64,000 nucleotides of DNA from Leptolyngbyaceae cyanobacterium (GCA_965263355.1 CBDHHL010000056.1:1440001-1504000); one strand, 5' to 3'; shown: positions 1-64,000, counted from the first letter of the stretch. Translations and numbers: made by a program. The notes: a model not told the origin generated them from the letters alone.

Positions 1-305
1 ATCACCCACTTACCTTCTTCTGTGCCTTCTGTTCGTAGCGGAGAACGGCCATGGTCGGTCTCGATAGTGGTTTCAATGGAACGAGCAATCGCTCGAACCT
101 GAACATTAGTAAATCCGGTGGCAATTACAAAATAATCGGCAAGATAGGATGCGTCACCCACCTGAAGGATTGTAATGTCCTCTGCTTTGCGGTCATCGGC
201 AGCATTGGCAATGGCCATTGCCAGTTCTAATGCTTTTTCGTCTGTCTGACCGGCTGCGATCGCATCTACAGTCCCTAATGTGTCTAATTTAAGTGCCTCA
301 GTCAA
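1..305 (-). CDS. rsfS: Ribosome silencing factor RsfS (Iojap), runs off window start
   Basis: Manual minus-strand translation from TTG at 305 (AGGGAG-like RBS upstream): ...AIANAADDRKAEDITILQVGDASYLADYFVIATGFTNVQVRAIARSIE...LRTEGTEEGKWV, the RsfS signature. Confidence 0.9.
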   Translation of the reverse strand, partial: MTEALKLDTLGTVDAIAAGQTDEKALELAMAIANAADDRKAEDITILQVGDASYLADYFVIATGFTNVQVRAIARSIETTIETDHGRSPLRTEGTEEGKWV

Positions 306-505
306 CGATATAAATCTCCCTCAAACTTGAGTCTGGATATCTACACGGTAATGCAAATTTTTTGAAGCAGAGCATATAAAAAATATCTATCTTTGTAGTG
401 TAAAGAGGTGTAATAAATTACCAGCATCACCTGATGTTAAATTTTGCCATCATGGGGGATAATCCAGCTGATCTTGGATGTGAACATAATTGAGGCAATG
501 CTGCT

Positions 506-1408
506 ATGGCAACACAGGCAGGGATAGGTGTGTTAATTGGATTAGGCATTGGCTCAGGTTTGACCGCCTTCTTTATGCAACGTATTATTCGCCGCCAGGA
601 CAATGCTTTGCAACAGTCCCTTAACCGATTGAGCCGCATACAGGAAGACCATGCGCAAGATTTAAATGCAGCCTTGGAAAAAATGACCGCTGACTATGAA
701 CAGCAATTAGCGGCCAAAATTGAGCGTTATCAAGACAACCATGAAGAACAACTCAATGAACTAGAGGCTGAATACGAGGCTCGCATAGCTGCCTTAACCA
801 ACCTCGACCTCCAGCAAGCACCTGACACGTTAACGGAAACAAACTCCTCAATCCCGGTAGCCTCTCCCGAAGTAGATTCAGATGCAGCAAACAGTTTCAC
901 CCCGATCCCCGATCCTTGGACAGACCATAGCAATGCCCCAGTAGTCGTTTCTGAGCCTGAGACTCCAGTAGCCCCCACAGCTGCTGTACCAGAGTCTGAA
1001 CCTGAGTCCTCAACCACTACTACTCCCACAGCTACACCAGAGACCAAGGCTGCTACGTCCAAGCCCATTGCGGCTATCCCATCTAAATCCGTGATCTCCA
1101 GCCCTACTGAACTAACTCAGAAAGCTACAGATCTAGGGAAAGCCGCCGCTATAAATCGTAAAGACGCCATTCGCGCTGTCCCCCAACTGGGCAAGCTCGT
1201 TAAAGATAATGATGCAGATGTTCGCTTGGCTGCGGTTACTGCCCTGCATGAATGTGGCTCCATTAAGGCAATCCCTTTTTTGAGAAAAGCCCTCAGAGAC
1301 CCTGACAATCGCATTGTGGCAGCTGCAAACATGGCCCTTAGCCGGTTTAAAGGCAATAAAAAACCATCACCAAAAGCTAAAAAACGTCAGCAGAAACGTC
1401 TTCGCTAG
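506..1408 (+). CDS. Membrane-anchored HEAT-repeat protein
   Basis: N-terminal TM helix, coiled coil, P/T/E-rich linker, C-terminal HEAT repeats (DVRLAAVTAL...AIPFLRKALRDPD). Confidence 0.75.
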   Translation: MATQAGIGVLIGLGIGSGLTAFFMQRIIRRQDNALQQSLNRLSRIQEDHAQDLNAALEKMTADYEQQLAAKIERYQDNHEEQLNELEAEYEARIAALTNLDLQQAPDTLTETNSSIPVASPEVDSDAANSFTPIPDPWTDHSNAPVVVSEPETPVAPTAAVPESEPESSTTTTPTATPETKAATSKPIAAIPSKSVISSPTELTQKATDLGKAAAINRKDAIRAVPQLGKLVKDNDADVRLAAVTALHECGSIKAIPFLRKALRDPDNRIVAAANMALSRFKGNKKPSPKAKKRQQKRLR

Positions 1409-1616
1409 GACAGATGGGTTTCCTCTACGACAAAACTACAGTTCTGGACGTGGGCAGTATTTACCGGCTCAGCTTGAGCCAAGCTACGCTTACTGCCATG
1501 ATAGGCAAAGGTTTTTAAGCCTTACCCACGTCAGGCACAATTAATTTACCGTAGAAACCTCTACAGGTCATGCCTTGTAAGTGGTTGAACCCGCTCTGCT
1601 ATTTGAGGATATCCGA

Positions 1617-2036
1617 ATGACTAAAGCAATCATGGAAACCGACAAGGGGACCATCAGCATTGATTTTTTTGATAGTGATGCGCCTAATACGGTCGCAAAC
1701 TTTGTCAAACTTTCTCAGGATGGGTTCTACAACGGTCTTAACTTTCACCGTGTAATTCCTGATTTTGTCATTCAGGGCGGCTGTCCTAATGGCACCGGGA
1801 CTGGTGGCCCTGGCTACAAAATCAAATGTGAAATTAATCCCAACAAACACGAAGCCGGTAGCCTATCCATGGCCCATGCTGGTCGCGATACAGGGGGCAG
1901 TCAGTTCTTTATTTGCCACTCCCCCCAACCTCACCTTGATGGCTTACATACTGTGTTTGGCAAAACATCCGACATGGAAGTCGTTAATGCCATTGAGGCA
2001 GGCGATAAGATCTTATCGGTGACAATTCAAGAGTAG
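1617..2036 (+). CDS. Cyclophilin-type peptidyl-prolyl cis-trans isomerase
   Basis: [41 protein letters not shown] motifs; ATG at 1617 follows GAGG. Confidence 0.95.
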
Positions 2037-2247
2037 CTACAGCCTGAGTATGGAGACTACTGCCAAATAGGTAGTTACACACCATTATTTGACCTTAAAA
2101 TTACTATGGTGTTGTTACTCCCAGCATAAAGCTACAGCTGTTGTGATGTATCAGGAGTCAGCATTCAGAATCTCACTAAACTCAGTTGAGTTGCTGCTGA
2201 AGCCTTGACTCCTGACATCTGATTTTTATTTAATACGGCGTATTTCT

Positions 2248-2622
2248 ATGGCGAATATTACAGAATCACTCAATGGTGCATTAAGGATTGACGGAGCTAT
2301 TGGAGTTGCTGTTGGCGATTGGAAAACTGGGTTTTCCCTGGGGCAGGCATCTGCTAGTAATGTGTTCCCAGATACAAAACTAGAGGTTGCAATTGCTCTG
2401 AACTCCGAAGTTATAAAGGCAAAAAATAGAGCTGTAGAAGGGTTAGGTCTGAAAGCAAATATTGAAGATATTCTCATAACGTTAGAGAATCAATATCATT
2501 TGCTCCGACTCTGTCAAACCATACCGGGTGTTTTTTTCTATCTAGTTATGGATCGCGAAAAGGCTAATTTAGGTCTTGCTCGTATCAAGCTACGCTCTCT
2601 TGAAGAGTCAATTCAAATTTAG
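2248..2622 (+). CDS. Roadblock/LC7-like small protein
   Basis: IDGAIGVAVGD...IEDILITLENQYHLLR...ANLGLAR pattern resembles bacterial roadblock-fold proteins. Confidence 0.6.
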   Translation: MANITESLNGALRIDGAIGVAVGDWKTGFSLGQASASNVFPDTKLEVAIALNSEVIKAKNRAVEGLGLKANIEDILITLENQYHLLRLCQTIPGVFFYLVMDREKANLGLARIKLRSLEESIQI

Positions 2623-2746
2623 TGTTCTTCTGTATTGATTTACGCATTTTTAAGAGCATCAATGCTGCTGATAATGTCTTTCGTTACCATCCAGGCATAC
2701 AACAGCCATGTAAAAAATTCTATTGAACTAAGCGGTTTGGACGCTA

Positions 2747-4798
2747 TCAACCAGCCTCATCTAGCAGCTCCAACAGTTGAGATTCATTGAGTTGTGGCGT
2801 ATTGTACTTCTCCGCTTTTTTAAGCTTACTACCTGGATTTTTTCCCACAACAATATAATCAGTTTTTCCACTGGGCATTTTGTTAATCCGCCCGCCTGCA
2901 TCGGTAATGCGCTGGGTTATTTGTTCATAGGTAAGTGCTTGGAGAGTTCCTGTAAGCACAAAGCTTTTCCCCGTTATTTTTGTAGTAATCATAGGTGTTG
3001 CCGATTCAGCTAAAGGCACATCAGGCGTTTGAGGTGGTTCAGCTTGCTTGACGTCCAAGGCTTCTTGCATGGCCACTTGCTTTTTTGTTGACGCCTTGAG
3101 CTGAGTAGCCTGGGTTGCTATGGTTTCCTGAGCTGTCTGCAATTGCTGTGTTAATTCAGCATTCAGGGTGGTCAACTCCTCGATCTGTCGATTCAATTGC
3201 GGTGTCTGCTGAGCCGTTTGTTGAACTAACTGCTGATGCGTCTGGGTTAGTTCTTCTAGCTGGTGGCGTAATCCTGTTTCCCGCTCAAAAGAGACTTGGG
3301 CCTCTAGCAACGACGTTTGCACTTGGGCTAGCTCGGCCTCCAACATGGAAACCTGGGCTTGAGTTTGAACCAATTGGGTCTGACTTTCAGTTATTGCCCG
3401 TTGTTGCTGGTCACGTTCTTGTATAAGGCTTTTAATCTCAGCTTGTGCATTTTGGACGGCCTGTTCTTGCTGCTGTGTCACTGTCTGCTGCTGGTCATGC
3501 TGTTGCTCTAGCTGCTGGGTAAGCTGAGCAATGGTCGTCTGAGACTGAGTGACTTCTGTCTGGGCCGTTTCCCGAGCGTGTTCTAACTGCCGAGTGAGCT
3601 GAGTGATGGTTGATTGGGCCTGGGTTAACTCTGTCTGAGAGAATGCTCGAGTTTGTTCCAATTCCTGATGGAGCTGGGCAATTGTGGATTGAACCTGAGT
3701 ATCATCTGTTTGAGCAACGGCAAGGGATTGCTCTAACTGTTGTTTAGTTTGTTCTAGAGTCGTAATAGTTTGGGTTAACTGACGTTTGTCGGTCTCTAAA
3801 TCGTTACATTGCTGCTGCAACGTTGTGGTTTGGGTTTGCAATTGGTTCAGCTGTGAACTAACCTGCTCTAACTGTTGAGTGAGCTGAGTGATGGTTGCTT
3901 CTGTCTGATTGATTTTTACCTGAGACGCTTCTCGGGCTTGTGCCAGTTGCTGATTAAGTTGAGTAATCGTTGACTGTGCCTGGGTGGCTTCTGTTTGGGA
4001 GATTTCTCGGGCCTGCGCCAGTTGTTGGGTTAGCTGAGCAATGGTTGCTTGCGCCTCTGTCTTCTCTGTATGAGAGATTTCTCGGGCTTGCGCCAGTTGC
4101 TGATTAAGTTGAGTAATCGTTGTCTGCGCCTGGGTAGTTTCTGCTTGAGCAGTTGCGAAGGCTTGCTCTAGTTGTTGTTTACTGTGCTCTAACGTTGTTA
4201 CCGTTTGGCCTAGCTGATTGTTTTCAGTTTCTACAGTCTCAAGCTGTTGCTGCAACGTTGTGACTTGGGCCTGTAATTGGCCTAGCTGTGCTTCAAACTG
4301 AGCGTGTTGCGTCTGGGTCTCTTGCTGGAGCTGATTTAACTGTTGCTCCGTTTTCTCTAGATTGCTAAGACGCTGCTGGGCTGCTTTTAATGAGTTTTCT
4401 AATTCACTGGTGCGTTTGTGTTCTTCTGTCCAGTCTTGCTCCAGTTTCTGCTTTTCTGTTGTCAGGTTCGTTACTTGGCTCTCTAGTTGAGTTACTTTAA
4501 CCTTAACCGCAGTGGAGGCGTTGGCAATGCGATCGCGTTCTACCGTGAGCGCACTCACCTGCTGTTCCAGCCCCATAACCGCATCCTTTGCTAAGGCCAT
4601 AGCCTCAGTCAAAGTTTGAGTTTGCGTCTTTGTCTGAGTTACCTGCTGAGTCAGTTTGATGTTAGTCGACTCCAACTTAGACAGCTCAGTCGCTTGCTGA
4701 GCCCGCTGTTTCCCCTGAATGCTGGCCATTACTGCACCCACTAAGACAGCTGTACCGACACCAGTACCTGCCAGTTCTGAAATTAGGGTGTAGTCCAT
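2747..4798 (-). CDS. TM-anchored long coiled-coil protein with C-terminal BRCT domain
   Basis: Hydrophobic N-terminus; Q/T-rich heptads with ~25-aa repeats; C-terminal GKSFVLTGTL...GG...SGKTDYIVVGKNPGSKLKKA is a LigA-type BRCT. Confidence 0.8.
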   Translation of the reverse strand: MDYTLISELAGTGVGTAVLVGAVMASIQGKQRAQQATELSKLESTNIKLTQQVTQTKTQTQTLTEAMALAKDAVMGLEQQVSALTVERDRIANASTAVKVKVTQLESQVTNLTTEKQKLEQDWTEEHKRTSELENSLKAAQQRLSNLEKTEQQLNQLQQETQTQHAQFEAQLGQLQAQVTTLQQQLETVETENNQLGQTVTTLEHSKQQLEQAFATAQAETTQAQTTITQLNQQLAQAREISHTEKTEAQATIAQLTQQLAQAREISQTEATQAQSTITQLNQQLAQAREASQVKINQTEATITQLTQQLEQVSSQLNQLQTQTTTLQQQCNDLETDKRQLTQTITTLEQTKQQLEQSLAVAQTDDTQVQSTIAQLHQELEQTRAFSQTELTQAQSTITQLTRQLEHARETAQTEVTQSQTTIAQLTQQLEQQHDQQQTVTQQQEQAVQNAQAEIKSLIQERDQQQRAITESQTQLVQTQAQVSMLEAELAQVQTSLLEAQVSFERETGLRHQLEELTQTHQQLVQQTAQQTPQLNRQIEELTTLNAELTQQLQTAQETIATQATQLKASTKKQVAMQEALDVKQAEPPQTPDVPLAESATPMITTKITGKSFVLTGTLQALTYEQITQRITDAGGRINKMPSGKTDYIVVGKNPGSKLKKAEKYNTPQLNESQLLELLDEAG

Positions 4799-5171
4799 GG
4801 CTTACAAGCTCTCCACTAGATAACAAGGCTTCTATGGTAAACAGCGATGGGGTTAACCCCGCTGATTAGCAATAATGTTTTAGAAATTCTGACGTCTGAC
4901 CATTGTACTTAACTCAATTTCATCCACTAAGCAGCAAGGTTCGATAGGCTGAAACACCTACCTACATTACGTTTTAAGCTAAAATTTTTTAGAATACCCA
5001 GACAAGTACTAACAATCAGACAAAATACTAGGCATTAGGGATATCGATAGTACATTTGCTTTAAGTCCTAGTCAGTTTAATCAGTTTAAGAAGTGCCTTC
5101 CTGAACAAAGCTATCTGCACATGAAGAATAATGGACTCAACCAAAACTTTCTCAACCTCTCACGCTCCAAA

Positions 5172-5507
5172 ATGTCAATTACTTCAATCGCTAGTTAGAT
5201 TTTACTGTGAACATTCATAAGTGTAACGGCCTTAGTGACCTTAACGGCCTGTAACTCCAACTTAGATGATCCGTTCGGAGTAAAAGCGCGCCGTGCTGAA
5301 GCGCGTCGTGCCGAGTACCAACAGGTCTACGAGATTACAAGAGCTAACTACGAGCAATCTAGCGCTGTTTACGATCAAGAAATCTTCTTCACTGATATGA
5401 AGCCGACACAAGCAGGCTACCTTAAACAGGCTAAAATCGATCTCGACACAGCGAGTTCTTTGGAAGCTCTACAGTTGGGCAATAAAGAGCTAAATCCACA
5501 TAATTGA
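5172..5507 (+). pseudogene. Possible degraded lipoprotein gene
   Basis: ORF 5235-5507 has lipobox LTAC; the in-frame ATG at 5172 is separated from it by TAG and TGA stops. Confidence 0.3.
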
Positions 5508-5522
5508 TAATATTGATAATAC

Positions 5523-7424
5523 TTAACGGTCTTCTAAGAGGATTAATCGCAAAGGATCCAAATAAACTGTCCAGGGTAACGGTTGGTATTTTAGAGCAGA
5601 CCACTGGTCTTTAAATACCTCTGCTTGTAGATGATAGTCCCGCTCGTTGATAGGTGGCAGATGAAGTTTTAGATATAGGGTCATGCGGTGGGGTGTTTCA
5701 CTGTTGGCAGCCAGCCAGCAGTGAAACGTGTTAGCAGCAGCAGGAGAAGATGATAGATCCTGCGTCTGTTCTTGATTTAGGGTCGACCCCAAAATATTAA
5801 TATGGTGAGCGCGAATGCCAATTTGAGTGAGATTGAGTGGCAGCGGCTCAACTGTTTGGAGAATACACTGCCAGTGACGGACTTCAACCTGATGAGTGCC
5901 ATAGACCAAGGCAGGAGAAAGATTTTTACAACCGGTTAATTGAGCAACACTAACCTTACGAGGCTGCTCAAAAATATGGTGTTTGGGACCATGGGCAATG
6001 GCATTTCCCTCGTTTAATACCAGCAGCTGATGACAGACTCGATAGGCTTCTTCTAAATTGTGGGTGACCAATAAGGTAATGCCTTGATAGCTTTGCAGGC
6101 GGTCGATAAGCTGACGTTCAATCTGATCACGCAGGTGGGTATCAAGGGCCGAAAACGGTTCATCCAACAGTAACACTTCCGGCTGACTGGCTAATGCTCG
6201 CGCTAGGGCTACCCGCTGCTGCTGGCCACCAGATAGCTCATGGGGATAGCGATCGGCTAAATCTTCAAGACGAACTGCCGCTAGCTGCTGGATGACAATT
6301 GTCTGAATCTGGTCTGACGATAGCTTTTGAGATAGTCCAAAAGCGACATTTTGGGCAATAGTAAGATGGGGAAATAGGGCATAGTTTTGAAAGAGAATGC
6401 CAATTTTGCGATCGCAAATCGGCACGTTAATTCCAGCGTCTGAATCAAATAATACCCGACCATTGAGCACAATCTTGCCAGCATCAGGGGTTTCAATCCC
6501 TGCCAGACAGCGCAAAATCAAACTTTTACCAGCTCCAGAGGCCCCCAATAATCCCAGGGGTTGATCGTCCGTAGAAAATGAAACATCCAGCGTAAAGTTT
6601 GATAGGTGTTTTGTGAGCTTAACAGAAAGAGAAGGGCAGAAGGAGAGAGGGGGAGAATACCCTTTAATCGTTACCGCCTCAGCTGTTTCTACGACGCCTT
6701 CCGTGGTTGTTCTCTTTGCTGCCTCTTTGCTGTTTAATTTCCATCCATTCCCTCTTTTTCTAATTCGTTTACTGTGCCGTGGCTGCCACCGATTGACCCA
6801 TAGAAGTCCGCCCAGGGCAACGGCTAGAATTACGCCGGTCCAAATAGCAGCCTCTCTAAAGTCTCCTCCCTCAACGGCGAAATAAATGGCCATGGGCAGG
6901 GTCTGGGTACGTCCTGGAATATTGCCGGCCAACATGAGGGTAGCCCCAAACTCTCCTAAAGCACGGGCAAAAGCCAAAGTAGCCCCGGCGATTAGACCGG
7001 GCAGGGCCAGGGGTAAGGTAATGCGCCAAAATACCGTAAGTTCGGAAGCTCCCAGGGTGCGTGCGGCTTGCTGTAGATTTCTGTCAATTTGTTCAAATGT
7101 GCCTAATGTTGTTTTGTACATCAGCGGCAGAGCCACCACAGTTGCTGTGAGTACCGCTGCATACCATGTAAAGACTAGATTAATACCAAAGTTAGCAAAT
7201 ACAATGCCAAGCGGACCATTTTTTCCCAGCAGGATTAGCAATAAAAAACCCAAGACCGTTGGCGGTAATACCATGGGAGCAAGTAAAAGGCTATCTAATA
7301 AAGCCCGTCCCCGTCCCCGATAGTGATACATAACGTGGGCAGCCGCAATGCCCATAAAAAAGGTGACGATGGTGGCAATCGTCGCAATACGTAAGGAGAT
7401 CCAAAGGGGGGAGAAATCGAGCAT
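5523..7424 (-). CDS. modB: Molybdate ABC transporter permease-ATPase fusion ModBC
   Basis: ModB motifs LPPTVLG and FARALGEFGAT; ABC motifs GASGAGKS, LSGGQQQR, LLLDEP. Confidence 0.93.
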   Translation of the reverse strand: MLDFSPLWISLRIATIATIVTFFMGIAAAHVMYHYRGRGRALLDSLLLAPMVLPPTVLGFLLLILLGKNGPLGIVFANFGINLVFTWYAAVLTATVVALPLMYKTTLGTFEQIDRNLQQAARTLGASELTVFWRITLPLALPGLIAGATLAFARALGEFGATLMLAGNIPGRTQTLPMAIYFAVEGGDFREAAIWTGVILAVALGGLLWVNRWQPRHSKRIRKRGNGWKLNSKEAAKRTTTEGVVETAEAVTIKGYSPPLSFCPSLSVKLTKHLSNFTLDVSFSTDDQPLGLLGASGAGKSLILRCLAGIETPDAGKIVLNGRVLFDSDAGINVPICDRKIGILFQNYALFPHLTIAQNVAFGLSQKLSSDQIQTIVIQQLAAVRLEDLADRYPHELSGGQQQRVALARALASQPEVLLLDEPFSALDTHLRDQIERQLIDRLQSYQGITLLVTHNLEEAYRVCHQLLVLNEGNAIAHGPKHHIFEQPRKVSVAQLTGCKNLSPALVYGTHQVEVRHWQCILQTVEPLPLNLTQIGIRAHHINILGSTLNQEQTQDLSSSPAAANTFHCWLAANSETPHRMTLYLKLHLPPINERDYHLQAEVFKDQWSALKYQPLPWTVYLDPLRLILLEDR

Positions 7425-7475
7425 GGGATTTCTGAGGAAAGAGAGAAGAAGAAGAAGAAGGAAGAGGACGCGATT

Positions 7476-8303
7476 TTATCTCCTAAATCCGAATTCTGCA
7501 AACACTGTCTGGGCAGACTCTGTTGTCAGGAAGTCAATAAAGGTTTTGGCTGCTTCAGGATAGTTAGTATTTTGTACGATGGCAATGGGATACACAATCG
7601 GCTGGTGCAAATTTTCCGGCACCGTGGCAAGAATCTTGACCCTTTTAGATAGAGTGGCATCAGTAGCATAGACAATACCAAGGTCAACATTCCCGCTGTC
7701 TACTGCGGTGAGGACGCTACGCACATTGTTGCCAAAGACAAACTTAGGCTGAAAGTTATCCAATAGCTCTAGATTTTGAAACACCTGCTCAGCATACTGC
7801 CCAGCCGGGACGCTGCGAAACTCTCCAACAGCAACTTTACTGATGCTGGCTGCCCGGAGCCGAGAAACATCGGTGATGGTTAAATCGGACGTGATCGGTG
7901 TAATTAAGACTAAACTGTTGGCTACCAGCTCCTGACGAGAACCAGATTGGATTAAACCTTTGTCCGACAGCGCATCCATTTGATTAGTGGCGGCAGCAAA
8001 GAAAATATCAACAGGTGCCCCCTGTTCAATCTGTCGCTGTAGTACCCCCGAAGATGCAAAGTTGTAGTCTACGATAATATCGGGATAAGCGGCTGTAAAT
8101 TGGGGTGCAATAGCATCCAATGCATCCTGTAGGCTAGCTGCAGCGGACACCGTAATTGTCACACCGTCACGGGTTTGGCTGTGCCTGGCTCCATGGCTGC
8201 CAGATCCAGGCAGCGTAGATAGCCCTGCAGTACTACAACCGACAACGGTTAACCAGGAGAATAGGCTAATAAAAACAAGGGTGAGATAGTTGCGACGTTG
8301 CAT
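7476..8303 (-). CDS. modA: Molybdate ABC transporter substrate-binding lipoprotein
   Basis: Lipobox VVGC, SAAASL, FASSG.L..QI.QGAP.D, VPAGQYA, GIVYATDA. Confidence 0.95.
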   Translation of the reverse strand: MQRRNYLTLVFISLFSWLTVVGCSTAGLSTLPGSGSHGARHSQTRDGVTITVSAAASLQDALDAIAPQFTAAYPDIIVDYNFASSGVLQRQIEQGAPVDIFFAAATNQMDALSDKGLIQSGSRQELVANSLVLITPITSDLTITDVSRLRAASISKVAVGEFRSVPAGQYAEQVFQNLELLDNFQPKFVFGNNVRSVLTAVDSGNVDLGIVYATDATLSKRVKILATVPENLHQPIVYPIAIVQNTNYPEAAKTFIDFLTTESAQTVFAEFGFRR

Positions 8304-8311
8304 GGCAGGTA

Positions 8312-8917
8312 TTATGTCTGCAGTTGGGGCTTTATCCCCAACTGATGGGCAAGTTCTCGAGCAATAAAGATCAGCAATCTGGCAGCGTCGTCTACCTGGC
8401 CGTCGGTATCATTCCAGATTGCTTCTGCCGTTGTTTCTCGATGAATTTGAGGATTGGCTGGATTTTCAAACTGTTGGGGCATGAAGGCATTGGGTAATTG
8501 ATTCGTAATCTCCTGGGCTTTTGCGATCGCGCCATTCATGCCCTGAGCCCCCGGTGTTAGCACCAGTTCCGCACCGTAGGCATTGAGTATTGCCCGACGC
8601 TCTAAGCTCATAGTATCCGGCATCGTGAGAATTAGCCGATAGCCTCTAGCCGCAGCCACCATAGCCAGAGCAATGCCAGTGTTACCAGAGGTGGGCTCCA
8701 CCAGAACAGTTTGCTCAGGAGCAATCTTTCCGGTCGCCTCAGCCGCACGGATCATGTTGGCCCCAATTCTGTCTTTGACTGAAGCAGCCGGATTCATACC
8801 TTCCAGTTTGAGAAGGATTTGAGCCATACAGCCCTCTACTTGAGGAATCCGATTTAGCTGTACCAACGGTGTTTGACCAATTAACTGAGTGACGCCTTTA
8901 GCTACTTTCATTAACAT
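8312..8917 (-). pseudogene. cysK: Truncated cysteine synthase A fused to an unrelated tail
   Basis: [10 protein letters not shown] and EPTSGNTG present, but homology stops at TDGQVD; the GTGGT PLP-phosphate loop and C-terminal third are missing. Confidence 0.85.
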
Positions 8918-9004
8918 TTCTCCTGTCAACTATATTAACTCCTTGATGGTATGTTCGGAGGGTTAATCAAACTGTTTACGGACAACAATATTATATAATG
9001 CCAG

Positions 9005-9140
9005 TCAGGTTGCTAGGGCTGGAAAGTCGGCTGCGAGAAATTCTAGCCAGTCAGCAATCCGTTGATCTGTTTTATCACTTTCATTGACCTCATCAAGGGG
9101 CAGGCCAACAAATTTCCATCTCGAATAGCCGTAGACTTTC
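9005..9140 (-). pseudogene. C-terminal remnant of a long-chain flavodoxin
   Basis: KSTAIRDG/KFVGLPLDEVNESDKTDQRIADWLEFL with a 1-nt frameshift matches the flavodoxin C-terminus; 5' part replaced by IS3 relic. Confidence 0.75.
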
Positions 9141-9370
9141 AGCGGCATTAGAATGGATGGTGGGTCGGCTAACGATGGAGTTAGCGGTGGCAAAAAAAAG
9201 CTTCAGACTTGTGGCATCTGAGCGGAAACGAACCACAAATAGTGTACATGGCTATAAGCGTTCTCCCAACCTAGTCAAAGGGCTGGTAGTTGAGCGTCCA
9301 GAGCAGGTGTGGGTCGGTGATATCACGTATATTCGATTGAAGGACGAATTTGTTTATTTAGCCGTGTTAA

Positions 9371-9468
9371 TGGATGTGTTTACCCGCAGTATTCGAGGCC
9401 AGAGCACTTGGATAGAACGATGGATGTGTTTACCCGCAGTATTCGAGGCCAGCACTTGGATAGAACGA
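9371..9468. repeat. ~50-bp tandem duplication within IS3 transposase
   Basis: TGGATGTGTTTACCCGCAGTATTCGAGGCCAG(AG)CACTTGGATAGAACGA at 9371-9420 and 9421-9468. Confidence 0.95.
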
Positions 9469-9606
9469 TAGAGAAACAGTTAACGATAACAGAGTTGAAG
9501 AAAGGCCTGAAGCGTTATATTCCAGAGATTCATCATTCAGACCAAGGTGCGCAATATGCAGCCAATGTGTATGTTCAGATATTGGAGGAGAATGAGATAG
9601 CGATTA

Positions 9607-9769
9607 AGTAGATGAGCACAATTAATTTCAAAATTCTGGAAGCCCCCTAAGCCCCCCAACCCTGGGGGACTTTGAGTTCCGAAGCCCCCAGGATTAGGGA
9701 TTGGGGGCCTTTTCAAAAGTGTCATCCTTGAAAAGTTCTTGTGTAAGTTATTTTGCCTACCTACCTACT
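9607..9769. mobile_element. MITE inserted into the IS3 transposase
   Basis: Flanked by TA/TA; imperfect TIRs AGTAGATGAGCACAATTAA and TTATTTTGCCTACCTACCTACT; removal restores ...ENEIAI-SMAGVGK... Confidence 0.85.
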
Positions 9770-10086
9770 TAGTATGGCGGGTGTAGGTAAAACTTATGAG
9801 AATGGCTACGCCGAACGTCTCATGAGAACAATTAAAGAAGAGGAGGTTGACTTATCGGACTATCGCAACTTCAATGAAGTGCATGAGAGAACAGAAGAGT
9901 TTTCAGACAAGGTATATATGAAGAAGAGAGTTCACTCTTCACTGGGCTATTTAACACCTAGTGAATTTGAAGAAAAGTGGAGGAAGAAACCCTGTAGCAT
10001 CTTAGATTGATACAGGTCAGTCTAGACTTGCTGTCAACTGATTTTACTGCCCAATATTAGGGGTTCACTTCACATGGACTGTAGTC

Positions 10087-10455
10087 CTACAAGCGCTCAT
10101 CCACTCGCATATCAAATGGCTCTTCTGATGATGATGGGGGATACACCCTAATTTTTGCCTGAGGACTAAACTGGGACAACCGTTCAGCAAAAGTTGTCAT
10201 ACGGTTTAGAATACGCCAGTTCTTTGACCGATCAGGAGAATAAATCACCAACGTCAGCACCTCGGAAATGTGGATACTCCACTCACACTCCACTAACAAA
10301 GATTGAGCCAGACCATCACAAGCTTCAAAAAAATATCGACTAATGGATATCTCCAACTGTCGTTTCAGCTCTAAATCTAGATCTGTTGTGGCTGATGGAG
10401 GTAAATCTTCGGGAGAATGTAAATCAGGCATAACCATTTCAAGTCTATATTGCAC
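10087..10455 (-). CDS. Hypothetical protein
   Basis: 122-aa ORF with globular composition; true start may be slightly downstream. Confidence 0.6.
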   Translation of the reverse strand: MQYRLEMVMPDLHSPEDLPPSATTDLDLELKRQLEISISRYFFEACDGLAQSLLVECEWSIHISEVLTLVIYSPDRSKNWRILNRMTTFAERLSQFSPQAKIRVYPPSSSEEPFDMRVDERL

Positions 10456-10718
10456 ACTCTCTATACTCTATTACCTGAGATCCACACCAAATATTCTGTA
10501 TCAGTCAACACTAAACCTAAAAAGAAAGGCTGATTCTACGTAACAAAATACAAACAAATACAGATTTTTTCTGTCGTAAATAACAGCACTGAAACAAGTT
10601 TAGAAAACCACGATATCACCTCACTAAGTTGTAATCTTGGCAACATAATCCCGGTTTTTATGGTTAATCCTGAACACAAGTTCGAATAAAACCTGAAGAA
10701 AAGATTAAATCATATCGA

Positions 10719-10732
10719 GTAACATAAAATAC
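10719..10732 (+). promoter_or_regulatory. Putative NtcA-binding site
   Basis: GTA-ACATAAAA-TAC matches GTA-N8-TAC, ~235 bp upstream of the cnfR/patB-like relic. Confidence 0.55.
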
Positions 10733-10967
10733 AAATAGCTAGATTGTTATTTCTAGTAATGTGATCTTGCAATAATTTATTAACCAATAATTTTGGCAAC
10801 CTTAGTTTTGAGGAATCACCGTCAACCTTGTCCTGTAGTCTGTTCTAGAAAATCTTTTGTTGACTAAAAATCTCTGCTCATTTTTATGAGAGCCAGAGAG
10901 TTTTTTAACCAAATTTACCCCCCTGATGTTTTTTTGCCTATCAGCACAGGATAGGCTCATATTGCCT

Positions 10968-11068
10968 ATGGCTTACACTATCAAAAACGGTTGCATCTCT
11001 TGCGATAGCTGTCGGCCCAATGTCCAACTGATGCCATTAAACCTCAGGTTGAATGGGAGGGATACTAG
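10968..11068 (+). pseudogene. N-terminal remnant of a 4Fe-4S ferredoxin-domain gene (CnfR/PatB-like; FdxN possible)
   Basis: MAYTIKNGCISCDSCRP/(Q)CPTDAIKPQVEWEGY*: CxxCxxCxxxCP broken by a 1-nt deletion, then TAG where PatB-type proteins have Trp. Confidence 0.65.
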
Positions 11069-11097
11069 CCAGTATTATGCTCAAGCGCGATCGCTAA

Positions 11098-12645
11098 CTA
11101 CTGCAGTCGCCCAGTTAAGTGCTCACCTACCCGCAACGCATTAGCCATAACCGTTAACGCCGGACTGACGCTGGCACAGGACGGGAAGAAGCTACTGTCC
11201 ACCACATAGAGATTGTCAATTCCATGGGTGCGACAGTTAACATCTAATACTGAGGTGGCCGGATCGTTGCCCATGCGACAGGTACCACACTGGTACCCCA
11301 CCACTTGAATCGGTGATTCTCCGCGAGGATACAGCGAGCCAGATCGCAACCCAATGCCGTTTTTTTCCATATCTCTCAGTACTCCCATCCACTGGTACAC
11401 CAGCCGATCGTGGGCTTCCAAATTATTAGGTGTAAATTCATAGCGAAGCTTTTTACGCTTGAGACCAAAGTGAGTGTCCCTTCGCCAGTAAATGCGATTG
11501 TTAGGGTCCGGTAAGGTGCCTGTGTGAGCCCACCAACCGATGGAGCGCTTTACTAGCTGCTGTAGCCCTGCCCCTGGTAGTACACGGGCAATGACTGACA
11601 AAATAGGCGGTGACTCAGCAAACACTAAATCCTGCAGGAGACCGCCACTGTTTTCAATGTGACCCATGGGGTAGGGATAATCGCCATGGCCCCAATAAAA
11701 GTCATTCACACTGACGCTGGGGGGAAACGTGCCTTTGATATTGGCTTCTACACGTTCCACAATCACAGTCATCAGGTGTTTCATCAAGTTGCGCCCCAGC
11801 ATGCCTGATTGATTGGCCAGGCCATCGGGATGCTTTTCATTGGCAGAATCTAGCATTAACGCGGCTGAATTGACCGCACCGCAGGAAAGCACCACAACAT
11901 GGCTAGTGAACATAACCGTTTGGCTGCTATGTTCGTTGCCGATTTCCGCCTGCACTCCCTTGATTTCTCCGCCAGAGGAACTGGTGTGGAGGGCAACCAC
12001 CTTGGCATTGGTTTTGATTGTCACATTGGTGTACTTCAGGGCCACGTCAATGCCAAAGACTTCCGCATCCCCGGTGGGGTCGTCCCGACGCTGGGTCAAA
12101 CTCACGGGCAGGGTGGTCGGGTGCAAACCTGTTGCCGAGATTTTCTCCACAATGGGCCGCATCACCGGAGGATGGGTGGATGCTCCATGGGGATAGGCAG
12201 CACTGCGGGGCGGTTCGGTGGGGTCATTTTGCTGATCGCCGTGTACCTGGTAAAGCTGTTCAGCCGCAGTATAGTAGGGTTCAAAGTCAGCATATTTTAC
12301 CGGCCATTCTGGGGTAATACCATCCTGGTAGGTGACTGCGTCAAAATCGCGATCGCGCATCCTCATCAAAGACGCCCGATAAATTTTAGTATTGCCCCCC
12401 ACCGCATAATTAACCTGGGGAGAGAACGGTTCTCCAGCCTCGTCGTACCACTGTTCTGGCGAGCGGTAGCGATTTATTTTATAAACATCAATATTGGCGC
12501 GATTCTGGTCTTCTAGGGTCATGCGATCTCCCCGTTCCAAGACCAGAATCCGTTTGCCTGTAGGTGCCAGACTCTGGGCCAGTGTGCCACCCCCAGCACC
12601 AGAGCCAACAATAATCACATCGTAGTGTTGATCGTCAATAATCAT
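11098..12645 (-). CDS. GMC-family FAD oxidoreductase
   Basis: GSGAGG FAD motif, VGGNTK, SCGAVNSAALM, GTCRMG, NLYVVDSSFFPS, PALTVMANALR. Confidence 0.92.
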   Translation of the reverse strand: MIIDDQHYDVIIVGSGAGGGTLAQSLAPTGKRILVLERGDRMTLEDQNRANIDVYKINRYRSPEQWYDEAGEPFSPQVNYAVGGNTKIYRASLMRMRDRDFDAVTYQDGITPEWPVKYADFEPYYTAAEQLYQVHGDQQNDPTEPPRSAAYPHGASTHPPVMRPIVEKISATGLHPTTLPVSLTQRRDDPTGDAEVFGIDVALKYTNVTIKTNAKVVALHTSSSGGEIKGVQAEIGNEHSSQTVMFTSHVVVLSCGAVNSAALMLDSANEKHPDGLANQSGMLGRNLMKHLMTVIVERVEANIKGTFPPSVSVNDFYWGHGDYPYPMGHIENSGGLLQDLVFAESPPILSVIARVLPGAGLQQLVKRSIGWWAHTGTLPDPNNRIYWRRDTHFGLKRKKLRYEFTPNNLEAHDRLVYQWMGVLRDMEKNGIGLRSGSLYPRGESPIQVVGYQCGTCRMGNDPATSVLDVNCRTHGIDNLYVVDSSFFPSCASVSPALTVMANALRVGEHLTGRLQ

Positions 12646-12661
12646 TGCTCGCTATGCACCT

Positions 12662-13261
12662 TTATTTCCAAACGTAAATTAAAACAAACAAGATAATCCA
12701 AATTACATCGACAAAGTGCCAAAACAGTGATGTGGCGGCAACACCGTATTCACCACCTTGGTAGTTGTTAGGGATAAAGGAACGGCTCAACATAATGCCC
12801 TGGAGCAGCACCCCAGTCAAAACATGCAGTCCATGAAAACCAGTCAACAGATAAAAAGTGCCGCCAAATACCCCCGACGTAAACCCAAAGGGTAGGCTCA
12901 TCCATTCCACGGCCTGACCATAGAGAAAAAAGCTGCCCATGGCCATGGTCAACAACCAAAATGCCCGAAATCCCCAAAGGTTTTCCCGATGTAAAAAACG
13001 TTCTGCAATATAAATAACAAAGCTACTGGAAACCAGAACAACGGTATTGATAAATGGATCTCGAATTTCCAAGCCATCCATCCCCGCCGGTAACCAGTCG
13101 GTCACACTAGTCTTGTAGACGATATAGCCCACAAAAAAGCTCAAAAAGATGACACTTTCAGACATTAAGAAAATAATAAAACCAAACATGCGATGGTCTT
13201 CTTCTTCGTGTCCGTGGACGACCTGGGTATTCACCGTGGGGTCAAGATTAACTGTGCTCAC
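12662..13261 (-). CDS. ctaE: Heme-copper oxidase subunit III
   Basis: FLMSE, TGFHGLHV, FWHFVDVIW; GTG start overlaps the ctaD stop. Confidence 0.93.
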   Translation of the reverse strand: MSTVNLDPTVNTQVVHGHEEEDHRMFGFIIFLMSESVIFLSFFVGYIVYKTSVTDWLPAGMDGLEIRDPFINTVVLVSSSFVIYIAERFLHRENLWGFRAFWLLTMAMGSFFLYGQAVEWMSLPFGFTSGVFGGTFYLLTGFHGLHVLTGVLLQGIMLSRSFIPNNYQGGEYGVAATSLFWHFVDVIWIILFVLIYVWK

Positions 13262-14930
13262 TGGCCAACTCCTTTGTTGGATCGTTTTCAACTAAGGGCT
13301 CATTGCTGCCGTAGCCATAGGGGGCCGACACAACAACCGGAATCTCCTCAAAATTTTCATGGGGTGGTGGCGAAGAGACCAACCATTCTAACCCAATAGC
13401 CCGCCAGGGATTGTTTCCAGCGGCCTTTCCCTGGCTCCAGGCACTCAGCATATTGAGAATAAAGGGCAGTGTAGACACACCCAGTAAAAATCCACCTAGA
13501 CTGGCAATCACATTCCAAAAAGCAAACTCTGGATCGTAGGATGCTACCCGGCGAGGCATGCCCTGTAAACCAAGGGGATGCATGGGTAAAAAGATCAGAT
13601 TGGCCCCCACAAATGTCAAGAAGAAGTGTAATTTCCCAAGACCCTCGTAGTACATCCGTCCAGTCATTTTAGGGAACCAGTGGTAAATGGCCGCATAAAA
13701 ACCTAAAACAACGGCTCCATTGATGACATAGTGAAAGTGTCCTACCACAAAGTAGGTATTGTTGACGTGAATATCAAAGGGGGCCGAGGCCAGCATAATC
13801 CCTGTAATACCGGCGAACAAAAACATTGAAAGTCCGCCTAACCCAAACAACATAGCGGTGGTCAGACGCAGTTTCCCGCCCCAAATCGTAGCCACCCAGG
13901 CAAATACTTTAATCCCGGTGGGCACTGAGATTGCCATGGTGGTAAACATAAACAACATTCGCATCCAACCGGGAGTACCGCTGGCAAACATGTGGTGTAC
14001 CCACACAATCAGGCTGAGTCCGGTAATAATCAGAGACGATACGGCAACAACTTTATAACCAAATAGGGGCTTGCGGGCATAGACCGGAAATACCTCTGAG
14101 AAGACGCCAAAAATAGGCAAGATAATGACATAGACTGCCGGGTGAGAGTAAAACCAAAAGAAGTGCTGATAGAGGACAGGATCACCCCCGCGAGAGGGTT
14201 CAAAAAAGCTAGTACCAACAGTCAGATCCAATAGCAACATCACAGCCCCTGCAGTCAAAGCAGGTAACCCCACCAGCTGAATTATCTGGGCTGACAGGAC
14301 AGTCCAGCAAAATGCGGGCATCTTAAACCAGCCCATGCCCGGTGCTCGCATTCTAAAAATGGTGGTAACAATATTGACCGCCCCCATAATAGAAGAAATC
14401 CCTGATAGGGCAACGGCCAATATCCAGAGGGATTGGCCGTTAATTAGATTACCAGTAGGGTTTTGTAAACTCACGGGTGGATAGGCCCACCAGCCAGATT
14501 GCGAGGGACCGCCCGGCACAAAGAAACTAACGGTGAGGATTACTCCAAAGACCGGCACCAGCCAAAACGCAGCAGCGTTTAACCGAGGAAAGGCCATATC
14601 CCGTGCCCCAATCATTAACGGCACTAGATAGTTGGCTAAGCCGTTGAGCATGGGAAAAGTCCACATAAACAGCATCAGAGTGCCATGCATGGTGAACAAA
14701 CCGTTGTATACCGTGCGATCAACCAGGTCCGCATCGGGGGTAATTAACTCTCCCCGCATCACCATGGCCAATAATCCTCCAAACAAGAAGAAGATAAAGG
14801 CCGTGACAATGTACTGAATGCCAATTACCTTATGGTCGGTGCTAAAGCTAAAAAATCTGCGCCAGTTATCTGGGGCTCCTGGCTGGGGTTGGAGGCTGTT
14901 GGGCATGACCTCCAGGGATGCATTACTCAT
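13248..14930 (-). CDS. ctaD: Heme-copper oxidase subunit I
   Basis: TDHKVIG, MHGT, WFYSHPAVY, WVHHMF, GHFHY: heme/CuB ligands present. Confidence 0.96.
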   Translation of the reverse strand: MSNASLEVMPNSLQPQPGAPDNWRRFFSFSTDHKVIGIQYIVTAFIFFLFGGLLAMVMRGELITPDADLVDRTVYNGLFTMHGTLMLFMWTFPMLNGLANYLVPLMIGARDMAFPRLNAAAFWLVPVFGVILTVSFFVPGGPSQSGWWAYPPVSLQNPTGNLINGQSLWILAVALSGISSIMGAVNIVTTIFRMRAPGMGWFKMPAFCWTVLSAQIIQLVGLPALTAGAVMLLLDLTVGTSFFEPSRGGDPVLYQHFFWFYSHPAVYVIILPIFGVFSEVFPVYARKPLFGYKVVAVSSLIITGLSLIVWVHHMFASGTPGWMRMLFMFTTMAISVPTGIKVFAWVATIWGGKLRLTTAMLFGLGGLSMFLFAGITGIMLASAPFDIHVNNTYFVVGHFHYVINGAVVLGFYAAIYHWFPKMTGRMYYEGLGKLHFFLTFVGANLIFLPMHPLGLQGMPRRVASYDPEFAFWNVIASLGGFLLGVSTLPFILNMLSAWSQGKAAGNNPWRAIGLEWLVSSPPPHENFEEIPVVVSAPYGYGSNEPLVENDPTKELASEHS

Positions 14931-15849
14931 GGAAATCGTCCTCTGAACTGGCGTAATTGACAATCGGTGCGGGGGCTGGCTTAACGGTATCCCAACCTAA
15001 ACCCATGGGATTTTGTGTTGTGCGGTTAAACTCTTCAGCGGCCACGTTTTGGGCTGGTGCCAGGGGCATGGTAGCCACCTGAGTTAGCCACTGCTGGTAG
15101 GCTTCTGCAGATTCGACAACCACATTGGTTTGATTGGCAGCAAAGTAGGTGCCACTGTATTCAGAATCTCGTAGTCGATAACGCCCTTCGCGAATGGGGG
15201 TAAATTCAAATCCTATTTCTCGACCAGGGACCACATCCTGTTTGATGCGAAAGGCCGGAACAAAAAAACCGTGGAGAACATCTTCTGACGATAACAATAA
15301 TCGGGCTCTCTGATTAACCGGTAAATGTAGCTCGGTGGTGTGAATCTCCTGTTCAGGATAGTAAAATTCCCATGCCCATTGGCGGGCATAGACATTAATA
15401 GGCCGCTCACTGGTTTCAACAGCATCAACAGCCTGATCCATAGGCACTGCCTCAGCAACAGCCATACCCATGGCCTTGGGGGCCATCGCGCCCAAAATAC
15501 TCATACGATCGTAGGTCTGGTAGCTAACGGTGGCAATCCAGATCACCAGCAAAACAGGAATGGCGGTCCAGACAACTTCTAGGGTGACATTCCCCTCAAT
15601 CGGCGGACCGTCACTGGCATCATACTTGGCTGCGCGCTGGAAGAGAATGGCGTATAGCAGCGTACCCATCACCCCTAAAAAGATGAAGCTACCTAAGGTG
15701 GTCATAAAGCTGAAAAGATTGTCCACCAGCACTGATTCGGCTGATGCCTGGGGTGGCATCCAGTTGTAGGCTTGCTGACCCACCCAGAGACTGATCAAGA
15801 GATCGGCAATGGCTAATCCCACTAAAACTAAAATCGTACGTCGATTCAT
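14923..15849 (-). CDS. ctaC: Heme-copper oxidase subunit II lacking CuA (ARTO type)
   Basis: LEVVWTAIP, QWAWEFYY, DVLHGF; CuA motif replaced by DSEYSGTYFAAN; likely start ATG 15849 (MNRRT). Confidence 0.9.
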   Translation of the reverse strand: MNRRTILVLVGLAIADLLISLWVGQQAYNWMPPQASAESVLVDNLFSFMTTLGSFIFLGVMGTLLYAILFQRAAKYDASDGPPIEGNVTLEVVWTAIPVLLVIWIATVSYQTYDRMSILGAMAPKAMGMAVAEAVPMDQAVDAVETSERPINVYARQWAWEFYYPEQEIHTTELHLPVNQRARLLLSSEDVLHGFFVPAFRIKQDVVPGREIGFEFTPIREGRYRLRDSEYSGTYFAANQTNVVVESAEAYQQWLTQVATMPLAPAQNVAAEEFNRTTQNPMGLGWDTVKPAPAPIVNYASSEDDFHE

Positions 15850-15872
15850 AGATAGAGTCTTGTCTACTACGT

Positions 15873-16508
15873 TTATTTGATAGGGATAGTGAGCTGAGTA
15901 TTGGGATTGAGTCCAGCTCGAAGTAGCCGATCTGCACTGATGTGCAATCCAAAATCGGCCCCCAGATGAGCGCCTAATGTACCGTGAACAAACATTAATA
16001 CAAAGATGCCAAGGCCAACGATAAGATAGCTCCAATCCACCTGACGGGCCCGGTCCTGTCGCCAGACATAACGCTGAAATCCTCTCCAGACGGTCATGGC
16101 GACAATTAGCGCTAAAATAAGCACACCGCCAACACCGTGCAATACCATGGTGTCTAATGCACCTAACCCCCAAGGGCTAACGATATCTGCCGGTGGGTCG
16201 GCTGAGAGAATTTCGTAAAATCCAGCGGCAACGGTAAAAAAGGTAACAATGGCTGCAGCGACCATATTGTACCAGCCGACATCATACAGACTAGAGCTGG
16301 TGGCTGGAATAGCCAGGAACTTAAAGACGGCTTTTTCTAGGGGAAAGAGAGCGGCTACGATATCAAATGCGATCGCAACAATAAACAACCCCAACGTCAG
16401 ATGCACTAAGTTGGGATGAATAGGCAATCCATAGGGCAGTCCATTCACCCCTCCTGCCAAAATTGGTGTAGGGGAGAGTGCGTCAATCAATAATAGACCA
16501 TGGCTCAT
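15873..16508 (-). CDS. DUF2231-like membrane protein
   Basis: HPNLVHLTLGL, several TM helices, His residues (LHGVGG, HGTLG, FGLH). Confidence 0.8.
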   Translation of the reverse strand: MSHGLLLIDALSPTPILAGGVNGLPYGLPIHPNLVHLTLGLFIVAIAFDIVAALFPLEKAVFKFLAIPATSSSLYDVGWYNMVAAAIVTFFTVAAGFYEILSADPPADIVSPWGLGALDTMVLHGVGGVLILALIVAMTVWRGFQRYVWRQDRARQVDWSYLIVGLGIFVLMFVHGTLGAHLGADFGLHISADRLLRAGLNPNTQLTIPIK

Positions 16509-17008
16509 TGCAGTAGACCTCCTCGAGCCGCCTCAACGACAGCCTCGGTATGTAGGCCATAAACCCAAACCAGCTTGTCACCCAGATAGACCTGGAACAA
16601 AACAATGGCGGTCAGAAAAACGTTCATGCCCAGATAGGCAACGGGCAATGTTTCTGCGTTACGCAGTCGGATGATATAGCGCCAGCCAGTAATGGCCGCC
16701 AAAATACCCGATAGGGACCAGCCCAACAGCGTATGCAGGTTCAGGTCATTGGCAGCTGTCGTGTACGGGGTGGCTAAGCCAGCCTCAATTTGGCCAAAAA
16801 TAACCGCAATAAAGATGGAAATCGTGGCAAACATCATATTCCACCAGCCCACCTCATACAGACGGGTATTTTTGGTGAAATAGCCGATAAAATCGCAAAT
16901 AACAGCAAACAAAACCATAGCGATCACAAAATGTACCACGATGGGATGAATCGTATCGGGATAGGGCAAATTGTGATTGTTAAGGGGGGGTAAGACGTCT
17001 TGAAACAC
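16505..17008 (-). CDS. DUF2231-like membrane protein
   Basis: HPIVVHFVIA, LHTLLG, YLGDKLVWVYGLH; 4-nt overlap with next gene. Confidence 0.8.
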   Translation of the reverse strand: MFQDVLPPLNNHNLPYPDTIHPIVVHFVIAMVLFAVICDFIGYFTKNTRLYEVGWWNMMFATISIFIAVIFGQIEAGLATPYTTAANDLNLHTLLGWSLSGILAAITGWRYIIRLRNAETLPVAYLGMNVFLTAIVLFQVYLGDKLVWVYGLHTEAVVEAARGGLLQ

Positions 17009-17280
17009 TGGTTGCCTCTAAGAACAAAAACTAAAGCAGCGACAGTTATAGACCTTTCTCTCTAACTAAAATAAAGAATGTCTATCTAAACCTTATCCAC
17101 GTCCAGAACTGGAATTTTGCCGTTAAGGAAACTATGGGTTTCAACTTGGACGTGGTTTAGAGCTATCCTCATATATCTATTACGGCTTAGTTTTTTCCAA
17201 CTAAGCCCAAACTTTTAACTCGCTTTCATATTCTGGCAGTTTTTTCTTAAATCCAACGGGGCTTTGTAGTAATGCCCTTG

Positions 17281-17326
17281 GGAACCTGAGGGAAAAGACT
17301 AAACTTACCAAATGTAAAAAAATGCT
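17281..17326 (-). promoter_or_regulatory. 46-bp conserved motif, copy A (tandem ChlR-like boxes)
   Basis: Minus strand AGCATTTTTTTACATTTGGTAAGTTTAGTCTTTTCCCTCAGGTTCC; 36/46 identical to copy B. Confidence 0.7.
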
Positions 17327-17441
17327 CACCGTCAGCAAGCTAGACACTTCTTAAAAAAAGATTAAAGGTTCAAGAATTCGCTCTCCTCTGCCGACTGTTA
17401 TCTCTAACCTTTAAAGATCCTAATGTTGTAGACCATGTGCG

Positions 17442-18650
17442 TCAGGTTACAGGTTTTTGCAAGCAGTGCCAACAGTCTTGGGCAATGGCCCAATCTTCTT
17501 GGGTATGAATGACGAGAATCCGCACTGTTGAGTCAATAGTGGCGATGTCCTGGTCAACGGGATTATTTTCATTTTTACTGTGATCCAGGGTCAGGCCCAA
17601 AAAGTCCATTGCGCCACAAACAGCGGCTCGGGTTGACGCATCATGTTCACCAATACCGGCGGTAAAAACAATCGCATCTACCCCCCCCAGACTCATGAGC
17701 ATAGACCCCACACAGGCGTTTAGTCGATGGAGATACATGTCATAGGCGAGTTTTGCCCGCGAGTTTCCAGTATCAATTGCCTGTTTAATTTGTCGCAGGT
17801 CGTGGGAGACTCCAGAAATCCCTTTAAGCCCAGATTCTTGATTGAGTAACTGGTCTAGCTGCTCAGCCCTAAGTCCTTGTCGACTCAGATAAATCAGGAT
17901 ACCCGGATCGACCGCACCTGAACGGGTGCCCATCATCAGGCCATCGAGGGGGGTAAATCCCATGGTGGTATCAATGCTCTGCCCATGATCAACCGCGCAA
18001 AGCGAGCCGCCATTGCCAAGATGACAGATCATTAGTCGTAAATCATTACGGCCTAAAATCTGAGCCGCTCGTTGGCTACAATACTGATGACTGATGCCGT
18101 GAAATCCATAGCGGCGGATACCCTGCTTTACCCAATCGTAGGGACCTGGATAAAGCGCGGCAGTGTCTGGTATTTGGCTGTGAAAAGCGGTGTCAAAGAC
18201 GGCTATCTGAGGAATGTTTTCCAACAGGGTTTCCATCAGTTCAATCCCGGCCAGGTTGACGGGATTGTGATTGGGGGCCAGTTGTTTTAAGCGGGCAATT
18301 TCTGCTTTGACGTCTGGTGTAATCAGGGTACTGGTTTGATAGGTTTGTCCGCCGTGAACTACCCGGTGTCCAACCACATCGATATCGGCAAGGGTGGCGA
18401 GCACTTGAGTCGCGCCTTGCCAGAGGGTATTCAGCACCTGGGAAAGAATTTCTGGCTGGGACGTAACATTTAGCGTCCACTCTAAAGCCTGCCCTGACTC
18501 CGTTTTAATCTCTACTATGGCCTGGTGTGGATACCAATCAATCTGGGCTTCCCAAACAGGCTTAGGGGCTGCGTCCGGCAAAGCCTGTCCCAGGGCATAT
18601 AAACAGAGTTTATGACTGCTAGAACCTGCGTTGAGAACGAGAATTTTCAT
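17442..18650 (-). CDS. ackA: Acetate kinase
   Basis: ILVLNAGSSS, GHRVVHGG, RRYGFHGISH, HLGNG, GTRSG, FTAGIGE. Confidence 0.97.
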   Translation of the reverse strand: MKILVLNAGSSSHKLCLYALGQALPDAAPKPVWEAQIDWYPHQAIVEIKTESGQALEWTLNVTSQPEILSQVLNTLWQGATQVLATLADIDVVGHRVVHGGQTYQTSTLITPDVKAEIARLKQLAPNHNPVNLAGIELMETLLENIPQIAVFDTAFHSQIPDTAALYPGPYDWVKQGIRRYGFHGISHQYCSQRAAQILGRNDLRLMICHLGNGGSLCAVDHGQSIDTTMGFTPLDGLMMGTRSGAVDPGILIYLSRQGLRAEQLDQLLNQESGLKGISGVSHDLRQIKQAIDTGNSRAKLAYDMYLHRLNACVGSMLMSLGGVDAIVFTAGIGEHDASTRAAVCGAMDFLGLTLDHSKNENNPVDQDIATIDSTVRILVIHTQEDWAIAQDCWHCLQKPVT

Positions 18651-18710
18651 AGGATTAACGGGAGTACACTTCGTCAGCCAACGGAAAATAAATCATTTTA
18701 CTTTTATAGA

Positions 18711-18905
18711 TTATGTTCCGGCGCGATCGCGCAGTGCTTGGGGCAAATGACTGCGATCTCCCAGACGTTGCAGCATGGGGCCATAGCGACCAAATTGAAT
18801 AACACTCAGGGAAGCCACGGGCATATCGATGCGATCGCGATAATCCCCTGTCTGACTGTGGGTGGTTTCGCCATGTCGGCGAAAATAAAGACTTAATGTC
18901 ATCAA
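18711..18905 (-). pseudogene. Internally deleted histidine phosphatase (PGM-like)
   Basis: N-terminal LYFRRHGETT motif joined directly to a C-terminal YRDRIDMPVASLSVIQFG...LGDRSHL segment; only 64 aa versus ~200 expected. Confidence 0.75.
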
Positions 18906-18946
18906 TCACCTAACCTACATTAATGTCATCAATCACCTAACCTACA
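18893..18946. repeat. Perfect 27-bp tandem duplication
   Basis: TTAATGTCATCAATCACCTAACCTACA twice, covering the RBS/start of the phosphatase relic. Confidence 0.95.
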
Positions 18947-18979
18947 ATCTAAAGCCTAATTACAGAGCATCAAACAAAA

Positions 18980-19014
18980 GAACCATCTTCTTTAGGAAGT
19001 CAAGAAGATGGTTC
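18980..19014 (-). terminator. Hairpin downstream of xfp
   Basis: GAACCATCTTCTT...AAGAAGATGGTTC inverted repeat with T-rich tail on the minus strand. Confidence 0.6.
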
Positions 19015-19027
19015 ATACATTATCTGA

Positions 19028-21448
19028 TTAGCACTTAGTTACATAGGGCCATTTCCAATGAACAATTTCCTCTTGATCCCTACCATGCTCATGGGCATAG
19101 GCAAGACACTCAATGATTTTGTTCTTCATGCGTTCTTTTACGTGTCCCGCTGCCGAGCCCAGTTTGGGGACTCGATTAATCACATCGATCACCAGGTTAA
19201 AGCGATCCACCTGGTTATTGATGGCTAGTTCCAGGGGAGTGTTGATATTGCCTTGTTCCTTGTACCCTCGCACATGGATACGTTCCTGATTAGAACGACG
19301 GTAGACCAGCTTATGAATTAGCCAGGGATAGCCATGAAAATTAAAGATAACGGGCTTATCTGGCGTAAACAGAGAATCAAAATCCCAGTCCGACAAACCG
19401 TGGGGGTGCTCGCCCTCAGACACTAGTTTGAATAAATCCACCACATTGACAAAACGTACCTTTAGCTCTGGAAACTCAGCTCGGAGGATTGCCGTAGCGG
19501 CCAGAGCTTCCATGGTGGGAATATCACCGCAGGCAGCCATCACTACGTCCGGCTCATCTGGATTAGTGCCACAGTCATCGTTGCTGGCCCAATCCCAGAT
19601 GCCAATACCCTTGGTACAATGGGCAATGGCCTCATCCATGGGCAGGTACTGCAGGTGCTTCTGTTTGTCTGAAATAATCACATTGATATAGTTGGTACTA
19701 CAGAAACAGTGGTCGGCCACCGATAACAAACAATTTGCATCTGGTGGGAAATAAACCCGTACTACATCAGGACTTTTATTGGTCACCAAATCGACATAAC
19801 CAGGGTCCTGGTGACTAAAGCCGTTGTGGTCCTGCCGCCACACCAGGGATGACAACAAAATGTTCAACGACGATACTGAGCGTCGCCAGGGCACCTGATT
19901 CCGACAAATATCAAGCCATTTGGCATGCTGGTTAAACATGGAGTCCACTACATGGGCAAATGCCTCATAGGTGTGGAAAAGACCATGGCGTCCGGTGAGT
20001 AGATACGCTTCTAGCCACCCCTGGAGCGTATGCTCACTAAGCATTTCCATCACCCGACCATCGCGAGATAGTTCGCTACCGCCTTCATCCTCTGGATAGA
20101 TATCTGCCATCCAGACCTTTTTAGTCACTTCATAGACATTCTGCAATCGGTTTGATGCGGTTTCATCGGGACCCATCAGACGGAAATTGTCGGGATTTTT
20201 CTGAATGATGTCTCGCATTAGAAAACCGAGTACCCGAGTGTTCTCAAACTCTTCGGTACCATGGTGGTCCATCTGGATGGCATAGTCGCGAAAATCAGGC
20301 ATTTTTAGAGCCTTGCGTAGCAAACCACCGTTAGCATGGGGGTTGGAACCCATACGGCGGTTACCGACCGGAGCTAATGCCTTTAATTCAGGAATTAACG
20401 CCCCTGTCTCATCAAACAACTCGTCTGGTTTGTAGCTACGCATCCACTCTTCTAGCCTACGTAGATGGTCGGGATTATCATGCATCCCGCCCATGGGCAC
20501 CTGGTGAGACCGCCAGAAGTCTTCTACCTTTTTGCCATCAACTTCGGCAGGTCCGGTCCAGCCCTTGGGTGTGCGCAGCACAATCATAGGCCAGCGGGGA
20601 CGCTCTATTTTGCCCGATATACGGGCTTCCCGCTGAATTGTCTTAATCTTTAAGACACAGTCTTCCATTACCGACGCCATCTTCTGGTGCATCTCGGCAG
20701 GATCTTTTCCTTCTACAAAGTAGGGAGTGTAGCCATAGCCTCGGAACAACGCCTCCAATTCCTCATGGGATATACGCGCCAAAATAGTTGGGTTAGCAAT
20801 CTTGTATCCATTCAGGTTCAGAATAGGCAAGACTGCCCCATCCCGTGCCGGGTTGATAAACTTGTTAGAATGCCAGGCGGTTGCCAGAGGACCCGTTTCT
20901 GCTTCACCATCCCCTACCACACAGGCAACAATCAGATCTGGATTATCAAGCACGGCCCCATAAGAATGGGAAACACTATAGCCCAGCTCTCCCCCTTCAT
21001 GGATTGATCCCGGTGTTTCTGGGGTAACATGACTGCCGATAAAACCAGGAAAAGAGAACTGTTTAAAGAATCTCTGCATCCCTTCGGTATCTTCACTTTT
21101 ATCGGGATAGATTTCTGCGTAGGTGCCTTCCAGATAAACAGGACCCAAAACACCCGGTGCACCATGGCCGGGACCAGCCACAAAAATCATGTCTAGGTCG
21201 TATTTTTTGATTAGGTGATTGCAGTGGATGTAGGTAAAGCTCAAGGCAGGTGAAGCCCCCCAGTGGCCCAGTAGTCGATGCTTTACATGTTCAGCCTGAA
21301 GGGGTTCCTTGAGGAGTGGATTGGCACGCAAATAGATCATCCCAACAGCGAGATAGTTGCATGCGCGCCAATAGGCATCAATCTTGCTAAGTTCGTCTTC
21401 AGTTAGGGTAGCTGGCTTGGAAATAGCTTGTTGGACAGCATGAATCAT
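19028..21448 (-). CDS. xfp: Phosphoketolase (XFP)
   Basis: [46 protein letters not shown]. Confidence 0.97.
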
Positions 21449-21502
21449 ACGTATGTTTCCTCAAACAATATGAACTGGTCATTTCTATAAATTTCGGTTT
21501 TA

Positions 21503-21644
21503 AGTAGGCAGGCTCAATCTTTTTTATAAAAATGTGGCAGACCTGTTTAAGGGTCTAGGGTCTGCCCGTCTAGCTAAGCTTAAAAGATCTGCAGTACAGG
21601 AAGACGGGACCTGGAGATTTGCTTGCTAATGGGAACTACCTACT
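21503..21644. mobile_element. MITE-like element in the xfp upstream region
   Basis: TA-AGTAGGCAG...CTACCTACT-TA; same terminal sequence type as the 9607-9769 element. Confidence 0.6.
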
Positions 21645-21699
21645 TAATATCCTCGCAGCTATGCTTGAAAAAACAAGATGCTTTCTGGGGCATGCCTTA

Positions 21700-21745
21700 G
21701 AAACCCGTCGGAAAAAATTAGACTTACCCCAAGTAAAAAAATGCT
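21700..21745 (-). promoter_or_regulatory. 46-bp conserved motif, copy B (tandem ChlR-like boxes)
   Basis: Minus strand AGCATTTTTTTACTTGGGGTAAGTCTAATTTTTTCCGACGGGTTTC, upstream of xfp-ackA. Confidence 0.7.
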
Positions 21746-21850
21746 AATGCCCTTGCTAACGACCATTTTTGAAGAAAAAATGGATTTTTTATGCGAGGCT
21801 ATTGTGATTAGCATTAAAAACATTAGCCTGTCGTCTTTAGACTGAATGAT

Positions 21851-24628
21851 TTATAAATCCTGGTAAACATGGACCTCGCTCCCCCCATGATGAACTGTAA
21901 AACCGAGCTTTTTGCACAGATGTTGCATAGCGCGATTTTCAGGCAAAATCTCTGCAGAAATCTTTTGGAGCTTTTCAGCTCGACCGATGTCTAGCAGAGC
22001 GCGCAACAACACTGTGCCTAACCCTTGACCGTGGTAGCAGTCGCTGACCATCATGCCAAACTCAGCTTCATTACGACCGTGCAGCCGACTGAGACGGGCT
22101 ACCCCCAGGATCGAGCGCTGACCGGTCTCAGGTTCGTTATGTTCTGCCACCAGCGCCATTTCACGGTCGTAGTCAATAAAACAGATGCGGGTAAGGCGCT
22201 CATGGGAAATCCGGGTCTGGAGCTTAATTAAATGAAAATATCGAAAATAAATGCTCTCTTCTGAGAGCGTTTGGTGGAAGGCGACAATCAGCGGTTCATC
22301 TTCTGGTCGGATGGGGCGAATGGTCACTGCTACACCATTTGTCATGGTCCAGGGTGTAACATATTGCACAGGATAGGGGCGAATGGCGGGTTTCGGTAGG
22401 GATTGCTCCTCTGGACCATGGAGAACTACCCGCGCATCCAGGGCCAACAGCTGGTCAGAAGACACCAGCAGCGGATTGATATCGATCTCTTTAATTTCAG
22501 GATAGGTCACCACCAGCTGGCTAAATCTCACCAACAGCTGCTCCAGAGCATTAAGATCGACGCTGGGCTGTCCCCGTACTCCCTGGAGGGCCTTGTATAT
22601 CCGAGTTTTTTCCATCAGACGCCGGGCCAAGGTGGTGTTGAGAGGGGGGAGCCCCAGGGCGCGATCGCGATAGACCTCCACCAGCTGACCGCCACTGCCA
22701 AACAGCAGCACGGGGCCGAGTTGTTGATCAATACTACTGCCCACAATCAGCTCATAGCCCTTGAGGGACACCATCGGCTGCACCGTTACGCCCAAACAGT
22801 CTCCCGGCTGGCCAATGGCGGCAATGGCCTGATAGGCCGCTCTCACTGCAGCCTCGTCCGCTAGATTTAGCTTGACGCCCCCCACATCGGTTTTGTGAGT
22901 AATGGTGTGGGAATGCAGTTTGAGCACCACCGGATAGCCGATTTGCTCAGCCAGAGCCACCGCTTCATTGGCTGATTTAGCTAAATAAGTGGTAACGGTA
23001 GGAATACCATAGGCACTGAGCAACTGTTTAGATTCCCACTCACTCAATAACAACCGGTTGGCGGCCCTGGCCTCCGTCAACAACTTGGGAATTACCTGGG
23101 TATCTAAATCAGGAGTTGTTGTTAAGCTAGGTGTCTCGTAGAGCGCGTGCAGATTGTCGCTATACTGCGCCATCAGCGTAAATACGTGGGCCGCTGCATC
23201 GGGATAGGGCAAGGTAAAAATACTGCTCTGATTCAGCTGGTCCTCACCGACGGCCACCCTATCCATCCCCATCCAGCTGGCCAACAGGGGTTTGTTTTTC
23301 CAATGGTGGGCCCTTTTCTGCAGCTGGGCTGCAGTTTCCGTGGGTTGGGTCATGGCCTGGGGAGTGAGAATTACCAGCAGACCATCACTATTAGGATCCT
23401 GGGCCAATACATCCAGGGCTGCTCCATAACGTTCCGGTGTAGCATCCCCCAAAATATCGATGGGATTCTGACGGCTCCAGTGGGTGGGCAACAGCTGATC
23501 CAGAGCATCCACCGTTTCCGTACTCAAGCGTGCCAGTTCTCCGCCGCTACGGATCAGGGCATCGGTGGTCAGTACCCCTGGTCCCCCAGCATTGGTTAGA
23601 ATTGTCAACCGCTTGCCGCGAGGTCGGGGTTGTTTACCCAGAACTTCGGCTAAATTAAACAGCTCATCAATGGTGTTAACCCGCAGCACACCACAGCGAC
23701 GAAAGGCCGCATCCAATGCCTCGTCACTGCCGGCCATAGCCCCAGTGTGGGAAGCCGCCGCCTGGGCTGCCCGCTGGGTGCGCCCGGACTTAATTACAAT
23801 GATGGGCTTGCTCAGGGCAACTTCTCTCGCTGCCGAGAGAAACGATCGGGCATTACCGATGGTTTCCATGTAAATAACAATACTCTCGGTGGCCGGGTCA
23901 TCCCCCAGATAGTAAATTAAATCTCCCCAGTCAATGTCCACCATGGAGCCAATGGACACAAAAGCGCTAAAGCCCACATTCTCCCGCAGACTCCAGTCTA
24001 AAATTGAAGTGCAGAGCGCCCCACTCTGACTAATAAAGCCCACGCTGCCTGCCCGAGCCATAGTACTGGCAAAAGTGGCATTGAGGCCGCTGGTTGGGCA
24101 CATCAGCCCTAAACAATTGGGGCCCAGAATGCGCACATGATGACGTCGTGCGGCAGTCAAAACCTCCTTTTCTAAGGCCACCCCAGCTGCACCAATTTCC
24201 CTAAACCCAGCAGAGAGAATGATCACCCCTTTGACCCCGGCCTGTCCACATTGGTCAATCACCGCTGGCACCCCATTTGAAGGGATAGCGATAATGGCTA
24301 GATCGACCACCTCAGGGACTTCGCCAATGGTTGGATAAGCTTTGATCCCAAGCACATTGGAGCGGGTTGGATGGACTGGAAAAACAGTGCCACCAAACGA
24401 ACTGCTAATCAGATTCCATAGCAGGGTACGGCCAACACTACCGGGACGTTCGGTAGCACCAATTACAGCAACAGTTTGAGGGGCAAAAAAGGGAGAGAGG
24501 GGCTGATAATCGTAACGAAAAATGTCGTGGGCCGGATCGGGACAGCGCAGAGTTAGCGACTCTGCCCTCGATTTATCGGCGATGGTCTCGGTTCTACCAC
24601 TAGAGGTAGCTACATCAAATATTGTCAT
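21851..24628 (-). CDS. Acetate-CoA ligase (ADP-forming) family / GNAT acetyltransferase fusion
   Basis: CoA-binding VAVIGA, GPNCLG, SQSGA, ASHTG; ATP-grasp [16 protein letters not shown]-terminal [12 protein letters not shown]...GQGLG. Confidence 0.93.
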
Positions 24629-24994
24629 AAAACAATGCCTCCAACATCTCCTACTATGTCTAGAGTGACTTACCTAGCGGATTAACTGCTTATAACTGCG
24701 AGGCATACTAATAGAGCTTTTAGAGCGTCAGTGCTCTATTTACCCACGGATCCAGATATGGTCATTACGGTAAAGGGATTATATTTTTACTAGCTTTTAT
24801 TCGCTAATCCTTAAAAGGAGGATACCCTCAGGTCACTTCACTTCAGAGTGTATCTCGTTTCTTTTTAGTTGTTTGCATCAATCTAACCAATGAATTCTTA
24901 TTTTTTTATTTGAATGTGATGCGCGACACCAAAAACCCTCAAGACTGGTAACAACGACAACATTATGACAGGCTTGCTATGTCCAAACTTCAGA

Positions 24995-25060
24995 GTTTTG
25001 AAACATTATTGTTGTTTATATACACAGGCTTTAGGGTTTTGAAACATTGCTGTTGTTTAT
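24995..25060. repeat. 25-bp direct repeat in the divergent promoter region
   Basis: GTTTTGAAACATTATTGTTGTTTAT (24995) and GTTTTGAAACATTGCTGTTGTTTAT (25036). Confidence 0.8.
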
Positions 25061-25448
25061 GTAAGATTGTTGCAATAAATCAGAATGCTTATTAAAAGAT
25101 AACGCTACTGTAAACTGTAACGAAAATGTCTGCCACTCTGAAACTTTTTGCTATATTGAACAAGTAAGCAAGATTACTCACTAAATAGTTTTTGGGGCAT
25201 TGTTCATCAGGTTTTAATGCACTCTTCAGTATCAATGCGTAAATACTCTTCAGAGTATATCTGTTAGGTTCTATGTAGTAACAGGCGTCTTAGAGGATCA
25301 TCAATCCTCCGTAGAATTCCCCAAAAATACTACGAAATTCTAAGGCTTGTTAGATAGAAATCTCTTCATTAGTTTGGATCTTGCTTGCTAAGAACCTGAA
25401 CATATCAAAACAGCCAGTGCAGTACGTTTGCTGGGAGATTAATAAGTC

Positions 25449-27734
25449 ATGAGTATTGCCAATACCACAGTTCACCAAAAAAGTCAGACAGGGGTTTCAG
25501 TCAAGCCTGTTCAACCGTGGCGTCAGTTTACACCAGGAACCTGGATGACTGAAGTCAACGTTCGAGACTTTATTCAAAAGAACTATTCCCCCTATGAAGG
25601 AGATGGGGCGTTTTTAGTGTCGATTAGCGATCGCACCCAGCAGCTCTGGGATAACGTCACCGATTTAATGCGCTTAGAGCGGGAGCGGGGCATTTTAGAC
25701 GCCGACAATCAGCTACCCACGGGAATTACGGCCCACGCACCGGGATACATTGATCAGCGCCTGGAGCAAATTGTCGGTCTACAAACCGACAAGCCCTTAA
25801 AACGAGCCATTATGCCCCTGGGCGGTATTCGGGTGGTAAAAAAATCCCTGGAAGCCTACGGTTACGAGATTGATCCCCAGACACTGGAGATTTTTACCAA
25901 GCATCGTAAAACCCACAATGACGGCGTATTTGATGCCTACACTGCAGAAATGAAACGGGCGCGCCATGCGGGCATTATCACCGGGTTACCCGATGCCTAC
26001 GGACGGGGCCGCATCATTGGCGACTATCGTCGGGTCGCGCTGTATGGTTGCGATCGCTTAATTCTAGATAAACAACAGCAGCTGCAATCTTTGGAATTAG
26101 ACGTTCTGGATGAAACAGTGATTCGTCAGCGTGAAGAGATTGCTGAACAAATCCGAGCCTTGCAAGAACTGAGACAGATGGCCACTGCCTACGGCTGTGA
26201 TATTGCCAGACCCGCCTCCACCGGTCAGGAGGCGGTGCAGTGGACCTATTTTGGTTATTTAGGCGCGATTAAAGAACAAAATGGCGCTGCCATGTCCCTG
26301 GGACGAGTGTCAACGTTTTTAGATATTTATATCCAGCGGGATCTGGCCAATGGCGACCTGACCGAAGTCGAGGCCCAGGAGCTGATCGACCAGTTTGTAA
26401 TGAAACTGCGCATGGTGCGATTTCTCCGGGCTCCTGCCTACAATCAGCTGTTCTCAGGCGATCCCGTATGGGTGACTGAGTCCATTGGTGGCATGGGTCT
26501 AGACGGTCGTCCCCTGGTAACCAAAACCAGCTTCCGCTGTTTGCAAACCCTCTACAATTTAGGGCCAGCCCCAGAACCCAATCTCACCGTGCTGTGGTCA
26601 GAACAGTTGCCCCGAGGGTTTAAACAGTTCTGTGCCAGAGTGTCTAAAGACACTAGCTCAATCCAGTATGAAAACGATGACCTGATGCGGGCTGACTATG
26701 GCGATGATTATGGCATTGCCTGCTGTGTATCGGCCATGCCCATTGGCAAACAAATGCAGTTTTTTGGAGCCCGCGTGAACCTGGCTAAAGCGCTACTCTA
26801 TGCCATCAATGGGGGTAAGGATGAAAAGTCAGGAGAACAGGTGGCTCCTGCCTATGCACCGGTTGCGGGAGACTGGCTGAACTACGATGAGGTAATGCCC
26901 AAATTTGATATCCTGATGGCCTGGTTAGCCAAGCTGTATGTGAATACGCTCAATGTGATTCACTACATGCATGACAAATATTGCTATGAGCGGATAGAAA
27001 TGGCTCTCCATGACCGAGATGTCTATCGCACCATGGCCTGTGGCATTGCCGGACTGTCAGTGGTGGCGGATTCTCTCTCGGCCATTAAGTACGGCCAGGT
27101 AAAAGTCGTTCGCAATGATGCTGGACTAGCGGTTGATTATAAGGTCTATGGCGACTATCCTGCCTTTGGCAACAATGATGAGCGGGTGGATGCAATCACG
27201 TCGGATCTTGTCCGTCGATTTATGAATCACATTCGTCAGCATAAGACCTATCGCAACGCCGTACCCACCCAGTCAATTCTCACCATCACGTCCAATGTGG
27301 TCTATGGCAAAAAGACTGGCAGCACTCCCGACGGGCGTAAGGCGGGTGAGCCCTTTGCGCCTGGAGCTAATCCCATGCACGGTCGCGATACCAAAGGTGC
27401 GATCGCAGCCTGTGAATCCGTGGCCCATCTCCCCTACCAACACGCCCAGGATGGTATCTCCTACACCTTCTCTATTGTGCCTGATGCCCTGGGTAAAACC
27501 GATGTGGATCAGGTCAACAATCTAGTCGGTTTGTTAGACGGCTACTTTCACAACACAGGACAACACATCAATGTGAATGTGCTCAACCGTGACACATTGT
27601 TAGATGCCATGGAACATCCTGAAAAATATCCCCAGCTAACAATTCGGGTTTCGGGCTACGCAGTGAACTTTATTAAACTCACCCGTGAGCAACAGATGGA
27701 TGTGATCAATCGGACCTTCCATAGTCGGTTCTGA
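25449..27734 (+). CDS. pflB: Pyruvate formate-lyase
   Basis: IACCVS catalytic Cys pair; RVSGY glycyl-radical motif. Confidence 0.98.
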
Positions 27735-27751
27735 TAGTTGTCTCCACAGAC

Positions 27752-27777
27752 GGGGCAGGCACGAGGCCTGCCCCTAC
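27752..27777 (-). repeat. GTAG-type REP-like palindrome between pflB and pflA
   Basis: Minus strand GTAGGGGCAGGCCTCGTGCCTGCCCC. Confidence 0.55.
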
Positions 27778-27812
27778 CTTTCAATTTCTCCTAGCCAGAG
27801 GATTGTTCTCTT

Positions 27813-28577
27813 ATGTTAATTCCTCGTTTAGCCTCGCCTTTGCCCACTGCTGTCACAGGTCGTCTTCACTCAATTGAAACCTGCGGCACCGTTGATGGCC
27901 CCGGTATTCGCTATGTCGTGTTTACCCAGGGATGTCCGCTGCGATGTTTGTATTGCCACAATCCTGACTGTCGCACCGTGGAAGGAGGACGCGAAGTGAC
28001 CGTGGCTGAGATTATGACCGATATTCTGCGCTACCGGACTTATTTGGAGGCATCTGGCGGTGGCGTGACGGTTACCGGAGGCGAACCCTTGATGCAGCCT
28101 GAGTTTGTTGCAGAATTGTTGCGCTGCTGCCAGAATGAAGGCCTGCACACAGCGCTGGACACCTCAGGATTCTCTGACCTGGCAGCAGCCCGACAAGTAT
28201 TACCCTATACCGATCTTGTTTTACTCGACATTAAGTCCTTTGATCGAGACCTTTTTCAACGGGTCACCCATGTTTCTCAAGCCCCCACCCTGCGGCTGGC
28301 CAACTACCTTAAAGAGATTCAAAAACCCGCCTGGATTCGGTTTGTTTTAGTCCCCGGACTCACCGATCCCGAAAACAATGTAGAAGGATTGGCAGAGTTT
28401 GTTGCCACATTGACTAATGTTGAATGGGTGGAAGTTTTACCATTTCATCAAATGGGGGCCTACAAGTGGAAAGCCTTGGGCTATGACTATCAGCTAAAAG
28501 AAACAATTCCCCCCAGTCAAGACCAAATTGAGCACGTGAAAACGCTATTTCAACAGCATGGATTAAACGTTCGCTAA
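27813..28577 (+). CDS. pflA: PFL-activating radical SAM enzyme
   Basis: GTVDGPGIR, CPLRCLYCHNPD (CxxxCxxC), TGGEP. Confidence 0.97.
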   Translation: MLIPRLASPLPTAVTGRLHSIETCGTVDGPGIRYVVFTQGCPLRCLYCHNPDCRTVEGGREVTVAEIMTDILRYRTYLEASGGGVTVTGGEPLMQPEFVAELLRCCQNEGLHTALDTSGFSDLAAARQVLPYTDLVLLDIKSFDRDLFQRVTHVSQAPTLRLANYLKEIQKPAWIRFVLVPGLTDPENNVEGLAEFVATLTNVEWVEVLPFHQMGAYKWKALGYDYQLKETIPPSQDQIEHVKTLFQQHGLNVR

Positions 28578-28591
28578 AGGATTGTTGAATT

Positions 28592-31255
28592 ATGACATCA
28601 CTATCGTCTCCCACTGATGTTCGGGTCAATACCCTGAAAAGTTTAGAAGAGTTAATTTCATACGTAAAAAAAGCCCAGGAGATTTATGCGGGCTTTGATC
28701 AGGCCCAGGTAGATGCGATTTTTAAGCAGGCAGCGATCGCAGCCAATAATGCCCGTCTGCCCCTAGCTAAACAAGCCGTTGCCGAAACCGGCATGGGGGT
28801 GATCGAAGATAAGGTGATCAAAAATCACTTTGCCTCGGAATATATTTACAACAAATATAAGCATGAAAAAACCTGTGGGATAATCTACTCCGATGTGCAC
28901 TACGGCATCCAGAAAGTAGCCGAACCCATTGGAGTGATTGCGGGGATTGTGCCCACCACCAACCCCACGGCCACCGCTATCTTTAAGGCATTGCTTTGTC
29001 TCAAAACTCGCAACGCCATTATTTTTTCTCCCCATCCCCGCGCTAAGGCCTGCACCATTGCGGCAGCTAAAGTGATCCGAGATGCGGCTGTCAAAGCAGG
29101 GGCTCCCGTAGATCTCATTGGTTGGATCGATGAACCCACCCTGGAACTCTCCCAGGCATTGATGCAGCACCCTGATATTAAACTGATTCTAGCCACGGGC
29201 GGCCCTGGCATGGTCAAGGCCGCCTATTCCTCTGGCCATCCGTCTTTGGGGGTGGGAGCAGGCAATACCCCAGCGCTAATTGATGAGACCGCCGATATCC
29301 AAATGGCCGTGAGTTCAATCTTACTGAGTAAAACCTTTGATAACGGCATGATCTGTGCATCGGAACAGTCTGCTGTGGTCGCTGATGAGATTTACGACGA
29401 CGTTAAGCAAGAGTTTATTAAGCGGGGGGCCTATTTTCTCAACCCAGACGAACAGACCCGAGTGGCTCAACTCCTGCTCAAAAATGGGCGGCTCAATGCT
29501 GAGGTTGTGGGGCAGCCGATTACCCAGTTAGCGCAGCTGGCTAATTTGAAGGTTCCTGAAGGGACCAAACTCCTGATTGGTGAAGTCAACACCATTGGTC
29601 CGGAAGAGCCCTTCTCCTATGAAAAACTTTCACTGATTTTAGCACTATACCGGGCATCGGACTTTGCTACGGGGGTAGAACAGGCTAAACAGCTGGTGAA
29701 CTTTGCCGGACGGGGTCATACGTCGGTACTGTATACCCATCCTGACAATCGCGATCGCATCGTTCAATTTGAAAATGAACTGGCCACATCGCGGGTATTA
29801 ATCAATACCCCGTCTTCCCAGGGAGCCATTGGCGATCTCTATAACTTTAAGCTTGATCCCTCACTTACCCTGGGCTGCGGCACCTGGGGTGGCAACTCTG
29901 TTTCGGAAAATGTTGGTGTGCACCATTTACTCAATGTCAAAACGGTAACTGAACGGCGAGAGAATATGCTGTGGTTCCGCGTGCCCCCCAAGGTTTATTT
30001 CAAATCGGGGTGTATTCCCGTAGCCCTGGGGGATCTGGCCCATAAAAAGCGGGCCTTTATTGTGACCGACCGACCATTGTTTGACATGGGCTTTACGAAA
30101 GAGATTACTGACACCCTAGAAACCCTTGGCATTGAGCATCACACCTTTTTTGATGTGGAGCCCGACCCATCTCTCTCGACGGTGCAGCGGGGGTTAGCCG
30201 TGATCAACACCTTCCAGCCCGATGTGATTATTGCCCTGGGTGGGGGGTCTCCCATGGATGCCGCTAAGGTGATGTGGCTGATGTATGAGCATCCTGAAGT
30301 GGAGTTCGAAGGTCTGGCCATGCGGTTTATGGACATTCGCAAACGGGTGTACGAGCTGCCGCCCCTGGGAGAAAAAGCGATTCTTGTCGCCATTCCTACC
30401 ACATCGGGCACCGGTTCCGAAGTGACCCCCTTTGCCGTGGTTACCGACGACCGGGAGAGCATCAAATATCCGCTAGCGGACTATGCCCTCACCCCCACCA
30501 TGGCCATCATTGACCCAGAGCTGGTGCGGCACATGCCCAAAAAGCTGACCGCCTATGGTGGTATCGATGCCCTCACTCACGCATTGGAGGCCTATGTTTC
30601 TGTGCTCGCCACCGAGTTTACCGATGGGTTAGCGCTCGAAGCCATTGGGCTGTTAGTGCAATATCTCCCCCGTGCCTATCAGCATGGTCCCAACGACCCG
30701 GAAGCTCGGGAGAAAGTTCACTATGCCGCCACCATCGCTGGTATGGCCTTTGCCAATGCGTTTCTCGGCATCTGTCACTCCCTGGCCCACAAACTTGGGT
30801 CCACATTCCACGTGCCCCATGGCTTGGCCAATGCGCTGATGATTTCCCATGTGATTCGGTATAACGCCACTGATGCCCCGTTTAAGCAGGCGATCTTCCC
30901 CCAGTATGAGTATCCTCAGGCTAAGGCAAGATATGCTGCGATCGCAGATTCACTCCAGCTTGGGGGCAACACCGATGACGAGAAAGTAGATCTTTTAATC
31001 GAGGCGATTGAATCCTTAAAACAACAGGTGGATATCCCCAGCAATCTACGAGCGGTGCTGAGTGAAGATGAGCACACCTTCTTTGAACATCTGGATCTAA
31101 TGGCCGAGCAAGCCTTTGATGACCAGTGTACGGGGGCCAACCCTCGCTACCCTCTGATTCAGGATCTTAAGGCACTCTACATTGCAGCCTATCGCGACGG
31201 TCTTGCTGTTCCACAATCAACGACTGCAGCCGCAATGGAGGAGGTCGCCCACTAA
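28592..31255 (+). CDS. adhE: Bifunctional acetaldehyde-CoA/alcohol dehydrogenase
   Basis: PTTNPT, FDNGMICASEQ, LGCGTWGGNS, GGGSPMDAAK, HSLAH, HGLAN. Confidence 0.98.
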   Translation: MTSLSSPTDVRVNTLKSLEELISYVKKAQEIYAGFDQAQVDAIFKQAAIAANNARLPLAKQAVAETGMGVIEDKVIKNHFASEYIYNKYKHEKTCGIIYSDVHYGIQKVAEPIGVIAGIVPTTNPTATAIFKALLCLKTRNAIIFSPHPRAKACTIAAAKVIRDAAVKAGAPVDLIGWIDEPTLELSQALMQHPDIKLILATGGPGMVKAAYSSGHPSLGVGAGNTPALIDETADIQMAVSSILLSKTFDNGMICASEQSAVVADEIYDDVKQEFIKRGAYFLNPDEQTRVAQLLLKNGRLNAEVVGQPITQLAQLANLKVPEGTKLLIGEVNTIGPEEPFSYEKLSLILALYRASDFATGVEQAKQLVNFAGRGHTSVLYTHPDNRDRIVQFENELATSRVLINTPSSQGAIGDLYNFKLDPSLTLGCGTWGGNSVSENVGVHHLLNVKTVTERRENMLWFRVPPKVYFKSGCIPVALGDLAHKKRAFIVTDRPLFDMGFTKEITDTLETLGIEHHTFFDVEPDPSLSTVQRGLAVINTFQPDVIIALGGGSPMDAAKVMWLMYEHPEVEFEGLAMRFMDIRKRVYELPPLGEKAILVAIPTTSGTGSEVTPFAVVTDDRESIKYPLADYALTPTMAIIDPELVRHMPKKLTAYGGIDALTHALEAYVSVLATEFTDGLALEAIGLLVQYLPRAYQHGPNDPEAREKVHYAATIAGMAFANAFLGICHSLAHKLGSTFHVPHGLANALMISHVIRYNATDAPFKQAIFPQYEYPQAKARYAAIADSLQLGGNTDDEKVDLLIEAIESLKQQVDIPSNLRAVLSEDEHTFFEHLDLMAEQAFDDQCTGANPRYPLIQDLKALYIAAYRDGLAVPQSTTAAAMEEVAH

Positions 31256-31271
31256 ATTTCAAACGCTATCT

Positions 31272-31328
31272 AACGATCCCCCAAGTGACTTCTATCTGAG
31301 GAGACTGTTACAGTCACGGGGGATCGTT
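31272..31328 (+). terminator. Long hairpin between adhE and glgX
   Basis: AACGATCCCCC...GGGGGATCGTT inverted repeat. Confidence 0.55.
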
Positions 31329-31392
31329 GACTGTTAACAATTGAGCTAAGTATGGCAGAATCTAGGTACCCACAAGGAGGTCCCAAAATGAA

Positions 31393-33474
31393 ATGGTATC
31401 AGCAACAGGCACGGATACTACCCTAGCTATTCAACCCGGTGACAGTTATCCCCTAGGTGCGACGGTTCGCGATGGCGGCGTTAACTTTTGTCTGTATGCA
31501 CAGGGGGCCATAAACGTAGCGCTGCTACTCTTTGAGACAGCGGATTCTCCTCAGCCCCACCGGGTTGTTCAGCTAGATCCAGGGGTTAATCATACATTTC
31601 ACTACTGGCATGTGTTTGTTGCTGGTTTGGGAGCTGGGCAGGTCTATGGGTATCGGGTTGACGGCCCCTACAATCCAGACAGTGGTCAGCGGTTTAATTC
31701 GAATAAGGTGCTGCTTGATCCCTATGCCCGTTCCGTTGTCGGCTGGCAAACCTATTCTCGTCAGGCTGCCACTGACGACTCCGACAATTGTGCCCAGGCC
31801 TTGCGAGCAGTTGTTGTAGACCCACTGCATTACGATTGGGACGGCGATAGGCATCCTAAAACTCCCTATGCTGCCACGATAATCTATGAGTTGCATGTGG
31901 GCGGGTTTACCCAACATCCTAATTCTGGTATCGCGGCCAACAAACGGGGCACCTATGCTGGCTTGATGGAAAAAATCCCATACCTTCAATCCTTAGGGAT
32001 TACGGCAGTAGAGCTGATGCCGGTACAACAGTTTGACCCCAACGATGCGCCATCTGGCAAAACCAACTATTGGGGCTATAGTCCAGTGGCCTTTTTTGCC
32101 CCCCATCGACAATATAGTTCCAGGCAAGGCTGTATGGGGCCAGTGGATGAATTTAGAGATTTAGTAAAGGCGCTACATCGAGCTGGCATTGAGGTAATTT
32201 TAGATGTGGTCTTTAACCATACGGCTGAAGGCAGTCAGGAGGGACCAACTTTGTCGTTACGGGGGTTAAGCAACGAATCGTACTACATTCTTGAAGATAA
32301 CAAAGTTTTTTACAAAAACTACAGTGGCTGTGGCAATACCCTGAAAACCAGTGCGATTACTGGCTATCTTATTTTAGATTGCCTGCGCTACTGGGTCTCA
32401 GAGATGCATGTGGATGGCTTTCGCTTTGATTTGGCCTCTGTGCTGTCCCGCGATACGACCGGTGAACCCTCAAACAATCCACCGATTTTGTGGATGATTA
32501 ATACGGATCCAGCCCTGGCAGGCACCAAAATTATTGCAGAGGCCTGGGATGCGGCAGGTCTGTATCAGGTAGGGAATTTTGCGGGAGAGCGGTTTGCTGA
32601 ATGGAATGGCCCCTATCGAGATACCACACGACGGTTTGTCCGAGGAGATAATGGGGTGGTTCAAGCCCTGGCGGATCGGATTGTGGGCAGTCCCGATTTC
32701 TATGAGCAGTCCCAGCGAGGTCCCAATTACAGCATTCATTTTGTTACCTGCCATGATGGCTTCACCCTCTATGACCTCGTCAGCTACAACGACAAACATA
32801 ACCTGGCCAATGGTGAGGATAATCGCGACGGAAATGACACCAATTGGAGTTGGAACTGTGGTGTAGAAGGGACAACCCATGATCCGGCAGTTCAAACCCT
32901 ACGGCTCAAACAGGCTAAAAATTTCTTTACCCTATGGGCCATGTCCCAGGGGACACCCATGATGCTAATGGGGGATGAGGTGTTGCGATCGCAACAGGGA
33001 AACAACAACGCCTACTGTCAAAATAATGAACTCAGCTGGTTTAACTGGGATGGGACCACCACCCACAGTGATTTTCTTCGATTTGTAAAAGAGTTAATTA
33101 CTTTTATCCAGTCCCTGGAGCTTTTTAAGCATGACTTTCCACTTATCGTTACCCCTCAGTCCATTCTGGAGCCAGCCATTAGCTGGCATGGTGTCAAGTT
33201 AGGAAATCCTGACTGGAGCCATGAGTCCCATAGCCTTGCTTATACCCTATCGTATCAAAAGTATTATGAACGACTTCACATCATGCTGAATGCTTTTCAC
33301 GCCCCCCTGACCTTTGAACTTCCCCCGCTGCCCGATGGTCAATCTTGGCGACGCATCGTAGATACTGCTTTAGATGCTCCAGAAGACTTTTGTCCGGCAA
33401 CGGGTGCCCCTAAAATTGATGCAAATTTTTACCAGGTTGAGCCCCGTAGCTCAGTCATTCTGATGGCTAACTAA
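31393..33474 (+). CDS. glgX: Glycogen debranching enzyme (GH13 isoamylase)
   Basis: YPLGAT, NYWGY, DVVFNHT, DGFRFDLAS, AEAWD, HDGFTL, GNNNAYCQ. Confidence 0.96.
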   Translation: MVSATGTDTTLAIQPGDSYPLGATVRDGGVNFCLYAQGAINVALLLFETADSPQPHRVVQLDPGVNHTFHYWHVFVAGLGAGQVYGYRVDGPYNPDSGQRFNSNKVLLDPYARSVVGWQTYSRQAATDDSDNCAQALRAVVVDPLHYDWDGDRHPKTPYAATIIYELHVGGFTQHPNSGIAANKRGTYAGLMEKIPYLQSLGITAVELMPVQQFDPNDAPSGKTNYWGYSPVAFFAPHRQYSSRQGCMGPVDEFRDLVKALHRAGIEVILDVVFNHTAEGSQEGPTLSLRGLSNESYYILEDNKVFYKNYSGCGNTLKTSAITGYLILDCLRYWVSEMHVDGFRFDLASVLSRDTTGEPSNNPPILWMINTDPALAGTKIIAEAWDAAGLYQVGNFAGERFAEWNGPYRDTTRRFVRGDNGVVQALADRIVGSPDFYEQSQRGPNYSIHFVTCHDGFTLYDLVSYNDKHNLANGEDNRDGNDTNWSWNCGVEGTTHDPAVQTLRLKQAKNFFTLWAMSQGTPMMLMGDEVLRSQQGNNNAYCQNNELSWFNWDGTTTHSDFLRFVKELITFIQSLELFKHDFPLIVTPQSILEPAISWHGVKLGNPDWSHESHSLAYTLSYQKYYERLHIMLNAFHAPLTFELPPLPDGQSWRRIVDTALDAPEDFCPATGAPKIDANFYQVEPRSSVILMAN

Positions 33475-33489
33475 TCGTCAGATTTGGCG

Positions 33490-33876
33490 TTATCCCATAA
33501 CGTGTACCTTTTCCATAATTGTGTTGGCCGTTAGCGGACAGGCACAGCTGTCTTGCTCTAGCCATTGTTGACCCACCTGATGCAGGGCGGTTATCACCGG
33601 TTGCAACTCTTTACCCTTATCCGTAATAGCGTACTCAACCCGTGGAGGCACCTCTGCATAGGTCCGTCGTGTCACTAGCCCGTGTTCCTCTAAATTTCGA
33701 AGTCTCACCGTTAATGTTTTAGAACTGATACCGGGCAACGCTTTTAGCAGCTCATTAGTCCGGCGATCCTGCTCCCAAAGCTCCCGCAAGATTAAAATTG
33801 ACCACTTACTGCCCAGGATATCTACTACGAACTGAATAGGGCACGTTGACGTCAAACAATCACCAGTAGTGGGCAT
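33490..33876 (-). CDS. chlR: ChlR-like O2-sensing HxlR/MarR-type transcriptional activator
   Basis: wHTH (KWSILILREL, SKTLTVRLR, PPRVEY) with two N-terminal Cys (C-x4-CP) and C-terminal CxC, as in [4Fe-4S] ChlR; near chlAII and ho2. Confidence 0.85.
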   Translation of the reverse strand: MPTTGDCLTSTCPIQFVVDILGSKWSILILRELWEQDRRTNELLKALPGISSKTLTVRLRNLEEHGLVTRRTYAEVPPRVEYAITDKGKELQPVITALHQVGQQWLEQDSCACPLTANTIMEKVHVMG

Positions 33877-34000
33877 GGGCTATTTCCAAATAATGCATGT
33901 GCCCCGATTATCCTTAATTCTTTAATTCTTGCCTCCTAAAAAAGCTTAAGAATTTCAAAAATTAAGATTTATTTAAGGCATTTTCTTAACCCTGAAAGCA

Positions 34001-34046
34001 AGCAATTTTTTACTCCAGGTACGTTTAATTTTTTCCCTAGGGTTGC
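34001..34046 (+). promoter_or_regulatory. 46-bp conserved motif, copy C (tandem ChlR-like boxes)
   Basis: AGCAATTTTTTACTCCAGGTACGTTTAATTTTTTCCCTAGGGTTGC; 36/46 identical to copy B, 35/46 to copy A. Confidence 0.7.
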
Positions 34047-34228
34047 TAACCCGCTTGCTAGAAACAGCCTTGTAATTTTAGAAAACCATAGGAAGATAAT
34101 AGTGGCGCTGGCAAGAGAACATCAACAGATCGTTGTTAGTGTCTGCGTTAAGCGTTCTCCAGGCCACTCTACAAACGAGCACTTATGCTGACTGAGCCAT
34201 AACTGCTTACTCAAAGGAGACTTCTCAA

Positions 34229-34345
34229 ATGAAAGTAGTTCTTCAAGGCAAAAATATAGAACGGGCATCCACTCAAGGTAAGAGTTTACTTAAGGACACA
34301 TTTCAGGGGGCGGAGATAACATTGATTCTGCCCCCTGGCCCTTGA
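34229..34345 (+). pseudogene. Remnant of an hpf/lrtA-like gene (38-codon ORF)
   Basis: AAGGAG RBS, then MKVVLQGKNIE (like the LrtA N-terminus MKLVIQGKNIE), then unrelated sequence and a GC hairpin. Confidence 0.55.
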
Positions 34346-34373
34346 CCGTCTCAACATAGGATCAACTGCGGCT

Positions 34374-35087
34374 ATGGATAGCAAGGAATTGCTACAGGCA
34401 TATAACGCTGGTGAACGCGATTTTTCGGGATTGACACTTTTAGAATTAGAGTTGCTGCAGCTTGAGCTAAGTGATGCCAACTTTAGCCAATCCGATTTGC
34501 GTCAGTCTCGCTTAGGTCGTACGCACTTTTGTCGTGCTAATTTCGAGCTTAGTAACTTAAGCGAATCTCTTCTTTGGGGCAGCGATCTACGCAATGCCAA
34601 TTTGAAAAATGCTCAGCTACGAGAGGTGGATTTAAGTAGTGCGCTTTTGAATCACGCCAATCTAGAGCGGGCTAACTTAATAAAAGCTAGTCTATGTGGA
34701 GCCACCTTGAACGGTGCCAATCTCGCGATGGCCCGTTTGCTAGACGCTGATTTTCGTTCAAATGCTGACCAGAGAACTGATTTGGGAGAGGCGAACCTAA
34801 GTCAAGCCGACTTGAGCTATGCACTTTTAAACGGTGTGATTTTGCGAGGAGCCAATTTGTCGGAGGCTACATTGTGTCGTGCTAAATTGGGCAAAGACTA
34901 TCGCCCAGGCAGTTTTCCGACCGACCTTAGTGAAGTCAATCTCCAGGGTGCTGATCTTAGCTATGCTGACTTGACCGGTGTAAATCTAAAAGAGGCTGAC
35001 CTTACGGGCGCTGACCTCACGGGCACATTATTGTATCAAGCCAATCTCTATCATGTAACTATGCCCAATGGGCAACGCCATGAGTAA
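34374..35087 (+). CDS. Pentapeptide repeat protein
   Basis: ELLQAYNAGERDF N-terminus, A(N/D)L repeats, MPNG end. Confidence 0.92.
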   Translation: MDSKELLQAYNAGERDFSGLTLLELELLQLELSDANFSQSDLRQSRLGRTHFCRANFELSNLSESLLWGSDLRNANLKNAQLREVDLSSALLNHANLERANLIKASLCGATLNGANLAMARLLDADFRSNADQRTDLGEANLSQADLSYALLNGVILRGANLSEATLCRAKLGKDYRPGSFPTDLSEVNLQGADLSYADLTGVNLKEADLTGADLTGTLLYQANLYHVTMPNGQRHE

Positions 35088-35297
35088 CATCTCTAACGAT
35101 TTTGAGTTATGCAATACTACACATTGCAGAGCGTAGCAACCATCTTAGAAAGCTCATACTCTGCGACCGGATTGCTATTCTTTATAAACCCACATACTGT
35201 ACAGATCTAATCCAAAACAATTTGCCCATTCTTGCTTTGAAATTGGTATCCCATACGAGTGGGATATTGCTGACCTTGGGGTAAATAAATTAAACGC

Positions 35298-35774
35298 TTA
35301 ATGTGCTTTTTTAGTTTTTGTTGCAGCGATCGTAAGATTTCTACGAAGCAGGGTGATTTGCGCCTGGAGATGCTGCACCGATTCTGGGGTTAGCCCAGTG
35401 GCATCAAGAAGACAGCTTGGAATTTTAAGCGCCTTTTCCTTGAGCCCTTTTCCCTGCTGTGTCAGACAGATAAGGACTTGACGTTCATCGGCAATATCTC
35501 GTTGTCGAGTAATATGGCCCATTTTCTCTAGGCGCTTTAATAGTGGCGTCAGGGTGTTCGACTCTAGGAACAATTGTTTGCCTAAGCTTTTGACAGTTTG
35601 TTTATCCTTTTCCCATAGCACGACCATCATGATGTACTGCGGATAGGTTAGACCCAGTTCCTCAAGTAGTGGTTTATAAACACGGTTCATCGCATGGTTC
35701 GCAGAGTAAATGGCGAAACAGAGGAAACTGTTGAGATTAAGAAGCTCTTCAGGCTGGGGGGCAGGAGCGGGCAT
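35298..35774 (-). CDS. ohrR: OhrR-like MarR regulator
   Basis: LCFAIYS with the sensing Cys, LGLTYPQY, TLTPLLKRLE, DERQV. Confidence 0.85.
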   Translation of the reverse strand: MPAPAPQPEELLNLNSFLCFAIYSANHAMNRVYKPLLEELGLTYPQYIMMVVLWEKDKQTVKSLGKQLFLESNTLTPLLKRLEKMGHITRQRDIADERQVLICLTQQGKGLKEKALKIPSCLLDATGLTPESVQHLQAQITLLRRNLTIAATKTKKAH

Positions 35775-35841
35775 TATGCATTTCCTCAAGGGAACAGTGA
35801 CTCTGTTGATACAAATTGCTTTCAGACACTGCCTTTAGTAT

Positions 35842-35928
35842 AAATCGCGCACGATATAGTCGCAAGTGCTTGACTTTTTCTTACGATGACGCTAACTTAA
35901 GTTTGCACGATTTAATCGTGTACGATTT
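35842..35928. promoter_or_regulatory. Three related palindromic operators between ohrR and the GST gene
   Basis: AAATCGCGCACGATAT (35842), TAAGTTTGCACGATTT (35898), TAATCGTGTACGATTT (35913). Confidence 0.65.
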
Positions 35929-36018
35929 GTTTTTGGTCTGTACGAGTGTGGGGAATCAACAGTCGTGCAGCCAGACAACGTCTTTCTTTTTTAAACCATC
36001 AAACCAGAAGGCTTTACC

Positions 36019-36645
36019 ATGGCTAAATTTACTATTTATGGTCCGACTATCAGCACATATGTCCGTACTGTTCGCATGATTCTCGAAGAGACTAACACTG
36101 CCTATGAGCTTCAAGATGTGGATATCTTCACAGCCAGAACGTCTGAATATCTCGTGCTCAATCCGTTTGGTAAGGTTCCTACTCTAAAAGTAGATGACCA
36201 GATCCTCTATGAAACCAGCGCGATTGTTGAATATCTGGATGCCGTAGTGGCTGATCATGCCTTTATCCCTCAAGATCCCATGGGTCAGGCGCATATGCGT
36301 CAGATTATGTCGATTGTGGATAGCTACCTGTATGGTCCCTCTATCAGTGAGATAACTATTCAGCGTCTGATCGTTCCTTGCCAAGGGGGCCAATCAGATG
36401 AAACTGCTATTCAAAATGCTGTTCCTAAGGTAAAGACGGCTCTGGCGGCAATCGAAGCCATCAGCAATTGTGATCCGTTTTTGTTGGGCCACACAATCAC
36501 CCTGGCAGATTTCTATTTGATGCCTGTGATATTCTATCTTTCTCAGACTCCTGAGATGGCTTTAGTAACTGCCCAAACGCCTAAACTGAAGATCTGGTGG
36601 GACTCCATTAGCCAACGTCCCAGTTTCCAACGGGTAATTGCTTAG
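36019..36645 (+). CDS. Glutathione S-transferase
   Basis: STYVRTVR, NPFGKVPTL, LYETSAIVEYLD, TLADF. Confidence 0.93.
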   Translation: MAKFTIYGPTISTYVRTVRMILEETNTAYELQDVDIFTARTSEYLVLNPFGKVPTLKVDDQILYETSAIVEYLDAVVADHAFIPQDPMGQAHMRQIMSIVDSYLYGPSISEITIQRLIVPCQGGQSDETAIQNAVPKVKTALAAIEAISNCDPFLLGHTITLADFYLMPVIFYLSQTPEMALVTAQTPKLKIWWDSISQRPSFQRVIA

Positions 36646-36806
36646 AAATCGCGATGTTTGTTATAGCGGGATCTTGTTGTGAAAGATCCTGCGGTAACAA
36701 CAATCGATGGGTCAAAGTTTTCTCAGCCACTTAACGTGCTAACCCCAAAGTTGAGATGCCGTATAAGGGCTCTAGTTGTTCTGCTATTACCTGACTTTTA
36801 ACAGTT

Positions 36807-37187
36807 TTAGCGGCTATAAGGTTGCTCTATGCTCAAGCCTGGGATAACTCGGTAGTGTTTCACGTTGAAGGTACAGAGAGTTACATGACGTCCAACAGCG
36901 CAAGCAGCAATCAAAGAATCAATTAAACCAACGTTGTGAGACAGATGATAAGCCGTAAAATCAGACAAAGCTCGGGCACAGTCAGTTTCAGTGGGCCAAA
37001 TAATCGATAAAGGCGCTACAAGTTGGAGAACCTCGCGAGCCTGCTGTTTGTTTTGAGCATCCTGAATCAACTCCATTACAACAAATCCAGGAATACTTGG
37101 TAGAACTGAGAGAGAAGCAAATCAAACTAATGCAGGTTCGTACCCCCGCTGAATATCAATTATAATATCGGTATCGACTAGATACAT
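36807..37187 (-). pseudogene. PIN-domain (VapC-like) gene with premature stop
   Basis: MYLVDTDIIIDIQRGYEPALV*FASL...VMELIQ...LIDSLIAACA...TFNVKHY; TGA at 37122-37124. Confidence 0.8.
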
Positions 37188-37194
37188 TGGCTAT

Positions 37195-37350
37195 CTAAAT
37201 ATGGTCGCGATCCTCGGCTGCATCTAGTAATGCACCACGGAAGTCAGCAATCCCAAGATTTGCAGATCGAAAATCAGTCTGAAGAAGCTTTACTTTGCGA
37301 AAGTCCACTCCCCGCAGCCAGGTTTTACTGAGGCGTGCTCCTGTCAGATC
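37195..37350 (-). pseudogene. Pentapeptide-repeat fragment
   Basis: DLTGARLSKTWLRGVDFRKVKLLQTDFRSANLGIADFRGALL with no start of its own. Confidence 0.5.
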
Positions 37351-37367
37351 ATGCTGCCGACGAACAT

Positions 37368-37815
37368 TTATCCGAAGCCCCCTAGACGAATACCTGACCC
37401 CAAAATCACAAATAAAACAGCTAACGTAGTGACACCGACAATATGATAAGCCAGAGAAGTTAGAGTCTCTTTTGTCAGGTTTGGAATAATAAAAAAAGCG
37501 AGCATGGAGCGCCAGGGCAACAGTGCCTAGCAGAAGTAATAGTTTGATGCCAATGTAGACCGATAGAAAAGAATTAAACTCCAAAAAAGATTGAAAGCCA
37601 GGAAAATAAATCCAGGTGAGCCACAATCCAGTCATCACCTGGAGAAGCAACGCGCCCAAACCAAATCCTTCAAAATGTTCTTCAAACTGATGAATACGGT
37701 CTGGGTCGTTTTGTTTGAGTGCCTGAGGTAATACTGTTGCAGCTAACACAAGATGGCCACCTGTCCAGACGGTAGCGCCCAGAGTATGTAAAACAACCAA
37801 AACTTGGAATAGCAT
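37368..37815 (-). pseudogene. CopD-like membrane protein with +1 frameshift
   Basis: LHTLGATVWTGGH motif; T7 run at 37491-37497; removing one T gives IIPNLTKETLTSLAYHIVGVTTLAVLFVILGSGIRLGGFG*. Confidence 0.75.
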
Positions 37816-37965
37816 TAGGGTTACCTCAGCACCACTTTATAGAATACTCGTTTGAAATTGTGTTGTAGGATTCTCTCCCCTGAGCTTTCAATGCCTTTAG
37901 ATTTTCTGTACACACAATGAAACAGCCATGCCTTTCAACGGGTACATTATTTTCCCGCGAATCCC

Positions 37966-39030
37966 TTAGTAAACAGTTTCTCTCAAGGCTTCGGCGTCAA
38001 TGGGCGGGATGAAATACAACTTTAGTAGGTCTCCGACTGTACCGGCCACCAGAGACACTTTGCGTAAGAATTTCCAAACTTTAGGCGCTGAGCCCTCTGC
38101 TATGCTTTTAAGCTTGAGATTTCGATCAGCACATCGATCCAGACGCTTAAAGAATTCGGGATGATCTACATCTAGAATGACGGGAAAAGCACGGGCAGAT
38201 GTATTGTTGGTCTCACGAATGACGTCAGTGTCAAACTTTGTAGCATCAAGACCCAGCATTTCGTAGAATTTGGTGCGCTCGTGGACGGTAAGGCTGTGGG
38301 TAGCAAAGACAGAGAGCAGAAAGAAGCGGCTCCAAAGACGAGATTGCCAGGTTTTCCACATATTGGGTTGAGACCTCAACAAGGCCTTAAAAATATCCCC
38401 ATGGCGATTTTCATCCTGACACCAGCTTTCAAAATAATTAAATAATGGATAGAACCGATTTTCTGGATGCTGTTCTAAGTGACGATGGATCAAAATATAG
38501 CGCCAGTAGCCAATTTTTTCGGACAGATATACTGCATAGATAATCCACTCCACCGGAAAGAACGTATAGTTCCGCTTTTTGGTTAGCGTGCCTAGATCTA
38601 ATGAGATATTAAAATCCGCCATCGCCTTATTTAAGAACCCCGCATGACGCGCCTCATCACGGGCCATTAGGGAAAATATTTCTGCCAATAGTGGACTACG
38701 CCCCTTAAGCTTGCGCGATAGCTCTTTAAACAATAAAAAACCTGAAAATTCTGAAACACAGGAACGCTCTAGATAATCTACAAATGCCTGCCGCTCTTCC
38801 CCCTGAATATGTTCCCATGCCTGCTTAAAGGCATCATTCCGTACAAAATGATGGCGGTTATAGTCGGCCCTCATTTCTGCCAGCATTGCTTCTAGATTTA
38901 CCTCACCTGCCGAAAGGTCTAAATTGGCCGCCTTATCAAAGTCAGTGGTATAGAAACGAGGCGTCAGTAGATTCTCTTCAACCTGGGATTTTTGACTGAC
39001 GGCGATACGAGCAGGGACGGTGCTGACCAT
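37966..39030 (-). CDS. acsF: Mg-protoporphyrin IX monomethyl ester cyclase, low-O2 isoform (ChlAII/AcsFII)
   Basis: LLTPRFYTTDF, ERSCVSEFSG, DEARH, DENRH; WKTWQSRLWSRFFLL resembles the ChlAII isoform. Confidence 0.95.
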   Translation of the reverse strand: MVSTVPARIAVSQKSQVEENLLTPRFYTTDFDKAANLDLSAGEVNLEAMLAEMRADYNRHHFVRNDAFKQAWEHIQGEERQAFVDYLERSCVSEFSGFLLFKELSRKLKGRSPLLAEIFSLMARDEARHAGFLNKAMADFNISLDLGTLTKKRNYTFFPVEWIIYAVYLSEKIGYWRYILIHRHLEQHPENRFYPLFNYFESWCQDENRHGDIFKALLRSQPNMWKTWQSRLWSRFFLLSVFATHSLTVHERTKFYEMLGLDATKFDTDVIRETNNTSARAFPVILDVDHPEFFKRLDRCADRNLKLKSIAEGSAPKVWKFLRKVSLVAGTVGDLLKLYFIPPIDAEALRETVY

Positions 39031-39170
39031 TTTTCTACCTCAAATACCTATTCATAGCTTTGTAGATATAGAAAGAATAATATGATTCAGCCTGAATGAC
39101 ACAGGGGTGAAATAGGCATAATTTTCTCAATAGGTTTTAGCGTTTGTGAACCTTAGGCTGAGAACAAAAT

Positions 39171-39184
39171 TTTCCTTTAGGTAA
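39171..39184 (-). promoter_or_regulatory. ChlR box upstream of acsF/hemF
   Basis: TTACC-TAAA-GGAAA is a full match to the ChlR consensus TTMCC-N4/3-GGWAA. Confidence 0.75.
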
Positions 39185-39317
39185 GTATGATTTGCCAATT
39201 TTTAACTAATCTAAAGCTGTCCCTAAAAGGTAAAGTTTTGAAAATAAAAAAGAGTCCTAATCGCTTAATCACTATACGGTTATTGAAGCTAAGCTTTGTT
39301 GAGTAAAGATTTTATCT

Positions 39318-40361
39318 ATGAGTCTTCAAGTCAACCTATCGCAGGCTAATACAGCCGTTTCTTCATCGGGCTCTGTTATGCCACCACGGGATGGTCGCGA
39401 TCTCGTCAAGCACTATGTAAAAACGCTTCAGGACAATATTTGTGCTTCGTTAGAGCAGTTAGATGGTCGAGCTAACTTTCAAGAAGACAACTGGCAACGC
39501 CAGGGCGGTGGCGGTGGTCGTACCCGCGTGATTCGTGATGGACGAGTATTCGAGCAGGGGGGTGTAAACTTTTCAGAAGTATGGGGGGAGACACTGCCCC
39601 CAGCAATCTTAAGCCAACGCCCCGAGGCAGCTGGCCATGGATTTTATGCCACGGGGACGTCCATGGTGTTACACCCCCACAATCCCTACGTACCCACAGT
39701 CCACCTCAACTACCGCTACTTTGAAGCCGGTCCAGTATGGTGGTTTGGGGGCGGCGTAGATCTCACCCCCTACTATCCTTCCATTGAGGATGTGGTTCAT
39801 TTTCATACCACTTTAAAGCAAGCCTGTGATGCCCATCATCCAGAGTTTTATCCAGCCTTTAAGCGATGGTGTGATGAATACTTTTACCTCAAACATCGTC
39901 AGGAATCCCGTGGGGTAGGTGGTCTTTTCTTTGACTATTTAGATTATCGTGGCAATCTTTACTCAGGCTCCAATTTAACTGGGGATGCGGCCAACTACAG
40001 TCAACAAGTAGGAGCAGTCAACCAAAGCTGGGAACAATGGTTTGCCTTTGTACAAAGCTGTGGCAATGCCTTTTTACCGGCCTATCTACCCATTGCTGAA
40101 CGTCACCAGGATAGGCCCTATGGTGAGCAAGAGCGAGAGTTTCAACTCTATCGCCGGGGACGCTATGTTGAATTTAACCTGGTTTATGATCGAGGTACTG
40201 TATTTGGTTTGCAAACCAATGGTCGAGCTGAGTCGATATTAATGTCACTGCCGCCTTTGACTCGCTGGCAATATGGCTATGAGCCCCAGCCCAATAGCCC
40301 AGAAGCGAAGCTAACCAGCTTTTTCCTTAAACCTCGAGATTGGGTGAACTGGCTGCTGTGA
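39318..40361 (+). CDS. hemF: Oxygen-dependent coproporphyrinogen III oxidase
   Basis: [48 protein letters not shown]. Confidence 0.96.
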
Positions 40362-40401
40362 TGTTGATATCACTCATCTTGATGTCCTGAAAAGACCCTC
40401 C

Positions 40402-40503
40402 GGTAAGAGATAACGATGAATATCTTCAACCAACCAGAGATAAGCGACGAGGAGGGCTTCCAATTCCTGCTCCTAATAACGTCTATCATGGTTATCTCTT
40501 ACC
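40402..40503. mobile_element. 102-bp element with 18-bp terminal inverted repeats (MITE-like)
   Basis: GGTAAGAGATAACGATGA ... TCATGGTTATCTCTTACC (1 mismatch); no clear target duplication. Confidence 0.5.
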
Positions 40504-40572
40504 TTTTCTACTTTAGACTCTTTTCTTAAGAGAGTTTTGTTCGACCAGACCTAATCGTTTGAAATAACTACC

Positions 40573-41319
40573 ATGGAACACAATTTAGCCTCGTGCCTGC
40601 GAAAAGGCACACAACATTCCCATACCCTGGCAGAAAATACAGCCTATATGACATGCTTTCTAAAAGGAATTGTTGAAAAGGAACCCTTTCGACAGCTACT
40701 AGCCAATCTATATTTTGTTTATAGTACCTTAGAAGATGCTATACGCCGCCATGCTGAGCATGCTGTTGTCGGTCCGACATACTTTCCATTATTAGAGAGA
40801 ACCTCTCAATTAGAAAAAGACCTGGCCTTTTATTATGGTGCCAACTGGCGTGATCAGATTGTTCCCTCTCCGCAGGGACGGCGCTATGTAGAACGGATTC
40901 AGACCCTTGCTGACCAGGACCCAGCTCTGTTAGTAGCCCATGCCTATGTCCGCTATATGGGCGATCTCTCTGGCGGGCAAGGGTTAAAAGCAGTGGTGCG
41001 TGCGGCTCTGGATCTGCCGGAGGGTCAAGGTACCGCCTTTTATGAGTTTGACGATATTCCCACAGTTGAGGCTCGACGAGCTTTTAAGGGACAATATCGG
41101 GATGCGTTGAATTCACTTCCCATTGATAATGATGTGGTACAAAGGATTATTGACGAAGCAAACCTTGCATTTCAGCTCAATTGTAATGTTATGCATGATT
41201 TAGAGCCGTTGGTTAAGGATGCCATTGGTGACCATGTCTTTGAGCAGATGACTCGCCAAGGGCGATCCGGTAGCACAGAGCGTCAGCATCGATCACCTGA
41301 GCTAGTATCTGTAGAATAA
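40573..41319 (+). CDS. ho2: Heme oxygenase, low-O2 isoform
   Basis: SHTLAENTAYM.CFLKGIVE.EPFRQLLANLY, YMGDLSGGQ, C-terminal extension of Ho2 type. Confidence 0.92.
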   Translation: MEHNLASCLRKGTQHSHTLAENTAYMTCFLKGIVEKEPFRQLLANLYFVYSTLEDAIRRHAEHAVVGPTYFPLLERTSQLEKDLAFYYGANWRDQIVPSPQGRRYVERIQTLADQDPALLVAHAYVRYMGDLSGGQGLKAVVRAALDLPEGQGTAFYEFDDIPTVEARRAFKGQYRDALNSLPIDNDVVQRIIDEANLAFQLNCNVMHDLEPLVKDAIGDHVFEQMTRQGRSGSTERQHRSPELVSVE

Positions 41320-41357
41320 TCACTTATCCATTGGATTTCTCTTATTGCATGAACCAT

Positions 41358-41382
41358 ATCCCCCGTAAGGGGGATTTTTTTT
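41358..41382 (+). terminator. Rho-independent terminator of hemF-ho2
   Basis: ATCCCCC-GTAA-GGGGGAT followed by a T run. Confidence 0.85.
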
Positions 41383-41678
41383 AGCTATGGGCTTGTTAAT
41401 AATTAAGCTCATGGTTTTAGGTAATAACTTGAGCAACTGGTGTGGAGATTAAAGTTATTGCTTGGGGTTCCTCCGTGTTCCCTTTGGTGAAACTCAAATC
41501 ATGAGGTTATTGCTTAACGGGTTCTATGCGTAAAGTATTCTAGCAACCTTTGCTAATGACTGTGTGCTCGCTAATGACAAATGCTGTGACCCAAGTGAGC
41601 TTACTAATAATCAGCCCAGTTGGGTCAAACTATATGTGAACCAAGCAATAGACTCTTATCACTATTCCCAGCCATTAC

Positions 41679-42701
41679 TTAATTACGCGATTGAGATACT
41701 GTCGGAGGACTAAACAATGCAATATAAATACCACCTAATACAAGGGCAAATCCCAGATAATTTAGGCCTGCTAGCTGTTCGCCGAATCCAATCCAGGCAA
41801 TAATCGCAACAAATACAGCTTCTAGAGGGAAAAAGAGTGATGCTAGCTCCGAAGAGATTTCTTTTAAGCTATAGGCAGTTAACCCCTGACCAATAATTTG
41901 GGAAAAACAAACAACACCAGCAATTGCTAACCACCCTAATGAAGATACGGGCCAGAAGGTACCCGATGCTAAAAAGATTATGGGGATTAAGCTTAAGCTT
42001 CCTAATAGACAAACCCATTGTAAAATCGCGGTGGATGTAAATTGCGATCGCAAATGCCCTACCAACAAACAATATAAAGCTAAAAATACAGCAGATAGCA
42101 ACGCTAAGCCATCCCCCAGAAGATTATCCAGACCAATATGCAAGTCTTCAAACCCGATTGCTACCACACCCATGAGAGTCACACCAACTGCAATTAAAAA
42201 TTGTTGACTAAAGTGATGCTTGAAAAACAGCCAGCCTAATAAGGTAGCAAAGAGGGGGGATAAATCATGCATTAAAGTAGAGTTGGCAACGTTAGTGTAT
42301 TGCAGAGAAATAGCCCAGAGCACTAAACAGGCTACCCAAATGACTCCAGCCATCAGAAATAAAAGAATAACTTTAGTAGACAAATAATTGTCTTTAGCTA
42401 CGGCATTATTTTTCTCCAAGGAAAGTGAGTTATGTTCACTATCTGTCTCACTACGAGAGGGTTGAAAGACAAAGAGTTCAGTCTGATGCCAGAGAAGAAA
42501 CACAAGACCGGCAATCCAACACCGGTTAAAAATGGTACTGAGCGAACCGATTTCTGCGACAGAGATTTTGATACAAAAGACCCCGATTGCGATCGCGAAC
42601 TGAGCCAACAAAAGTGCCAGAATGGCTGAGGTCATGGAGGACAGGGCCAATGAAGTAGAATTAGTCCTAGATGTTAGAAATGCTGTTCTCATGGAAGCCA
42701 C
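41679..42701 (-). CDS. DMT/EamA-family transporter
   Basis: ~10 TM helices, SLQYTNVANSTL, GDGLALLSA. Confidence 0.88.
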   Translation of the reverse strand: MASMRTAFLTSRTNSTSLALSSMTSAILALLLAQFAIAIGVFCIKISVAEIGSLSTIFNRCWIAGLVFLLWHQTELFVFQPSRSETDSEHNSLSLEKNNAVAKDNYLSTKVILLFLMAGVIWVACLVLWAISLQYTNVANSTLMHDLSPLFATLLGWLFFKHHFSQQFLIAVGVTLMGVVAIGFEDLHIGLDNLLGDGLALLSAVFLALYCLLVGHLRSQFTSTAILQWVCLLGSLSLIPIIFLASGTFWPVSSLGWLAIAGVVCFSQIIGQGLTAYSLKEISSELASLFFPLEAVFVAIIAWIGFGEQLAGLNYLGFALVLGGIYIALFSPPTVSQSRN

Positions 42702-43029
42702 CTATGTTGAAGGGAAATGAGGCTACGACTATGGGGAAAAGGAAAAGGCTCGGGAGCATTCCCTATAACTACCTTATCTATATTATTGTGATTGTGCAGC
42801 GGGCATTTTTTAAGGACCCAGTGATATCAGTAAAGCAGGGCTAACCTGACCACCTGTTGCCACTGATATTGAGACTAAATTTTTTAGAACCATCCTTTAA
42901 ATGCATCTTTAAGACTACCAAGGATAGAAATTTCAAAATTCTCTCAGACTTCAATCTGTAAAAATACTTTAAAAAATTTCAACGCTCAAGATAATTTGTT
43001 GCATTGTCTCAATGTCTTCCGAGTAGACC

Positions 43030-43674
43030 TTAAATAATCCAAAGGTGCTCAGTCTCATAAAATTCTCCACGTTGCTCCAGTGTAAAGTCACCCAGAAGGG
43101 CCGCAATCCATACCTCCACCAGGGGCATTTTCATTCGCTGCTGTAGGTCAATTAAGCGTTGAGGAGTCCCCGTTCGTTTACTCAATAATGTCTCAACCCA
43201 ATCGGATACATTTTCTGCATGAGACACAGCCAGGGCTTGCGCTTTAACCGCATCCTCAGTAAGTGCATCCACTAATGCCAGCACGGAAGCTTTATCCACT
43301 TCCCCAACAACAGAGGCATCGTCAGCTACCGGCTCAAGGGTATCGCGTTGGGTGGAACGCTGCACCAGGTCAGAAAAGTTCAATTCTTGGGTCTGCCGAG
43401 TAATACCTTTAAGCCAGTCACCATCTAATACAGGGCCGTCGGTATTATGGGCATCTTGCCAGTCATCCCAGAGGATTTCAGACTTAGCCTCACAGATGTC
43501 AGCCAACTGAGCCAGGACTTCCCCGCCAAGTCTCAACTGCTCGCGCCAGGGTAGCTCAACCATTACTCCCTCAAACTGCTGCCAGAGGTCCAGAATATTG
43601 GCTTCTTCTGGCACATCGGCGGCATCCTCAAAGGCATCCCCTAAGTCCAATTCTAACTGGCGAACATTAACCAT
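43030..43674 (-). CDS. Hypothetical acidic protein
   Basis: Start ATG 43674 after GGAGG, overlapping the upstream stop; QLELDL N-terminus. Confidence 0.7.
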   Translation of the reverse strand: MVNVRQLELDLGDAFEDAADVPEEANILDLWQQFEGVMVELPWREQLRLGGEVLAQLADICEAKSEILWDDWQDAHNTDGPVLDGDWLKGITRQTQELNFSDLVQRSTQRDTLEPVADDASVVGEVDKASVLALVDALTEDAVKAQALAVSHAENVSDWVETLLSKRTGTPQRLIDLQQRMKMPLVEVWIAALLGDFTLEQRGEFYETEHLWII

Positions 43675-44212
43675 CGTCCCCTCCACGATGCTCAAAGCAT
43701 CCTTTCAAGGGGCAGTCAGGAATCGGACACTCAATGGGTTCTAACCGAACCTCGTTAACGAAGTGGGTGATTCCGTACCGCTCCGTCAGATATGGCAATA
43801 TCTTTTGGGAGACATACCGTTCTAACTGCCGTCGCCGATACCCGGCACAGTGAATCGGTTTTACTTCTAAAACCTTTTGACCGTCATGAATCACGGACGC
43901 ACCAATGGCATGCACCGGGGCATCCTTACGCTTTTCTCGCCAGATGTAGAGATTTGCATAGGGCATTGAGGCCTCTGCCACGTCGAGGGAAACCGTCTCT
44001 ACCCCATCATCAACTTTGGCAGCCATTACCTGCTGCTGGTAGACAGCCCGCCGCTTTTCATTCGAGTTCCGTCGATTTCGGTAGTGCGATCGCTTCCGGT
44101 GACAGCGTTTTTCATCCCAACAGCCATCACCATCAGGCCCATGCTGCTGTCGAGCCTGAGCTGCACTTAATGACACGCAAGCAACACATTTTGGATCAAT
44201 TCGCCGTGGCAT
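43667..44212 (-). CDS. Hypothetical Cys-rich basic protein
   Basis: CxxC...CW...CH and C-terminal CPxxxCP, probably Zn-binding; AAGGA RBS. Confidence 0.7.
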   Translation of the reverse strand: MPRRIDPKCVACVSLSAAQARQQHGPDGDGCWDEKRCHRKRSHYRNRRNSNEKRRAVYQQQVMAAKVDDGVETVSLDVAEASMPYANLYIWREKRKDAPVHAIGASVIHDGQKVLEVKPIHCAGYRRRQLERYVSQKILPYLTERYGITHFVNEVRLEPIECPIPDCPLKGCFEHRGGDDG

Positions 44213-44284
44213 TTATCCTTAGAAATCGAGCGATAGCTGAAACGCCTGAAATTCAAGGTCTATGGTAGCGCAATTTAGTTAATT

Positions 44285-44541
44285 AGCCCGATCTGGTAAT
44301 TACGGACCTGGCGATGCTCGTCATGGACAGGTTCCAGTTTCTAAAACAGGTGCGTAATCGTGCAGATGTCCCAAACACACTAAAGTGATTGTTTCGTCTA
44401 CCTCCGTGTCTCAGACTAATTGACAAATGACAATCGTCCAGTTGCCGATATATCCCACAGTTGGCTAGCCAATTTATGACTGAAGAGATTGAAGAATTGC
44501 TAGAAAAATACTTAAAGGATGGACTGACCTTAGTCAAATGA
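44285..44541 (+). pseudogene. Remnant of a third hybrid kinase (REC fragment + C-terminus)
   Basis: DNA nearly identical to ~48464-48605 and ~48890-48975, joined by an internal deletion. Confidence 0.88.
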
Positions 44542-44711
44542 TATTTAGAGGGAACTCTATACCTAGCCTCAACGCAATTTTTATCATCTGGCAATATGAC
44601 AAGCAATCACTTAGGATGTCGCTTGCGGTTGCGAGCAGTAATCTTCGAAACTAGCCTGATTAGCGTGAACTGAAACGTCGTAGCCTACGTAGTTTAACTG
44701 AGAAACAGCCA

Positions 44712-46283
44712 ATGAATTATAACTTTACCTGGATATCTACAATCTGGCATAAGATTATTACGTTGAAATCCCCTCCCGCCTTCTTATCAATATTGTTACT
44801 AAGTTTGTATGTAATCAGTTGCAGTCAGTCTTCATCAAATTCGGTTAAGTCAAATTCTACTCCGCAACAAACTGCAGTATCAAAGCCAGAAAACTTTGAT
44901 GGTGTAAATATCAGTGTACTTACGCTGACAAAACCTCTGGGGGCAACTGTTGAAAAACGAGCTGCTGAATTTTCAGCCTTAACGGGCGCTAACATCACCG
45001 TCAAAAATGCATCCTATAGCGAGTTATATAAAACAATATTTAACGATCTGACTACGGATACCAATCAATATGATGTTGTTATTCTGACACCAAACTGGAT
45101 GCCAGACTATATTGAATCCGGTTATCTCAAGGAGCTGACAGAACATATTAATAATGATCCCAAGCTGGAATGGGAAGATATTGCTCCCTTCTTCCGTAAA
45201 TATGGTCACGTCTACGATGAGAAGATTTACTCAGTTCCTATTGATGGAAACTACCATATCATGTACTATCGGGCCGATTTACTCAGCCAAGCTGGGTTTG
45301 AACCTCCTAGTACCTGGGATGAGTATCTTGAAATTGCTAAGTACTTTAACGGTAAGGACTTAAACGGTGATGAAGAGTCTGATTACGGTTCTTGTTTAGC
45401 AAAGAAGCCTGGCAATGTGACTTACTGGGCTATGTGGTCAATTGCCGCATCAATGCTGCAATCCAAGGGAACTCAGCAAGGAGTCTTCTTTGACCCTAAC
45501 ACGATGGACCCCATGGTCAACAATGTTGCCTTTGCCAAGGCCCTTGATATATACAAAGCAACCAGTGATTACGGTGCTCCTAAAGAAATGGAATGGGGCT
45601 TAAACGATGGACGTCAAGCGTTTATTGCAGGCCGTTGTGCCCTAGCCTTAGATCATGGTGATATTGGCACCCTGGCCCTCTCAGAAGCATCAAAGATTAA
45701 GGGTAAGTTGGGCACAGCTATTGTGCCCGGTTCCACTGAAGTGCTCGATTGGGAAACTGGAGAGCTGGTAGCCTGTGATAAATTTACCTGTCCATTTGCT
45801 GTGGATGGGGTTAACTATGCTCCCTTTGCTGCAGCCATTGGTTGGGCCGGTGCTATCAATGCCGCCGCCGCCGATGATGTTCAGGCTGCCGGCTATGATT
45901 TCATATCCTATATCAGCCAGCCTGTGCGCTCAAACTTGGATGTTACAAATGGGCAATCTGGGTTAAATCCCTATCGTATTTCGCAATTTTCTGACTCTGA
46001 GAATTGGATCACTGCAGGGATGACGTCTGAAGAAGCCAGTACCTATCTAGGTGCTATTGGTGGCAGTATCAATAGTTCTAATGTGGTACTTGATTTGACA
46101 ATTCCCCGAAACTACAACTACCAGCGGGAACTGTTGGACGGTGCTGTTTCTGATTTTTTGGCAGGCAGAATCAGCCGTGATCAAACTATGGAAAGGATTA
46201 CCCAAGAATGGAATGCCTTGACTGATAAAGTCGGACGGAATGCTCAAAAAGCTTCCTACCGCACCAGTTTGGGCTTAGACTGA
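44712..46283 (+). CDS. Sugar-type extracellular solute-binding lipoprotein
   Basis: Lipobox VISC, YSVPIDG, MYYRADLL, PPSTWDEY, DLNGD acidic loop. Confidence 0.88.
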   Translation: MNYNFTWISTIWHKIITLKSPPAFLSILLLSLYVISCSQSSSNSVKSNSTPQQTAVSKPENFDGVNISVLTLTKPLGATVEKRAAEFSALTGANITVKNASYSELYKTIFNDLTTDTNQYDVVILTPNWMPDYIESGYLKELTEHINNDPKLEWEDIAPFFRKYGHVYDEKIYSVPIDGNYHIMYYRADLLSQAGFEPPSTWDEYLEIAKYFNGKDLNGDEESDYGSCLAKKPGNVTYWAMWSIAASMLQSKGTQQGVFFDPNTMDPMVNNVAFAKALDIYKATSDYGAPKEMEWGLNDGRQAFIAGRCALALDHGDIGTLALSEASKIKGKLGTAIVPGSTEVLDWETGELVACDKFTCPFAVDGVNYAPFAAAIGWAGAINAAAADDVQAAGYDFISYISQPVRSNLDVTNGQSGLNPYRISQFSDSENWITAGMTSEEASTYLGAIGGSINSSNVVLDLTIPRNYNYQRELLDGAVSDFLAGRISRDQTMERITQEWNALTDKVGRNAQKASYRTSLGLD

Positions 46284-46305
46284 TAGTTCTAAAGGAGAAC
46301 AGTTA

Positions 46306-48975
46306 GTGCGTTGGAACCTCAGTAGTAAGCTTGTTGTTGCCTATTCAGGGTTAATTGCCCTAATGGCAGGGGCACTTTCTGCAACTATTTACTGGGAGCT
46401 TAAAACCTCTCAGCAAACGGCCCTGCAAGATCGCCTGCTGGGAACAGTGAGCTTAGCGGCACGCCAAATTGACAGCGACTACCATGCCTTAATCAATAAA
46501 CCTGAGGATACTGGTACAGCCTACTACACAGTCAATCAACAGCAACTTCAGGCTATTCAAGCCTCTGAACCGGATATTGTGCGTCTTTATACGTTGCGTT
46601 TTCGTGGAGAAGACTATCAGGTTATTTTAGATTACGCCCCTGAGAGTGAAGGATTAACTCAACCGTTAGCCACTGTGGGAGAAGTCTTAGCGGATCTGCC
46701 GCCTCTTTTGCAACAGAAAGCTGAGATTAAAACGCCGATTACTGAAACTGTTATCAAAAACAATCGCCAGGGACAACCTGTTTTATACGGATATGCACCG
46801 ATTAAAAATAAGCTAGATCGTACCGATGGTATTTTGGTGATTGAGATGGATGCCACTTCGGTTACTCAATACACTATCCATGCTCTTACCATCGCCGGTA
46901 GCATATTTAGTGTGGTTTTGGTGATTTCCTTGCCATTAGTATGGTGGCTAGGGCAATCATTGGTGGTTCGTCCCACCTTACATCTAAACCGGGTTGCTCG
47001 TCGTCTTGCAGATGGCCAGTGGGATGAAATATTGCCCACCGATCGCACCGATGAGTTAGGTCAGTTGGCCAGTTCGTTTAATTACATGGCTCTACAGCTG
47101 AAGACTTCGTTCAACAGACTACAGGATTATTCTCAAAATCTGGAACTTAAAGTAGAGGAGCGTACCCAAAAGCTACAAGAGTCTCAGCAACTGCTCAATC
47201 TCATCATGAACAGTATTCCCCAGTCAATCTTTTGGAAGGATCGAGAGAGTGTCTATCTGGGCAGTAACAAGAGTTTTGCCCAAGTAACTGGCCTGACTCC
47301 TGAGACAATTGTTGGTAAGACCGATTATGATTTGCCCTGGACTAAAGACGAGGCTGATTTTTTTGTCGAGTGCGATCGCAGAGTAATGACATCAGGTCAG
47401 GCTGAGCTAGGTATTGTTGAACCTCAGCTACAAGCGAATGGAAAACAGGCATGGCTCGAGACGAATAAAATTCCCATGTATAGTCCTGATGGCAAGGTGA
47501 TGGGAATTATCGGTATCTTTCAAGACATTACCCCCTACAAAGAAGCCGAAGCAGCCGCTCAGCAGGCAAGTGAGGCCAAGAGTGAGTTCTTAGCCAACAT
47601 GAGCCATGAACTAAGAACACCGCTGAATGGCATTCTAGGATATGCTCAAATTTTAAGACGCAATAAAACATTGGGTGAGAAAGAACGACATGGGCTCAGC
47701 ATTATTCACCAATGTGGCTCTCATCTGCTGACCTTGATTAATGACATTTTGGATCTGTCTAAGATTGAGGCTCGTAAACTAGAATTAGTCCCAGTTGCGC
47801 TCCATTTGCCCGCACTGCTACAGAGCGTGGTCGAAATGTGTAAACTCAAAGCAAAGCAGAAAGGTCTCAACTTTATCTATCGACCTAGTTCCCGGTTGCC
47901 AGAAGGCGTAGAAGCTGATGAGAAACGACTGCGGCAGGTGCTAATTAATCTGCTCGGCAATGCGATTAAGTTTACCGGTCAAGGGTCGGTCACGCTGCAG
48001 GTCGACGTGCTATTGCTTTCAGAAACACATGTTTCGATTTTGTTTGAGATCATCGACACTGGTGTCGGTATCGCTGAGGAAAATCTTTCCAGGTTGTTTG
48101 AAGCGTTTGAGCAGGTCGGTGACCAGAAAAAACAGTCAGAGGGAACTGGACTGGGGTTGGCGATTAGTCAGCGCATTGTAAACTTGATGGGAGGTGAAAT
48201 TCAGGTTAAGAGTCAGCTCCAAACAGGCAGCGAATTTTCCTTTACGGTCGATCTGCCCCTGGCGGAAAACTGGGCAAACTCGCAGATGCTGATTGACGGA
48301 GACGATCTCATCATTGGCTATGACGGCAAACGGTGTCAAATATTGGTGATCGATGACCGCTGGGAAAATCGAGCCGTGGTTCAGAATTTACTAGAACCTT
48401 TGGGGTTTGAAATTCTCGAAGCTGAGCACGGCCAGGCAGGGCTGGAGCTACTGCAGACACAACAGCCCGATCTGGTAATTACGGACCTGGCGATGCCCGT
48501 CATGGACGGGTTCCGGTTTTTAGAACAGGTGCGTAATCAGGAAGATCTTAAACACACTAAAGTGATCGTTTCGTCTGCATCTGTGTCTCAGACCGATCAA
48601 CAAATGGCACTCGATGCAGGAGGGGATGACTTTTTAGCCAAGCCTGTAGATGCACCCTCCCTATTCCAAACAATTGCTCAACAGTTACAGCTCACCTGGA
48701 TTCATGAAGCCTCAACCCAGTCTACTACCGACTCAGCAACTGATCTCACCGAGTTGGTATTACCACCGAGTGCAACTCTTGAAGCGCTACTGAAGACTGC
48801 TGAGACTGGAGACCTAAAGTTACTGCGTCAGCAGCTGAATACATTAGTAGATGATGATCTGGCATATCGTCCGTTTGTCGATACCATCCTACAGTTGGCT
48901 AGCCAATTTATGACTGAAGAAATTGAAGAATTGCTAGAAAAATATTTGAGGGATGGTCTGGCTCCAGTTCGCTGA
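46306..48975 (+). CDS. Hybrid sensor kinase (periplasmic sensor-HAMP-PAS-HisKA-HATPase-REC)
   Basis: Two TMs, [52 protein letters not shown]. Confidence 0.95.
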   Translation: MRWNLSSKLVVAYSGLIALMAGALSATIYWELKTSQQTALQDRLLGTVSLAARQIDSDYHALINKPEDTGTAYYTVNQQQLQAIQASEPDIVRLYTLRFRGEDYQVILDYAPESEGLTQPLATVGEVLADLPPLLQQKAEIKTPITETVIKNNRQGQPVLYGYAPIKNKLDRTDGILVIEMDATSVTQYTIHALTIAGSIFSVVLVISLPLVWWLGQSLVVRPTLHLNRVARRLADGQWDEILPTDRTDELGQLASSFNYMALQLKTSFNRLQDYSQNLELKVEERTQKLQESQQLLNLIMNSIPQSIFWKDRESVYLGSNKSFAQVTGLTPETIVGKTDYDLPWTKDEADFFVECDRRVMTSGQAELGIVEPQLQANGKQAWLETNKIPMYSPDGKVMGIIGIFQDITPYKEAEAAAQQASEAKSEFLANMSHELRTPLNGILGYAQILRRNKTLGEKERHGLSIIHQCGSHLLTLINDILDLSKIEARKLELVPVALHLPALLQSVVEMCKLKAKQKGLNFIYRPSSRLPEGVEADEKRLRQVLINLLGNAIKFTGQGSVTLQVDVLLLSETHVSILFEIIDTGVGIAEENLSRLFEAFEQVGDQKKQSEGTGLGLAISQRIVNLMGGEIQVKSQLQTGSEFSFTVDLPLAENWANSQMLIDGDDLIIGYDGKRCQILVIDDRWENRAVVQNLLEPLGFEILEAEHGQAGLELLQTQQPDLVITDLAMPVMDGFRFLEQVRNQEDLKHTKVIVSSASVSQTDQQMALDAGGDDFLAKPVDAPSLFQTIAQQLQLTWIHEASTQSTTDSATDLTELVLPPSATLEALLKTAETGDLKLLRQQLNTLVDDDLAYRPFVDTILQLASQFMTEEIEELLEKYLRDGLAPVR

Positions 48976-49099
48976 TATTCAGGACATTAATTTGGGCAAA
49001 ACTTAGTTTGGGACTAGGGACGAGTAAGCATCTCCAGCGAGCTAGTCGAAAATCACTAATTAAGCGATAAACACCGTTATACAGGGAGATGAAGATTAG

Positions 49100-50608
49100 A
49101 TGCGTGATGTAGACTATCAACAGCGAATGGCCGTTGCTAAAGCCGTCAAGCAGTTTCGGCAAGGACGCATGAATCGTCGGGATTTCATCCGTTTTGCCGG
49201 ATTAGCAGGCTTTGGTTTTAGCAGCGCCCGCTTTTTGAGCGGTTGTCGTTCTTCTTCTCAGCAGCGCTCTTCACCATTTACCCTTCCTGGCGCAACGGAA
49301 CTGATGACTGCAGACCAACAGCAGTTTCTTAAGGATGTCGGCAAAGCACTAAAAGGTAAAACTTTACGGATCATTACAGAAAATACCCCACCTTGTCAGG
49401 CTATTTGGAAAGTTGCTCAAGAGAAATTCATTCCATTAACAGGTATTCAAATTGAGTGGGATTTACTTACTTTAGATCGTGTTCTGGCAAGAATTACTCA
49501 GGATACGGCTCGACAAGCTGGGACTCACGATATTTTTTATATTGATCAAGCCTGGATTGGACGCTTTATTAACGACAGTGTTAATCCGAAAAGCCTATTA
49601 GAAAAAGCAGATCTTGCTTATCCCGGCTATGATTTTGATGATTTTCTACCTCCACTGCTAGACAATGTTGCCTCCTATAAAGGGCAGTTAGGTGGCATTC
49701 CTATCGATATCCCTCTCTTCATCATGATGTATCGCCGGGACATACTAGATAAGCTAGGTCTTGATGTCCCAACCACGATGCCAGAATATCTGCAGGTTGC
49801 CAAAGCTATCCACCATGCAAAATTGCCAGGTGTGTCAGGTTCTGTCGGGCAACGGCAACCGGGAACCTATGCTCTTACTGGAGATATGATCTCTTGGCTA
49901 TGGGCCTTTGGCGGCTCAGTGTTTGGTCCTGATGAACAACCGGCGATCCATGACGAAAAGGCAATCGCTGGGTTAGAGTACATGATGGAGCTAGGACAAT
50001 ATATGTCTCCCCAATCGCTTATATCCGATTGGGATGGACAGGCTGCTATATTCGCTCAAGGTAAAGCGGGCATTTATATTTCTGCAGGTGAATATTTCCC
50101 AGTTTTTGATGATCCTCAAAGCTCCAATATTGTGGGACTAGCAGAAGCCGCACCCTGTCCTAAAGAAATGGCATTGCGCTTACCGTCCGAGTGCAGTTTT
50201 GGTGAGGTTCCTGGTATCAGTCGCCAAGGCGGAAGCTGTCTGATGCTCTCTCGCTACAGCAAAAACATTGATGCTGCCTGGATATTTCTGCAATGGATTA
50301 CTAGTCCAGAAATGAGTCTGCTAGCAAGCATAGAATCAGGTTCCAGCGGCATTCGCAGGAGTACCTATGAGCATCCTCTCACCCAGCAAAAAGCCAAAGT
50401 TGCTCCTGGTACAACCCGACATATGGGGGTCGTACTCGATGCCATTCTCAATCGCATGGGAACAGAGCCCCATTTACCAAACTGGGTGCAACTCGCAACT
50501 GGTGATTTTCCAGTGGAATTGGGCAAAATGGTAACCCAACAGCAATCTGTTAAAACAACCGTTAATCAGATGGCCAAACTAACTAGTGCAGTAGTTCAGG
50601 CAGCTTAG
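49100..50608 (+). CDS. Tat-exported sugar-type solute-binding (lipo)protein
   Basis: NRRDFIR twin-arginine motif, LSGC lipobox, [22 protein letters not shown]. Confidence 0.88.
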
Positions 50609-50630
50609 TACTGAGGAAGATCTTTATAAA

Positions 50631-53378
50631 ATGTCAGAAATCCTATCTCAGAAGGCTTCACAGCCTCAGTCTAGCCGAAAAACATTACGACAACAGTTAC
50701 TCTCCTCATTTCTGTTGATTTCCCTGATACCTATGGGTGCTTTAGCTCTATGGAATCAGTATACAACTCGTAACGCAATATTAGAAACAGCCAATCAGTC
50801 ACTGGAATCGGCTGCCTCCCAAACAGCTACTCAGCTAGATGGATTTATGCAAGCCAACCTCAAGGTGATTGCAACAGAAAAACAATTACCTGACTTGGTC
50901 AACTACCTAGAAAAAGAAGCGCAAGGATATCTTACAGAAAAAGAAAAAGAAACTACCCTGGAGATTCTAAAAACGTTACAGAATAAAGATCCGGTTTTTA
51001 TCGCTTCCTATGCATTGTTAGATTTAGAAGGAAGTAATATTCTTGATACAAACGCAGAGCAGCAAGGTTTTTCTGAAGCCGATCACGAATATTTCAAAAC
51101 CGCCCTGGAAACTGGCGAACCTTTTGTCTCACCAGTAGAGTTTTCTTCAACGAATAACCAGCCCTATTTTTATTTCAGCCAATCAATTCGTAATCCTGCT
51201 ACCGGAAAGGTCATTGGCATTTTGCGTAGCCAATACAGTGCTGCCATATTGCAACAGATGGTTCTGGCAAATAGTGACTTAGCTGGAGAACTTTCCTTTC
51301 CAATTCTATTGGATGAAAACCATATCCGCTTAGCCCAAGCTGCTCATATTGGAAAAGAAACTGCGACAGAGCACTTATTCAAGACCCTATCACCAGCTTC
51401 ACCGGAGCGTTTGACTAAGTTACAGGCACAACGACGCCTACCGCCGTCCCAATCTTCCAATCAGCTAGCAACAGATTTATCTGATTTTGAAACTGGAATT
51501 TCTCAAGCAGAAAGCGATAAAAACTATTTTAAGGCCTATCTTACCAATCAAAATGAAACCCTCTACGCTGGTGTCGTGAAACCGATGAAGACTCAGCCTT
51601 GGATTATTGCCTTCGTTCGCCCCCAGAACCTGTTTCTGCAGCCAGTCAATCAACACACTGCCAACCTAATCGTGTTGGGCTGTCTAACAGCGGGCAGCGT
51701 GATCTTTTTAGCTATTCGACTTTCAAATGCGTTATCAACTCCAATGACTCGTTTGACGACGGCTGCTCAACAACTAGCCAAAGGAGAATGGGACGCTCAA
51801 CCATTATTGGTAACAACAGAACAGAAATCTGGAGCCAGTGAAATTACAACTCTGGCGCATACGTTTTTGCAGATGGCTACTCAGCTTCAAGAGTCATTTG
51901 CTGGATTAGAGCAACGGGTTGCCGATCGTACCAATGAACTGCAAGAGGCCAAACTGTTAGCGGACCGAGCCAACCACGCTAAAAGCGAATTTTTAGCAAA
52001 CATGAGCCATGAATTGCGTACTCCCCTCAACGGTATCCTTGGCTATGCCCAAATCCTGAGCCGATCAGAATCACTAGCGCGTAAAGAACGTGACGGGGTC
52101 AATATCATTTATCAATGTGGATCCCACTTATTAACCTTAATTAATGATGTTTTAGATATTTCTAAAATTGAGGCCCGCAAACTAGAGCTGGTAGCAACAC
52201 CACTACATCTGCCATCTTTACTTCACAGCGTTGTGGAAATGTGTCGCATCAAGGCAGATCAGAAAGGCATTGAATTCTTTTACAAGCCCAGTTCTCGTCT
52301 GCCAGAGGGGGTACTGGCTGATGAGAAGCGATTGCGACAAGTGTTGATTAACCTGTTAGGTAATGCCATTAAATTTACTGACCAAGGCTCTGTAACCCTT
52401 GGTATCGATGTTTTAGAGATATCTGACACCCAAGTCTCTCTCTTGTTTCAGGTGATCGATACTGGTGTGGGCATTACTGCAGAAGACTGTGACAAGCTTT
52501 TCCAGGCTTTTGAGCAGGTGGGTGATCAGGAAAAACAATCAGAAGGGACCGGCCTTGGCTTAGCAATTAGTCAGCGGATTGTGAATTTGATGGGCGGCAC
52601 TATTCAGGTTAAGAGTCAGCTGGGTGAGGGTAGTGAGTTTTTCTTTATTGCCGAACTGCCGTTAGCAAACGATTGGGCTAAACAGCAGTCAACTCTAAAA
52701 AGTGGCGATCGCATCATTGGCTATGACGGTAAACGCTGTCAGATCTTGGTAATCGATGACCGCTGGGAAAATCGAGCCGTGGTTCAGAATTTGCTAGAAC
52801 CCCTGGGGTTTGAAATTCTCGAAGCTGAGCACGGTCAGGCAGGGCTGGAGCTGCTGCAGACACAACAGCCCGATCTGGTGATTACAGACCTGGCGATGCC
52901 CGTCATGGATGGGTTCCGGTTTCTAGAACAGGTGCGTAACCGTGAAGACCTCAAACACACTAAAGTGATTGTTTCGTCGGCATCCGTGTCTCAGACCGAT
53001 CAACAAATGGCACTCGATGCAGGAGGGGATGACTTTTTAGCCAAGCCTGTGGATGTACCATTCTTATTCCAAACGATTGCTCAGCAGCTACAACTCACCT
53101 GGATTCATGAAACCCCAGCCGAATCTACTAGCAACTCCACCACTGTTATTACTGAACTGGTCCTACCACCGAGTGCCATCCTCGAAGCGCTGCTGAAGAC
53201 TGCTGAGACGGCAGATATAAAGTCACTACGACACCAACTTAATACATTAGTGGATGAGGAGCCAGTTTATCGTCCGTTTGCTGATACTGTCCTGCAGTTG
53301 GCTAGCCAATTTATGACTGAAGAGATTGAAGACTTAATAGAACAATATTTAAAGGATGGACTGACTCCGGTCAGGTGA
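50631..53378 (+). CDS. Hybrid sensor kinase (Cache-like-HAMP-HisKA-HATPase-REC)
   Basis: Cache-like YFKTAL...[18 protein letters not shown] domain almost identical to that of the first kinase. Confidence 0.95.
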
Positions 53379-53544
53379 TATTTAACGAATAGTCAGGATT
53401 CTCGCTACGACGAGCAGCCTATAATTGCTCTTTATTTTTTTTCAGAAAAGTTGCAGTGAAAATATTAAGGTATGTTCCTCTAAGGGGAATAATGATTATA
53501 AGCACAAGCAGACTAATGTTAGGACTTTAAACCATGTTCAGGTC

Positions 53545-53582
53545 GAGCCCTTGAGTTTTCTCTGCGAAAAAATCAAGGGCTC
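53545..53582 (+). terminator. Hairpin between kinase genes
   Basis: GAGCCCTTGA...TCAAGGGCTC inverted repeat. Confidence 0.45.
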
Positions 53583-53620
53583 CGTTTAACTAAGGTTACA
53601 GCATATTTAAGGCAGAAAAC

Positions 53621-54928
53621 ATGCTAAACGGGGTGAATATTTTAGTCGTTGATGATATGCTTACCAACTTAGAGATCGTTACAGATACGTTAACGTCTCA
53701 AGGGTATACAGTGGCTACGGCAATCAGCGGTGAGCGAGCCCTAAAACGCCTGCAAAAAAATATCCCAGGCCTGATTTTGCTAGATGTGCAGATGCCAGGA
53801 ATTGATGGGTTTGAAACCTGTCGTCAAATTAAGGAAAATCCAGACCTGGCCCATATTCCCATTATTTTCTTAACAGCGATGACCGATACAGACAGTGTCA
53901 TCAAAGGGTTCTCGCTGGGCGCAGTTGACTATATTACGAAACCTTTTCGTGAGGCAGAGCTACTTGCACGGGTAAAGACACATCTTAATCTCCAAGCTTT
54001 GACCCAGCATTTGGAAGACCAGGTTGTTGAGCGCACCTCTAAACTGCAACACGCATTGGAACAATTAGAACGCTCTAAAGTACAACTGATACAACAGGAA
54101 AAAATGTCTGCTTTGGGGCAATTGGTTGCAGGTGTAGCCCATGAAATTAATAATCCTGTTAACTTTATTCATGGCAATCTGCCCCATGTAAAAGAACATG
54201 CTCACAATTTACTTGCCTTTGTAAATCTATATCAGAAGCTATACCCAGAGCCAAGGCAGGAAATTGAGGATGTAGCAGAGGAATTGGATATAGGGTTTGT
54301 CAAAAGCGATCTCCCTAACATTCTAGATTCCATGAAAATAGGGACTGAACGAATTCGCCAAATTGTGTTGTCACTTCGCAACTTTTCACGCATCGATGAA
54401 GCTGATTTCAAAGCTGTTGATATTCATCATGGGATTGACAGTACGCTGATGATTTTGCAACTGCGACTGAAAGCGAAGCCAGAACGTCCAGCGATTCAAG
54501 TTATTCGTGATTATAGTAATCTACCTCAAGTAGACTGCTATCCAGGGCAACTTAACCAAGTGTTTATGAATATCTTCGCCAATGCGATTGATGCATTGGA
54601 AGCAGCTAGTGCCTGTAAAACTTTTCAAGAAATTAATAGAAGTCCTAATCAGATCACCATTCGGACATCAGTGCTCAATTCACAATGGATAAAGATTTCA
54701 ATCTCAGACAACGGAATAGGTATGCCTAAGTCTGTTCAAACTCGTATCTTTGAACCTTTCTTTACAACCAAACCTGTTGGACAGGGAACAGGTATGGGAC
54801 TGTCCATCAGCTATCAGATTATCACTGAGCAACATTTTGGTAAGTTAGATTGCGTCTCAATACCTGATGAGGGCACAGAGTTCATGATTCAAATTCCTGT
54901 TTCGCAATCAAGTACTAAAGTATCCTAG
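53621..54928 (+). CDS. REC-HisKA-HATPase hybrid kinase/response regulator
   Basis: ILVVDD, LLDVQMP, DYITKPF, GVAHEINNP, FFTTKPVGQGTGMGL. Confidence 0.95.
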   Translation: MLNGVNILVVDDMLTNLEIVTDTLTSQGYTVATAISGERALKRLQKNIPGLILLDVQMPGIDGFETCRQIKENPDLAHIPIIFLTAMTDTDSVIKGFSLGAVDYITKPFREAELLARVKTHLNLQALTQHLEDQVVERTSKLQHALEQLERSKVQLIQQEKMSALGQLVAGVAHEINNPVNFIHGNLPHVKEHAHNLLAFVNLYQKLYPEPRQEIEDVAEELDIGFVKSDLPNILDSMKIGTERIRQIVLSLRNFSRIDEADFKAVDIHHGIDSTLMILQLRLKAKPERPAIQVIRDYSNLPQVDCYPGQLNQVFMNIFANAIDALEAASACKTFQEINRSPNQITIRTSVLNSQWIKISISDNGIGMPKSVQTRIFEPFFTTKPVGQGTGMGLSISYQIITEQHFGKLDCVSIPDEGTEFMIQIPVSQSSTKVS

Positions 54929-55100
54929 CAAACCGGTTTATCGCTGACTTAAGCTTGAGCACGCTTGACGACTAAGCTCCTGGTCAATACCTGCTCTACT
55001 AGAATTCCTTGCTGGACTTCGATAACTAAATAGTAGTTAGAGTTAGAGTTTATCTGAGACTGATTGGGGGGTCTTTAAATTTTTCATTCCCTTATGAGGC

Positions 55101-55116
55101 TGTGATCTCACTCACA
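55101..55116. promoter_or_regulatory. CRP-type binding site
   Basis: TGTGA-TCTCAC-TCACA perfect consensus; paralogous site TGTGA-TCATCG-ACACA at 55389-55404. Confidence 0.65.
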
Positions 55117-55148
55117 AACTAAGAAAAATTGATGGCTATAGTAAGGGA

Positions 55149-55290
55149 GTTCGAGATTACAACTTAACTACACCCGTGTAAATCACACTGGAGTAGCGTA
55201 GTCTCATAGACAACACCCTCTATAATTTAACTCTCTATATCTAAACCGAAGCCCTCCATGCGCATTAGTGTTTGGGGGGCTTCTTATATT
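55149..55290 (+). ncRNA. Candidate sRNA, unit 1 (ends approximate)
   Basis: Follows the CRP box and TATAGT -10; shares CTCATAGACAA and TATATCTAAACC blocks with unit 2; ends in a GC hairpin. Confidence 0.4.
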
Positions 55291-55436
55291 CAAGAGAAAT
55301 CAGCGTCGTCAGGAAAAATTAGTAGTCTCTATTAATAACACTATATTTCGTTCTAAGTTCTGACATCCAGCGTAAAGAGTCCCCATGCTGTGATCATCGA
55401 CACACTCTAAGAAAAATTGACGCTTATGTAAGCAGA

Positions 55437-55627
55437 CATTAGGGTTACGTTCTCAGGAGATGTACTTACCTCATCTCAGCGTATGGTGAACTCATAGACA
55501 AAAACGCTATTGCATAACTTCCTATCACGAACCCTATACCTAAGTAGACAGAATACTGTATTACTTAACCCCTTATATCTAAACCAAAGTCCCGATAATC
55601 GTTAGCGGTTACCGGGACTTCATATAT
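55437..55627 (+). ncRNA. Candidate sRNA, unit 2 (ends approximate)
   Basis: Same layout; hairpin AAGTCCCG...CGGGACTT. Confidence 0.4.
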
Positions 55628-55939
55628 GGCACATAACCCTATCATTACATGAGTGCCCATTGCAGACTCCGCTAATCACCCCTGAGTTCCTACTTCTGTA
55701 ATCTAGATGCCTATCTAACCATAATTTTCCGGCTTAAGTTCGGACCTTTTTTAGCTAAGAATTTTCCAAATCTGGAAACATTATAATCATGACATAGTAA
55801 ACGGTGAGCAGCAACACAACAGAATGGAATGAAGATCACAAAACTCTCATTGGAATTGATTGCGAGACGATTGTTTCTATTGATAACAATTTAATTCCCT
55901 CTCTCGCCTCTACTAACATGGTAGAGGCTTTTTCTTAAA

Positions 55940-57535
55940 CTATGCCTCAAACTGCCAACGAGCCATTAACTCTCGTAACCGATAGAATGCCTCTTTAGGA
56001 CGCAGCTTTTCGTCAAGCAACCCACCAAATGGCCAAAATACCCCTGCTTGGTCTGAAAAATCCCACCAAGAAACAGCTTGAATTGCAGGCTTACTATAGC
56101 AAAGGGTATAAAACTGCTCTAACCAATCGGCCTGAATCTCTTCACTCCAGGGAGCATGCCAGAGACCTCGCGTTTCCTTCAGAAAAGAATCCTCATCGGT
56201 ACCCGTTGCTGACGACACGCCTAGCTCAGTGATGTGAATCGGTTTACCCAACTGACTAAACCGATCTAAGAGACGATCAATTTCAAACATATCTTGCTGC
56301 GGATAGTAGAGCTGTAAGCCAATGATCTCGAAGGGAATCTCGGCTGCCAGACAAGCTTTAAGATATTGATAAGGGCTCCTTGATGGCCAATTCGTATCAT
56401 AGGCAACTCGCTCAGCCCAGGGACAACAACTATTGAGAAGTCGTTTTACCTCAGGAAAACCAGCTGCAGCAGCGCGCACGGCAACATTAGTAATTTCCAG
56501 AAATTGTTCAGGAGAGTAACCCAACTGATTAGCAAAACGGATACCGTTTCCCTCATTAACAACATCGTAATAGGGAATGCGGCTTTGGTAGTGAGCTGTA
56601 ATATCTCTTACCCGTCGCTGGATATGGTCAAGCACTACATTATAAGGTTTAGGGCGCAACCAGTTGGGGATACCAATTTCATGAAACCAGACTAGGGGGT
56701 GCCCCTTAGGTATAATACTGGCCTGCGATAACCACTTAACAGCATCATTCACTTTCCCATAGTTAGGTTTGCCTGCTTCAGCTTCAACCTGTCGCCAATA
56801 AAAGGGTACGGTGGCAAAGTTAAACAATTCCTGAAAACGATGGTTGTACTTATCACCTGCCTGGGGATAGCGAAAAAAGTTACACCCCCATAGAAAATCT
56901 GGCCGTAATGGCTGATATTGAATTTGTTGTTGAGCCTTAGCAACAGCAGCTTCTTCCCCTGCCCATAAACTTTCCACCAATGATTCATTACACCAACTGG
57001 CCATAGCAAAATCAGTATCGGCAGACTCTGCCTTTTGTAAGGCAGTTCTGGCTTTACCTAAACGTGCCTCAATCTTGTGGGAAAATAAAAAGCCACTGGT
57101 TTGCCAATGCTGTAGAGTATTTTTAACCCGATGTAGACGCGACTGGGCAAATGCCAGATTAAGATTTAGGGGGCAATTTTCTGGGGTATAGCCTAATCCC
57201 TGATTATCGGCATATAACGTGACTTCACCAAAGCCTTTTACCGGCAAGCGTAGGGCCACCATAAAAGGGATCGTAGCTGGCGGTTCGGACCATAGACTAC
57301 CTGTCTCAACCTGGCGCATTGGATTGGGTAAAGGCTCGTCCTGCAAATCTAAAAAATACAGCTGATTAAAGGTCTTAGTCCCTAAGGGATGACCGTCTGG
57401 TAACCAGGCCTGAAATAAACAGTTATTGCTCTCAGATGGCAATCTTTGTGCGCTTGAAGAAAGGGTGGTTGCTACCATGGCGATACCACCAGTCAACTGT
57501 AAAAAAGTTCGTCGTTCCATAGTCATTGCTCTCAT
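55940..57535 (-). CDS. GH10 glycoside hydrolase (xylanase-like) with Tat signal
   Basis: ERRTFLQ; KGHPLVW; YDVVNEG (acid/base Glu); IHITELGV (nucleophile Glu). Confidence 0.88.
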   Translation of the reverse strand: MRAMTMERRTFLQLTGGIAMVATTLSSSAQRLPSESNNCLFQAWLPDGHPLGTKTFNQLYFLDLQDEPLPNPMRQVETGSLWSEPPATIPFMVALRLPVKGFGEVTLYADNQGLGYTPENCPLNLNLAFAQSRLHRVKNTLQHWQTSGFLFSHKIEARLGKARTALQKAESADTDFAMASWCNESLVESLWAGEEAAVAKAQQQIQYQPLRPDFLWGCNFFRYPQAGDKYNHRFQELFNFATVPFYWRQVEAEAGKPNYGKVNDAVKWLSQASIIPKGHPLVWFHEIGIPNWLRPKPYNVVLDHIQRRVRDITAHYQSRIPYYDVVNEGNGIRFANQLGYSPEQFLEITNVAVRAAAAGFPEVKRLLNSCCPWAERVAYDTNWPSRSPYQYLKACLAAEIPFEIIGLQLYYPQQDMFEIDRLLDRFSQLGKPIHITELGVSSATGTDEDSFLKETRGLWHAPWSEEIQADWLEQFYTLCYSKPAIQAVSWWDFSDQAGVFWPFGGLLDEKLRPKEAFYRLRELMARWQFEA

Positions 57536-57900
57536 CTCTCTCCTAATCTTTTAGACAGCACAAACCACACCCCTGGCCTCAATGTCAGGTTTTTTTTAAG
57601 CCACCAGGATAACTCACAGAGAGTGCCCTGACTCGGTAAAGATTCGCGGCGAAACTGCCCCTCAAGACGTTGCACTAATGTAGGCCGCTGACCAGCCATT
57701 AGCATAGAAACAGGTGTTTGTAGACCGCAACCGTTATCCTGAACAGTCAAAAAATAGTACTCGTCAGACAGTTTCCCAATCGCTTTGATACGAGTTGTCC
57801 CCACGACATGTTTACCTCGGTGCAACGGTCGGTGCAATGGATTCAGAATAAACTTCAAGTGATAGCAATTCTGGCAGGTCCACAGGGGGTGACGAAGTTT
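57532..57900 (-). pseudogene. C-terminal remnant of a sensor histidine kinase
   Basis: GKHVVGTTRI...TVQDNGCG...LEGQFRRE...GTLCELSW HATPase tail; 5' part absent. Confidence 0.6.
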
Positions 57901-58043
57901 TTACAGACGTGTAAAGAACAGGATCTAGCCAGTCTGGCGTGTGTTGATTGGGCTAGGGGGAAGTCTCTCTACTGAGTTTGATGTGGAAGATGCAGTTTAC
58001 CCGATATTTCAAACGCGATTGCCCCGAATGGGGCTACTAAACC

Positions 58044-58548
58044 GGCACTGGTTCCGCATGACGGGATTCCGTAAAGCCTCTTTATACATAGCTTAGGGGA
58101 TAATAGACTCACTAAAACGAATGTGTCTATCTGGGGTGTTATGGACCTACTATTATCGCATCGGTGTCCATTGTGTGGGGAAGAAGAATCGGTTCAGGTT
58201 CATAGTCGGTATCCCACGAAGAGCAATGGTATGCGAACAATCTATCGTTGCCGTTATTGTGACATCTACTACAGTGAAACCTTTGGTAGTGCGGACGACG
58301 TAATGCGGCCTTTCGGCGTAAAACCAATCCCTATGCGAAAGCTCAAAAGCATTTGCAACGAACCTTGGAGGTCTTTTGGTTAATCCACAACTTTGTGCGG
58401 GTCCATTTCACCACCAAACAGGTACCTGCTGTCCGCATAGGGATTTTGGAAAAGGGACTCTCATGGTCACAGTTGTTATCGATTCGATATGCTGTTTAAC
58501 TATTATCACGCAAAGGATATAGACTTCCCATCTGACGGAACCAGTGTC
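58044..58548 (+). mobile_element. Internally deleted IS1-family element
   Basis: TIRs GGCACTGGTTCCGCATGACGGGA and TCCCATCTGACGGAACCAGTGTC; Zn-finger CPLC..CRYC joined out of frame to C-terminal RRNAAFRRKTNPYAK...HNFVRVH. Confidence 0.85.
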
Positions 58549-58553
58549 GGCTC

Positions 58554-58772
58554 AGAGTTGTTGCTAATAAAGATTGTCTTGATAACAATCCTGCGGCTAG
58601 GCGTTGGTTTGAACTAGTTCAAGTATCGGTTGCAGTCATGAACAAGCAAAGCTTACAGGTTTATGAAGGGGCTGATAGTGAAGAAGAGGTTATCCGCTAG
58701 GTTCAGGAGTGGACTGTAGCTAATCAAGACCTGCTTGATAGTTAGTTGGCTGATGCAAAAATAGCTTTTTAG
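58554..58772 (+). pseudogene. C-terminal remnant of a ProX-like glycine betaine/proline-binding protein
   Basis: RVVANKDCLDNNPAARRWFELVQV...EGADSEEEVIR*VQEWTVANQDLLDS*LADAK with two in-frame stops. Confidence 0.65.
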
Positions 58773-59829
58773 AAGAGATAGATCTTCAGTATTTAGAACA
58801 TGCCTTCATTCATTGTTGTCACTCTGTTTACCCATTTGAATGACAAACACGTGGTATGTATGACTGGGTATTACTGCGGGAAAGGAGACTCTAACGTAGA
58901 CATAGTGATTGACCTTATTTGATGCCTGTGCATGTTCTTTAATAAGGTTTTTGACAAGTCACTTGAGGTTGTTGAAATGTAAGGTTTTTTTGAAGAATCA
59001 GCTACACATTAAAAAGCTACTGTAAACAGTTCATACTTTACATACATTTTTTCACAGCGATGTTTTATCTATCTTGCATACCTAATAATTAGGTTTATTA
59101 CTTAGGATAATTAGGTCTATTACGTAGAAAGAAGTATGTGCTTCATCTGATATATTCAGCAAATGTATACACATTGTGAAAGCATTGTGAAAGTCATCAG
59201 CGTGTATCTAGCTATCGGGAGGTGAGTCTGTCGTAATGAGTGATTTGGCAATACTAAATGCGTAAAAATGCGGCTTAAGTTAAGCATCTTTGAAGCCTAA
59301 GCTGCTTAACTTAAGGGCCCTCAATGATTGCACCTGGCAAATGCACAAGCCACACTAAACTGCAACCGTTATATAGTTGAATTTATTGGTTTTGTAATAG
59401 GAAACTATTTTTAGAAATTCGAAGTCTATAAATCAAACAGGTCAGTTATCAATACAGTGTTTTTTCGGTTTTTTCGTAAAGGCTGTTTGATTGTGGCAGT
59501 AGTAATAACGATGACAGTGTGGAAGCGCTTATCTGGTCATGTTTGGGGACTATATTGATTCTGCTAATTGGGTACTAGAGGGCTCGTCTCATCGGTTCTT
59601 TATTATCTGATTAAGTTTAGTCGATGAGTTAGGGCCAGCCACGGAGAGGGGATAGCTTCGGTGGTATAACACTATAAGAATAGTTGTTCAAGTGTTATCT
59701 CCTTTCACTGTCAGTCTTTTGGTTGATAGGTAGGTTGTTTCTTTTGTAGAACATTGAATGACGCTTCTTGTCTTCAGCCTTAGTTGTGAGTGTTTTGTAT
59801 TAGTAGTAAGGTAGCCTTCTAGAAAAATC

Positions 59830-60672
59830 ATGCAATACCAAGCATCAGTCGTCTCTTCAGGCCAAAAAATAAAGGAATCCTATTCAAGTTTATCGACTCT
59901 GGCTACCAGCAAAGCTGCTACAGTCAATATTCTGGATGTTGAAATTGACAACCTTACTCGAGAAGAGCTGTTAGCGCGTTTAGATGCCGATGGTGGAGTT
60001 GTTGTGACTCCTAATGTAGATCATTTGATGAAGCTTCAGCATGATGCGGAGTTTCGTGAGGTGTATGATGCTGTCGACTTTCGTGTCTGCGACAGTAAAA
60101 TCTTGATGTACGCAGCACAGTTTTTGGGCACGCCAATTTGTGATAAGATCTCGGGCTCTGATTTATTGCCCTGGTTCTGTGATTACCATCGCAACAATCC
60201 TGAAGTCAAAATTTATATGCTGGGTGCGGCTCCTGGAGTTGCCAAGCTAGCTCAACAGCGCATTAATCAGCGAATTGGTCGCGAGATTATTGTTGAGGCG
60301 CACTCGCCCACATACGGCTTTGAGAAAAGTCCTGAAGAATGTGAAGCAATTGTGGACCATATTCGTGCTTCATCCGCTAATGTACTTGTGGTTGGTGTTG
60401 GAGCACCCAAACAGGAGAAGTGGATTGTCAAGCACAGAGAGAAGCTACCCAACATTAAAACGTTTTTGGCAGTTGGTGCAGCGATTGACTTTGAGGCCGG
60501 TCATAAGCCTCGTTCTCCTGAGTTTGTCACTGACCTTGGTTTGGAGTGGCTATATAGAACCATGTCTGAGCCCAAACGGTTGTGGAAGCGTTATTTGATT
60601 GAAGATATGCCTTTCTTCGGCTTAGTGTTTCAGCAGTGGTTGGCTGCTAGAAAGTCTGGCAAATCAGCATAA
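59830..60672 (+). CDS. WecB/TagA/CpsF-family glycosyltransferase
   Basis: VTPNVDH, ISGSDL, VGVGAPKQEKW, VGAAIDF, GLEWLYR..EPKRLWKRY. Confidence 0.95.
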   Translation: MQYQASVVSSGQKIKESYSSLSTLATSKAATVNILDVEIDNLTREELLARLDADGGVVVTPNVDHLMKLQHDAEFREVYDAVDFRVCDSKILMYAAQFLGTPICDKISGSDLLPWFCDYHRNNPEVKIYMLGAAPGVAKLAQQRINQRIGREIIVEAHSPTYGFEKSPEECEAIVDHIRASSANVLVVGVGAPKQEKWIVKHREKLPNIKTFLAVGAAIDFEAGHKPRSPEFVTDLGLEWLYRTMSEPKRLWKRYLIEDMPFFGLVFQQWLAARKSGKSA

Positions 60673-60740
60673 GACTTGGGCATCTGGTAGTTTGAAGGCT
60701 ACAACTATCTGCTGGCGAAGTCCACAAGCTATTACTATCG

Positions 60741-60777
60741 GAGCCCTTGGATGTTTTAATCATCTGGGGGCTTTTTT
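60741..60777 (+). terminator. Rho-independent terminator
   Basis: AGCCCTTGGATG...CATCTGGGGGCT followed by a T run. Confidence 0.65.
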
Positions 60778-60874
60778 AAGTTAAGTCCTGCTTAAAAACG
60801 ACATCCCCCATGGGATGACAGGGGACAGTTAAACAAGGAACCTTACCGTTCCCTTTGTATTCTTTGCATTGGCT

Positions 60875-62035
60875 ATGGGACAGACAGCAAAAAATATTGG
60901 CATTATTGGTGGCGGCCAGTTGGCTTGGATGATGGCTCATGGGGCCAAAAAACTGGGTTTGAGCTTGACTATACAAACTCCCAATCAGTCAGATCCCGCT
61001 GTTACTATCGCTGATCACTTGGTCTTGGGGGCAGTAGCTGATACTCAGGCAACCGCAAAACTGGCGACTCAGTGTGATGTCATCAGCTTTGAAAATGAGT
61101 TTATCGATCTCCATGCCCTAAAAATCCTTGAACAGCAAGGTACTCAGTTTTACCCTGAACTACGCTGTTTAGAACCTTTATTGGATAAGTACGATCAGCG
61201 CCTCTACTGCCAGTGTCTGGGGCTGCCATCTCCAAAGTTTGCCACCTTAGATTCAGAGGCTGACTTATCTAAGCTAGAAGCAAGTGTTGCTGCGGTAGGT
61301 TTGCCGTTGGCGCTTAAAACGCGTCGCCATGGCTATGACGGTCAAGGTACCTTTATCTTGAAAGATCTGGATACGGTGCGGATGACTTGGTCACAGTTGG
61401 GATATCAGCCTATTTTGCTAGAGACGTTTGTCTCCTTTGAACAAGAACTAGCGATTATGGCAGCACGCTCCCAAACGGGAGAAATCGCGCTATATCCTGT
61501 GGTCGAATCCCAACAAATCGACCAGGTTTGTCGCCGAGTAATTGCACCTGCTGATATTAGCGACGAAGTCCAGCAACAGGTTGCTCACATAGCCACTACT
61601 CTGCTGACTAGATTGGATGTTGTCGGGATTTTTGGTATCGAATTATTTTTAACCGCTGACAACCAGGTCTTGATCAACGAAATTGCTCCACGTACTCATA
61701 ACTCAGGCCACTATACCCTCGATGCTTGCGTGACATCGCAGTTTGAACAACAGCTGCGGGCAGTCAGTGGATTATCCCTGGGACCAGCTGAACTCAGATG
61801 CTCCCAGGCAGTGATGGTTAATTTGCTTGGCTTTGAAACGGCTACCTCAGACTATGAAGCTAAACGGGAGGCTTTATCAGCACTGCCGAATGTCCATCTC
61901 TATTGGTACGGCAAAACCGAATCTCGTCCAGGAAGAAAACTAGGTCATGTGACAGTGACATGCGATCGCATCCTCAGCCGACATGAACTCAACCAATTAA
62001 TTCAGCAGGTGGAGACTCTTTGGTATGCCGAGTAG
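60875..62035 (+). CDS. purK: N5-CAIR synthase
   Basis: GIIGGGQLAWM, HGYDGQG, NEIAPRTHNSGH, YGK..RPGRKLGHV. Confidence 0.96.
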   Translation: MGQTAKNIGIIGGGQLAWMMAHGAKKLGLSLTIQTPNQSDPAVTIADHLVLGAVADTQATAKLATQCDVISFENEFIDLHALKILEQQGTQFYPELRCLEPLLDKYDQRLYCQCLGLPSPKFATLDSEADLSKLEASVAAVGLPLALKTRRHGYDGQGTFILKDLDTVRMTWSQLGYQPILLETFVSFEQELAIMAARSQTGEIALYPVVESQQIDQVCRRVIAPADISDEVQQQVAHIATTLLTRLDVVGIFGIELFLTADNQVLINEIAPRTHNSGHYTLDACVTSQFEQQLRAVSGLSLGPAELRCSQAVMVNLLGFETATSDYEAKREALSALPNVHLYWYGKTESRPGRKLGHVTVTCDRILSRHELNQLIQQVETLWYAE

Positions 62036-62241
62036 GGGGTTGCCCTTGTCCACGTCCAGGCCTGTAGTTTTGCCGTAGAGGAAACGCTAGGTTTCAACTC
62101 GGATGTGGTTTACCCTAAACCCTCCCTCCCTACATTTTTGAGTTCTATTTGAAATAATGATTGAGGTGGGGGAAATCGCTCAATCATCCCTATCGATCAA
62201 CCCCTGTCGATTTACCAGGACAGTTAGTTATGATGACTCTA

Positions 62242-62424
62242 GTTTCACTACGGCGTTGGTGACTGCCAACAATGTTTCTTGATCTATGCTTTTCACTTAA
62301 GGGCATCGAACAGATCCGCGGTGGCAGTATACCGGGCTTGTACCCGGAAACTTTAAACCGCGACTACGGGCCCACCTGGATTTTCCAGGTCAAAAACTGA
62401 GGTAAGACGGCGTTGCGGTGAAAC
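62242..62424 (+). ncRNA. ssaA: 6S RNA
   Basis: ~183 nt downstream of purK (known cyanobacterial synteny); ends GTTTCACTACGGCGTTG and CGGCGTTGCGGTGAAAC pair with G-U wobbles on + strand; TATGAT -10 at 62229. Confidence 0.88.
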
Positions 62425-62436
62425 TTTTAAGATTTG

Positions 62437-62469
62437 AAAAGCTCTTGGTCTGTAGATCAAGAGCTTTTT
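62437..62469 (+). terminator. Terminator after 6S RNA
   Basis: AAAAGCTCTTGGTC...GATCAAGAGCTTTTT. Confidence 0.75.
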
Positions 62470-62533
62470 GCTGTGAGGGCGCACAATCCGGTAATATTAT
62501 TGATATTGTTAATGGGTACAAATATACTATCCC

Positions 62534-63010
62534 ATGGTTCAATACACGATTCCCCAAAGTCCTGAAGATGTATTGATTACCGTTTCTGGGCGTGATTCGG
62601 CTAAAGCCCGTGAAAAGGCAATGGATCAGCTGCTGGAAATGATGGGCGATGGTAAGCTAACGGCTGATTTAGATGACGGCTTTACCCCAAAGGATTTTAT
62701 TGAAGTGAAAGAACAAAAGACAGAGCCCACGGCTGAGGAAAACGCAATTGTTGATGCAGTCCAGGTTTTGAGTAACTTGGCAAACCTCAAGGTTAAGGTG
62801 CAGGGCTCCCGTAATGAAGCCCTAAAGGTCAGAGAATTGGTCGATCTACTCTTTACAGATGATGTTATCGAAGAAGAGCAGCTAGAGGAGTTAAAGAACG
62901 GCTTTAAGGTGCTCAAAACCTTTGCCCAAAGTAACCTGCGTTACCGTGATGCCCGTGCACAGGCAGAAGAAGCTCGTAAAGTTTTAGACGAGGCGCTGGG
63001 TAATGCTTAA
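62534..63010 (+). CDS. Hypothetical helical protein
   Basis: 158-aa ORF, helical/acidic composition. Confidence 0.7.
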   Translation: MVQYTIPQSPEDVLITVSGRDSAKAREKAMDQLLEMMGDGKLTADLDDGFTPKDFIEVKEQKTEPTAEENAIVDAVQVLSNLANLKVKVQGSRNEALKVRELVDLLFTDDVIEEEQLEELKNGFKVLKTFAQSNLRYRDARAQAEEARKVLDEALGNA

Positions 63011-63567
63011 GGGTAGAGCCGATCTCGATCGTTATCAATAAAGTAAAGTCGCCCATGGCCAGCAATGTGAGATTGTGGCTGGTCGCCCTCTGGGATAGCC
63101 GTAATCCTAAAGATATAGATCCCGTCAAGCCGAGGATTGCGCCGTGGGCGTAAGCCAATAGTTACTAGTCTGCCTGGAGCAACGGGTGGATCAAATTCCA
63201 CTGTGACGGCTTTGGTGTCTTCGTTGATAAAAACATTACCCAAGCCTAATGCGCTTTTCTCCTCTCCAGGTATTTCTGCAAATGCGACGGTTTCCTCTAA
63301 ACGATAGGACGTGAGATGGCGAGTCAGATTTTGTGGCTCAATAACAACTGTCTGCAGTGGCGCATCTGCATTAGTAGGTAGATCGAGGCTAAAGAAATAA
63401 GTGGCATTGCGCCGCATAACGTAGTCTTCTGTGGTGAATGCATCGAGAAATTGAGGCGGTTGTAAAAATGCCGTTGTGCCATTGGCTAATTCAACGGCTT
63501 GGGCGGTAACGGTAAGGGCAGCTACAGTGCCGATTGATAAAGGTAGGCTTAACCATTTGGCTTTCAT
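63007..63567 (-). CDS. DUF2808-like exported protein
   Basis: Signal peptide, GTTAF..PP, FDPPVAPG...RNP..GIYIF. Confidence 0.75.
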   Translation of the reverse strand: MKAKWLSLPLSIGTVAALTVTAQAVELANGTTAFLQPPQFLDAFTTEDYVMRRNATYFFSLDLPTNADAPLQTVVIEPQNLTRHLTSYRLEETVAFAEIPGEEKSALGLGNVFINEDTKAVTVEFDPPVAPGRLVTIGLRPRRNPRLDGIYIFRITAIPEGDQPQSHIAGHGRLYFIDNDRDRLYP

Positions 63568-63704
63568 GACTTAGTGCTCTAATGTGGATACCCCTATTTT
63601 GAAAAATTTTCTTTGAATTGTGGGGATAAGCTGATAGGACCAAGGCTGATAATTTGGGGTGGCAGCCATAATAGGGAATAGTTTGGGGGTTCCATAGGTT
63701 GAGT

Positions 63705-64000
63705 ATGATGATGAATAACGGCCCTGAATTATTAGCGCCTGCTGGGACCTGGGACTGTGCTAAGGCGGCAGTGGAAAATGGGGCCGATGCGATTTATTTT
63801 GGTCTGGATCGGTTTAATGCGCGGATGCGATCGCAAAACTTCACCGAGTCAGATCTCCCTGACTTCATGGCCTTTCTCCATAGCCGTGGCGTCAAGGGGT
63901 ATGTCACATTTAATACCCTGATTTTCCCCAGCGAGTTGGCCGCTGCAGAGCGCTACCTGCGTACCATGATTGCGGCTGGAGTGGATGCCGCTATTGTTCA
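63705..64000 (+). CDS. U32-family peptidase-like protein, runs off window end
   Basis: PELLAPAG.W...AAVENGADAIYFG..FNARMR..NF. Confidence 0.9.
   Translation, partial: MMMNNGPELLAPAGTWDCAKAAVENGADAIYFGLDRFNARMRSQNFTESDLPDFMAFLHSRGVKGYVTFNTLIFPSELAAAERYLRTMIAAGVDAAIV

Follow-up and report, generated by a model that had tools for sequence, protein, structure and literature searches.

A window of 64,000 nt from a Leptolyngbyaceae cyanobacterium (GCA_965263355.1 CBDHHL010000056.1:1440001-1504000; "the window" refers to this whole stretch) carries three copies of a 46-bp repeat. We consider it likely, taking the two statements as one proposition, that each repeat forms the upstream half of a promoter cassette about 100 bp long and that the cassettes let the regulator ChlR activate three sets of genes at low oxygen: the phosphoketolase gene xfp (probably with the acetate kinase gene ackA), the DUF2231-ctaCDEII-GMC genes and a pentapeptide-repeat gene. 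ChlR is an oxygen-labile [4Fe-4S] regulator with a recognised role in the control of pigment synthesis, and the role predicted here from sequence is wider.

Three repeats and the genes they face

The IUPAC pattern put forward in the initial annotation matched the window three times with no mismatch, at 17283-17326 (-), 21702-21745 (-) and 34001-34044 (+), and was absent from all 100 dinucleotide-preserving shuffles. Alignment confirmed that the copies are ungapped and that their first 46 nt share a pairwise identity of 0.76-0.78 (35-36 of 46 positions), as had been claimed. The ungapped similarity continues for about 55 nt downstream of the 46 bp, and across 100 nt the three copies are 63-65% identical to one another, compared with 59-70% identity to the tandem cassettes of other organisms. 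The columns conserved across the tandem cassettes are those of the boxes and core elements. Because the window copies are no closer to each other than to the cassettes of other organisms, selection is favoured over a recent spread of the repeat.

All three copies lie 250-330 bp upstream of genes and in the same orientation relative to the gene, and Pfam searches agreed with the earlier assignment of each copy to its downstream gene. Copy 1 (cassette 17228-17326, minus strand) precedes two DUF2231 genes, ctaCII, ctaDII and ctaEII, which encode an ARTO-type haem-copper oxidase, and a GMC oxidoreductase gene (11098-17008, minus strand, from ORFs and Pfam); from their contiguity on one strand we infer that these genes form an operon. 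Copy 2 (cassette 21649-21745, minus strand) precedes its predicted target xfp (19028-21448, minus strand; Pfam XFP_N/XFP/XFP_C), which is followed by ackA (17442-18650, minus strand; Pfam Acetate_kinase, 2.4e-132). Since ackA lies on the same strand after a gap of 377 bp, co-transcription of xfp and ackA is only assumed. A terminator scan marked a terminator-like hairpin after ackA at 17324-17340, and this hairpin and its T-run overlap the start of copy 1. Copy 3 (cassette 34001-34097, plus strand) is divergent from chlR and points toward its predicted target, the pentapeptide-repeat gene (34374-35087, plus strand; Pfam Pentapeptide, 8e-44). An "hpf relic" had also been reported near copy 3, but the leader there contains ORFs of 38 and 29 amino acids with no Pfam family even at E<=10, and this reading was not confirmed.

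The identity of the divergent gene (33490-33876, minus strand) was examined through its product, a 128-residue winged-helix protein (Pfam HxlR, 1.1e-31) with Cys7-x4-Cys12-Pro near the N-terminus and Cys110-x-Cys112-Pro near the C-terminus. The four cysteine columns are present in 11, 12, 12 and 12 of 12 orthologue rows, and three of them are absent in both of the two paralogues. The product is 56-75% identical to orthologues versus at most 49% to paralogues. By these features, among them the N-terminal Cys-x4-6-Cys-Pro motif typical of ChlR, the gene is a 4-Cys ChlR orthologue, despite its assignment to HxlR and not to MarR, and the proposal that copy 3 adjoins a divergent chlR is borne out. 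An OhrR-like MarR gene lies 1.3 kb from this locus, at 35298-35789. A single ChlR box with one departure from the consensus occupies 39171-39184, between acsFII (37966-39030, minus strand) and a HemF-type gene, then a haem oxygenase gene (39318 onward, plus strand).

The published ChlR box consensus is TTMCC-N3/4-GGWAA (Aoki 2012, as quoted in the consulted parts of PMC13421787 and PMC5295598), and each cassette shows the same order of elements relative to it: a good palindromic box 1, a box 2 centred 23 bp downstream and, some two turns of the helix beyond it, a third half-site. In copy 1, read by hand on the minus strand, box 1 is at 17305-17318, box 2 at 17282-17295, the third half-site at 17262-17267, the -35-like hexamer at 17251-17256 and the -10-like hexamer at 17228-17233, with a predicted start near 17221 and a leader of about 210 nt. 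The corresponding positions in copy 2 (minus strand) are 21724-21737, 21701-21714, 21681-21686, 21671-21676 and 21649-21654, with a predicted start near 21642 and a leader of about 195 nt, and those in copy 3 (plus strand) are 34009-34022, 34032-34045, 34060-34065, 34070-34075 and 34092-34097, with a predicted start near 34104 and a leader of about 270 nt. The initial annotation had described two degenerate ChlR-type boxes in each copy. When departures from the consensus were counted by hand, box 1 was found to be good, with 1, 1 and 2 departures in the three copies in the N3 reading, and box 2 to be weak, with 3 departures in each. The core promoters are also weak: the -35-like hexamers match the sigma-70 consensus at 3-4 of 6 positions and the -10-like hexamers, 16-17 bp later, at 3 of 6, and both fell below the pass mark in a generic promoter scan.

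In the common single-box cassette, the lone strong box sits at the position of box 2 in the window, and the proximal halves of the window cassettes align column for column with this form, including the chlR-divergent acsFII promoters. The window type thus has one more strong box, which lies two helical turns (21 bp) upstream and faces the same side of the DNA. The tandem cassettes L102 and L108 do not preserve the right half of box 2, and the spacer that separates the two boxes has invariant positions beyond the published ChlR consensus. On such a layout, holo-ChlR dimers would sit on the boxes near -86, -63 and -42, which are in phase, and would bring RNA polymerase to the weak core promoter; transcription would begin about 7 nt after the -10-like hexamer, giving leaders of 195-270 nt, and oxygen would turn the promoters off by destroying the [4Fe-4S] cluster.

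Cassette models in the window and in other cyanobacteria

Two cassette models were used. The training set of R1 included the window copies and sequences from 10 of the 28 genomes later scanned, and R2 is a leave-out model built from 10 cassettes of other genomes with no window sequence. R1 gave E-values of 5.1e-10 for copy 1, which was in its training set, 4.4e-13 for copy 2 and 3.2e-13 for copy 3. The best R2 match in the window was copy 3 (E=1.4e-5), followed by copy 2 (E=4.5e-4), which aligned as box 1, a 23-nt insertion and the proximal part, and by the single box at 39171-39184 (E=0.0067; 0.044 with R1). R2 matched copy 1, before the ARTO genes, at box 1 only (E=0.14), and it is placed in the family chiefly by its resemblance to copies 2 and 3.

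In each of two cyanobacterial MAGs (L001 and L003) a tandem cassette lies some 134 bp upstream of a chlR orthologue and is divergent from it, and another adjoins a chlR orthologue on a metagenome contig. In L003 the cassette points into a PTOX/AOX gene, 24 nt before the ORF, and in L001 the 3' end of a convergent gene lies opposite it. The single-box form is divergent from chlR at 25 of 49 chlR loci of other cyanobacteria (nhmmer, E<=1e-3), with no cassette at that threshold at the other 24. The first ORF downstream at these 25 loci encodes AcsF in 18, PTOX in 2, PpsA in 2 and Xfp in 1; two loci have no ORF. Many of these chlR-adjacent matches may reflect shared ancestry. When the best 94-150 first-look candidates of each genome were scored with R1 at E<=1e-3, matches were obtained in 25 of 28 and 29 of 48 ChlR-bearing genomes (54 of 76 in total, 10 of which supplied R1 training sequences) and in none of 40 cyanobacterial genomes lacking a ChlR orthologue, paralogue carriers included.

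The models also recovered promoters documented as ChlR targets. One genome outside the R1 training set encodes proteins identical to PsbA1 and cyclase 2 of Synechocystis sp. PCC 6803; in it, the two top R1 matches genome-wide stood before chlAII and psbA1 (E=1.4e-8 and 6.8e-7), with the next best at E>0.3 among the best 94-150 candidates scored. R2 likewise found the Synechocystis 6803-type chlAII (1e-12) and psbA1 (2.1e-6) promoters. According to section 3.3 of PMC4500134, chlAII-ho2-hemN is activated by ChlR, and binding at psbA1 was seen by EMSA. Together with the fit of the boxes and the adjacency to chlR in other lineages, this recovery upholds the earlier reading of the repeats as ChlR-type operators, less firmly for copy 1.

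Elsewhere, cassettes also stand before genes for PTOX and PEP synthase, before a Rieske cluster and, in two genomes, before a phosphoketolase gene. In one of these two (G672) a PTOX gene follows the cassette and xfp comes after it, and in the other (G613) a chlR-divergent cassette lies 269 nt before xfp. By contrast, the 28 DUF2231/ARTO-type loci examined in other ChlR-bearing genomes all lack a cassette (best E=0.44), so control of an oxidase by ChlR has a precedent only for PTOX. Of the suggested control of fermentation and an alternative oxidase by ChlR, the part on xfp has these two precedents, and the part on the ARTO genes is weaker, given the R2 score and the 28 loci. In Acaryochloris, micro-oxia raises ptox (AM1_1551), which adjoins chlR (AM1_1552), more than 45-fold, and also raises psbA1, DUF2892 and the Rieske gene AM1_0448-0450, according to the consulted part of PMC5295598. 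The genes behind cassettes elsewhere are thus those induced by micro-oxia in Acaryochloris, a parallel that we count, by analogy, as favouring the ChlR reading.

The position of the cassettes before xfp, the ARTO operon and the chlR-side gene makes low-oxygen switching of these genes likely. Neither model found a cassette or box in the window before pflB-pflA-adhE, the ADP-forming acetyl-CoA synthetase gene or glgX. The initial annotation had called ChlR an FNR-like master switch for anaerobic carbon metabolism; with pflBA-adhE lacking a cassette, this description overreaches.

Other readings of the cassettes

ChlR might bind the cassettes and act differently than at acsFII, as a repressor or anti-activator through the extra far-upstream box or, at copy 3, in autoregulation of chlR; xfp and the ARTO genes would then not be induced by low oxygen. 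We regard this as improbable. Most MarR-type proteins are repressors (PMC4500134, section 3.2), only some 130 bp separate copy 3 from the chlR start codon, chlR may be the sole client of the L001 cassette, given the convergent gene that it faces, and the tandem geometry of the window differs from that of the validated single-box promoters. Against these points, the window cassettes preserve the core promoter of activated promoters and its spacing from the boxes, and the same tandem form points into PTOX in L003. The strong micro-oxic induction of the chlR-adjacent PTOX gene of Acaryochloris (PMC5295598, as above) also argues for activation, by gene neighbourhood and not by box layout.

Recognition of the repeat by another protein, such as an HxlR/MarR paralogue or a regulator sharing ChlR promoters, would make the likeness to ChlR boxes incidental or a sign of shared site ancestry, and appears more improbable still. 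HxlR-family matches at E<=1e-20 occur in 189 of 401 cyanobacterial genomes, mostly as paralogues, the OhrR-like MarR gene is close by, and the invariant spacer positions are not accounted for by the published consensus; however, the cassette tracks ChlR orthologues, as seen from the 40 genomes without one (paralogue carriers among them, the best 94-150 candidates scored in each), and the R1 model marks both published targets in the Synechocystis 6803-type genome.

That the repeat is dispersed or mobile DNA, or a structured RNA leader, and does not serve as a ChlR operator is very improbable: short inverted repeats flank copies 2 and 3, a hairpin and T-run overlap the start of copy 1 and the leaders are long, but the 64 kb hold only three copies, all placed at promoters in one orientation relative to genes and as diverged from one another as from the cassettes of other lineages, their folding energies are ordinary (z -1.30 to +1.07 in six folds, either strand), the only Rfam match in the window is a 6S RNA elsewhere, and the exact pattern is rare. 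That pattern occurs at 3 loci in 185,579 species genomes and at 10 in a metagenome collection; 5 of these 13 loci score as cassettes, 2 have the boxes but match no core promoter, and the remaining 6 resemble chance occurrences. Many near-identical copies placed regardless of gene starts, as expected of a dispersed repeat or MITE, were not seen within the 64 kb, nor was a stable conserved fold or Rfam match, as expected of a structured cis-regulatory RNA, found at the copies.

Wider meaning and comparison with known systems

For the switch to fermentation and alternative respiration at oxygen loss in cyanobacteria, the ChlR-type cassettes before xfp, the ARTO operon, PTOX and ppsA provide concrete candidate promoters. 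They suggest a link, through an oxygen-labile Fe-S sensor, between pigment synthesis on one side and electron sinks and ATP-yielding carbon cleavage on the other. We lean, with some reserve, toward the broader view that ChlR is not a pigment specialist but the centre of a low-oxygen regulon widespread in cyanobacteria. This regulon would take in terminal oxidases (PTOX and, here, ARTO), the electron-transport parts alternative D1' and Rieske, PEP synthase and phosphoketolase-acetate kinase, and would grow by the placing of a complete cassette about 100 bp long before new genes, in some cases with one more in-phase box. With R1 and R2, ChlR regulons can be predicted in any cyanobacterial genome, and the cassette is a candidate oxygen-responsive promoter part for engineering.

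In FNR of Escherichia coli, an oxygen-labile [4Fe-4S] cluster gates the DNA binding of an activator of respiratory and fermentative genes. The principle is alike in the system proposed here, but FNR belongs to the unrelated CRP/FNR family, recognises a different site and has a global regulon, whereas the window has only three cassette promoters in 64 kb and its pfl-adhE genes have none.

The closest parallel for the oxidase is Acaryochloris marina AM1_1552/AM1_1551, where an oxidase gene stands beside chlR as PTOX does behind a ChlR-type cassette in L003, G318, G019, G292 and G672. The Acaryochloris enzyme is a di-iron quinol oxidase, in contrast to the haem-copper ARTO of the window, and the consulted part of PMC5295598 does not tie this PTOX to ChlR.

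The documented ChlR regulon comprises four genes in each of two model strains (consulted part of PMC4500134), and RNA-seq of a Synechococcus 7002 chlR mutant gave four targets only (section 3.3 of the same source), which makes a narrow regulon the documented norm. The genes behind the window cassettes, for phosphoketolase, the ARTO-type oxidase and its operon partners and a pentapeptide-repeat protein, are not among the reported ChlR targets; a search for ChlR with phosphoketolase, terminal oxidase or PEP synthase returned nothing relevant in the literature text that it covered. The chlAII(acsFII)-ho2-hemN(-desF) and psbA1 promoters of Synechocystis 6803 and Synechococcus 7002 have the same type of regulator (4-Cys ChlR) and of palindromic box as the window, and their box, downstream half-site and weak core promoter share order and spacing with the window cassettes. 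The window type differs from them in its additional strong box 21 bp upstream and in the degeneracy of the box at the canonical position.

Three repeat copies and their promoter layout

The 46-bp pattern described in the initial annotation was recovered without mismatch in three copies, at 17283-17326 (-), 21702-21745 (-) and 34001-34044 (+), and was matched in 0 of 100 dinucleotide-preserving shuffles of the window. The repeats are a real, non-chance feature. Their ungapped identity over 46 nt was 76–78%, which equals the 35-36/46 reported initially. When the whole intergenic regions were aligned, the ungapped likeness was found to extend about 55 nt further toward the gene, which makes the unit about 100 nt long rather than 46.

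ORF and Pfam analyses confirmed that each copy points into the gene that had been assigned to it. Copy 1 lies 273 bp upstream of two DUF2231 genes, which are followed by ctaCII, ctaDII, ctaEII and a GMC oxidoreductase gene in one predicted operon (11098-17008, -). Read at its longest, ctaCII (14923-16173, -) shares 300 nt with the ORF of the second DUF2231 gene (15873-16508), and its true start is probably further downstream. Copy 2 precedes the phosphoketolase gene xfp (19028-21448, -) by 252 bp, and the acetate kinase gene ackA (17442-18650, -) follows xfp after a gap of 377 bp. After ackA there is a terminator-like hairpin (17324-17340, -) whose T-run doubles as the T-tract of copy 1, so that terminator and operator overlap; the leader predicted for xfp includes a second such hairpin (21538-21557, -), a possible attenuator. 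Copy 3 is located 328 bp upstream of a pentapeptide-repeat gene (34374-35087, +); on its other side, the divergent chlR (33490-33876, -) starts about 125 bp away. An “hpf relic” that had been placed in the leader of copy 3 found no match in the Pfam search. Between copies 2 and 3 lie pflB, pflA, adhE, glgX and, between xfp and pflB, a gene for a 925-aa fusion of an ADP-forming acetyl-CoA synthetase with a C-terminal GNAT acetyltransferase (21851-24628, -; Pfam).

The published ChlR consensus is TTMCC-N3/4-GGWAA, as given in parts of PMC13421787 and PMC5295598. The claim that every copy contains two such boxes stands for the upstream box 1, which departs from the consensus at 1, 1 and 2 positions in the three copies, and is weak for the downstream box 2, with 3 departures. 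Measured by hand, the centre-to-centre distance between the two boxes is 23 bp in every copy. Upstream of other chlR orthologues we found a related shorter promoter, the common form, with one strong box and a conserved trinucleotide-rich stretch; its second half-site stands 21 nt after the first and is followed by a -35-like hexamer and, 16-17 nt later, a -10-like hexamer. The distance from the right half of box 1 to the third half-site is 42 nt in the window copies versus 21 nt in the common form, so that the window type has one more strong box, two turns of the helix further upstream, and a decayed box at the canonical place. From box 2 onward, the proximal halves of the window copies align column by column with the common form, apart from a single gap of 1 nt (alignment A2). 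The -35-like hexamers match the sigma-70 consensus at 3-4 of 6 positions and the -10-like hexamers at 3 of 6, as expected for an activator-dependent promoter; a generic sigma-70 promoter scan gave no call at the core promoters of the cassettes. Transcription starts are predicted near 17221, 21642 and 34104.

We read the repeats as a variant form of the ChlR promoter cassette, with tandem boxes. As judged within the 64-kb window, spread of a dispersed repeat is an unlikely source of these copies, which are as diverged from each other (63–65% identity over 100 nt) as from the tandem cassettes of other organisms (59–70%), and whose invariant columns are the boxes and the core elements. An RNA element was rejected, as six folds (three copies, both strands) gave z values of -1.30 to +1.07. 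An Rfam gathering scan of the window returned only a 6S RNA (RF00013; 62242-62425, +; 98.9 bits), away from the copies.

The divergent regulator

The 128-aa regulator encoded at 33490-33876 (-) is assigned by Pfam to HxlR (1.1e-31). In its account of ChlR (Sll1512, 135 aa), a 2015 review describes the protein as similar to HxlR and OhrR and defines the 4-Cys type by an N-terminal Cys-x4-6-Cys-Pro motif (PMC4500134). The translated window protein carries Cys7-x4-Cys12-Pro and Cys110-x-Cys112-Pro. In an alignment of 12 orthologues and two paralogues, the four Cys columns were kept in 11, 12, 12 and 12 of the orthologue rows, and three of the four were missing in both paralogue rows. Orthologues were rare, occurring in 27 of 401 genomes of a phylum-wide sample and in 70 of 401 from one order; they are 56–75% identical to the window protein, the closest in either sample at 75%, and stand well apart from the paralogues, which reach at most 49%. 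The sequence evidence thus identifies the divergent regulator as ChlR, and the review's description of Sll1512, together with the Cys pattern, rules out a non-ChlR protein of the HxlR type. The neighboring gene at 35298-35789 (-) encodes an OhrR-like MarR/SarA-family regulator, is the sole gene that Pfam calls mainly MarR, and could be confused with chlR. For Synechocystis, a D35H variant of ChlR is described as constitutively active.

Cassette models and the surroundings of chlR

We used two cassette models. R1, a covariance model based on sequence only, combines the three window halves with 10 cassettes divergent from chlR and was run on whole genomes; the leave-out model R2 contains the 10 foreign cassettes only and was run on the 64-kb window with filters off. 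At E<=1e-3, R1 found a match in 25 of 28 ChlR-bearing genomes (32 matches in all) and, under stricter filters, in 29 of 48 further ones. Forty cyanobacterial genomes lacking a ChlR orthologue gave no match at this threshold and one partial match (0.007). The downstream genes, named for 28 of the 32 matches, encode AcsFII (14), PEP synthase (5), PTOX (4), PsbA (2), HemN (1) and a PepSY_TM protein (1), and in one case a small ORF with Rieske and desaturase genes behind it. One of the 28 genomes scanned first contributed nothing to training, and its PsbA1 and cyclase 2 are identical in sequence to those of Synechocystis sp. PCC 6803; its two best R1 matches (1.4e-8 and 6.8e-7) precede chlAII and psbA1, and the next best is above 0.3. 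The ChlR passages of PMC4500134 report that the chlAII cluster is ChlR-activated and that psbA1 was bound in EMSA.

R2 ranked copy 3 first in the window (1.4e-5) and copy 2 second (4.5e-4), the latter with a 23-nt insertion between box 1 and the proximal part in the alignment. The acsFII/hemF box came third (0.0067), followed by box 1 of copy 3 (0.12) and box 1 of copy 1 (0.14). Because R2 sees copy 1 only through box 1, the independent evidence is weakest for this copy.

A scan for the exact pattern, with one genome per species (185,579 species), returned three loci. Two are from cyanobacterial MAGs (L001 and L003), in both of which the motif is divergent from a chlR orthologue and sits about 134 bp upstream of it; in L003 the cassette faces an AOX/PTOX gene whose start is 24 nt further on. 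The third, from a Clostridiaceae genome (L002), looks like a chance match. Beside the chlR cluster of L003, region 1068-3092 contains a DUF302 gene and a Pyr_redox_2 gene, which we presume may encode a sulfide:quinone reductase. In metagenomes the same scan returned 10 loci, three of which score as cassettes by R1 (E 1.8e-8 to 1.2e-3): L102, a third lineage with a tandem cassette adjoining chlR; L103, with the L001 form of the cassette and a 433-aa ORF (7681-8982) in a setting like that of L003; and L108, where the cassette precedes a receiver-domain gene. L104 and L110 contain boxes and gave no cassette-level R1 match, and L105-L107, L109 and L111 look like chance matches. By profile (E<=1e-3), the single-box form was found divergent from chlR at 25 of 49 chlR loci and not found at the other 24. 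The first ORF behind these 25 cassettes encodes AcsF (18), PTOX (2), PEP synthase (2) or phosphoketolase (1), and two cassettes have no ORF.

Predicted targets and known ChlR systems

The cassette positions predict that phosphoketolase, the ARTO-type oxidase operon and the pentapeptide-repeat gene are wired to ChlR, with acetate kinase probably wired along with phosphoketolase. Homology to validated promoters suggests a mechanism in which oxygen-labile ChlR, acting from upstream boxes that are in phase, would activate the weak core promoters. The wider proposal that ChlR is a “master switch” of fermentation goes too far, since neither R1 nor R2 gave a cassette or box match before pflB-pflA-adhE, the acetyl-CoA synthetase gene or glgX.

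For xfp, other genomes provide a precedent: G672 has a cassette with PTOX behind it and then, on the same strand and after a further 213 nt, xfp, and G613 has a canonical cassette, divergent from chlR, at a distance of 269 nt in front of xfp. The G613 chlR (L092, G613:C6:42195-45563) has one in-frame TAG, which could reflect a pseudogene or a sequencing error. In seven genomes (L041, L044, L057, L058, L060, L099 and L101), a ChlR-type cassette stands 196-270 nt in front of ppsA, whose divergent neighbour is often chlR or a second chlR paralogue; the ppsA genes of G683 and G559, beside the five R1 cases, and an NMO/FabK-like gene are predicted as further targets. Locus L098 (G427:C4:72500-80000) contains two divergent ChlR-type cassettes, one facing a psbA (D1') gene and the other a YgaP-like/DUF2892-Rieske cluster, after which come hoxU- and hoxH-like hydrogenase genes on the same strand. 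The ARTO operon is without precedent as a cassette target in the other ChlR genomes scanned: we collected 30 DUF2231 loci from 29 such genomes, and R1 with filters off detected no cassette in the 28 scanned (best E=0.44; L141 and L142 omitted).

The ChlR passages of PMC4500134 name acsFII, ho2, hemN and desF as the only ChlR targets in RNA-seq of Synechococcus 7002. A full-text literature search, covering journals other than subscription ones, returned no report of phosphoketolase, a terminal oxidase or phosphoenolpyruvate synthase as ChlR targets. Within such full-text searches, xfp, the ARTO operon and ppsA are not in print as ChlR targets.

The window also contains acsFII (37966-39030, -), divergent from a HemF-type gene (Pfam Coprogen_oxidas) and a haem oxygenase gene, whereas hemN is the divergent gene in the model strains. 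R1 and R2 found a full cassette on neither strand of the intergenic region (39031-39317), which has only a box midway (39171-39184) with 1 departure from the published ChlR consensus. In Acaryochloris under micro-oxia, the transcript data in part of PMC5295598 show ptox (AM1_1551), which adjoins chlR (AM1_1552), up more than 45-fold, and psbA1, DUF2892 and Rieske genes (AM1_0448-0450) also up. These micro-oxically induced genes match the predicted cassette targets of other genomes.
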